NCBI GenBank assembly: GCA_000442015.1
Contig: KE560848.1
Coordinates: 219,389 to 264,036 of the forward strand
DNA: 44,648 bases
Source of the DNA: Rozella allomycis CSF55
Lineage: Eukaryota
Direction of reading: 5' to 3'
Shown piece by piece: positions 1 to 44,648 of the stretch (positions are counted from its first letter, which is position 1; the number at the start of each line of letters is the position of its first letter). Both the position numbers and the translations under genes were made by a program. The notes under the pieces are model-generated. The model worked only from the letters and a program-made list of their open reading frames with translations. It ran no database searches and had not been told where the DNA came from.

Positions 1-304
1 AAATCTGTGCTTATTAGTCTCATCGCATTCTTGAGTTTCCCCATCTACATGATTTCGAAAAGTGTTGCCTATGTTGTTCCAATCGTTCGTAACACGGTTT
101 TGCCCATTAAAGTTACCCCCTTGGCTTTGTATCGGTTTTCTTTGAATCCCTCCTGAATTCATCGAGTTTGAATTATATGCTGAACCCTTTGAATTGTTGT
201 CTGTAAATCCAATTTACAAATACCTTACCTGTGTTACAAGTGCCACAGCTTAAGGCAGTATCGATTAGAAAAAATATCAAGCAAATTAAGGTTCTTGAAT
301 ACAT
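1..304 (-). CDS. 5' part of a hypothetical secreted protein (runs off the window)
   Basis: ATG at 304 gives MYSRTLICLIFFLIDTALSCGTCNT, which is signal-peptide-like. A 28-nt GT-AG intron at 201-228 joins it to an Asn/Gly/Gln-rich frame that stays open to position 1. Confidence 0.7.
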
Positions 305-357
305 TGATAAAACAACCGAAGGAGATTTATTTAACGGAGAATATCGTTAGTTACAAC

Positions 358-1567
358 TTAGCGCCCTCTGTTTTTGATAAAAATTGAAGTTAGATTCCCA
401 AGTATTCCTTTGTCATATATGTTTTCAATATCTTTAACTGTATATACGGTCCTTAAGGATGATTCACTACTCATCGTTTTCAAAGGAATTTGAATAGATT
501 TCCCTGATTTCAAATGAACGTCTACATCTGACCATTTAAATGATTCATTGGTTGTGATACCTCTACATATCATTTGTAAATGATAGATTGTAAAAACACA
601 TACGACGACCGATACCAGTAATGTAAATAAGAATATCATAAGTAAAGCGGGTTCTTTTGGAGTTAATGACTAAATTTTTTTAGAAGAATTATTACAATAT
701 ACTTTTCATAAAAGTGTAATGGTCTATATTCTCCTTTTCCTGACATGATCAACCATGAGCCAATATCGATCTGAGTCCATATGGACTTTATTATGCAATT
801 GCAAGAGAAACAGACGTAAATGCAGCTGATAGTTAAAAAAATCAGGTATGCTATAAAGTAGATATGGTTATTCATTCCCACGCAATTGTTTATCCATGCG
901 CAATGATGATCATGAAGAGATATACATGAATCGCACAATGAACAATGTTTTGAACGAGCAGGTCTTATGTAGAGCAAATTAAATGATGTACTTTGGAAAC
1001 AAGCAAGTCCTGCATTCATTATCAGGGAAATACAAAACATAATCAAATTCGAACATTTCAAGCATTTTTCTGTGGTTCTGATGGGTAATTATTCCTGGGT
1101 CTGTAGTGCTGGCTTTATAGAATGACCATAGGCATGCTACCACGACAAAAGGTAAGATAACACTATAAGTTGTGTGCGATCAGATTCGTACTATGTTTGG
1201 AGGCTACCAAAGTGAATATTAGGCAAATATTTTTTTGCCGGAATGTAAAATAGGCAGAGTGTTCCCAAATACAATATAAGAAATGTTATCTCTATAGAAT
1301 TACATATCTAAATACTTGTAACAATGGATGTTTCTTATTAAATAGATACAAAACTGTATCTTTAGTTAATACGGCAATCTTTTGACCTCCCAATTTTTGC
1401 AAGAGTATGCTTTTAAGATCTCATGAATTATATTACAATAAAAGATTAAAAATTTCTTCTGTTATGAAATGATGGAATTTTCCTATTAAAGAATTTGGAT
1501 ACGATGGGCCAAATAACAAGGCTATAATTAGAACTGTGAAACCAAGAACCAAAAAGAAAAGTATCAT
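358..1567 (-). CDS. SWF1: DHHC palmitoyltransferase, Swf1/ZDHHC4-like (multi-exon)
   Basis: RPARSKHCSLCDSCISLHDHHCAWINNCVG (DHHC-CRD), a TTNE motif and C-terminal NIYDKGILGNL. The N-terminal FGP..NSLIGKFH and DPG segments join across 26-30 nt introns. Confidence 0.85.
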
Positions 1568-1707
1568 TGAAAATTTAGGAATAGAAAACTAGAATTTACA
1601 AAACAAATATTAAGAAATGAATAAATGTAATGAATGCTTTAAGGTTAATTCATTTTTTAGAAATATGTATTATTTGGTTAAAAGCCAAACTTAGCCACAT
1701 TTTCTTC

Positions 1708-3452
1708 ATGGACGGATTAACACCATCACAATATATTCCCAATGAAGAAGAAGGAGAAATCCGGTGTGTTTGTGAAATTATGGATGATGATGGATTTACT
1801 ATTCAATGTGACAAGTGTGGAGTTTGGCAACACACTATTTGTATGGGAATAGCCAAAGAAGAGGTTCCTGATACATACTTTTGTGAAAAGTGTGAACCAA
1901 GAGCAGTAGACGTAGAAGTAAGAGGATTTTCGACGCTATAATGTAGTTGGCGAAGAAAATGCAGCAAGAGAGGTTATCGTTACTTCCAAATAGTAGCAGT
2001 GGGCCTGAGATGAATGAAAGTTATGATTTGGGGAAAAGGCCTAGAGGTAGACCTCCGGGAAAGAAGCGCTATAACGAAGAGACGGACTATGAAGGCACTT
2101 TTGAGGTTATTCAGCAAAACATAGTTTCAGAAACGATAAAGAAAAATATAGAAGATATTTTTATGCTTCCTTTGTTTGCAACTCTTGACCTTTATCGAGA
2201 GACCCTGGAGTTTCCTCTGCGACCCATGTCATTTACTGTAAAGAGGATACGCAATAAAGGGTTTCCAAAGAAAGGGAATAATAAATTTGGGATATATGCA
2301 GGACAATCCATAGACGCTGGACGATTTATTTATGAGTTTCGAGGGATTGTGCAATTGAAGGCGATGATTGTGAGTGAGATATCATTAGTGGAATGCAATC
2401 AAAGTTTTGTGTTATTTCATCCGCAGCTTGACTTTATTGTTGACGCTAGAGAGGTTGGAGACAATGGCAGATTTATTAGAAGGTCGTGTAGGCCTAACGC
2501 AGAGATAAGGACGATAGTAACAGAAGATGAAAAGAATTTCAAGTTTGGAATATTTGCAAAGACTACGATATCTGAAAATGAAGAAATATTTATTGATGTT
2601 GATTTTGAGCATGGAAATTCTTGTTTTGTTTATGAATGCGGCTGCAATAATCCCGAATTTTGTTTAGCAAATTTCCCAAATCAGAATATTAAAGAAAATG
2701 TTCAAAAGAAGCGAGGAAGGAAGAAAAAGTCAATTAATGGTGAATCTGATAAAGATATAATTGATGAAGGAGAGAGTGAATTATCAGATGTAGAAATGAA
2801 CCAAAACATGTTGGAAGCGTCTAATAGTGATTTTAAGAAGCTTTCAAGGGAGGAGAGGAAGATAATGCAGTACATGGAATCGTTTGAAAGGTTAGAAAAG
2901 ATGCAGCAGCGAAAGAAGCAAAGGAGGAGAGAGCAGCCAGAAAACGAGAGAATTTTCACTTCGATTCCAAAGGCTGGTCGTCGTGGAAGACCAAAGAAGG
3001 AACAAAGCGTTGAATCGCCCGCGTCCACACCGCTCTCTGTGCAGACAAATTTACCATCTCCAGTTCAAGATCCAACAACGCCAGCGGCTAAGACACCTCA
3101 AAGTTCCTTTGAATCTTTAAATTATCGTGGCTTGAAAAAGGTTTGGATGGATTCTTATCTAAAAGATGGAGGTGCCTCAAAAAATGAACTGATTTGTACA
3201 CCAATAAAGAAACGCCCTCTTGGCCTCGGCATCGACACCTCCACCCTTTCCTTTGATCCCCTACCCACCTCCACTGGCATCACAACTGAATTCTTTCACA
3301 ATCAAACGCCTCTAGAAGATTCAATTAAACAGTCAGACCCTCCCGAGAGCTTAAAACATCCAGACTCTGAAACACCCTCAAAGGTCAAAATGTCCTTGTC
3401 AGAGTACATGGAACAAAAAAGATTATCTCGAAATTTCTCTTCTGAAAATTAA
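1708..3452 (+). CDS. SET3: PHD finger + SET domain protein, Set3/Set4 (KMT2E/SETD5) family
   Basis: PHD IRCVC...TIQCDKCGVWQHTIC...CEKC, a 29-nt intron at 1918-1946, SET domain with the Set3-type RFIRRSCRPNA, the LSREERKI motif and AT-hook-like GRP motifs. Confidence 0.85.
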
Positions 3453-3717
3453 TCCATCAATTCCCTCCTATAGCATTTTTTGTCAATAAATAAAAAGTTT
3501 CCTTTATTCTTTCTTATTTAGAAAATACCTGGGTGGCTTAGACACGTGATTTTTGCACTTGTGGGAAATACCTACTTTATTCGTGGAATTACATGAATCT
3601 TGTTTCATAAATTTAAATATTGCCCTGTTTATTTAATTGTTCTCTGTCAAATAAATGCCAAATGTTAATAATCTAAGTTTCAAGAGGCTTGTCTATATAT
3701 TACCAGGGTCTACTTAG

Positions 3718-5518
3718 ATGTCTAAACGAAGTGCGTCCACTATTTCATCAAGCCCACCTGTTGCAGCCCGAAGAGGTCGTCCCCCCAAAAATAGTACCAT
3801 GTTTGGTGTAATTCATAATTAGAAGTTGCCGCTTTGTCAGATGATGTCTCACCATCAATAAGTGATTGTTCAGATTACAGCTCTTCTGTAAACTAACGTA
3901 TATTTATTTATTCTAGTCCTCTGCTGGAAAAGAAAGCGTTACAGATGATATTATATCGCAGAAATTTCCAAAATTTACCACTGATAGAAAGAGACATCTT
4001 GTTTATGAATCAGAATCCAGTGAAGATTCTTTTGAAGAAACTGCTAATCCTGTTAATACTGTTATTACAGATTATGAAGAAGAGGAAGAGGAAGAGTTAT
4101 TCACCGATGCTTGCTTTGTCGAAATGCACGAGAAAATTACTACAGAGAAAATCATGAATGACATTTCATTTGGAGAAGATCCAATGGATGCAATAAGTAT
4201 GCTATGGTCTGATGCCGAGTCGTTTGAATCTTCGTTTAGCGACGATGAAGATATGAATCAGGCCATTTTAAACGACATTAAAGAAAATCAAACCACTAAT
4301 TCAAAACATGACAGTAGGAGAATCGCTCATTCTATGAATAACAACGTCATTGCTTCGCCTCCCCAGCCACAATTTAATAAATCGATGAGTCAGACTCAAC
4401 TGGAGCTCCCAATGGCCAAGAGATTCAAATCAGAGTTGGATAAATCCGACATGTTAATGTACGCCCACACGCCCATTGGAAAGGAGAATGTCGGCGATTC
4501 CAACAATAGTCAATCAACCTCTCTATCTGGTAATCCTTTGCAAATTCAAAATGGGTCTAACGCTGGCACGAAGAATTTCCTCGCTGGGCTTACAAAAGTA
4601 ATTTATTTAATCAATAGCTAATAGGAAACAATAATGGCCACACTTTCACAGCTTCCTTCTGTTAACATTGCGTCGTTGACAAACGCAGCGAAAAAGGAAA
4701 TGGAGATTAAAAAGCCCCAACTGTTCAAACAGCTCCCCAATCGACCATTAACCAGGATGGAATCTATTGAACTTATTTATCAAATGATCATGGCAGATAA
4801 AGAGTCTCAAAAACAGCTTCTTCAAAATCCTTACAATAAAAAGAAAAAGCCAATGTCTCCCAATAAAAATAAAAAGCCGGTGACTCCCAAGGTGTCAACC
4901 GCGCCACCACCACCACCAGCTGACAACAATCCTTTACCATCTGAGTTGAGCACGCTGTGCAAAGGCACTAAATTAGTTTCATCAACCACAAATGATTTAG
5001 ATTTGCGTCTGTCTATTGAGAATGCATTGCTTCAAAGCTCTGATGATGAAGATGACGTGGACGACATGGAAGAGCCAGTTTTGAATATTGAAGAGTTTGA
5101 ATATTTGAATCATTCACTAGTCGATCAATCTCAATGTGACGTTGAAAATTCAGAATCTTTCGAGCGGTGGGGGAAAATTCCAATTGGTGCGTTTAGGAGG
5201 AGCCGAAGAAGAAGTGCGCCTTATTTACTTTTATCAAGGGCATTGAAATCATCAGTCCTGCATCAAACTGTTGGAACCACAAAATTATCAGAATCAAAAC
5301 CTAAGCCATCTGTTATCCATAGTATGCTCACACCCACCGTATCCCAAGGTTTCGATTTTCCAGAATCTCCTACTTTAACTCCGATATCAAATCCTAGCTC
5401 GAATATTCAGAAATCAAGTTTGTTTTCTCCAGATTTCTTCAAAGACGATAATTTTCTCTCGCATGAACTTCCAGATACATTTCCATCACTTTCATTGACT
5501 CCACCAATGTTTCAATAA
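3718..5518 (+). CDS. Hypothetical low-complexity nuclear protein with an N-terminal AT-hook
   Basis: ATG at 3718 gives MSKRS...RRGRPPK (AT-hook). Three short introns (about 3734-3762, 3888-3916, 4598-4624) join it in frame to ORFs 4124-4621 and 4634-5518. It has acidic tracts and a WGKIPIGAFRRSR motif. Confidence 0.7.
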
Positions 5519-5558
5519 AGGCTTTTGAATTATATCATTTATAAAATACAAAATCTTT

Positions 5559-6330
5559 TTATTTAAATTTAATTTCTCGCTTCACTATATTGAACAATTG
5601 ATCTTGAACTATTGGCGGTAAATGGAAATTGGATATTTTAATCTCCGTGGGTTCGCATTCAGCTACGTTTTTATTTTTGCGCTGTTTGTAGTGGAAATTC
5701 TTATCGTTCTCAAACCCAAATCGATTCAACCTGAATTTTGTATTTTTATTTCTCATATTTAGAGGTATGGATTTCCCAACAATACCAAAATTATTCATTG
5801 ATTTCCCTGTTAACTAACATTAAGCAAGTTTACCTGGCGAAGACAATGACAACTGGGAAATTTGAGGACTCGTGTATACGTATTGCTCCTTTCGTCTTAT
5901 ATTACCAATGGATCTTTGAACATGGTCTATTGCAGCGATTTGAAGTGTCTGATATGAGCTAACTACTTTGTAATTTTTCACATCAATCAATGAATAATAT
6001 GAAGAAGTGTTGGTTGGAATTGTGTAATCAGTAAATGTATTGCAACTCGATACGCTAGAAGCTGTAGAACATTTCCTGTCAAATTCAGCGTCGAGACTTT
6101 CAGAGTAACATTCTATAGCCTCGACTATTTTAAATAACCCTTCTCCCCCATCTTGAGATAGAATAGGTAAAGGATTATGATAGATGTAATTTTTTTCTAT
6201 TCTTACTTATTAAATTAGGTATACCTTTGTTATCAGGACTGCCAATTGTAAAATTGTGAGTTTTGACTTGATTAGTGTCAATGTCAATAGCGTCACAGAG
6301 ACTATTCAATGACAAATTTTGAGAGTTCAT
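5559..6330 (-). CDS. Hypothetical protein (about 240 aa, 2 introns)
   Basis: ATG at 6330. The frame stays open after removing 28-nt and 27-nt GT-AG introns and ends in ORF 5559-5798. No recognisable domain. Confidence 0.55.
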
Positions 6331-6624
6331 CTTTTATTACAGGCAAATTGAGTTATTTTACCTTTTAAGGTTTCCTAGTCAAAAGAATGCACTAGACAAT
6401 TTTATTGTAAACAAATAGAATGCTTAAAAATATAATCGATAATAAAATTTATAGTAATAACTAATAGCTATTAATAATTAAATTATAAGTATACACAAAT
6501 ATTAACTTGAAACATTCTCTAATCATGCGTCAATTCTATAAATGCCTGTCAGAAAATTTGAAAACGTGTAATGATAATTTCAAAATTAAAAATATTGATT
6601 AATGATGCATCTAATCGTATTTAT

Positions 6625-7741
6625 TTATTTAACTTTAACTTTTTTTCTCGCTGAGGTTTCCTTAATATCTGGAATTTCTTCCCACACCTTGTCGTCTGCG
6701 TCAATCTCAGTTTCTTCATTTGCAACACAAATAGATGTCAACCGTTGCTTTAAATAGATCTTTTTAATTTAAATTGCTATGCTTACTTTCTTGAGCACTT
6801 TGCGGGTCGCTAAATCTATTACCCTGGCATGCCTGTCAATGGAGGCTGCATATATACTTTCATCTTTGATAAATAAACAGGATATACAACCAGGAAGTCC
6901 GGAAATAGTCCATATTCTCGCTCCAGTTGTCGGCGCAATACCGTAAATACTACCAATTGTATCTGAGACGGCAATAACGTTCTCAGTGCACGCGATTGCT
7001 TTGAATGCAACATCGCCTATCTTTACATCGACAATCGGTCGTTTTTGTTTTTGAATATCGTAAACGCGTATCTAATCAGTATAAATGACCACTGTTACTT
7101 CACTATTCAATGTTCCTGTAGCAATAGTATGTTTATTTATAAAACTCATACATGAGATATCAACGGCGACACGAATATTCAATTTATCATGCTTGACGTT
7201 TTTTGCTTTCCAAAAAGGATCAGCCAATTTAGTTTTTAAAATTTCTAATATAGAATAAACATTAACGCATCGCTCCTTTCCAGCAACTGCAAAATTTTCC
7301 TCAAATCCAGATAAACACCTCAAGTCTTTCCCGAGATCAAATTTCAGACACTCATCATTTACTATACTTTGCAAAAAGAGGTGACCTTCTGCAGTACAAC
7401 ATACAAAATTCCTATCAAAAAAGGCATGGAATATTACTCTTCGTAGACGTGAGCACCAATAAATGGAAAGCCGTTATTTTCAAACTCCCATTGTTTCTCT
7501 ATGTCTCCATTCATATCTATAAGCTCTACTAAGCCAGAATTTCTAAAAACTAAAATCTTTTCAATCATTTTTTATGACTGTACGTTATTTTTGTATGGTA
7601 ACAAATTTGAGATGGCTTGCTTTTTATCAACTTGTCCAAATTTATTTGTTTTTGTTTCTCCTCCTGAATTATTTATGCCTATACCTTAAAAAACTGTTAT
7701 TTACTTTTGACTAGACCGCTTTCATCGCCGACAAATATCAT
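6625..7741 (-). CDS. NSA1: WD40 ribosome biogenesis protein Nsa1/WDR74
   Basis: N-terminus MIFVGDESGLVK, FWKAKNVKHDKLNIRV and an acidic/basic C-terminal tail (DKVWEEI...RKKVK). Several 26-28 nt introns. Confidence 0.85.
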
Positions 7742-7977
7742 GGCCAACGAGTCAACGACAAGGGTGAGAAAAGTCGTATGGATTTTGAAACTAGTTTAAC
7801 TTATAGCGCTTTAGTCCATATTATTCAAGTTTACCCATGAACTATTGAATGGCAAGAACACCTATTGATAGAGGGGCTACTAGTGATAGACTTGTGTTAG
7901 TCGTTAATTATAATAGTGAATAGTAGTAGCCTTTATTTTTTAATTGTGATTCCCCATTCTTCTGTATTTAAAATGAT

Positions 7978-8660
7978 TTACTTCGTGAATTTATCAATCG
8001 CTCTTTCTTGTTCAAAACAAATTCCATAAAAGTTTTCACAAAATTCATTCTTTTTCCCTTAATACTCAAATCTTCATCCTTTTTTTGAACTATTTGTCGT
8101 TAACACGTACCTTACCACTAGATGGAATAACATTTTCGTTCGCCCCAAGAGAGACAAAGAACAAAAAGGGAACAAGCCAAACAAATAAACTAAAAAATGT
8201 AGCTACCTGAATTATTTTCTTTTAATTAATTATAATACCTTTGAATACGCGAAATAATAGCTCGTGAAATAGAAAAACCAAACAAAATGATCAATCACAG
8301 CTAATAAAGCTGAGATTATTAATTTTGGAGAAGTAACATCAATGTTCGGAAAATCATCCAGTAAATGTAAATAATACACATGACAAAATATGGAAAACAA
8401 AGTTCGAAAAAATGAAATGGAATCACTCACCCAAACTATTATATGAGAAACAATAACTGCCTTTCATGATATATTATTATTAACTGTACATTAATCAAGA
8501 TTTTGAGACATTTTTTCGTGTACACTGTGTGCTCTTCAATGAATTCCGTTATATACAAAAGACCGCAAGCTATTGACAAAACTACAAAAAGCTTACCGAT
8601 ACAAAGAATAGCAATTGCACCCATTAATAGAGCACCTATATAAACGTAAAACTGCAGCAT
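7978..8660 (-). CDS. SVP26: Svp26/TEX261 ER-Golgi cargo adaptor
   Basis: ACGLLYITEFIEEHTVYTKK, YLHLLDDFPNI and DHFVWFFYF; multi-TM, with short introns. Confidence 0.85.
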
Positions 8661-8845
8661 AGAATTTACACAATTTCACAAAAGGACTTTGGCTTCCCTT
8701 ATCCAAACGTTTTTAATAGAGATATATAAATTCCGTTGAATCTATTTCAAACTAAGCGTCAAAAAGGGGAAATGTAATTTTATTTGAATAAATTGTAAAG
8801 TGTAAAAGACGAAGCGTAACCTGAATTATATTTTTATTCAATGAA

Positions 8846-10110
8846 TTATATCAGCCCGATATCCTTCACGTTACGGAAAATAATAATACCGACTATATTG
8901 TTCAGGACTTTGGTCAATTGGGACTTGTCTGTAGCTTTAGTAAAATGAGTGTGAATGATTCTTTCGGTATTTTTGTTGCATTTTAAGAATTTTTTTCTCA
9001 TAAACTTTTTGGCTGCTTCCAATTCGCTTATACCTTGAACTGAATTATAGTCTTCGAATACGGATTTCAGAGATAGCGTGGGAAGGAGCATTTCAAAGAT
9101 ATCTGTCTTGTTCAAAAATAAGATAAAATGTCTGTCTCTCAAAAATTGATTATTCACCATGGATTCGAAAAGATCAAGTGCGTCATGGATTCGCCTCTGT
9201 GATGAAATTGAAATTAATATTACAATAGTAGGATCTTCTTCCATGAATTGGGCATATGAGCTTAACGAGGCCACAAAAATCACTGCATCAACATTGCTTT
9301 TCTAAAGAAAAACGTTCTTCTACCTGAACAAAGAAAGCCACTTATTCCTTGATGTTTTAGCCCCTGAAACATCTATGACATTCATTATGATATCATTGTT
9401 CATTTTAAACTTATGTTCAGAGATATCTTGAGTTGCATATCTAGAGTACAGGATATCCGATTCTTCAACATTATAGTCTTCAGACAGAACCCTTTCTATA
9501 TTTTCATCTTTAAGCCAGCTTTTTTAGTCATGATTAATTTATTTACTATCGGCAATTGTCAGGGAGAGAATTCATTTCGGCCTGATTTATGATGCCCGAA
9601 ATCACCGACCTTTCGATTGAGTTTATTAATAACGCGTTTGATCTATCTGCGTCTGAAAGTTCGATGGAATCTTTTTCGAAATCTAAAACTTCTGGGCAAT
9701 CATAGTTGTAATAGTACGACAAGGCGGCCTTGACGATGATGAGTGATTACAAGCATTACTTTGACGTCCTCATTGAAAAGGGCTTTGTATTCTTCCTTAT
9801 CAAGGAGAACTCTGGATAGTTGTCGATATATTTTCTTAATGTTATGCATAACGATGATCTTGCTTTGAGTCTTGTCCGTTTCACTGAAACCTTTGGTGGA
9901 GCTGTAAGCAATTTTCATTTGCTTTAAAACAGTGGTTTTACCGCTATCAGAAGCGCCTAGTTATAAATATTGGCTTAATTTACCAAGAAGAATGATGTTC
10001 TGGGTTTTATCAAATTCAAATTTCTCTTCAGCTAATTGTGCATCAATTTTAAGGCTGTTTTGTTTGGATAATTCTTGTTCTGATGCACTATCAGGTGCAC
10101 AGAAGAACAT
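8846..10110 (-). CDS. Heterotrimeric G-protein alpha subunit, atypical
   Basis: Spliced motifs LLGASDSGKTTVLKQMKI (P-loop), DILYSRYATQDI (switch I), DVSGAKTSRNKW (switch II), ILFLNKTD (G4), HFTKATD (G5) and C-terminal VKDIGLI. Confidence 0.9.
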
Positions 10111-10169
10111 TTAATGTGTTTAAAATTGATTGTTTTGGTTTACAATTGTATAGTATTTAAGCAAATTTA

Positions 10170-11680
10170 TTAATTTTGTTGTTTATTTGGTGGATTGCTC
10201 AAATCCAAAGGTTTTCCCGTTACTCTTTCATAGACGTCTTTGATGTCATTGCAGACAGTTTCAAAGTGAGATGTTGCGTCAAAAGTACGGGTGACGAATA
10301 CGTTATCATGTTTTCCGTCATCCATGGGTTCTTTGAGATCGCTTATTGTTACAAACTTGTCACAAATATGACCTAGCAAAGCATAAGCAGGCTCAATTTC
10401 TTTTTCGGGTAAAGAAGTTTCACAGATGGTGCTAACTATGGCAATGTAATAACCATTAGCGCAAACCTTGAAAAATCAACTAAACTTTTATACTTTGTGC
10501 ATGGAGGAGACACAAGCAATATAAATATCAGTTTTGCGACTCAATTGGCGTTGAGGAATAATAATCTGGCATGAATCCGCATCCCCGGTATTTGGAATTG
10601 GTTGTTTTAAAAGACAAATGGAACGAATAACTTTGCCAATGACTTTAGATTTATCAGGGAAATAAGAAGGATCTCCAATGACCATGCCACATTTAGCAAC
10701 CTTCTTAGAACAGAAATAAAAGATTACTTCTTGGCCAGATTTGACTCCAACAACAATTCCATTTTCCATAACTAGGCCATCGAATGGTTTATCCAACATG
10801 TAGGTACCCCCATATATGGCACTCAATCTATTTTTAGCTCAAATGATCTTTTACCTTGCAAACCCTTGTGGTAATTCTGAAAGGCCATACATTGGGTAAA
10901 TATAAGGACTTTTTCCATACTTTGCCAATGAAGAAACATACAACGTGATTCTATCAAATGTCTCAATGGCTGCCTTATTCAAGTATTCTTCATCTGGATG
11001 AAGTGCCATTGCGTGGCCAATGAAATCTTGCGTTCCAGATTCCAAGCCAAACTTTTGAAAGACCTTTTATTCTAAAGAGAATTTTCTACTTGAAGCATTG
11101 TGGTTTTCTCTAAATCAATTCCTTGATGTGTATTTGGATCCTCGTGCTTGTAATTTTGAATAAACTCAAAGAAGGACTTTGCTCGGCGTTTCTCAAAGAA
11201 TCCCATCAATGGAGACGTTACTGCCTCCATTTGTGTTGCAGGCACTTTGGAAATTTTGCCATCTCGATACACAAACGATCCTGCAATTTGTTGGAATTCC
11301 AAATATCTTGTCACATCAGTATACAATAGAATTTTAACCAATTCACCATTGGCCATCTTTTTAATTTTTAAGATCTACCTTTACCATAAACTTTGGAACC
11401 AAATCAATGTTGTAATCCCTATCCTTTCCATAATCCGCTGGCGGTGATTGCCCATCCTTGAATTTTTTAAACATCTTTTTTTCTAAACTAAAATGTATTA
11501 CTTGTGTCAAATTCAGTGAAGCACACTCGCCTCCATAATAGTCATTTCTATCCATGTGCAATACCTTTTTCCCTTCCATGGACAATAAAGACGACAAAAC
11601 GCATTCAGAAAGACCAGTTCCTAGAACTACAACATCGTATTTCTCATCCTACAATCACCAGCTATGACATAACATACCAT
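10170..11680 (-). CDS. GDI1: Rab GDP-dissociation inhibitor
   Basis: The first coding exon is the ATG alone (intron 11649-11677), followed by [53 protein letters not shown] and DATSHFET. Confidence 0.97.
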
Positions 11681-11949
11681 TGAAATCTCCAGGGTTAGTG
11701 TATTTCAAAATTCAACAGCAAATAAAGTCGAAAAACTATTTATTACTCCAAAATAAAAAACATAACCTATGGCAAATTTGATTTTAAGTATCACTGTATC
11801 ATTGTAAAGTATGCGATCTGCACTTTCAAGATAGATGATATTAATAATCAACTTTAAATAAATCATACACTAATTTATTTTTACATCTCGATTATTTGTC
11901 TAATTTTTAATTACTGACTTTCGGAATTTCTGTTGTCAGTTGTCACTAA

Positions 11950-13245
11950 ATGGGTGAGGTAACAAAGGTTAACACTGACGCATTACTACAATATGAAGTG
12001 CCTTTCATCAAGGTATAGAATGAAGAAATAATTCTATTTAGATACCTTATGAGCAGTATAAGAAGCAATATAGGCAATTGCAAAAGGTTACCGAAAGGGA
12101 TTTACAAACTTTCTCCAACCAACTAAAAGATATTCCAGGATTAATAAGATCAGGGAAAAGAAAACCTGAAGATATCAAAAAATCTGTGACTCAATACATG
12201 AAATCTATGAAGAAGAAAGTCGATGATATTTATGACGAAAACCAAAACACTACAAGTAGCCTGACCAAGAGAATAAAGCTTATGAATTGTTTTGAGAATA
12301 TCAAACAAATGGAAGATCCAGATTTTAATGTTTGGACAAGCACTTTATTGGAAAGACTAATCGTTGACTATTTGCTCAGAAATGATTTGAATCAAACAGC
12401 AAATCACATTTATAATTCATTGCCTATAAAAGTAAAATCATGAAAAAGTTCACAAAGGATTTTCTAGACCTTGATTTCTATGCAAGCTCAAAAAGAATTG
12501 CTTTATCATTGAAAAACAAGAATTGTTCAGGTAAAAATAGTTTACAGCTGGAATAAGATGCGCTTGTTTGGTGCTCTGAGAATAAAACTTACCTCAAGAA
12601 GACCAAAAGTGATATCGAGTTTCAGTTGAGATTTCAAGAGTATGTTGAGCTTTGCTCTCAAAGAAAAATTTCTGATGCTATTTCTTATTGCAAAAAATAT
12701 TTGATTCCTTGGAGAGAAACTCATCTCGAGGCTATCCAAAGGGCCGCGGCACTGATTGCTTTTAGTCCTTCTACGTCGTGTCCTGTCTATAAGGTAACGA
12801 ATGCTGGTCATAAAAATAGAAACTCTATGAAACCTCTAGATGGGACACACTTGTTTCCAATTTTTATAAAGAATGTTTTAAATTGGTAGGATTGCCGGAA
12901 AGTTCATTCTTAATTACTGCTCTAGAAGCTGGACTTTCGAGTCTGAAAACATCCATTTGCTCTCAGCCAAATAACGTAAATATTAATTGCCCTGTTTGCA
13001 ATCATGAAATTTCAAAGTTTGCATCCAAGCTTCCATGTGCTCATCACATAAATTCTCGAATAGTATGCAGAATTAGTGGGCTTGTGATGGATGAACATAA
13101 TCCACCACTTATGCTACCAAACGGCAAGGTTTATTCGACAAAAGCGTTGACTGAAATGGCTAATGTCTCTGAAGGCAAAATCACTTGCCCAAGGACTGGA
13201 TCAGTTTATCAATTTAGTGACTTGCGAAAGTGCTACGTACTTTGA
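11950..13245 (+). CDS. FYV10: GID/CTLH E3 ligase subunit Fyv10/Gid9/MAEA
   Basis: YEVPFIK/IPYE N-terminus, LisH (ERLIVDYLLR), CTLH/CRA region and degenerate RING (CPVC...LPCAHH...MDEHNPPLMLPNGKVYS...CPRTG). Four 26-29 nt introns. Confidence 0.92.
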
Positions 13246-13343
13246 AAAAAATAAAAGTAGTTTTACCGAATTTTATTTTCATCATTCTTTGTTGACTCTT
13301 TGCCATTGCAACATCACACCTTGACAACGATTTTAGGTACGTG

Positions 13344-16300
13344 ATGTCTGACCCAAACATTATCAAAGACGATGCTGAATATAAATCCCAACCACAATTG
13401 GTAAAAAATATTAATGGACATGATAGGAAAGTAATATGGAGATCGACAAGGGTGAAAGTGGATTGAATGGTAGCGGCATAGATAAGAGCCAGGAAGAGAA
13501 ATTTGAGCAAATCGAGGCAGAGTATCAAAAGACAATGGTGGAATTAGCAGAGGATCCAATGCTCCAAAAATTTAAAGTTGAGTATGAAAAGATCCACAGA
13601 ATATTATTGAAATCTCGTGAAAATGAAAAAAAGCTGATTCAGAAATGCAAAGATATTGGGCAGGAATTGTCGTTATCTACTAGCAAAGTTCAGCAGGCGA
13701 TGAAAATGTCACAAGCTGATAGAACAACAATTGCTAATTTGAACAAGGAGATTGAAAAGGCGTGGAAGATGGTGGAAACCTCTAATGAAAAGGAAGCAAA
13801 ATCGCGAGAAGGAATACAACAGTTGAAGATGGAGATTGCTAATTTGCAAAAAATGATCGAAGGAGGAACAGGGTTGAGCATCGACCAAGAGAGGGCGGTG
13901 AATGAATTGATTCATGTAAGGGGAATAAACTTTGTAGATTTAGATTAAAGAGGAGTTGACTAAAGAGAGAGATTCACAGTTGAACACGATTGTTAGTTTG
14001 AGGAATGAGATTTCCGAGTTGACACAACGAATTAGGACTATGGATGCTGAAAAGACGGAAGCTGAGCATGAAATATCGACGTTGAAAGATTTGATAGCAA
14101 CGAAAAAGAGTGAAGGGGATAGAGAGCAAAGGAACAAAGACAAGTTAGAAAAGGAGTTGAAAGAGGCAAGAACGGTTATTGAAGCTAAGAATGCTGAAGT
14201 GAGAAGCAAGCAAGACATGGTGAATAAAACCAAAGAAGAAATCAATAGAATGGAAACGCAAATGCGAGAGCAAAAAATGTTGTTGGAAAAGGCTCAAAAA
14301 GACCAAGAGACATTGACGACGAGGTAAGAGGAATGAATTTTTTTAACAAGGTAAAACATTACAATGCAAAATAAAGGTCAATCAAGTTGCAGCAAGATTT
14401 TGAAGAGCAAATCTTGGCGACTTCAACAATGTTGGCAGAGAATCAGCAAAAGGCGAATGATTTAAGAATAAAAGAAGAAGAAATTTTAAGAATAAAAGAA
14501 GAAATTAAAAGCGTTAATAAAATTAAAGTAAAAAGCGAAAGAAAGCAAAACAGGAAAATTTGTCACGAAAAATCAAGCAATTGGAGGAGCAAAAATATGA
14601 AGCGGAGCAACAAAGAGATAATATTAAAGTAATGTGTGAAACTGGGTAAAAAAGAATATAAATCATACGTTTGAACGAGAGATTGAAGGATTGAAGAAGG
14701 CGGCTGAGCAAGATAAAAAAGCTTTGGAGGATTTAGTTAGGGAGAGAGATATTTTGAATAGGAGTGTGGTGAAAGCGAACAATTCCACTACAAAGCAATC
14801 AAATCTTGTTAAAATTAATGAGCAAGCAATAAGAAATTTAGAGAATGAGATTTCTAGTTATAAAGAAGAAGCTTCAAAGCAAAGAAAGGTAAAAGGGGGT
14901 TGAGATTTAGAATAGGTAAATTTTTATTTTCTATTTTGAAAGATTATTTTTCAATTAGAAAAGGAGAGAGATAAATACATTTCAGAAGCAACGGAAATAC
15001 AAGCGCTATTTCATCAGTCTTTGGAAGATTTGAAGATGAAGGAATTGGAAATTTTTGATTTAAAAAAGAAGATTTCCGAATCTGAAACTAAATTGAAGCA
15101 GCAGCAAGTATAAATGGTTTTAATGTTGAATAGAATTTGTATGAAGCTGTTCGTAGTGATAGAAACCTTTATAGCAAAAACTTGATAGAGAGCCAAGATG
15201 AAATAATGGAAATGAAGCGGAAATTAAAAATAATGAATCATCAAATAGAGCAACTGAAACAAGAAATTGGATCAAAAGAAGTAAATCTGAATTCTGAAAT
15301 TTCAGAAATAGGCGGCCTTAGTTAAAGAGCATTTTGAGCATCAAAAAGTACAAAAAGAAAAAGAGAGTTTAAAAAATGAATTAAATAAATTAAAACAACA
15401 AAACGACTTGGCGCAACAATATATTCAGAATCAGTCAACAGAAGAACAAAAATTGAGACATATAATTAGTGAAGCTGACAAGGAAAAGGTGCAGCAAAAG
15501 AAGGAATTCGACTCTATCGTTCAAGAGAGAGTAAAGGGGATTTAAGGATTCAAAAAGGATATTTTAGGAACACAATTAATAAGAAGGAATGATGAATTGG
15601 CCCTCTTGTATGAAAAAATAAAAATTCAGCAATCAACGTTGAACAAGGGTGAAATTCAATACAGAGAAAGACTTGAAGATTTGAGGGTTTTAAAATTAGA
15701 AATAAAGAGATTAAGAAGAGAAAAAAATCTTCTCCAATCTGAAACCGTCAACGTTGATGGATTAAGACAAGAAATTTACAGAATCCAAAGAGAATTGCTA
15801 AGGGAAAGAACCAAAGTGAAAGTGTTGGAAGAAGAATTGGAAAACCCAATGAACATTCATCGTTGGAGAAAATTAGAAGGGAGCGATCCAGCGGCGTTTG
15901 AAATGATTCAGAAAATTCAAACTTTGCAAAAGAGATTAATTTCTAAAACTGAAGATGTTGTGGAAAAAGAATTAATCATTCAATCAAAAGAAAAATTATA
16001 CGTCGAGTTGAAGAATATTCTAGCCAGACAGCCTGGCCCTGAATTGGCTGAGCAAGTCAACGTTTATCAGCAACAACTGAAAAATAAAACTAGACAATTA
16101 AAAGTAAATAAATTTCTTTTTTTCTTTCTATTAAAGGCTATGGCTTCGGAACTAAACATGTACCAGGCTCAAGTCAATGAATATCGCTTTGAAATAGAAA
16201 GAATCAACAAAGACATGATTCATCTCAAAAAGAAATATTTTGATCAGAAAAAGAAAGAAATCAAAAGGTAAATTTTCATTATTTAAAGAAATCAAAAGGT

Positions 16301-16440
16301 AAATTTTCATTATTTTCTTTATCTGAAATCAGCCAAACTCTATCATTCCATCAATAGACCAAAATGGTCCTAAATTTGTTGGCGCGGGATTTAACATGAA
16401 TACACTTAAAGCGTCAATAATAGAAGCTGAAGCGACTTGA
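13344..16440 (+). CDS. CFAP58: Cilia- and flagella-associated protein 58 (CCDC147), long coiled coil
   Basis: LYEAVRSDRNLYSKNLIESQDEI, RDILGTQLIRRNDELALLYEKIKIQ, ELENPMNIHRWRKLEGSDP and C-terminal PKFVGAGF. It has many introns; the 3' splice structure near 16268-16332 is ambiguous. Confidence 0.9.
16254..16315 (+). repeat. Exact 31-bp tandem duplication spanning a CFAP58 5' splice site
   Basis: aaagaaatcaaaaggtaaattttcattattt occurs at 16254-16284 and again at 16285-16315. Confidence 0.95.
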
Positions 16441-16559
16441 GTAAAGGATTCAACTGGTCAAATATAGAGCATTTGTAAAAATAAATTGCATTTACCCATT
16501 TTAAATGTTTTTTATTTAAGATTTTAAATAGTTTGTTATTTAATTTACATTGTCACAGA

Positions 16560-17072
16560 TTAAGTGCTGGATTTTATAATGTAATAAAGGGGCCTTAGCT
16601 CATCCAACATTGGAAGAAAATTCTTTACAACAAAATTCATCTCTTTACCTCAAATAATACAACCAACTCTTTACTCTTCTTACATCTAATTGCAAGATAG
16701 TGCACAACCTTGAATCTAGTAATACCTTCAACAATTAAAACTTCATCAATGTCAACACTATCAATAAAGCACTTCTTTATTGGTCCAATCCCATAATACG
16801 TCGACAACTGTATTCCTACCTGGGGTATCAACAACACAGACTCTTTATCACAATCTATTACATTTCTTACCTTGTCTAACGGTTGTCTTGAAATAAAAAA
16901 CAAATAAAACCACTATAAAAAATGCAGCATATATATAATTCAACGTAAAGCAATACAAGAGAACCTGTTAATTTGTTAACTTTTGTCTTACCCCCAAAAT
17001 TGCTGCATAAAAAATGTCTGATATACTAACAATGTTTTTATCATTTTTGATCGATATTTGTTTGGAATTCAT
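16560..17072 (-). CDS. GPI15: GPI-GlcNAc transferase subunit PIG-H/Gpi15
   Basis: Hydrophobic N-terminal segments, then ESVLLIPQVGIQLSTYY...IDEVLIVEGI.RFKVVHYLAI...LVVLFENFLP. Three short introns. Confidence 0.85.
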
Positions 17073-17224
17073 TCCTAATTGCTTTATCCAAACACTACTA
17101 TCTTTCATCAATCAATATTTCCAAAATTATATCAAATGTAATGATGGATTTAATACTGGAAAAGAAAATTAATATTGCCAATTTTGAATAATTGATTAAT
17201 GTCGTTTCCGCTTACAGTACAAGA

Positions 17225-18871
17225 ATGAAATTTCAAATACAAGTTGGAGTTAATGTCGAGAGATGTTTTCCCGTAAATCAAAATCTTTATCTCTTCACCG
17301 ATGATAAACACTTATATTCATTTAAAAGACAACGACATAACGAATTTGATACAGTAAAAATCGCAGAATATTCACCTGCTAAAGTTGCCTTTATTCCTGC
17401 ACTAAACATTGTATTCTACATTAAACAAGGAAGGCTAGTTGGTATTTACTTAAACAACTTCAAGGAAGTACACCCTTTGCCAAAAATATCCAATTTAGTT
17501 GATCTTCAAGAACACAATGGCATCTTGTATCTAACTACATCCTTTACATTTATAAAACTCCAGTTCTGGAACGACTCGATCAAGGTTACTCATACTTTTA
17601 TGATTCCACAACATGAAGGAAAGGTTAAAATTCAATACTGCGACGATTGCATCCTCTACATTTCAAAAGGCAATACGCTGTATCAGTTGACAGACAATGG
17701 ATTTAAAACTATGCGCGAATTCTCAAATGATATATACTCACCAATTTTCAAAAATGAAAGATTAGGCTTTCTTTTATGCAATGGCGATGAAGAGGAAACG
17801 GATCACTTTGTCCAAAATGTTGACAGCATCGTACAAGTTGATCCAGAAACTTTTAAAATATTCAATAAGGGTATTGAATATGATGGGTTGTGTCATATGA
17901 ACGATCTATTCCTTGGTTGGAGAGGACATTGCCTATTCCTTCATGAGGACATAAAATTAATTGATAGGAGACCGCTTTTTCAAAGATTAAAAGAAGATGT
18001 ATTTCAGGATATTAAATTCATGGTTACTCTAATTTCAGAATCACTTTTTGCAATCACGTTTAGTAACTTTGAGGATCATCTGAAAATTGAATTCATTGTT
18101 TCAGAGCAAATGGTAAGTCTTGGAAGGTATTTAAATTTAAATGAAAAAACAAAATTGTACTTTGAAAACTACTGTAATAATATGACTATGGAACTATCAA
18201 GTTTTGAGAAATTACGAAATTTACTCTTAAGCTTTAATGATTTTCAAGACAATTTAAGATATTTTCACGTTGTAGTTCCACGGAAAGGTAGTACTGCAAG
18301 ATTCAGGGGTACTGAAAATGTTATTTGCTGCTTTGCTACAACACGAGTAAATTCCTTACAGAGGGAAGATAGCATTTCTAAACCATTAATTCGACTATTC
18401 AAGACGCTAGGTAAGAATTCTGGGAAGATATTGATTGACATTTTGTCTAATTTTGTTCTGATATACGCAAAGAGGCCCACTATTTTGTTTGAAATTCTAT
18501 CTCAACTCTCTAATGATATATTGCTTCCAAGCGTATTGAAATCTACATTAAGGAATATTATGAATCTCTATATGAAACAACTCAATCAACTAGGTCATTT
18601 TTCTAGAATGGCGGATGTTTCTGTATTATTGAATGGAATATTGAAAGAAGAACTCACGATGGCCCAAAAACTGTTTCCGAAATCAATACATGAAAAATTT
18701 AACCTCGCAATAACTGAAGATCCAAATAGTCGGTTCCATAATCCATCAAAAGCATTCATATGTATCTTTTGTGAAAAACGCATAAAATCTGAGATTGTTT
18801 GGTGTAGATTTTGCGGCTCTGTGTTGCATTCTCATCATTATATTGCACACAATAATTCACATACTAAATAA
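17225..18871 (+). CDS. Intronless hypothetical protein: beta-rich N-terminus, helical middle, C-terminal Cys/His zinc finger
   Basis: 548-codon ORF from ATG at 17225, ending in CIFC-x10-CRFC-x4-H-x2-H. The family assignment is uncertain. Confidence 0.75.
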   Translation: MKFQIQVGVNVERCFPVNQNLYLFTDDKHLYSFKRQRHNEFDTVKIAEYSPAKVAFIPALNIVFYIKQGRLVGIYLNNFKEVHPLPKISNLVDLQEHNGILYLTTSFTFIKLQFWNDSIKVTHTFMIPQHEGKVKIQYCDDCILYISKGNTLYQLTDNGFKTMREFSNDIYSPIFKNERLGFLLCNGDEEETDHFVQNVDSIVQVDPETFKIFNKGIEYDGLCHMNDLFLGWRGHCLFLHEDIKLIDRRPLFQRLKEDVFQDIKFMVTLISESLFAITFSNFEDHLKIEFIVSEQMVSLGRYLNLNEKTKLYFENYCNNMTMELSSFEKLRNLLLSFNDFQDNLRYFHVVVPRKGSTARFRGTENVICCFATTRVNSLQREDSISKPLIRLFKTLGKNSGKILIDILSNFVLIYAKRPTILFEILSQLSNDILLPSVLKSTLRNIMNLYMKQLNQLGHFSRMADVSVLLNGILKEELTMAQKLFPKSIHEKFNLAITEDPNSRFHNPSKAFICIFCEKRIKSEIVWCRFCGSVLHSHHYIAHNNSHTK

Positions 18872-18946
18872 ATAATTATGAAGAAATAAAGTTTTTTTCA
18901 ATTCATATTTATCGATTCTCGACTTTAAATAAGCTTCGTGAATTCT

Positions 18947-20001
18947 ATGAGTCCACAAAGTGACACTCCATTGTCCATTCATCTTTTGTCGGGTGGAATA
19001 GCAGGATTAGTTGAATCATGTTGTTGCCATCCTTTGGACACTATAAAAGTTAGAATGCAGTTACGAAACAGCGATGCTAGAACCGAGGTAATCATCCCCA
19101 TCCCGTCATTATACAGAAAATTGGGCTCATTGGAACTACAAAGAGGATCTTTAAAAATGAAGGTAACATTACGTCTCTTCTCACAAAAGGGGCATTCGCT
19201 TTCTATAAAGGATTTGGCCCTGTTGTGTGCGCTATAGTTCCTAAGATGTCCATAAGGTTTCTCTCTTTTGAATATTTCAAGCGTCAAATTACGAATGGAG
19301 ACCTTAATCAAGTGACCCCAAGTGTGAATTTTACGGGTAATAGGTCATTATTCTTTTGTTTCACTAGCTGGCTTATTAGCAGGGATTACAGAGTCGTATT
19401 TTGTAGTTACACCTTTTGATGTGGTGAAAATACGGCTTCAAGCCCAAAGGCACTCATTGGCAGATCCATTGGATATTCCAAAGTATCGCAATGCGGCGCA
19501 TTGCATTTTTACTATCTTAAAAGAAGAAGGTCCAATTGCACTGTATAAAGGCGCCAGTCTGACAGCGACAAGACAAGGTACAAGTATCCATATTTTGCAA
19601 CTTTAGCGACAAATCAAGCAGTTAATTTTAGCTGCTATCATGAATTCAAAAAGCGATGGACAGAGTATGGAAACGTAAAGGAATTATCCTCTATTCAGCA
19701 TTTGCTTTTAGGAGGACTTTCTGGTGCCATGGGCCCGATTGCTAATGCCCCAATCGATACAATAAAAACAAGAGTTCAAAAGCAGGGAAACGTTCTTGGT
19801 CAATCTGGTTTTACTCAAATTAAAAATGCGTTCAAAATTATTCTTGCATCAGAAGGAATTTCTGGCCTTTATAAAGGACTCGCTCCAAGATTGTTGAGAG
19901 TAGCCCCTGGTCAGGCAATTACTTTTATGGTCTACGAAAAGACGAAAAGTTTGCTTGTGTTTAATAGACCCGTGACTGATCCTGTGACCCTTGATGAATA
20001 A
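18947..20001 (+). CDS. SFC1: Mitochondrial succinate/fumarate carrier
   Basis: Three PxDxxKxR carrier motifs, CHPLDTIKVRMQL, RLQAQRHSLADPLDIPKYRNAAH and PRLLRVAPGQA. Four 27-31 nt introns. Confidence 0.93.
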
Positions 20002-20360
20002 ATAAACGCCTTTTAAGAAATATTTTCTCGAACAGATATCTATATTGGCACTTTGACTGCCTATAATTTTCTGAAACATCCATACCCACTTCTTTAGACC
20101 TGACTGGAATGATGCCTTTGTTATTCTGGACACACGGAAGTCATGTGAGAAAACTGACGATATCTGATCGGGACATATTTGATCAAATGAAAATCAAGAA
20201 TCAAGATGCAGCGCTGCAGTCGGTGAAAGGTGGGAGGGTAAGATATTTGTATGACATTTTCGTCCTAAATGACCGTTTTTGTTATAATTCGAGTAAATGA
20301 ACTAATATAGATGAATGTCTCAATTCAATTTCAAGAAATTAAAATGTTTATTATGAAATA

Positions 20361-21221
20361 CTACTCTTGAATCTTAATTTTCTTGCGATTCTTTGTACCA
20401 AAACAGTTTCTGAGTTGAGTAAGAGAATCTTCAACACTAAAATCTTCGCTTGATGAGATAGAATTGGCAGAAGTAATAAACCAATTGAACCAGCGAAGAA
20501 TTTCAGATAAACTAGCGCTTGAGTTGTACGTTCCGTCGTCTCCAACATTAAGGACTACGATAGGTGAGGCATAAACAATCGCATCCACATCAATAGCAAA
20601 GAAGCGAAAGAGAAGTCCATTGGTTAGAGCAGCAAACACAGGAGTATTCTTTCCAGCGGCCAACCGTTTCTTGAGCAAACATCCTGCTTCACAAAGGACT
20701 TGAGCAATTGAACTATCAGGCCATTCCTGCTTCGCTTGGACAACCAAAATAGACGAGTCCATAGTACCAACATATTGGAATTTAGAGTACCCCAACATAT
20801 AGTCCACATCGCCAGTGTAGCCGAATCCAGTTCCTTCCCAGTCATTCTTAACTTTACAGAATCCCCAAAGGCGATGTAGAGCGGCGTCAGTATTTTTTAA
20901 CAAGACTTCTGTAAGGATTGCGTCAATGACAAGTCGGCAGGCCTTTTCGTTGTCCAATACCCAGACCTGGTCAATCTTCTTCAAAGCTTCACTGAGCCAG
21001 AGACTAGGAGATACTGTTTTAAAATCATCTGGGATGTGAAGTGAAGGAGCTTTGACATTAATATAGTCAAGGTTCAGCGCTAGACCATCAGGTCGAACAC
21101 AGTGGTCATAAGTAGCTTTAGAGAAATTAATAGATGGTTTTTTCTTATTCTTGAATTGCTGGACTTGTTTCCATTCTTCTTCTGTGAGTTCGTTCAAGGT
21201 CTTGCTCAATAGTTCGTCCAT
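20361..21221 (-). CDS. Intronless PD-(D/E)XK restriction-endonuclease-fold protein (CRN-effector-type REase-like)
   Basis: NEKACRLVIDAIL helix, TGDVDY...ILVVQAK...IAQVLCEA...VFAALTNGLLFRF, and a basic C-terminal tail (KNRKKIK). Confidence 0.65.
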   Translation of the reverse strand: MDELLSKTLNELTEEEWKQVQQFKNKKKPSINFSKATYDHCVRPDGLALNLDYINVKAPSLHIPDDFKTVSPSLWLSEALKKIDQVWVLDNEKACRLVIDAILTEVLLKNTDAALHRLWGFCKVKNDWEGTGFGYTGDVDYMLGYSKFQYVGTMDSSILVVQAKQEWPDSSIAQVLCEAGCLLKKRLAAGKNTPVFAALTNGLLFRFFAIDVDAIVYASPIVVLNVGDDGTYNSSASLSEILRWFNWFITSANSISSSEDFSVEDSLTQLRNCFGTKNRKKIKIQE

Positions 21222-21282
21222 TTTGTTTTGAAAAATGAATGTGTAACCTAGCCACCCCCCCTTGACTTTCGGGTTTGGTGAT

Positions 21283-21421
21283 TGGGAAGGACCTGGAATC
21301 GGCTACACTGACATGCAACCAAAAGGCACGAGTCCATAGTATCAACAGATTTGATTTAGTAGGACCCCAACATACCATTACCGTCCACATCGCCAGTGTA
21401 GCCGAATCCAGGTCCTTCCCA
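21283..21421. repeat. 28-bp inverted repeat (27/28 match) with an 83-bp spacer
   Basis: 21283-21310 tgggaaggacctggaatcggctacactg versus the reverse complement of 21394-21421, tgggaaggacctggattcggctacactg. Confidence 0.9.
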
Positions 21422-21480
21422 GACATTTTTGACTTCACAAAATCCCCAAAAAGTTTATTTCGAGCGGCTGTATTTTTTGA
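21312..21480 (-). pseudogene. Degenerate partial paralog of the adjacent REase-fold gene
   Basis: Translates as GFCEVKNVWEGPGFGYTGDVDGNGMLGSY*IKSVDTMDSCLLVA, against GFCKVKNDWEGTGFGYTGDVDYMLGYSKFQYVGTMDSSILVV in the intact gene. It has a stop and a frameshift. Confidence 0.85.
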
Positions 21481-21557
21481 AATATGCTGTAAACGAACTT
21501 GAGGACTTGCGTCGTCACTGCCCAATCAACGACACCATTTTGTAATTTTTTTGCGAA

Positions 21558-21646
21558 CTAGCGGTGCTTCGCTCGCATTAAAAAACTGAATTGTGTTCGA
21601 CTTCGTTATGTTTCTCGCATAGATAAAACCGATACTATAATATAGA
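21558..21646 (-). mobile_element. 89-bp non-autonomous Helitron-like mini-element
   Basis: The minus strand reads A|TCTATATTATAG...TAATGCGAGCGAAGCACCGCTAG|T: 5'-TC, 3'-CTAG, a subterminal GCGAAGC hairpin and an A^T target with no TSD. It shares sequence with copies at 23863 and 24392. Confidence 0.65.
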
Positions 21647-21652
21647 TGGTAN

Positions 21653-22768
21653 GGAACAATTCTGTCATAATTTTCCGCTATGAATTTGTCTATATTACCT
21701 TTTAAAACAAAACTTTCAGATTTCGTAAAGATGGTGGATAGACCGTGATCAGAAAATTTGCTTATAGAGCGCAGATTATGAGAAAATGAAGGACAGTGTA
21801 TTATGTTTTTGATTATGCCTTGAAAATTGTTGGCTTGATAGGACATTGATCCGGTTCCTTCGGAAGTCATATTAGTACCGTTGGCTACATGAATTGTTTC
21901 CAACTGTGGAGCGTAAAAATCAAGATGATCTTTATTGTTCACCATGTGGTTAGAACATCCATAATCGGCCACCCATTTGACGGCAAGCATGGCAGCTGGT
22001 TTTGCGTTGGTCTTCGAAACGTTTGCACAAGTTTTCGTATTTTCATAATGACGATAGTGGAGACCGGCAGCCTTGCATTTGTTGCATGTTGGAGCTTTCT
22101 CAGGATGGAATTTCCAGCATGAACTGGATTCTCGGTGATGTTCACATTGGCGTTTGGCGAGGAAGCTAGAGTGATCAACTTTCTTTTCGCGAACGTTTTG
22201 GAGTTCGTGTTCACGAAGGACCCGGTTACGAACATTTTCTAAGGTCAGAGCTTCCGCTTCTTCATTTTCAATATCTTTTTCAATAATGGAGCGTACATTG
22301 TTGAAGTGCGACGGCAGGGACGAAATACCAATGAGAACAGTCAGGTCGGTAATTTTGATACTATCAGAGCCATTGGATGCTGTAAGATTTCTTTCAAGCG
22401 TTGCCACACGATTAAAACCGTCTTCGAGAGTACCGATAGCAAAGTCGTGCGCAATAAGTTCTTGAATAAATTTGAGTTCCTAGGAACGCTGTTCACTCTT
22501 GTATTGGCTTTTAAGTCGTTCCCATGCATCAGAAGCGTCAACGGTGTCCAGAACTAAGTGAATCAAGGTTTTGTCAAGGTTGTTAACGATGGCATGATGT
22601 GCGTGAGTATTTTCGGTTTTGGGACTATCCTGCTTGTTGTCCCACAGTTGATGTGCCTTTAAGAGTAGTTTCATTTGGAAGGCCCATTATTCAAAGTTTT
22701 CTTGGCCTTTCAGGGGAAAGCCGATGGTTAGCGTAGTGACGTGAGTGCGTGGTGCTGGTAGATCAGCA
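21653..22768 (-). mobile_element. Degenerate Ty1/copia LTR-retrotransposon gag-protease fragment
   Basis: LKGQENFE*WAFQMKLLLKAHQLW (gag N-terminus), ASDAWERLKSQY, knuckle-like H..SSCW..HPE, protease WVADYGCSNHM and IIHCPSFSHNLRSISK. It has in-frame stops and is bounded by Ns at 21652 and 22769. Confidence 0.85.
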
Positions 22769-22859
22769 NTTGTAAAACCACTGGAAATCCTATTTATATC
22801 TAAAGCAAATAATCTATTCTTCTCGGCTGGATATCACTTGAACTTGAATTGGTAAGCTT

Positions 22860-23150
22860 GACCCTTAGCGAAACCAATGTCAGCTTCCTTAAGAGCAGGT
22901 GCATCATTAGTCTCATCGCCAGTTACACCTACAACATTCCCGTCTTTTTTAATAGTATAACTTTTTCAAATTTATCTGTCGGAGAAGATATGACAACAAC
23001 TTGAGCTCTTGGTTAATTTGCCTTCTTCGCTTAATGCCATGAATGCGGGTCAAAATTAACTGAAATTCATTACCTTCAATAGCTATCCCATTTCCATATA
23101 AAATCCCGCATTCTCTGTCAATGTACGATGCTGCTAATACGTTGTCCAAG
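22860..23150 (-). pseudogene. Frameshifted fragment of a P2B Ca2+-ATPase (PMC1/PMCA-like)
   Basis: [40 protein letters not shown] and [27 protein letters not shown] appear in shifting frames; the canonical motif is [21 protein letters not shown]. Confidence 0.85.
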
Positions 23151-23493
23151 GCATTTTTTAACTGATTTTGGAATGGATCCCGCGATGACAAACGAGCTTC
23201 GACAAATGGAAGAATTCGTTGGAACTTGGAAGAGAATTGCACCAAGATCAAATGCAAGATCTGCTTTATATGCTTACGCGACAGGAAGTTGTTCTAATAA
23301 ATTTCAAAATATTATTGTTTTACGTTTTTGTAATAAGAATATCAATTTTGTATGCTGTCCCGAAATGCCTATTCACAACTTCCCCTACCTTTATTGCACG
23401 AATGATGGATCAGTTCTCGAATCGCTTAATCGGACTTGAAATTGAAAGTACAAGGAAATTGAGCAATCAATTAAACTCTTTTTAGTTAAGTGC

Positions 23494-23568
23494 AAGTATG
23501 GAGTACAGATGCCTTTCTAAGGNGTATGATTTTGCAATTGCCTTGAGAGGCATCTGTGCTCCATACTT
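23494..23568. repeat. About 28-bp imperfect inverted repeat around an N gap (MITE/TIR-like)
   Basis: aagtatggagtacagatgcctttctaagg (23494-23522) versus ccttgagaggcatctgtgctccatactt (23541-23568), with an N at 23523. Confidence 0.75.
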
Positions 23569-23581
23569 TTAGACCGTAATT

Positions 23582-23797
23582 GAGGGTCTGTACCCGCTTC
23601 ACTCGCTCTCACGTTGAAAAAAATGTTTTTTATAGACATTAGACTATTGTACTGAGGCTAAGGCGAGACTAACAACGAACAAAGCCAAGCATTGTTTATT
23701 TACCCATCATCAGAAACGATTAAAGAGTAGTTTGGGCTCAGAAGACAACGTATTAGCATTCAAAACAAAAAATAACACTCATTGTTGGCATCATGGA
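23582..23797. repeat. Dispersed repeat copy A (about 215 bp)
   Basis: Aligns with 24021-24239 through shared blocks gagggt..cgcttcactcgct, taaggcgaga, attgtttatttacccat, gctcaga.gacaacgtat and tcatgga. Confidence 0.85.
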
Positions 23798-23862
23798 AGG
23801 TTCATCTATATTCTTGACAGCCAATTACCATAGCAGCTCCTTGTTGTCAACCTTTCCTTTAA

Positions 23863-23930
23863 CTAGCGGTTGTACTCGCTTCGCTCGCATTAAGAAATGG
23901 TTATTTTTCTCGCATAGGTAAAATTGATAC
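23863..23930 (-). mobile_element. Helitron-like 3' terminus, copy 2
   Basis: Minus strand TAATGCGAGCGAAGCGAGTACAACCGCTAG|T. The internal tttctcgcatag.taaaa..gatac is shared with the 21558 element. Confidence 0.65.
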
Positions 23931-24020
23931 CCCATACTTGCGCTTAATTAAATAAGTTTGTTTCTAGGTTGACCTCATAGATCGCATATGTTTCATTAAC
24001 CCCGGGTTCGCACGCCAGTC

Positions 24021-24239
24021 GAGGGTTTGCGCTTCACTCGCTTTCACAATCCCATTGAAAAAGTGTTTTTTATAGACTATCTTCCTGAGGAGGTAAGGCG
24101 AGATTAACAACTAACAAAGCGAAGGATTGTTTATTTACCCATTGTATTGGCTATTTTATCCACATGAAAAGCTTAAAGCTCAGACGACAACGTATAAGCA
24201 TTCATAATAAAAAATACTACTCATTATTGGTATCATGGA
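24021..24239. repeat. Dispersed repeat copy B (ends at the N at 24240)
   Basis: Diverged direct copy of 23582-23797. Confidence 0.85.
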
Positions 24240-24391
24240 NATTTGTTGGCAGAATCTATTTACTCGTTCTTTTTTTAACTTCTTAGAAGATAACTTTTTC
24301 CTGAGAGTGAATCCTTAAACAAATCCCAATGGAATTACTAGAATAATTGTGACAATTGTGACAATGTCGAATGAATTATCAATTGCCTATA

Positions 24392-24422
24392 CTAGCGGTT
24401 GTACTCGCTTCGCTCGCATTAA
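24392..24422 (-). mobile_element. Helitron-like 3' terminus, copy 3 (truncated by the N at 24439)
   Basis: 24391-24422 is identical over 32 nt to 23862-23893. Confidence 0.65.
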
Positions 24423-24853
24423 AAATAGAAGAATTAATNGTTTGAAATGACAGTTATACAGTGACATAGAGTTAAAGTCGATGGGTAATCAACGCCAATG
24501 GACTATTAGAATGTTTAGTCGCACTATATATTTTCAAGATTATGTTTTCGTATAGTTTGACTTTGGTTCAGATTGTTCCTTTTAAATGAAAATGATCCAT
24601 TGTGAGTGCCTACTACAGGGGTCGATGCCAAGAAGTGTACTGTTTACAATTAATTTATCGAATTACCAAAGAGAAAAATTAGAGTGACTCGAATCTTTGA
24701 AACTGCTGGCAGCTGCTGCTCTCCATCTATAAAAAATACTCAAAAGTATAAACAAAGCAACAGATTTCTGTTACTTTTATCAAATTTATTTTCTGTTAAT
24801 TCACATCACATTTCACAAAATATATTTTTTGACCTATCAACCGATGATTTGGA

Positions 24854-24875
24854 CCAATCACATCCTCCCACGTCA
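24854..24875 (+). promoter_or_regulatory. ER stress response element (CCAAT-N9-CCACG) overlapping a TGACGTGG UPRE-type site
   Basis: ccaat cacatcctc ccacg tca, about 60 bp upstream of the BiP ATG, followed by a TATA-like tatttaa. Confidence 0.7.
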
Positions 24876-24933
24876 ATTTTCGGATATTTAAGAAAGGGCT
24901 TTTCGCCAACCCTGGTTTTTCCAAGAGCTTCGA

Positions 24934-26915
24934 ATGAAGAGTGCTATCTTTTCGGGTGCTTTGGCCTTACTATCGCTTGGTAGTATCCACGCCAAGTCGT
25001 CGAGTGCTATCGGTATTGATTTGGGAACTACATATTCATGTGTTGCTGTGATGAAGGGAGACAATGTTGAGATTATAGTGAACGAGCAAGGAAACCGTAT
25101 TACACCGTCATATGTTGCGTTTACTGATAACGAGAGATTGATCGGAGAGGCGGCCAAGAACCAGTACGCTAGCAACCCAAAGAATACTGTTTATGATGCC
25201 AAGAGATTGATTGGAAAGGATTTTAGTGATTCAACTGTTAAGAAGGATATGAAATACTTTACTTTTGATGTTGTGAATAGAAACAATAAGCCAGTTATTA
25301 AGGTTAATGTTAAGGGAGAGGATAAGGTAGATTAATTGAAAGTTTTTTAGTTTAGGAATTTAGACCAGAAGAAATTAGTGCTATGGTTTTGACCAAGATG
25401 AAGGAAATTGCAGAGAACTATTTGGGTGAGACTATTAAGGATGCTGTTGTTACCGTGCCAGCATACTTTAACGATGCTCAAAGACAAGCAACAAAGGACG
25501 CTGGGACTATTGCAGGATTGAATGTTATTCGTGTTTTGAATGAGCCAACTGCAGCAGCTATCGCCTATGGATTGGATCGTGTTGATAAGGAGAAGACTAT
25601 TTTAGTTTATGACTTGGGTGGTGGTACATTTGATGTTTCATTGCTTTCTATTGACAATGGAATTTTTGAAGTTATTGCAACATCAGGAGACACTCACTTG
25701 GGAGGAGAAGATTTTGACAACAAAATTGTTGACTTTTTGAAGAAGAAGGTCAAGAGTAAATTGAATGTAGATGTTTCCAATAACATGAAAGCAATGTCAA
25801 AGTTGAGAAGAGAAGCTGAAAAAGCCAAGAGAGTTTTGTCATCATCTACTGAAGTTAGAATTGAAATTGATGCTTTGGTTGATGGAAAAGACTTTAGAGA
25901 AACATTGACAAGAGCCAAGTTTGAAGATTTGAACATGTCATTGTTTAAGAAGACTTTGGGACCAGTTGAGAGAGTATTGAAAGATGGAAAGATTGATAGA
26001 TCTAAAGTTGACGATATTGTCCTTGTTGGTGGATCTACTAGAATTCCAAAGATTGCTGAATTGTTAGAAGATTTCTTCAAAGGAAAGAAAGTTAACAAGA
26101 ACATCAACCCTGATGAAGCCATTGCTTATGGTGCTGCTGTTCAAGCTGCTTTGCTCACTGGACATGAAAGCACTAAGGATATTTTGATTATGGATACTTG
26201 CCCATTGACTCTTGGAATTGAAACTACTGGAGGTGTTATGACAAAGTTGATTCCAAGAAACACTCAAATTCCAGCAAAGAAATCTCAAATCTTTTCTACT
26301 GCTGCTGACAATCAACAAGTTGTTTCAATTCAAGTCTATGAAGGTGAACGTCCTTTGACCAAAGACAACCATCTTTTAGGCCGTTTTGATCTCTCTGGAA
26401 TCCCACCAGCCCCACGTGGTGTTCCACAAATTGAAGTCACTTTTGAAATTGATGCTAACGGTCTCTTGAAAGTGTCAGCTGTTGAAAAAGGTACTGGAAA
26501 GTCTGAATCTATCACCATCACCAACGATAATGGACGTTTGTCTCAAGAAGAAATTGAAAGAATGGTTGCTGAAGCTGAGAAATTCAAACAAGAAGATGAC
26601 TTGGCCAAAGAAAAGATTGAAGCTAGAAATACCTTTGAATCCTACGTTCATTCTATCAAGGCTCAATTGAAAGAAGACAAATTAATGTCTAAACTTTCTG
26701 ATGAAGATAAACAATCTCTCAACAAGGCTGTTGCTGAAGCTGACAAATGGTTAACTGCCAATGGTGATGCTTCCAAGGATGACTTTGAAGAGAAGAAATC
26801 TGAATTAGAATCTGTCGTATCTCCAATCATGACTAAAGTTCTCTCTGGTGGCGCCACTTCTGAATCTTCCAATGACGACGACGATGAAGATGATGATGAT
26901 CATGACGAACTTTAA
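24934..26915 (+). CDS. KAR2: ER Hsp70 chaperone BiP
   Basis: Signal peptide, [11 protein letters not shown], Hsp70 signatures and C-terminal HDEL. One 29-nt intron at 25327-25355. Confidence 0.99.
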
Positions 26916-26966
26916 ATAAAGGCAATTGTTTCAATAATAACAATTAATTTTTGAAAACTTTATTAT

Positions 26967-29900
26967 TTATTGATTATTTTGAATGTCAACCAATTCTCCT
27001 TGACTTGCTCTTCTTACTTGAATTTCCTTTGCTACATTTCCTGACCCTTTCAAAGAAGACTTTCTAACAAGAGATTGTGATCCCCTTAAACTCTTTCTAC
27101 CTTCATCTATTATTATATCTTCCTTGGAAAATGAAACCGAACTCTTCTTTCGCAAACTATTCATTGACCCTTCCTTTGTCTTCTTCATCGGCATCTCTTC
27201 AACCGACTCAAATCTATCATCAATACTCTCAAATCCCTGTTTCTCGCTTTTCACATTCCTCACTTCAACATCATCACTTTGTACATATTCCTGAATATCA
27301 TTGCTTTCTTCCAGTGATAGTTTTCCCATCCCTTGGTCATGTTCACTCTTTTGGTCAGAAATGTTATTACTAGATTTTTGGGTTTCCTGTGCATCTATTT
27401 TTGATTGAGAACGCTTGAGACTTTGCTTTGAGCCTTCTACACCTTGATTTACGTCTTGGTTTGATGTGATCTTGTTGGAACCTTCGTTAAGCTTTTGTTG
27501 GGATTGGCTTGATTGAGTGACGTATTCCTGTAAATTTGGCTGAGATGTCATTTTGGAAGGTTCAGAAAGGACTTGTTCAGATTGGGTTTTGAGATTGTGA
27601 TGGGATTGTTTGGCATCTTCAGTTAGCATTGTTTGGGATTGAGCTTTTACACTGTGATTGGATTGTTTGGTGTCTTCATTTAGCTGGGCTTGGGATCCCA
27701 CTTTGATATTTTGATTAGACTTGTTGGCGTCTTTATCTAACGCGGTTTGAGATTGAGCTTTGATACTTTGGGTGGATTGCTTAACATCTTCATTCAACTG
27801 CGTTTGGGATTGACCTTTGATACTTTGGGTGGATTGCTTAACATCTTCATTCAACTGCGTTTGGGATTGACCTTTGATACTGTGACTAGACTTCTTAACA
27901 TCTTCATTCAATTGCGTTTGAGATTGGGCTTTAATACTCTGATTAGATTTCTTAACATCCTGACTTGATAGTTTGACATCGTCATTCAACTGCGTTTGAG
28001 ATTGAGCTTTGATACTCTGATTAGATCTCTTAACATCCTGACTTGATTGTTTCACATCGTCATTCAACTGCGTTTGAGATTGGGCTTTTATACTCTGATT
28101 AGATTTCTTAACATCCTGGCTTGATAGTTTCACATCGTCATTCAACTGCGTTTGGGATTGACCTTTGATACTTTGAGTGGATTGCTTAACATCTTCATTC
28201 AATTTTGGTTGAGATTGAGCTTTGATACTTTGTTTAGACTTGTTAACATCTTCATTCAGAGAAGTTTGAGATTTGGCTTTAAGACTGTGGTTAGATTCTT
28301 TAACATCCTCAGTCAACAATTCTTGTTCTTTGAGACTTTGATTAGACATCTTAAAATTTTCATTTAACTGAGTTTTGGATCCCACTTTGATGCTGTTGGT
28401 AGACTTTTGAGCATCTTCATTCAAAGAGGTTTTAGATTGAGCTTTAAGACTGTGGCTAGATTGTTTAACATTTTCATTCAATTGGCTATGTGACTCGGCT
28501 TTGATACTGTGATTAGACTTATCGACATCGTCATTTAACTGGGTCTGGGATCCAACTTTGATATTTTGACCCGACTTCTTAACATCTTCAGTCAACTCAG
28601 TTTGAGAATGAGCTTTTATACTATGCGTAGACTTCATAAGATCATTATGATGCGCGTTATCCGAAGAATTGTCTTTTATACCCTGATCAGCCATTTTGGT
28701 ATCTTCTGAAAGTTGTGGTTGTGATTTAGATTTGATGCTATGATTGGATTTTGTAATATTTTCATTCAAGTCATTTTGGGATTTTACTTTTATACTGTGA
28801 TTAGATTTTTTAACATTCTCATTCAAATCTTGTTGGGATTGAGCCTTGATGCTGTGATTTGATTGTTTGATATCTTCAGTTAACTTGGCTTGAGATTCGT
28901 CTTTGATACTATGATTGGACTGTCTGATATCTTCATTCAATTTATTCAGAGATTGAGCTTTTACACTATTGCTAGACTTATTAACGCTTTCAGTCATTTT
29001 TTCTTGAGATTTATCATTGATATCGTGATTGGATTGTTCGATATTTCCATTCAACTTATTTTGAGATTGCAATTTGACACTATGACTAGATCCTTTAACT
29101 TCATCTTCCAATGATGGCTTATTATGAAAATATGATTCATTATGACCCTGAATAGAATCATTAACGTCGTTTACAGAATTTCTTAGATTTTCGTTGGATG
29201 TTTTCACACCGGCTTCAATTGGCTCTTGAACCAATGATTCTATATTGTTTTCTGACTTTCTAAGACTATTATTTGAGCGATTCATATTTGCATTGCCAAT
29301 ATTAGGTTGAGATTGCAAACTGCCTTTTGAACTTTCATGCTCTTCCTTTATCAAACTGGCCTGAGAGTAACTTAACTCAGTGTTATCTTTCATGCTATGA
29401 TTGGATTGATTAAAACTCTCCGCATTCACATTTTTCTCTGAAGTTGTTTTTATACCTCGGTTAGACTGCTTTACATCATCATTTAACTTTGAATTAGATT
29501 GAACATTAATATTTTGCTTCGAGCTCTTCGTTTCCCGTATTGTTTGCGCTGACCTTTTGGTGGAGTCCTGTTTTAGATCATTTTGAGACTGCGCCCTGAT
29601 ACTGCTGTGGGATCTTTTCGCTTGTTCATTAATGTTTGTCAGAGATTGTGTTTTAATAGTTTCCTCCGTGTCTTTATTTAAACTAGGTTGTGAGGTTGTT
29701 TTAACATTTTGAATTGATGCTTTAGCGCTCTTGTCTCCGTTTTCCTGTTCTGATTGACCATTTTCATTTAATGGCATATTATGTGCTGGTGATTTATATT
29801 CTAAATCCTCATTTAATATATTCTGGGAGAGAGACTTGGGAGTTTCGGTCGACTGCTCATTTTGAGTTACCCCGTATTTATCAGAATGTTCATTATTGTT

Positions 29901-32606
29901 AGTTTTGATTTCATCATTAGTTAAACCGATATTCAAATTGGTTTGCGACGATTGATTGGATTCACTCTTCTTTTCTTCAACTACACATTATGCGAGTTAA
30001 AATAATTTTACTATAGGATGTCTTTGTTTCTTGATTTTGAATGCTTAAATTTCCTGCAGATCTCTTTATCTCCGTTTTGCTTCCTAATTCAGTATTGGAT
30101 TGTGATTTCAATGAATGTTTAGATGCTTGAGAATTAATAACATTTTGAGATGTTCTCATCTCCATGTTTACTTTAGAATCTATTCTTTCTTTTTTCAAGT
30201 TATCTGGTTGATTCATTTTCACGGCAAGTATTGATGAGTTCTCTTCAAAACCTTCTTTTATTATCATGCTTGCCTGGGATGGCGTCCTTTCTCTCAATTC
30301 ACCTTTTCAAATAGAATAATCAATACTTACCCAAATTATTTTCATTCTCTTCAATAGTGAATTCTGATTCACTTTGTTTGATTGGTTTTTCATCACCCTC
30401 CTCATCTTCAAATTCTTCTTGAGAATAACTTATTTCATTTTGATTGGGATTTTTCGCTGTAATCGAAGAAGTAGAATTCGGATTTGGCGCTTCTTTAGGT
30501 TTACTTTCGGTATATAATTGTTCATTTCTATCTTGAATGTTAGATTGAGATTTTGATTTCGGATGTAGGGAGCTATTTTATGGAGTCATGTAAGCTTACC
30601 CTGAACTTTCGTTTAGCTTGGGCACTGACTGGCTTTTGTTTCTATTATCTTTTTGTTCGTTAGTCTCATCGTGTATTTTATCCTTGCTTCTCAGAATTCC
30701 CTTTCTCTCAGTTTTGCTCATTTCAACTCCTTCTGAGCTATTTGTATTTCCTCGAATAGTATTTGCTGATCGTGATTTGTTAAGGGTTGTGTTAGATTTC
30801 ACGCTTTCTTTGGAACCTAGAGTGCTAGACTGTGTTTTAACAGATTTAATATATTTGGATCCTGCAACTGACTCCTTTGACCACTTTGTTTGCTCACTAT
30901 CTACAATTGTTTGATTATCCGCTTTATCGACATTATCGTTTTCGGAGGTTTTAACAATCATACTTTCGTGGGAACCTGTGTCTTCTTCATCTTCAAAATC
31001 TTCACCATATTGATCTTTATTAGGGGAATCTGGAGAGGCATTAACGATCACTGATGGCTCTTGATGCTCCGATTTGGTCGTAGGTCGCAAGCTTTCTTCA
31101 CTAAACATTACGCTTCGGGAACGTGAAGTCTTTTTTTCCAGATGGGTAGTGGATGTTGAAATGTCTATCACTTCTTGTCTCGTTTCGCATGATTCATTTT
31201 TAGTTGCTTTCACAGCTTCTAAAACTTCACTGGTTTCGGTGTATTCATCCTTGTTATCTATCTTGTTTCTGACATTTGTGGTAGTTTTAGGACGTCTTAA
31301 CAGTTTTGATTCTTTAACTGCTTCTTCGTGAAAATTATTAGGTGAAGCACCGTATGCTGACTTCGCCCGATCAAGTCTGGTTTGCTCGTTTTGATTCACT
31401 TTTTCTTCATTTTTGGCAATCAATTGGGAATATTTGTCAAACAGTATCATATATCTTCTTTCATAGTCTTTTAAACGCTTTTCCGATTTGTTTAGAAGTG
31501 CCGTCTTTTTATCCAATTCTCTAGTTGCTTTCTCAACGGCAGCTTGAAGCTTAGATTTCGCGTGTGTTAAACCCTCATTGGCAGCTATTATTCTTAAAAA
31601 TTGTAAAAGGTTACCCTCAAGGTCTTTGTGATGCTTAGTTAATGTCTTGTTTTCTGATTGCGCTTGAGTGTATTTAGCTTTGTATTCTTCCAATAGTTCA
31701 GATTCTCTCTTTATTTCTTCTTGTTCAATAAAGGTGGCTTCCATTTCTTCAATTATCTGGGTGAGTGTTGAAATCTGTAATGTAAAAGTTGTGATTTTTA
31801 CTTCCTTTGCATAAGTACGATTTTCACGTTCAAGTTCAGCTAATCTTGTAGGGCGACTAGCCGTACGCAAATCAGCAAGTTCTTTTTGAAGCTCTCTTAT
31901 TGTAGTTTCATTGTTCTTAACCAATTTCTTGAGCGCATGAACCAACTACATAACTCATAGCATATCTGTTTACATGTTCTTCTCCTTTCGGTTTTTGACC
32001 GTGAAACTAAATTTAAAACCTTTTTTCAACTTACATTAATTGCCATGGAATCCTCGATCTGCTTCTCTCTTCGCGACAAGTCCTCTTCCGCCTTTCGCAG
32101 CAATGATCGCATGACTCTTTTTTCTTTTTGGGATTCATTAAGAGCCATTTTTAACTGTAAATTTTCATCGTAAAGGTCTTCTGTGGATTTATAATGTGTA
32201 GTGACCATTTTGCCATCCGCGCTTTTCGTTCTTGTGACAACTGGTATTAATTAAAAAAAATGATTACATGAAGATCTACGACCTTGATTATAATCTAATG
32301 AAAGCCTATAAGGCTTAGTAATGGAGGGTGTTAAACTCCATTGCCTAGGCCTTGACGTTGAAGGTCTCGGCTTTGCACTTCTTGGTCTATTCGGAGATCC
32401 TGCGTTAAATGAACTGCAATTTTATTACTTAAAGGTGTACTCATCTCAAAGAAATCATCAGTATCCGATTCTGGCTGCTTTACATCTAATATATTCAATT
32501 GATGATAAATACCGATAGATATTTGGGTATGGTTCATGTGACCACCGCTGGTAACATCTATATTATCCTTTATATTAAGGCTATGAAGATTCATTACACT
32601 CGGCAT
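26967..32606 (-). CDS. Large protein (roughly 1,750 aa): IQCE-like N-terminal coiled coil plus a long Ser/Gln/Lys tandem-repeat region
   Basis: ORFs 32331, 32026, 30596, 29977 and 26967 appear to join via 27-31 nt introns, with ATG at 32606 (MPSVMN). STEDLYDENLQLK...MRSLLRKAEEDLSRREKQIE and ELERENRTYAKE resemble the IQCE N-terminal domain as recalled. Confidence 0.7.
27590..29090 (-). repeat. Coding minisatellite with a 57-bp (19-aa) unit, SIKAQSQTQLNEDVKQSNH-like, about 25 copies including three 78-bp variants
   Basis: The 57-nt period is visible at 27781/27838. The 26-aa variants carry an extra DVK(L/Q)SSQ. Confidence 0.95.
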
Positions 32607-32691
32607 TTCGGTGATTTTGATGGTATCCAACGAGCCAAAATTCAAACAAAAAATATAAAACACTAAATTCATCAATTTCATTTATTCATCT

Positions 32692-33876
32692 TCACCAGTA
32701 GGACCAAGTTGGTCTATTTGGACCAGGTGGTGTACCATCACCGTAAGTTACTGGGGGAGCACTTTTATGAATATCCACACCTAGCTCCAATAGCTTTTGA
32801 AATGCTTTTGCAAAGTCTTTAAAGAAAAGCTCTTCATCCTTGCTGTAGCGAACCACGTATTTTTTGAATTCAGGATCTTCGATAAATGCCAAATCGGCTG
32901 GTAACATCATTAGTTCACCAGTAGGATCTTCAAATTGTGTTGGACCGTCCCAATTTTTCTTCGTCCATTTGGTTTCCAATAACTGCTTGAAATATTCATT
33001 GCTAAAAGTTGTTGGTGCTCTTGTCCAAGGATTCTTGTAGCCTGACCGTTCAGGATGGCAGCGACCAAGAGCGTGTGCTCCAGCTAAGGCGACAATTTCT
33101 TGATCCTTAAATCCCATTCTGTAAAACACGTCTCTTATGTGATCAGCACCTTTACTGCCATCTGGAAGGCGTCCATTCGGTGGGACGTACGTACCTTTTT
33201 GAGACGAGCTAATGGTATTACCATCAAATTCTTTTCTTCCAGGATGCCATTTGATAACTGGACCACCCATTTCTGTAATAGCAACACATGCAGCCAAAGT
33301 CCACAAATCAGCTTTGCTCATTCCTGGAAACTTCTTGTGGACCTCTTCTAAACGTTCTCTTGCTAAATCAAGTCCTGCATTAGCTGGATCAGATGATTCA
33401 GGCTCAAATCTCATTGTAGCACCATTAGATCCCCCTTTATTAGTTCCCTTGTCGTATGTTCCAGATGCGTGCCAAGCAAGCCTGACAAACAAAGGCCCAA
33501 GAGATCCATCATCATGTTCTTCATCCTCTAAAATCCCTGCGATTTCATCGGCTGCTGCTTTGTAATAATCAACTACCTTTAAATGTTGTGGGAGTTTTCG
33601 AATATCAGCCTCATCTCTGAAGCGTTGCAATTGATGAAATACATAGTAGCCCATTGGAAGAAGCATTATTGTTAGCACTAATTTCATATAATCATCTTCA
33701 GCAGTTCCATAGTATCCATGACTCGGCAATTCATGGGGGTTATGATCTTCGTTGGCTCCTGCATCATGAGATTTAAATCGCCTTTGAAACTTTACCATCG
33801 GAGCAGTAAATAATGTATTGTACCTGGTTAATGCGGGAGAGTTGATTATCCTGCGGCCAAATGTTTTCAAGAACAT
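32692..33876 (-). CDS. CCP1: Mitochondrial cytochrome c peroxidase (intronless)
   Basis: Presequence [11 protein letters not shown], a TM segment, distal [11 protein letters not shown], proximal GAHALGRCH, the radical-site Trp in GYKNPWT, and LMMLPAD. Confidence 0.93.
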
Positions 33877-34125
33877 CGATATTGTGTTTTGGCGATTGAC
33901 AAGGGTTTGGTCGCCAAAGGAGTGGACATTGACCAAATTCAATTTGTAAATACCATTTGTGATATCGCAGCTATCGCTAGTATATTTAAGTAATTAGAAT
34001 AATTTCATGCCAATTCGGTGGATCTCTTTGTCAATGGATAAACGTATATTGTAATTTATTTCTGATTGTCAAGTTTCGATTCCCATGATTCATTTTTGTA
34101 ACCAGATAGATTTTTCTTAAATCGA

Positions 34126-35776
34126 ATGTTCAAAAGCTTGTCAATATACCTATCTCCTGTCAGAATGTCGACAGCAAAATTAAATCATTTAAAAGAAGTA
34201 GTGGAAAAAAATGGTACTACAAAAATGTGATGATGTTGAGGTGGAGAAATTTGTAGTTCTATGCCTGGCGCTGATGTTGCCGTTGTTAATGACTTGACTG
34301 CTTACGAAAGGATTAAAAAAATAATTGGAAAATCAAAGTGTAAAGCTGTTGTTGTGCCCAAGTGGATATCGCAATCGTAAGATACGCAATTAATAAAGGA
34401 AGAATTGATTGTTGGAGGGCTGTGTTGTCGACCCCCAAATTTTTGATATTCAAAAAAATGAAGAGACAAATAAGAGAGAGCAATGCAAAAGAAAGGTTGA
34501 AGAGATGNGCAAAAGAAAGGCTGAAGATATGTAAGAAATGTTTTAAGGTATTTTAGAACGCCAGTTACTTCACCTAAAGCTAAAAGAAAACAAGAGGATA
34601 TAAATCTTTCGAAATGGGAATGTATGCGACCAACGCCTGATATTTGCGAGAATCAAAACCTAGTTGAGGCGCTAAAGGTTTTACAAGAGCAACGTTACCT
34701 GATAGGCGAACAAATGAAGTAAAATTGATGATCATTCAATGAACAGTTCAGATGCATATGCCAGAGCTATTGCTTCTATAAAAAGTTATCCCAATCTTAT
34801 TGATAATATCAATCAAATCAAAGAGTTGCCTAATGTTGGTGAAAAAATACATTCACTGTTGATTCAATTCATTGAGACAGGGAAGATAATAATGGTTAAT
34901 CAAATACTGAATAATGAAAACTATAAAATATTGAAACTTTTTTGTGGGATTCACGGTAATATACCTGAAGATTAAATGAAAAGGCGTTNGTAATATACCC
35001 GAAGATTAAATGAAAAGGCGTTGGACCAACAACTGCAGGCAAGTGGTTAAAGGAAGGGCATAAAACTTTGGAAGATGTGGAAAAGCATGTAAAGCTAAAT
35101 AACGCGCAAAAAATTGGTCTTAAATATTATCACGACTTTAATGAATTGTAATCGTCATTAATTTTATCATAAAGAATGACAACTGAAGAGGCTATGGATA
35201 TTTTTGAAACCATAAAGAAACAAATTTTGAATCTCGATGAAGGATTTGTAGTTACTGCTATAGGTGGCCTTCGTAGGAAAAAGGAATCTCATAATGATAT
35301 TGACATCCTTGTTACTCATCCAAAAGGCCTGGAATGTGATTTATTGGACGAATTGATACCTTTACTTACAAATAAAGACATTGTTGTGGAGACTATTGTC
35401 CATTATGATGGGAACATTGGCACGTCAAGCTCCAGTGATAACCATTTCGACCATTTTAATAAAGTAAGTCAAAAGAAAATAATGCTAATAGTGGTATGGT
35501 GTTGTTAAATCACCGTTAACAGGAAAATATAGGCGGTTAGACTTGGTAATGACCACCACAAAAGAGTATCCATTCGCATTGCTTGGTTGGACAGGTTCAA
35601 AAATGTTTGAAAAGAGCATTCGTCGCTATGCTGCTGAAATTAAGAATTGCAAACTTACTAGTCATCATTTACTGGACTTGTCAAAGAATGAGATGGTTGA
35701 ATGCCAGAATGAAGAAGAAATATTCGAGTACCTTGGATTTCCTAATTTTGTCCAACCAGAATTCAGGAATTGTTGA
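34126..35776 (+). CDS. POL4: Family X DNA polymerase with N-terminal BRCT, Pol mu/TdT/Pol4 type
   Basis: YARAIASIKSYP, HhH LPNVGEKI, GGLRR..SHNDIDILVTHP, DHFNK and RRLDLV...ALLGWTGS. The model is interrupted by N-joined duplications at 34508 and 34989. Confidence 0.88.
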
Positions 35777-36347
35777 AAATAGCAAAAAAATAAACGTTAT
35801 TTGATTAAAATTTAGATTCCCAAACGTGTCAAAATTTAGAGATTAATCGTTAAACTTATTAATTAATAGTTTTGCATTTTTTTCACAAAAAATCGGATCT
35901 GGATACTTGGGCATACATTGACATTCACATGCCTTAATGCCTGATAAAACAAATAACAATTTACAAATACAGACCGAAGAAACAGATTTGTGATTTTTAA
36001 ATACTTATTCCATTTTTTCTCTACGAGAGACGAGAAATAATACTCCACATTCAATTTTGGCACGAGTGTCCATCTTCCAAAATCTTTCTAGAATGGATGA
36101 ATTAAATAGTTAGTACTTAGTAGATACTGAATTACTGATAACCTTGGCTCTTTTAAAAAAAAGCATATTGCAAAATGTCTTTCGAATTCACCCATGGAAA
36201 TTAATAAATATGCTCATCATATTTGATACCCACTGTATCACTGACTCACTGAGTTCAGTTGAAAAAAATTATTATTCAAACAGCAAACCACTAAACCACT
36301 CGTAAAGTTCGCAATTTCCAAACTTCCTAAAATTTTTGAAATTTCTA

Positions 36348-36876
36348 ATGCCAGAGAATGGAACGAGCGTTAGCATTGCTGAAACACCAATTAAAAAGGA
36401 TGCCCAAATAATGGGAAACTATACGCAACCAGAATTGGCAAAACGATCAATATTAGTAAATTCGATGATAAAATACAAATAGACGTTTCCAAAGGCATTA
36501 TGGCAAGGGAAGGTGTTTAAGGAGCCTGTCACTACCGTCCTTCAGTATGGAATGTTAGGCGGAGGTATTCCTATGCTTTGGTATTTTATGCGTGTATCTA
36601 AATCTGCTTGTAAAGTGAATTTATGCATTTAACAATAGTTTCACTTTCAACAATGGTTTGGTATGGAATGAATGGATTTGCCATTACCGGGTTTATAAGC
36701 ACGTAAGTACGAGCGTGAATTTTGAAAGGTACATTCTATGGTATGACCGTCACTATTCTCGGGAAGATTGGATTAAGAGAGGTGCATTATCAGCAGATTA
36801 TGAGGCAAAATATCCACATCTAAGTGAAATGGAGAAAAATATGAGTGCTGAATATGATAAGGCTAGAGAAGATTAA
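36348..36876 (+). CDS. Small two-TM membrane protein, possibly Cox20-like
   Basis: Four exons joined by 27, 29 and 26 nt introns give ...VLQYGMLGGGIPMLWYF...MVWYGMNGFAITGFISTYILWYDRH...EYDKARED. The Cox20 resemblance is only in topology and Gly pattern. Confidence 0.6.
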
Positions 36877-37028
36877 GAATAAATAATTATGACAAAATAC
36901 AAAACAAGAAGATGTAACATCTATTACTTTAATACTTTTACTTTCTATTGATCGTCAAAAATTTGTTTCCATAAATTTGGGTATTTTTTGAAGAAAATAG
37001 CTCATAAAATGGATGCCTGCAGAACACA

Positions 37029-37099
37029 GCGTTTGTGGTTTAGTGGTAAAATTAGCCCCTGCCACGGGTTAGCCCCGAGTTCGATTCTCGGCAAACGCA
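37029..37099 (+). tRNA. tRNA-Gly(GCC)
   Basis: Acceptor stem GCGTTTG/CAAACGC, anticodon arm AGCCC-CTGCCAC-GGGTT, T arm CCGAG-TTCGATT-CTCGG, then TTTT. Confidence 0.97.
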
Positions 37100-37158
37100 T
37101 TTTGCGATATTGTTGTCGAATTTACAATTTCTCAAAAATATTTTAAAATTTATTTATT

Positions 37159-38987
37159 TTAATCAGTTTCTAGTGTGCTTTCATTATTTTCTAAGGAAAG
37201 CATTATGGCATATTCAATCAATTCGTTTTCCGTCATACCTTGAATATTATTCGCTCTTGAACGTTCATGCCAAGCAGACATTTGTTCCTGCATTTCTTCT
37301 CTATCTTCAAGATAATCTCTAAATTCTTCATTCATTTCTCGATGTGTTTCTATAATGCAAAACAGGGTCCATATTTACCTTCATCTCGTCTACCATTTGA
37401 TATGGAGGTCCGCTTTGAAGATTTTCGCCTTTTTTCTCATTTTATCATCTATCACGATTTACTTGTAGCTGCTTCTGCGCTTCCACCAAATTGCCAATAC
37501 TTTATAACTCCATCATACGCAACACAAATCTGACCTTCCCAAACATGAAACACTGATATGTTAAATATTTCATCTCTATTGTAACTTCGTGGTCGTTTCT
37601 CCTCGTATCCACAATTCCCTCCTTTCAACACTGACTTGCTACCTATCTCCCAAACACAAAAGTCACCATTCTCACTATAAAGAAGGACTAAAGTTATAAT
37701 ACCTAATTGCAGCGATTTGGAAACAATCTATGTGGACTTTAACGATGGAGCAAAACAACCCTGAATAAACTCTGTTATACTTTTGAAAAAAAACATTACG
37801 ATGTTTGATCTAACTTAAAAGTACCATCATCCAGTTTAAGCACTACATATAACAGCACAGAGCCCAAACTATCACCCACACAAACCATAAAGGTTGATTC
37901 ATCGACAGATTGAACTCTCATCGATCTCGCAAACCCAGGCAATTCTACAAGAAAGCAGGGTGACATTTCTGCCTTATTTGGATCAATAATACCAATTTTT
38001 CTGCTCGCTCTGGAGTAAAATACAATAGAATTCGTTCGGGAACTATAGGAGATCCAATCAATTGGATGATCAGACACTTGCGAATATCCTATCAAACGCA
38101 ATAGTGGTATTTCCAAAACAGCAATGTAACCATTGTCATAAGCAAGTATCAAATATGAATCCACAACTTTCATATAGTTTATATTTCCAGACGGTGCAAA
38201 TGATTTGGTTTCCTTAAACCCAATCCTCTCCATTAATACCATATTCCATAGAGAGCATCCACCATTATCATCAAGAGCTGCTAGCCAGTTTTGATGATAT
38301 ACTTTAATATTTACAATTGTGCGCGAGTGTATACCTGACAAGTTTTGCATGTGGGCATGTGATACGAATCCAGGTGCAACATTCTTATAAACAATTAAAC
38401 GTCCATCATGATGTCCGCATACTATTACTGATCGATTGATGAAAATTGTCGATGGTGGAAATATGGATCCGTTCAAAACACAATAGAGAGATTCTTTATA
38501 CCATTTTCCGCTATTCAAACCTGCAGACACGACAACACCTAAAAATTAAACACCTACTTCTCATTTACCTAGTTGAAAACACACTATGTTAGCCTTGGTA
38601 GTGTTGTAATCAACGATCAAATCGGATGCATATCCCCAAGTGGGATCCATTCTCAAAACTTGAAAACAAGTTGGTTTCTTAACTTGCCAGCTACTATTTG
38701 TAAAACGAACGTGATTAATGTTACCGCCAGTATCTCCAACGATGTAGATATTCACTTCGCCAAGATTCACTATTTAGTCTTCTCAACGGAAGCTTTCCCC
38801 AGAATACTTGACAGGCGGCTTTCCAAAATAGATCATCAGTTAAAATAGCATGCCACTTTTTACAAGTTAAGGATGCATTAAACTTTCATAAATTTATTAA
38901 ATTTCTTACAATGTCAATAGGATCTTGTATGTGACTCAATACATGCACAAGAATTTCCTCTGGGATAGACGCAATAGGACTACTCAT
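37159..38987 (-). CDS. F-box/WD40 protein with C-terminal UIM (Ufo1/Pof10-like)
   Basis: Spliced F-box SIPEEILVHVLSHI...ASLTCKKWHAILTDDLFWK, linker LRRLNSESWRSEY, WD-like repeats and UIM MTENELIEYAIMLSLE. Confidence 0.85.
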
Positions 38988-39378
38988 CAACTTTTACGAA
39001 ATTTCGGATTCCTTTTCGATACAACCCAAAGCAATGATAAGAAAGAGATTGAAGCGGCGAAATATGAAAAAGAACTTGTTTTGGATCTTGCATTCAAGAA
39101 AATGATTACAAGAAGGATAATGAATTTTTTGAAAATGATTTTTGTTCACAAATTGAGTCATAATTGAATGAGAATAGTCATAATTGAATATTTAAATATA
39201 TAAGAAACCAATGGGTCATCCACTGTATAAGAAATCGGGAGAAAAATCGATTTGGCTTACTTGTATTCGTTAGTACTAGTATTACTTAGTAGTAGTAGTA
39301 GTAAGTACAGTATTTTTTCATTATAAGTAATTATTGATTTTAGATCTACAGCTAGGGCCCAAGACCCCTGGTCGTTAG

Positions 39379-40971
39379 ATGAGAAAAGTTTTTATTCTTT
39401 GGGGAATCCTCGGTTTTATTGTTGCATATCGGCATCGTTTTAATGAGCCTATCAGAGTTCTTCTACTTGGTTACAATGGTGCAGGCAAGTCAACAATAGT
39501 CAACGTGCTTGGTGGGTTGACCACAGATGCCAAAGAAATAGCTCCTACAGGTTCAAGTAGCTTTTCGTTTACGAAGGAGTGCGAAAAGTACTATTTGACA
39601 CATGAGGGTAGATCCTTGTATGTTGTTGACACTCCTGGATTTGGACCAGATGAGGAGTGGAATACCAAATTAAGAAAACAAATAGCTACCGATGTTCCAC
39701 GTTTGTTATTTGGATTTGATGCGTTGATTTTTGTAATTCCCGTGGAGAAGATTAGGGAGCGTGATTTAGTTTGGATTGATTTTTTTAATTCCTATATTGA
39801 CCAAGAAAAATTAATCGCAGGAAAATTAAGTCAAGGTATTATTGTTTTTACATATGCTGATGACATTCCAATGGATCCAAAGTTTGAAAATGAGCTAATT
39901 TCTCAAGCTTTGATAAAAACAATGATGACAAAATTTATTTTTTATCGCCATGAATCAGGAAATAAGAACGGTATTAGACTTGGACCTAGTGAATTGAGAA
40001 CCGCATTTCGTAAACAGGTGTGCACTGATTTGATTGAGTTGTTCGAGTTTAACGATTGGAAGCACTATGATACTGACGAAATGATAAAGACCACAGAGAA
40101 ATTTGAGTATCAAAAACTTAAAAGTGAAGAGTATCGAAAGCTCCGTGAAGAACTTGAAAAGTCATTTATGAGAATTAAACATTTTAGTGAAAGAGTATCG
40201 ACTGATCTTAGGGTGAAAGTAAACAAAGTCCTTGACAGTGCCCCTAAATCGTTTAAAGTTCGTCGATCTGTAATTCAACATGACACACTTATGGCCGAAC
40301 AGTTTTTCTACGAAAATACAAGAAAATTGAGAGAATATGTACAAGAACACGACTTTTTGAAGAGGCAATTAGGAATGATGTCTAACAATGTTACCACGTT
40401 GATGAATGAGTACTCTATCGCACAGCAAGAATATAATATCGAAAAAGAACTGTTTATCAGTGAAACAAGAAAAATTACAGCGGTGCAATTTAGAATTCCA
40501 TTTAATCCAAATCGCGCTAGTTTTCCAGTCAGAATGACAAAGGCATTTAGTTTCAATACTGTTCCAGTTTATTATCGGGCTGTCCAGGAGAATGTACAAC
40601 ATGAACTGGATTTGGTTCCAGACTACTACATTGAGAAATTCATGTCAAGAGCGGGTTTTAGCAATGACAATTTTCGTCAACAATCTTATCGTAACACTAG
40701 GCCTACTTTTAATGAATACCTTGATAGAATTCAAGTCTTGAAAGAAAAAACGGCCAGTGTTTATAGGAGAATCAAAGAAATTAAGCAGCTAAGAGAGGAA
40801 ATGAAAAACTCTGTTTTTCTTTTCAAGGATTATGAGCACAAAGAAATCATCCTTGAATTGGGTGAAAGGGTTTTCACGACAAGCCAGATACGTCAAGAGA
40901 TATTGAATTCCAAAGTAGTATATATGAACGAAAGCCAAAGGGAGGCAAACGCAAGTAGATATTTTATTTGA
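39379..40971 (+). CDS. Signal-peptide AIG1/GIMAP-like GTPase with coiled-coil C-terminus, copy 1
   Basis: MRKVFILWGILGFIVA, RVLLLGYNGAGKST, switch I FTKEC, VVDTPG and IVFTYAD; intronless. Confidence 0.85.
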   Translation: MRKVFILWGILGFIVAYRHRFNEPIRVLLLGYNGAGKSTIVNVLGGLTTDAKEIAPTGSSSFSFTKECEKYYLTHEGRSLYVVDTPGFGPDEEWNTKLRKQIATDVPRLLFGFDALIFVIPVEKIRERDLVWIDFFNSYIDQEKLIAGKLSQGIIVFTYADDIPMDPKFENELISQALIKTMMTKFIFYRHESGNKNGIRLGPSELRTAFRKQVCTDLIELFEFNDWKHYDTDEMIKTTEKFEYQKLKSEEYRKLREELEKSFMRIKHFSERVSTDLRVKVNKVLDSAPKSFKVRRSVIQHDTLMAEQFFYENTRKLREYVQEHDFLKRQLGMMSNNVTTLMNEYSIAQQEYNIEKELFISETRKITAVQFRIPFNPNRASFPVRMTKAFSFNTVPVYYRAVQENVQHELDLVPDYYIEKFMSRAGFSNDNFRQQSYRNTRPTFNEYLDRIQVLKEKTASVYRRIKEIKQLREEMKNSVFLFKDYEHKEIILELGERVFTTSQIRQEILNSKVVYMNESQREANASRYFI

Positions 40972-41184
40972 CTAATCAAATAAAGTGTTCTTTAATTATC
41001 ACGTTATATTGTCATAAATTAATAGTCGATAAACAATGTTAGATCTATTCCATTCTCATTCTAGACCATTAAAATATTTCTGCTATTTCTGCATGCCAAC
41101 AATCCATTTCTAGTTTTGAAATCTTAGCTATCTGATAACCGATCGAAGATCTTGATGTAGGAAATTTCAGGGCGATGACCCTAG

Positions 41185-42774
41185 ATGAAAAAAATTCTAC
41201 TCTTAGGATTTCTTGGTTTTATTGTTGCCCCACCAGTTGCCAATAATGTTTGTAATCGTCCTTTGAATGTATTGACTCTCGGATACTACGGTGCAAGCAA
41301 GTCAACCATCATAAACATGTTGAATAATTTCTGTGATTTGGACTCTGTTGTGAAAGAAGCCTCTACATCTTTAAGTAGTGCTGTTACACTTACGACAATG
41401 TACCCTTGCTCTTATGGAGGGAGATCTTTGAATGTTGTTGACACCCCTGGATTTGAAACAGTGAAATCTTCAAATTTTGAGATCAGAAAAAGGATAGTCG
41501 CTGAAGTCTCTGATATCTTCCGTGATGGTATTGATGCATTCATTCTTGTGGTGCCTTTGGGGAGAACACCAGAACACAGCATTGTGGATATGATCGATTT
41601 TCTAAATTCATTGATTACGAAAGATGGTTTTAGCCGCGGGTTTGTTGTCTTTACCAATGCTGATGGTATGTTGATGAATGCAATTGACGAAAATGCACAA
41701 GTTTTACGTTTTAGGGATGAAATCGTCGCTTTGGCTCCAAGGGCAGAAAGATTTTTAAATTCTGTGAAATATTTGTTTTTTCGTCATGATTTTGAAGAGA
41801 CGGGTGTTACTAAGCTTGATACAAGTGGTGTTAAAAAACAATTTCTTGATCGAGTTTACACTGAAATATTTAAGCTTTGTGAATCCAACAATGGAAGTAC
41901 ATTTAGTACGAATGAAATGAAAAGAGCCAAAGACAAATATGAGAGTCAGAAACGTGAAATCGAAAAATATCGAAGTATTCGTAAAGAACTGGAAGTGTCT
42001 ATTTCAGCCATAATTAATCAAAATGAAAATGTTTCTTCTGATCTTTTTGACAAAATAAAAAAGATGCGTGAAATTGCCCCTTCGCTGACATTTCAAAATC
42101 CAAAAGATCAAACGCAAGATGAAATCTTGATAGCGGAAAAGAACTATCATGAGCTCACAAAAAACTTGAGAGATTCCATACACACACACAGCTTTTTGCA
42201 AAATCAATTAAAAATGATGTCTAATAATGTTACCACGCTGATGGAAGAGTACTCAATAGCAAGGCAAGAATATAATATCGAAAAGGAATTGTTCATCAGT
42301 GAAACAAAGAAAATTGAAGCAGTACAATTTAGAATTCCATGTTATGAAAATCAGTACTTAGCGTGGTATTATCGGCAAGCTCAGGAGATTATACAGCGTG
42401 AACTCGATTCGGTTCCAAAGTATTACATTGACAAGTACATGTCACGAGCAGGTTTTGACAATGACAATTTTGTCACGCCAAAGTTTTATAGTGTTAATCC
42501 TACTTTTAATGATTTCCTTGAACAAATACAAGTGTTAAAAGAGCAAACAGCAATTGTTAACAACAGGGTTTCAGAAATTAGGCGATTGAAGGAGGAAATG
42601 AGAAACTCCGTTTATCGCATCAAAGATTATGAGCACGGTGAAAAAATTTTTGTACTGTATGCAAGTAACTTCAATGAGAAAATACGCCAAGATATAATGA
42701 ATTGCAAAGTAGTTTTTATGAACGAAAGTCAAAGGGGCGGAGAACTAAGTGCATTAATTTTCAAAGCAAAATAA
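41185..42774 (+). CDS. Signal-peptide AIG1/GIMAP-like GTPase, copy 2 (degenerate P-loop)
   Basis: MKKILLLGFLGFIVA, GYYGASKST, VVDTPG, LVVPLGRT and VVFTNAD; intronless. Confidence 0.85.
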   Translation: MKKILLLGFLGFIVAPPVANNVCNRPLNVLTLGYYGASKSTIINMLNNFCDLDSVVKEASTSLSSAVTLTTMYPCSYGGRSLNVVDTPGFETVKSSNFEIRKRIVAEVSDIFRDGIDAFILVVPLGRTPEHSIVDMIDFLNSLITKDGFSRGFVVFTNADGMLMNAIDENAQVLRFRDEIVALAPRAERFLNSVKYLFFRHDFEETGVTKLDTSGVKKQFLDRVYTEIFKLCESNNGSTFSTNEMKRAKDKYESQKREIEKYRSIRKELEVSISAIINQNENVSSDLFDKIKKMREIAPSLTFQNPKDQTQDEILIAEKNYHELTKNLRDSIHTHSFLQNQLKMMSNNVTTLMEEYSIARQEYNIEKELFISETKKIEAVQFRIPCYENQYLAWYYRQAQEIIQRELDSVPKYYIDKYMSRAGFDNDNFVTPKFYSVNPTFNDFLEQIQVLKEQTAIVNNRVSEIRRLKEEMRNSVYRIKDYEHGEKIFVLYASNFNEKIRQDIMNCKVVFMNESQRGGELSALIFKAK

Positions 42775-43007
42775 ATCATTAACAATCTCATTAAATTTTG
42801 ACTATCAAATTTCATTAATTTGTTGCGATTAAGTAAACAGTCTATTCAAGCATAGGACCATCAAAATATTTCCGCATACTTCATAGAATCCTTTTCTTCT
42901 TCTAGTTTTAAATATGAAATTGTTAGTTAGCGGATGACCGATCATCTGGCTTCATACCATGCCGAAGATCTTGATCAGAAATTTCAGACCGAGACCCTGG
43001 TTGTTAG

Positions 43008-44648
43008 ATGAAAAAAATTCTACTCTTAGGGTTTCTTAGTTTTATTGTCGCTCCACCTGTTGCCAATAATGTTTGTAGTCGTCCTTTAAATGTTTTGATG
43101 CTCGGATACTATGGTGCAGGCAAATCAACAATCGTAAACGTACTGAATGGTTTGTGTGACTTACACCCAGGTGATGCCGCAGAAATAGCTGCTACGGGCT
43201 TAGCCAACAATGTAGTTACAACTGAGTGCGAACTCTACTCTTGCACATATGGAGGGAGATCTTTGAATGTTGTTGACACACCTGGATTTCAAACAGTGGA
43301 AGCTGCGAATAACGCTGTGAGGAACCTCATAGCTGACGAAGTTCCTGAACTTTTTCGTGATGGTATAGATGCTTTCATGCTAGTGTTGCCCTTGGGAAGA
43401 ACACCTGAGCAACGTATTGTGGATATGATCGATTTTCTTAATTCATTAATTACCGAGGAAGGTTTTAACCGCGGCTTTGTTGTTTTTTCCCACGCTGAGG
43501 GCATTTTAATGAATGAAAATCAAGAAAGCGAAAGAATTTCAGAATTTCAGAGAACTGTCCTGGCTTTGGCTCCAAATGCAGAAAGGTTTTTGAATTCAGT
43601 GCAGTATATGTTTTATCGCCATTATTACGGACTTAAAGGTCAAATACCGCTTGATTACATCAGTGTTCGAAGGGAATTTCTCGGACGGGCGTACAATAAC
43701 ATATTCCAGTTATGTGAAGCTAACAATGGAAACACTTTTAGTACGATTGAAATGAGAAGGGCCAAAGAGAGATTTGATAATCAGAGACGTGAAATCGAAC
43801 AATATCGGACAATGCGTAAAGAACTTGAAGAGTTATTTTCAGCAATTATTAGTCGTAATGAAAATGATATTTCGTCCGATCTTCTTGAAATAAGAAATAA
43901 TATTGGTGATAATGCCCCTGCAACATTTGAAATTCCAGGTGGTCTAACTCAGGATGAAACATTAACAGAAGAAAGGAATTTCCATGAGCAAACAAGAAAT
44001 TTGAGAAATTACGTCAATGAATTTATCGCTTTGCAGAATGAATTGAGTATTATGTCTAGAAACGTTACCGTATTGACGGATGAGTACTCTATCGCGCGTC
44101 AGAAATATAATACCGAAAAGGATTCGTTTATTAGTCAAACGGAAGAAATTAAAGCTGTGCAATGTGGTCCTCTATATAATCCAAGTGAAAAAAATTTTGG
44201 GCAGGCATTGTTAATGGCGATGTTGCCTGGTTCAGAGTTTGCTCTTCGAATGCTTTGTCATAACATTCGCCAGAATATACAACGTGAACTGGATTCGGTT
44301 CCAAAGTATTATATTGACAAGTACATGACAAGAGCGGGTTTTAACAATGACAACTTTGACATACCTGTGCTTGATAATAATAAGCCATCTATTAATGATT
44401 ACCTTGCACGAATTGAATTATTGGAAGAAAAGACCGCAAGAATTAGTAACAGGATTACAGAAATTAGGCAATTGAAAGAGGAAATGAGAAACGCAGTTTA
44501 CCTTGTGGAAGATTATGAGCACAAAGAAAAAATAATAGAGGAGGGTGGGATATTGTTCGCGCATCCGCAAATGAAGCAAATGATATTTAAGCAGAAAGTA
44601 GTTGTTATGAATGAAACTCAAAGGTTTCAAGGAGATCGTCGTATATTT
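43008..44648 (+). CDS. Signal-peptide AIG1/GIMAP-like GTPase, copy 3 (stop codon lies beyond the window)
   Basis: ATG at 43008 gives MKKILLLGFLSFIVA, GYYGAGKST, VTTEC, VVDTPG, LVLPLGRT and VVFSHAE. It is absent from the ORF track, consistent with no stop before the window end. Confidence 0.85.
   Translation, partial: MKKILLLGFLSFIVAPPVANNVCSRPLNVLMLGYYGAGKSTIVNVLNGLCDLHPGDAAEIAATGLANNVVTTECELYSCTYGGRSLNVVDTPGFQTVEAANNAVRNLIADEVPELFRDGIDAFMLVLPLGRTPEQRIVDMIDFLNSLITEEGFNRGFVVFSHAEGILMNENQESERISEFQRTVLALAPNAERFLNSVQYMFYRHYYGLKGQIPLDYISVRREFLGRAYNNIFQLCEANNGNTFSTIEMRRAKERFDNQRREIEQYRTMRKELEELFSAIISRNENDISSDLLEIRNNIGDNAPATFEIPGGLTQDETLTEERNFHEQTRNLRNYVNEFIALQNELSIMSRNVTVLTDEYSIARQKYNTEKDSFISQTEEIKAVQCGPLYNPSEKNFGQALLMAMLPGSEFALRMLCHNIRQNIQRELDSVPKYYIDKYMTRAGFNNDNFDIPVLDNNKPSINDYLARIELLEEKTARISNRITEIRQLKEEMRNAVYLVEDYEHKEKIIEEGGILFAHPQMKQMIFKQKVVVMNETQRFQGDRRIF

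Follow-up and report, generated by a model that had tools for sequence, protein, structure and literature searches.

We identified in a CFAP58-like gene two intervening sequences, of 53 and 54 nt, that each consist of two complete minimal introns abutting at an exon of zero length. The gene spans positions 13344–16440 of the plus strand of the 44.6-kb stretch of DNA that was analyzed in its entirety (the window), from an ATG at 13344 to a TGA at 16438–16440, and has about 12 intron sites. The interpretation that we favor, with some reserve, is that the 53 nt at the first site are two standard spliceosomal introns placed end to end, which would be removed in two reactions. This first double intron (14324–14376) had been predicted to be composed of 27 and 26 nt with an AG/GT joint (here and below, a slash marks a junction), and the sequence agrees exactly in coordinates and lengths. 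Unit A (14324–14350, plus strand) has 27 nt (GTAAGA...ACAAG), with GT at 14324–25 and AG at 14349–50; unit B (14351–14376, plus strand) has 26 nt (GTAAAA...TAAAG), with GT at 14351–52 and AG at 14375–76. The donor of unit B adjoins the acceptor of unit A at AG/GT, leaving an exon of zero length between them. The upstream exon (13944–14323, plus strand) ends ...ACG ACG AG in phase 2 and the downstream exon (14377–14527, plus strand) starts G/TCA ATC, encoding ...R SIKLQQD. Ten GT..AG removals around the site preserve the reading frame, and only that of 14324–14376 yields the junction ...TLTTR/SIKLQQD... that is colinear with the orthologues. That all 53 nt must go, as the original prediction had also claimed, is borne out by three related proteins (P0001, P0002 and P0003), which are gapless across TTR/SIK.

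The exon at 15558–16103 matches the CFAP58_CC profile (PF21771) in Pfam with an E value of 3.6e-25, which places the gene in the CFAP58 family. A search with the exon sequence 13944–14321 as the query retrieved the three relatives, all of which carry PF21771. P0001 is a protein of 309 aa, with 77% identity over the exon-3 query, that is encoded on a 15.6-kb contig; a metagenome scan for this contig returned as its sole match a 32% relative (L001), which was left out. The other two are longer (867 aa for P0002 and 868 aa for P0003) and are apparently mRNA-derived: the contig of P0002, at 2782 nt, is too short for introns and the source of P0003 is a transcriptome record. The alignment of the whole gene model is colinear with both of them and shows an intact gene whose conservation extends to the C-terminus.

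The second abutting pair is located 513 nt downstream of the first, at 14889–14942, and comprises 54 nt divided into 27 and 27. Its unit A (14889–14915, plus strand; 27 nt, GTAAAA...AATAG) introduces in-frame TGA and TAG codons if retained and its unit B (14916–14942, plus strand; 27 nt, GTAAAT...GAAAG) an in-frame TGA. The joint reads AATAG/GTAAAT, with the AG at 14914–15 directly abutting the donor at 14916–21, and removal of the 54 nt gives KQRK/IIFQLEKERD, colinear with P0002 and P0003. All four units are strong introns in their own right. Against 53 ordinary introns of the window, the intron model (leave-one-out) scored units A and B of double intron 1 at 10.3 (98th percentile) and 9.3 (87th percentile) and those of double intron 2 at 11.3, above all 53 (100th percentile), and 9.7 (92nd percentile). 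The two halves of the first pair had been described as dissimilar, and the alignment of their interiors indeed falls at the 7th percentile of 1378 intron pairs; for the second pair the figure is the 43rd percentile. The recent tandem duplication of one unit, for which the halves should be alike, was rejected on these grounds; if the units did arise by duplication, the event must be old. Further, the introns of the CFAP58-like gene showed no greater likeness among themselves than introns of other genes do (Mann-Whitney p 0.84). Neither the halves nor the introns of the same gene are more alike than others, so nothing points to recent duplication or to a family of introns that is spreading. In the second pair, the 3' part of unit B (…TTCTATTT(T)GAAAG) recurs in an intron of a different gene (30303–30330, minus strand), with an alignment score of 10 where the maximum among the 1378 ordinary pairs is 9; the resemblance may be due to chance in T-rich sequence.

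The consequences of retaining one unit depend on the genetic code. A ciliate code with TGA as the sole stop was considered and ruled out by the placement of TAA and TAG: in models built with TGA only, in-frame TAA and TAG fall mostly in the last residues, as for example right after the HDEL end of a BiP-like Hsp70 (Pfam Hsp70 E value 2.4e-206), whose gene reads 519 aa without a stop under the standard table up to HDEL. Because in-frame TAA and TAG cluster at protein ends and the Hsp70 gene is open until HDEL, both codons are stops here, and the gene models were rebuilt with three stops. Stop usage is therefore standard with respect to TAA and TAG, although intron sizes resemble those of Paramecium. 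The original expectation that removal of unit A only from the first pair creates AGG TAA proved correct, and removal of unit B only has the same immediate effect in frame. With TAA and TAG as stops, every partly spliced form is truncated; in the half-spliced RNAs predicted for the two pairs the stop lies at the junction or within 8 codons.

To survey the genes of the window, we used a purpose-built finder that combines codon log-odds, a trained intron model and three stop codons, and counted the removals in models that scored at least 25 (n = 63); orthologues served as a check for the introns of the CFAP58-like gene. Lengths (number of removals in brackets) were 18 (1), 21 (1), 26 (10), 27 (19), 28 (13), 29 (9), 30 (1), 31 (4), 34 (2), 43 (1), 53 (1) and 54 (1) nt. 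Thus, 56 of the 63 removals measure 26–31 nt, with a mode of 27 nt, and two measure 34 nt, in line with the range of 26–34 nt given earlier for the other introns; by this standard 53 and 54 nt are long for the organism. The mode, shared by 19 of the 63 removals, is a multiple of three, so such lengths (3n) are not avoided. The finder made at least two errors, a false double intron in a PIG-H gene (below) and the 43-nt call (38770–38812, minus strand). We dismissed the latter as an artifact because the stretch is open coding sequence and a 31-nt unit shortly downstream gives the same change of frame. The finder also missed a stop-free intron of 33 nt (16104–16136) that the orthologue alignment, which sets it 2 nt off, demands. 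Long introns of 37–110 nt in the first gene models were likewise discarded, as they resolve with the trained model into introns of 26–34 nt or into gene boundaries. No convincing removal of 35–52 nt consequently stands among the 63 predicted in the window, and the only longer ones are the 53 and 54 nt of the CFAP58-like gene. The 53 ordinary introns are A/T-rich and offer little signal beyond a GTA(A) start and an (A/T)AG end. With signals this weak, length must help recognition, and the narrow range of lengths makes it probable that length is part of the recognition signal.

The alternative that the 53 nt form one ordinary but unusually long intron, spliced in a single reaction with 14324 as donor, 14376 as acceptor and a branch point in the downstream half, with the central AG/GT as a relic or an occasionally used site, is possible, if rather doubtful. 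Introns of about 53 nt are routine in most eukaryotes, and the ceiling of 34 nt is drawn from 63 predicted sites. One-step removal also fits the orthologue alignment, which cannot tell it apart from two-step removal since the mature mRNA is the same. Since both pairs belong to one gene, they may have a local history in common and not reflect a genome-wide rule, and the intact central sites could be young relics of the origin of the pair. Against a single long intron stands, besides the gap at 35–52 nt, the coincidence that both long removals carry a central AG/GTA where it cuts them into halves of modal length. When intron-like interiors were simulated with a first-order model, a central AG/GTA giving halves of 26–29 nt arose with a chance of 0.0013 for 53 nt and 0.0020 for 54 nt, and one giving halves of 20–34 nt with a chance of about 0.009–0.010. 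In addition, all four halves exceed the 86th percentile as introns, as noted above. Nor does either sequence fold so as to bring its outer splice sites together: the 53 nt have no stable fold (z -0.22; 77 of 200 shuffles fold as well) and the 54 nt can form a weak hairpin across their joint (-8 kcal/mol; z -1.43; 18 of 200 shuffles are as stable). At the scale of the window, the pattern GTAA-N20-25-AGGTA-N21-26-AG occurs 3 times where 0.45 are expected, a number that none of 100 shuffles reached, and one of the 3 matches is not a double intron. Abutting units that both score at or above the lower quartile of real introns are present in four places, namely the two pairs of the CFAP58-like gene, the PIG-H site and 16268–16332.

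For removal of the pair in two reactions, we propose the following pathway. The spliceosome would pair a donor with an acceptor about 26–31 nt downstream, by a form of intron definition, which we infer, in which length belongs to the signal. The 53-nt stretch would then not be removable whole and would be excised in two reactions. If unit A were spliced first, the exon end ...GAG would meet GTAAAACA and thereby the intact donor of unit B (GTAAAA), so that the predicted intermediate carries a regenerated donor, which would act in the manner of the ratchet points known from recursive splicing. If unit B were spliced first, the acceptor of unit A (ACAAG) would be left beside the downstream exon. 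Either order would produce an identical mature mRNA. Because the splice sites at the joint overlap physically, the reactions probably follow one another and do not coincide. Whether the spliceosome of this organism has a hard upper limit near 34 nt, such that longer interruptions are tolerated only as chains of minimal introns spliced via zero-length exons, we consider evenly balanced.

Both pairs could be spurious if the assembly were in error at these sites, if the gene were a pseudogene or if one half of each pair were coding, and a site in the PIG-H gene illustrates how the pattern can mislead. The finder had reported there a third double intron (16623–16674, minus strand), which we rejected: the PIG-H profile (positions 1–67 of 67, E 1.1e-16) ends exactly with the first unit, so the first unit is coding sequence and only the second is an intron. 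For the CFAP58-like gene such a reading is barred by in-frame stops in both halves combined with the gapless orthologues, which have no extra residues at the site, and the rest of the gene is intact to its conserved C-terminus. Seven sequencing runs from four studies cover the stretch wholly or partly, and we compared the assembly with DNA contigs of four of the runs (X1, X2, X6 and X7), in which no splice joint was seen. The X1 contig (9061–15836) differs from the assembly at seven positions, none of them inside either double intron, and is thus identical over both; contigs of X2 (12440–16283) and X6 (13583–16283) span both as well. No assembly joint falls within the gene among the 15 joints listed, of 25. 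The notion that there is no intron pair is already largely refuted by these data, and we regard it as very improbable. In the PIG-H gene, GTAAAGAG opens the final 26 nt of the exon and also the adjoining intron of 26 nt; exon sequence may have been duplicated here to create an intron, or the site may be alternatively spliced.

Comparison with P0001 provides a glimpse into the history of the pairs. In P0001, the open frame continues without a break across three successive intron sites of the window (14324, 14528 and 14629, within 14324–14654). If its 15.6-kb contig is genomic, the locus has no introns at these three sites; if it is a transcript, they have been spliced out. At the site of the second pair, the frame of P0001 reads past KQRK into 33 further residues. 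When this tail was back-translated and read in the +2 frame, 20 of 23 residues were compatible with the next exon of the window, starting after 29 nt, compared with at most 9 of 28–31 residues at other offsets and with the other shift. These matches suggest that the relative carries a single 29-nt intron where the window has 27+27 nt. One intron of 29 nt versus 27+27 nt at the same site implies that a whole unit was gained or lost, and the comparison suggests that introns turn over rapidly between these relatives, whose identity over the exon-3 query is 77%. Intron units seem to come and go whole.

The same comparison bears on whether the pairs have a regulatory function. Incomplete removal of a regulated or leaky unit would lead immediately to a stop and lower the output of the CFAP58-like gene, so that the pair would serve as a brake. 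This we judge improbable. Such a function would agree with the stop at or within 8 codons in every partial product and with the occurrence of two such pairs within one gene. However, the ordinary introns of the window mostly carry stops too when retained. Further, because the relative has one intron at the second site and none interrupting the first, the arrangement in pairs is not conserved.

A possible route to abutting units is present in the same gene, in the form of a tandem duplication across AG/GT. A perfect 31-nt tandem duplication (16254–16315) spans the 5' junction of the last intron and makes a 31-nt GT...AG unit directly next to the resident intron of 34 nt. Removal of 31+34 nt (65 nt) at 16268–16332 does not restore the conserved C-terminal frame, which is kept only if a 21-nt intron and the 34-nt intron are spliced out around an exon of 10 nt. 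The contigs of X1, X2 and X6 all break at 16283/16286.

The closest parallels are found in recursive splicing. Zero-nucleotide-exon recursive splicing is established in long introns of Drosophila and vertebrates, and the statement of the original prediction that the process is known from very long animal introns was correct in this respect yet incomplete, as cases have also been documented in two yeasts. Spliceosome profiling uncovered recursive splicing with a zero-length exon in a 336-nt intron of S. pombe and in a 375-nt intron of C. neoformans that is divided into 210+165 nt. Both double introns of the CFAP58-like gene display the juxtaposed acceptor and donor that characterize this type of splicing. 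As at animal ratchet points, AG and GT are adjacent, a donor would be regenerated at the exon end, removal would proceed piece by piece and no exon is left. The animal introns so described are very long and each step shortens them, whereas here the pieces are minimal introns that add up to 53 nt. Moreover, either order of removal would be workable here, since the downstream unit is itself a complete intron; and the animal cases are backed by RNA, whereas the CFAP58 pair is seen in DNA. The yeasts are likewise organisms with short introns in which a longer-than-usual intron is in fact a pair of introns flanking a zero-length exon. Their units measure 165–210 nt or more and occur as single cases, in contrast to the CFAP58 units, which measure 26–27 nt, are of modal length and occur as two pairs in one gene, all at the level of genomic sequence. 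In absolute terms, 53 and 54 nt are tiny by comparison with the recursively spliced introns in the descriptions available to us. The arrangement of two minimal introns is probably a new variant of zero-length-exon recursive splicing.

Stwintrons offer a second comparison. By definition, the internal intron of a stwintron sits inside the donor, branch point or acceptor of an external one, which turns functional only once the internal one is out, and the two are removed by consecutive standard reactions (PMC7138796); this agrees with the earlier description of fungal stwintrons as nested. The likeness lies in a complex intervening sequence removed by consecutive splicing. The CFAP58 units lie side by side with their ends intact; since they are adjacent and complete (GTA...AG) rather than nested, they are not stwintrons. 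Tiny introns are also known from ciliates, among them Paramecium (about 25 nt), Nyctotherus, and Stentor and Blepharisma (15–16 nt), and in organisms with the shortest introns intron size may itself become a recognition signal that limits the spliceosome to a size range (PMC5014332). The window resembles the ciliates in its very narrow intron lengths, its weak signals and a proposed intron definition with size in the signal, and differs in that TAA and TAG are stops, unlike in Paramecium, and in its mode of 27 nt. We found no mention of abutting introns in the portions of the ciliate intron literature that were accessible, nor anything relevant in those linking Paramecium with tandem introns or recursive splicing. 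The original statement that no description was known for tiny introns has so far withstood the search, which covered accessible article text.

If the units are spliced separately, the pairs constitute a natural test of how a minimal-intron spliceosome measures intron length. The machinery would prefer two 27-nt excisions over one 53-nt excision, and two spliceosomes would be able to act in turn on overlapping sites. Recursive splicing would then extend from very long animal introns and yeast introns of 300–400 nt to the minimum intron size. With a hard ceiling, it would operate at the smallest known scale, and intron sequence could grow, or introns could join old ones, without breaking the length rule. 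There are also consequences for annotation: gene finders with a strict window of intron lengths break such genes, and finders without one hide their composite nature. The single 29-nt intron of the relative versus the 27+27 nt at the second site bears, in turn, on how introns are gained and lost.

Additional duplications and repeats were observed elsewhere in the window. At 34956–35017, a 34-nt tandem duplication, which contains one N (34989), repeats an entire intron of 28 nt together with 6 nt of exon in a gene whose last exon matches the DNA polymerase beta thumb (E 8.6e-19). Splicing of two units there would add 2 residues, and one 62-nt excision would give ...GIHGVGPTTAGKW..., which would correspond to the usual helix-hairpin-helix motif. 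The region at about 21000–24500 is multi-copy DNA, with a contig depth of up to about 8000 versus about 280 in the flanks, several single N and, in each of the four runs, many joints and loose ends. Toward the end of the window, three neighboring intronless genes (39379–40971, 41185–42774 and 43008–44648) encode look-alike proteins of about 530 aa, the first of which matches an AIG1-type GTPase (E 8e-11).

Follow-up and report, generated by a model that had tools for sequence, protein, structure and literature searches.

The reading frame of CFAP58, a flagellar gene of the fungal parasite Rozella allomycis, is interrupted by 54 nt that consist of two complete introns lying end to end with zero exonic bases between them, which suggests that the tiny-intron splicing machinery of this organism removes the interruption in two steps. 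The same gene holds a second interruption of this build, 53 nt long and 512 nt further upstream. Both were found in the stretch of R. allomycis CSF55 DNA analyzed here, 44,648 nt in length and referred to below as the window, and all coordinates are positions within it. The features on which the argument depends are as follows, with a slash marking splice boundaries throughout.

13436..16440, plus strand: CFAP58 (CCDC147) gene of R. allomycis, running from its ATG (13436) to its TGA (16438-16440)
14324..14350, plus strand: sister unit 1A, 27 nt, GTAAGA...ACAAG, phase 2, splice-site matrix (PWM) score 15.0
14351..14376, plus strand: sister unit 1B, 26 nt, GTAAAA...TAAAG, PWM score 13.4
14655..14888, plus strand: exon A, ending ...YKEEASKQRK, phase 0
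14889..14915, plus strand: intron unit 2A, 27 nt, GTAAAA...AATAG, with in-frame TGA at 14901-14903 and TAG at 14913-14915
14914..14917, plus strand: AG/GT junction, where the 3' splice site of 2A adjoins the 5' splice site of 2B; zero-length exon and putative ratchet point
14916..14942, plus strand: intron unit 2B, 27 nt, GTAAAT...GAAAG, with in-frame TGA at 14937-14939
14943..15107, plus strand: exon B, beginning IIFQLEKERDKYISEATE..., placed by tblastn and homologue alignment

The assignment of the host gene to CFAP58, made in a first-pass annotation from the letters of the DNA, is borne out by full-length colinear similarity to named CFAP58 proteins. The 266-aa exon shows 67-75% identity to the matches listed, of which the named ones are mostly CFAP58 and some “hypothetical protein,” and the precomputed domain annotation of these matches is PF21771. 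Our model comprises nine intron sites checked against homologues, together with a microexon structure at the 3' end; once spliced, it is 61% identical to sequence P0003 over 874 aa, aligns colinearly with 12 CFAP58 homologues with gaps at none of the nine intron junctions shown (MAFFT), and holds the C-terminal motif GPKFVGAGFN in frame. An alternative start is possible upstream at 13344, together with a 26-nt intron. Among database matches of 467 to 2,000 aa for the 266-aa exon, or of 138 to 2,000 aa for exon A, we find no R. allomycis protein carrying these exons, and double-intron structures may therefore defeat gene prediction.

The origin of the window is reflected in its BiP open reading frame (ORF; 25356-26915), the single gene compared, which matches “heat shock protein SSA1 [Rozella allomycis CSF55]” at 100% identity and 100% coverage. 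This BiP ends in HDEL, and a cytochrome-c-peroxidase domain is also encoded in the window. A dicyemid origin had been considered, since GC content, the 27-nt introns, and the presence of a cilia gene agreed with published accounts of Dicyema; it was dismissed on account of these two features and the BiP identity. Introns of about 26 nt prompted us to consider the ciliate code (table 6), which was ruled out: with correct introns no in-frame TAA or TAG is left in approximately 850 CFAP58 codons (intron 1 taken as 28 nt), and the longest standard-code ORFs of the window reach 1,006 aa.

When a homologue is compared with the window by tblastn, an 18-residue gap opens exactly at 14889-14942, between ...SKQRK and IIFQLEKERD.... 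This comparison shows that all 54 nt must leave the CFAP58 mRNA, since the spliced model is gapless against the 12 homologues and each half contains an in-frame stop. The first-pass annotation had described the same 54 nt as two unrelated, normal-length introns of 27 nt that abut at a central AG/GT, and this description stands in all its parts. The coordinates and letters of both halves and of the midpoint at 14914-14917 are exact, 54 nt is precisely the length to be removed, and complete introns abut without an exonic base here and again in the upstream pair. Taken alone, each half is an ordinary GT-AG intron by local criteria (5' GTA, 3' AG, and 27 nt within the 22 to 33 nt of the other introns), and the only AGGT within the 54 nt is the one at the junction. 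The two halves show no significant likeness, the score of their local alignment being reached by 401 of 2,000 shuffles; comparisons of the halves with each other or with the 60-nt flanks likewise give nothing significant (277 to 1,990 of 2,000 shuffles reach the scores). Unit 2B is 22/28 identical to an intron at 30303-30330 (minus strand), the top global match of any intron pair, with a maximum that was equalled in 7 of 150 shuffled sets; we regard this weak likeness as a lead only. Folding does not exceed that of shuffled sequences for the 54-mer (z = -1.43), the 53-mer (z = -0.22), or a 74-nt context (z = -0.45), and the Rfam comparison gave just one sub-threshold lncRNA match, elsewhere in the CFAP58 gene.

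The lengths of introns in the window set the two interruptions apart. All 33 ordinary introns catalogued in this one 44.6-kb sample measure 22-33 nt, and the only clear interruptions above 34 nt are 14324-14376 and 14889-14942, both in CFAP58, both with a central AG/GTAA, and both about twice the modal length. That these are the sole clear cases had been claimed before and holds broadly: other long “introns” from gene finding turn out to be model artefacts or a short intron with adjoining coding sequence, with two ambiguous exceptions. The first, at 6748-6786, measures 39 nt, unless 12 of these are coding and the intron is 27 nt; the other, at 34956-35017, is a duplicated intron of 62 nt that may need a long splice.

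To score splice sites, a PWM was built from the 33 other introns of the window, and the totals were compared with leave-one-out totals of those introns and with 226 GT..AG decoys. Both halves match or exceed ordinary introns, with 16.1 bits for 2A and 11.0 bits for 2B against 5.8-13.3 bits for the 33 leave-one-out introns. None of the 226 decoys reaches the total of 2A and one reaches that of 2B, the range over all four units being 0-1 of 226. The motif AGGT is absent from 26 short introns (0 in 649 positions). Among random introns of the same composition, 3.5-3.7% contain a central AG/GT that splits them into pieces of 20-34 nt; when the introns themselves are shuffled, the figure is 4.1% for the 53-mer and 10.4% for the 54-mer; a central AGGTA is found by chance in 1.4-3.8% per intron. 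For both introns jointly, the chance is 0.13-0.42% (AGGT) or 0.02-0.07% (AGGTA), and although the estimate is post hoc, it agrees with the earlier judgment that the shared midpoint is unlikely to be accidental. Four tandem intron-like pairs turn up when the entire window is scanned on both strands, and of these only 14324-14376 and 14889-14942 restore an open frame. A fourth pair, at 16623-16674 (minus strand), was rejected as PIG-H coding sequence, being covered by positions 1-67 of Pfam PF10181, which shows that the bare tandem pattern does arise by chance.

We consider it probable that the 54 nt represent two complete, independent, minimal U2-type GT-AG introns that abut and are excised in successive reactions. 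The spliceosome would pair a 5' site with whichever competent branch point and 3' site lie closest, at a distance of some 27 nt, and the two units would therefore go in two successive reactions, in either order. If 2A left first, ...AAG would be joined to GTAAAT, so that a 5' site is regenerated at the join and the 2B donor stays intact; if 2B left first, ...AATAG would be joined to ATT and the 2A acceptor would stay intact. Removal would be sequential because 54 nt offers scarcely enough room for two spliceosomes at a time, and it would yield no protein isoform, since any half-spliced RNA has a premature stop. In the upstream pair, where the phase is 2, retention would place an immediate stop in frame (AG/G TAA). 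One RNA run under the same species label, compared with positions 1501-21500 at 85% likeness, produced 23 short partial matches of about 35-50 nt with 3-7 mismatches each and no joints, which is evidence neither way.

The main competing explanation is that 14889-14942 is a single ordinary 54-nt intron removed in one reaction, its central AG/GTAA being incidental or an unused cryptic site. We regard this as possible, if rather doubtful. A central AG/GT does appear in 4.1-10.4% of shuffles of the two sequences, the pair within PIG-H demonstrates that the pattern can be fortuitous, and a 54-nt span lying within reach of the R. allomycis spliceosome would be compatible with all results presented here. 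Against it, the two clear interruptions above 34 nt share both the central AG/GTAA and a length near twice the mode, the internal sites score at least as high as ordinary ones and would be expected to be used by machinery tuned to about 27 nt, and no fold is seen that would bring the outer sites together (z = -1.43 and -0.22). By comparison, it is scarcely credible that 14916-14942 is retained or constitutively coding. The first-pass annotation had proposed a nine-residue isoform from retention of 2B, which it took to be free of stops; the length of 2B is indeed a multiple of 3, but in frame the unit reads gta aat ttt tat ttt cta ttt TGA aag, and the stop-to-stop ORF starts only at 14940. The TGA at 14937-14939 thus contradicts both the stop-free second half and the isoform; the organism uses the standard code, and TGA is a stop in the ciliate code as well. 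None of the 12 aligned homologues has extra residues here, nor do 46 of 47 informative representatives, the exception (P0242, see below) being explained by an intron.

A further concern is that the interruption could be an artefact, either an assembly concatenation error or a 54-nt insertion into a decaying pseudogene. Local assembly quality is open to question because the window contains seven single N positions and two perfect or near-perfect short tandem duplications, and because a perfect 31-nt duplication must be genuine for the 3' end of CFAP58 to stay in the conserved frame. However, approximately 880 codons of CFAP58 are open and colinear with homologues after removal of the GT-AG units, the boundaries of both double introns are canonical, neither of the two is a duplication, and an insertion into a pseudogene is not expected to bring four high-scoring splice sites. 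We judge an artefact very improbable.

Comparison with relatives bears on how the second unit arose. The closest relative found, P0242, is 72.6% identical over 277 aa without gaps; a search of representatives, where P0242 stood at 71%, gave none closer, and a scan of genome contigs turned up no relative. At the site in question it reads KQRK, then nine foreign codons plus AG, and then exon 2 in the +2 frame; in this frame 20 of 23 positions agree with exon B, compared with ≤45% at other offsets. From these protein letters, P0242 appears to have a single 29-nt intron at exactly the same site. Another relative, P0243, has no intron there. Elsewhere KQRK/II is contiguous, in all 34 metagenome loci inspected (34 of 53) and in the 46 informative representatives other than P0242. 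More broadly, five of eight comparable CFAP58 intron sites are absent from the two nearest relatives found. The comparison of orthologs that had been suggested for this site thus gives one unit in P0242 and none in P0243, and it leaves insertion and loss as alternatives. An intron at this site would be older than the split from P0242, and the second unit may have been added in the R. allomycis lineage, either by insertion at the AG/GT boundary or as an old intron duplication that has since diverged. The earlier suggestion of a second intron inserted at the same site fits the single 29-nt intron of P0242, but one unit may instead have been lost in that relative.

Tandem duplication of a segment spanning an AGGT can create a new intron, as can insertion at a proto-splice site. 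The window itself contains two recent tandem duplications (16254-16315 and 34956-35022), each taking in all or part of an intron, which illustrate a local route to tandem introns of the duplication type. By contrast, no similarity is detectable between the two halves of 14889-14942, or between them and their flanks, so that an origin by duplication would have to be old. The first-pass annotation had also raised the loss of a microexon, by deletion of a short exon that originally lay between the two introns. Such architectures do occur, since CFAP58 itself apparently contains a 10-nt microexon at 16289-16298 between introns of 21 nt and 34 nt. Yet not a single residue is missing or extra relative to the 12 homologues, the unbroken KQRK/II of relatives speaks against a former exon at this point, and the nearest relative has one intron rather than two. 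A lost microexon is accordingly disfavored, and we hold it to be highly unlikely.

The proposed removal can be set beside known cases of stepwise splicing. In long introns of Drosophila, recursive splicing through zero-nucleotide exons at ratchet points has been demonstrated with RNA (bioRxiv 10.1101/006163; PMC5126111). Like the ratchet points described there, the CFAP58 junction juxtaposes AG/GT inside an intervening sequence, would regenerate a 5' site after step one, and leaves no exonic base. In the Drosophila cases, however, very long introns are subdivided, whereas the CFAP58 interruption totals 54 nt; each of its units is already a minimal intron, and either order of removal is possible on paper. 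Fungal stwintrons and other complex intervening sequences (PMC7138796; PMC9024468; PMC6616335; PMC8469720) comprise two U2 units that are removed in consecutive reactions. CFAP58 resembles them as a fungal-lineage intervening sequence of two U2 units, with consecutive removal here only proposed. In stwintrons, by contrast, the internal intron interrupts the donor, branch, or acceptor of the external one, which forces the order, whereas 2A and 2B abut without nesting, each complete from the start with its own intact GTAA donor and AG acceptor.

A third comparison concerns lineages with ultra-short introns, among them ciliates, Microsporidia, Dicyema, and myxobolid myxozoans (passages of PMC13644364, PMC6736024, PMC6543705, and PMC6349667). 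The window shares with these a narrow length distribution near 27 nt and reduced splice signals (GTA...AG). Abutting introns or a second mode at about twice the length are not described in the passages of these four papers. Rozella is absent from the ultra-short-intron lineages named in the introduction of PMC13644364, and a passage of PMC6349667 mentions two putative introns of about 30 nt in R. allomycis S23. Our literature search returned nothing on abutting tiny introns or on Rozella intron length; the genome paper (James et al. 2013), which lay outside that search, may give intron statistics.

A more far-reaching reading, which we put forward as speculation and consider unlikely in full, is that the R. 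allomycis spliceosome acts as a ruler that takes introns of roughly 20-34 nt only. Longer interruptions could then persist only as concatemers of minimal introns, with obligatory recursive splicing through zero-length exons. Such concatemers would be born whenever a further intron enters the AG/GT boundary of an existing one, reverse splicing being one conceivable route.

If the two-step reading is true, CFAP58 would provide a natural minimal case of recursive splicing, with a zero-length exon between two units of 27 nt each. The introns of this organism lie at the lower size limit, and intron length in such systems would then be bounded from above as well as below. The site is also relevant to intron gain, as it holds two, one, or zero units among three related sequences. 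Should the ruler reading hold, double introns would mark recent gains of introns, in a lineage that is generally regarded as losing them.

The 54-nt interruption at 14889-14942 (+) in CFAP58 (13436..16440, +) is real. The first-pass annotation had its letters exactly: a 27-nt unit, gtaaaag...aatag (2A, 14889-14915), is followed directly by a second of 27 nt, gtaaat...gaaag (2B, 14916-14942), with AG|GT at 14914-14917 between them. The frame reads ...YKEEASKQRK upstream and IIFQLEKERDKYISE... downstream, CFAP58 homologues continue unbroken through KQRK-IIYQLEKERD, and tblastn with a homologue puts an 18-codon gap exactly at 14889-14942. Given this gap and the uninterrupted homologues at KQRK-II, all 54 nt must leave and nothing more, as had been proposed; the spliced model likewise aligns there with 12 homologues without a gap. 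The accompanying idea that the second half is stop-free, and that its retention yields an isoform, is wrong. Unit 2A reads gta aaa ggg ggt TGA ... gaa TAG and 2B reads gta aat ttt tat ttt cta ttt TGA aag, so that retaining either would truncate CFAP58; around them, one stop-to-stop ORF ends at 14903 and the next starts at 14940.

The gene itself was identified from the 266-aa exon at 15306-16103, for which the search returned 2342 proteins at E<=0.001 among 6987 candidates; among the 120 matches listed, identities are 67-75% and the named proteins are mostly CFAP58. A spliced model was built from coordinates by script and aligned with 12 of these homologues, and none of its nine intron junctions shows a gap.

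CFAP58 introns (no junction gap against 12 homologues at any of them)
13916-13943, + strand, 28-nt intron
14324-14376, + strand, 53-nt intron
14528-14553, + strand, 26-nt intron
14629-14654, + strand, 26-nt intron
14889-14942, + strand, 54-nt intron
15108-15133, + strand, 26-nt intron
15281-15311, + strand, 31-nt intron
15531-15557, + strand, 27-nt intron
16104-16136, + strand, 33-nt intron

The phase-0 intron at 16104-16136 lacks an in-frame stop, unlike the gene's other introns of 3n length, and if retained would lengthen CFAP58 by 11 aa (VNKFLFFFLLK). No R. allomycis protein with these exons is among the matches (266-aa exon against proteins of 467-2000 aa, and the exon ending in KQRK, 14655-14888, against 138-2000 aa), and the public gene model may thus be absent, broken or fragmented. 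The neighbouring BiP is present under its name, unlike CFAP58.

Among the fungi, R. allomycis is a basal, flagellated parasite whose sister group is Microsporidia. Tiny introns at first suggested a ciliate code, which we reject: CFAP58 with homology-placed introns stays open under the standard code, its approximately 850 codons holding a single in-frame TAA/TAG/TGA, the TAG at 13941, which sits within the 28-nt version of the first intron. Standard-code ORFs in the window reach 1006 aa, a plant/fungal-type peroxidase domain is encoded, and the one gene compared, the BiP ORF at 25356-26915 ending in HDEL, is 100% identical over its full length to "heat shock protein SSA1 [Rozella allomycis CSF55]". 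A dicyemid source was also considered, given the ciliary gene, the 27-nt introns and the window's GC content of about 35%; for Dicyema, published values are 27 bp for the median intron and 36.7% for GC (PMC13644364, PMC6736024, PMC6543705). The peroxidase domain, the HDEL ending and the identity of BiP speak against it.

Introns were catalogued on both strands with a codon-usage Viterbi gene finder, and every long call was then resolved by hand. The 33 ordinary introns of the window measure 22-33 nt, all GTA...AG, and both halves of the interruption (27 + 27 nt) are of normal length, as had been noted. Long calls at 11998-12041, 9297-9341 and 7367-7437 each join a short intron to in-frame coding sequence; in a mitochondrial-carrier gene, short introns had been parsed wrongly, and the remaining long calls, at the ends of genes and in a degenerate retroelement, are artefacts of the model. 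Apart from two ambiguous cases, 34956-35017 and 6748-6786 (either 39 nt, or 27 nt with 12 coding nt), the 53-nt and 54-nt CFAP58 interruptions are the only clear ones above 34 nt, in agreement with the first-pass annotation. Each is about twice the modal intron length and has a central AG|GTAA. The 53-nt case, at 14324-14376 (+), divides into 27 + 26 nt (1A and 1B) around a central AAG|GTAAAA in phase 2, and the nearest relative found, P0242, has no intron there. Scored at both ends (8 positions at the 5' end, 12 at the 3' end) with a matrix from the 33 window introns, 1A, 1B, 2A and 2B reach 15.0, 13.4, 16.1 and 11.0 bits, with leave-one-out values of 5.8 to 13.3 for the 33 introns; among 226 GT..AG decoys from intronless genes, 0, 0, 0 and 1, respectively, score as high.

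A central AG|GT leaving halves of 20-34 nt has a probability of 3.5-3.7% in random introns of this composition, rising to 4.1% and 10.4% in shuffles of the 53-nt and 54-nt sequences themselves; for AGGTA it is 1.4-3.8%. The joint chance of AGGT in both is 0.13-0.42%, a post hoc estimate. Scanning both strands for tandem intron-like pairs gave four matches, of which only the two in CFAP58 restore an open frame. The third is an alternative parse of a duplication (16268-16332). The fourth, at 16623-16674 (-), is rejected as a chance match, since it is PIG-H coding sequence spanned by that gene's Pfam domain. The small PIG-H gene (16563-17050, -), for a GPI-GlcNAc transferase subunit, is convergent with CFAP58, and the part that codes for its C-terminus looks like a tandem pair of 26-nt introns.

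A double intron is the best-supported reading of the sequence, in which 2A and 2B would be removed by two sequential splicing reactions, in either order. Removal of 2A would leave the sites of 2B intact (AAG|GTAAAT), and removal of 2B those of 2A (AATAG|ATT). We infer two steps because each unit is complete and of preferred length, has its own site as nearest partner and spares the sites of the other. A single step taking out the same 54 nt is a serious rival, which we consider possible but rather unlikely; folding found no RNA structure uniting the outer splice sites. Two-step removal would work like the zero-nucleotide-exon recursive splicing of Drosophila (10.1101/006163, PMC5126111), within 54 nt as opposed to very long introns. 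The double intron also resembles the complex introns of fungi called stwintrons, but does not qualify as one by their definition (PMC7138796), since each unit leaves the splice elements of its partner unbroken. A literature search, with the 2013 genome paper outside its reach, turned up no paper about tiny introns that abut, nor any about how long introns are in Rozella; one paper mentions two putative introns of ~30 nt in R. allomycis S23 (PMC6349667).

As the first reading held, the halves are unrelated, without detectable similarity to each other or to the 60-nt flanks, and any duplication origin must therefore be old. The match of 2B to the intron at 30303-30330 (-), 22/28, is the best among all window intron pairs; since 7/150 shuffled sets give a maximum as high and the pair ranks second of 666 in ungapped comparison, this kinship is a weak lead. 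Two neighbouring 26-nt CFAP58 introns with their 11-nt upstream exon flanks (14517-14553 and 14618-14654, +) are identical at 26/37 positions, more than any other of the 666 intron pairs (runner-up 23, mode 14), and P0242 has an intron at neither site. Intron copying may have left this likeness, or it may simply reflect a coding context common to both sites (…ATTAAA|GTAA).

Two recent tandem duplications elsewhere in the window include introns, which makes duplication a live route to tandem introns here. One is a perfect, hence recent, 31-nt duplication (16254-16284 = 16285-16315, +) across the last CFAP58 exon-intron boundary. The C-terminal GPKFVGAGFN (stop 16438-16440) is in frame only with the following structure.

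CFAP58 3' structure (conserved frame)
16268-16288, + strand, 21-nt intron
16289-16298, + strand, 10-nt microexon
16299-16332, + strand, 34-nt intron

That a conserved frame depends on a recent duplication is puzzling, and a nearby assembly error is possible. In a DNA polymerase beta/X-family-like gene (+), within its GIHGVGPTTA helix-hairpin-helix motif, a 28-nt intron plus 6 exonic bases are duplicated in tandem (34956-34988 and 34990-35022; 33 nt, 97% identical, period 34, N at 34989 between the copies); splicing both copies would add 2 aa, and one outer splice of 62 nt would give back the message as it was before the duplication. The window has seven single-N positions, of which 21652 and 22769 lie in or beside a degenerate Ty1/copia-like retroelement (20361-22674, -; Pfam Pol_BBD, frame breaks), and it ends in three tandem intron-less AIG1/GIMAP-like GTPase paralogues (39379-44648, +) of ~530 aa each, the last running off the end.

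Relatives were compared by protein fragments. P0242, a 309-aa ORF (JGI record), is 72.6% identical to the window's CFAP58 over 277 aa, ungapped, and is continuous where the window has the 53-nt double intron and both 26-nt introns. After KQRK it reads VKKEALIKCS... and then foreign residues; with all codon choices tested, its tail can encode the window's next exon in the +2 frame at offset 9 at 20/23 positions, and at <=45% at other offsets. Judged from these protein letters, P0242 thus appears to have a single intron of 29 nt (9 codons + AG) at the identical phase-0 site. A 249-aa ORF (P0243, ENA record; 77.4% identity over 243 aa) has KQRKLIFQLEKERD contiguous at this site, from a source that may be DNA or partly spliced RNA, and gives way to an intron-like tail where the window has its 27-nt intron at 15531.

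Farther out, the junction is contiguous in all 34 metagenome loci inspected (34/53; 11 by adjacent HSPs, 3 by secondary HSPs, 8 by DNA reading and 12 more), whose introns, where present, fall either before the junction, by 6 or 12 codons, or 11 codons after it, and in 46/47 informative proteins of 152 read, P0242 being the exception. Of the two histories first proposed for comparison among orthologues, loss of a microexon is very unlikely, as the junction is contiguous beyond P0242; a second intron at the same site fits the single unit of P0242. The second unit may have been inserted at the AG|GT boundary or have come from an old duplication, or P0242 may have lost one of two units; all three fit these data. 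The intron site appears specific to the Rozella lineage, with two, one or no apparent units in three related sequences, the zero being that of P0243, from DNA or partly spliced RNA.
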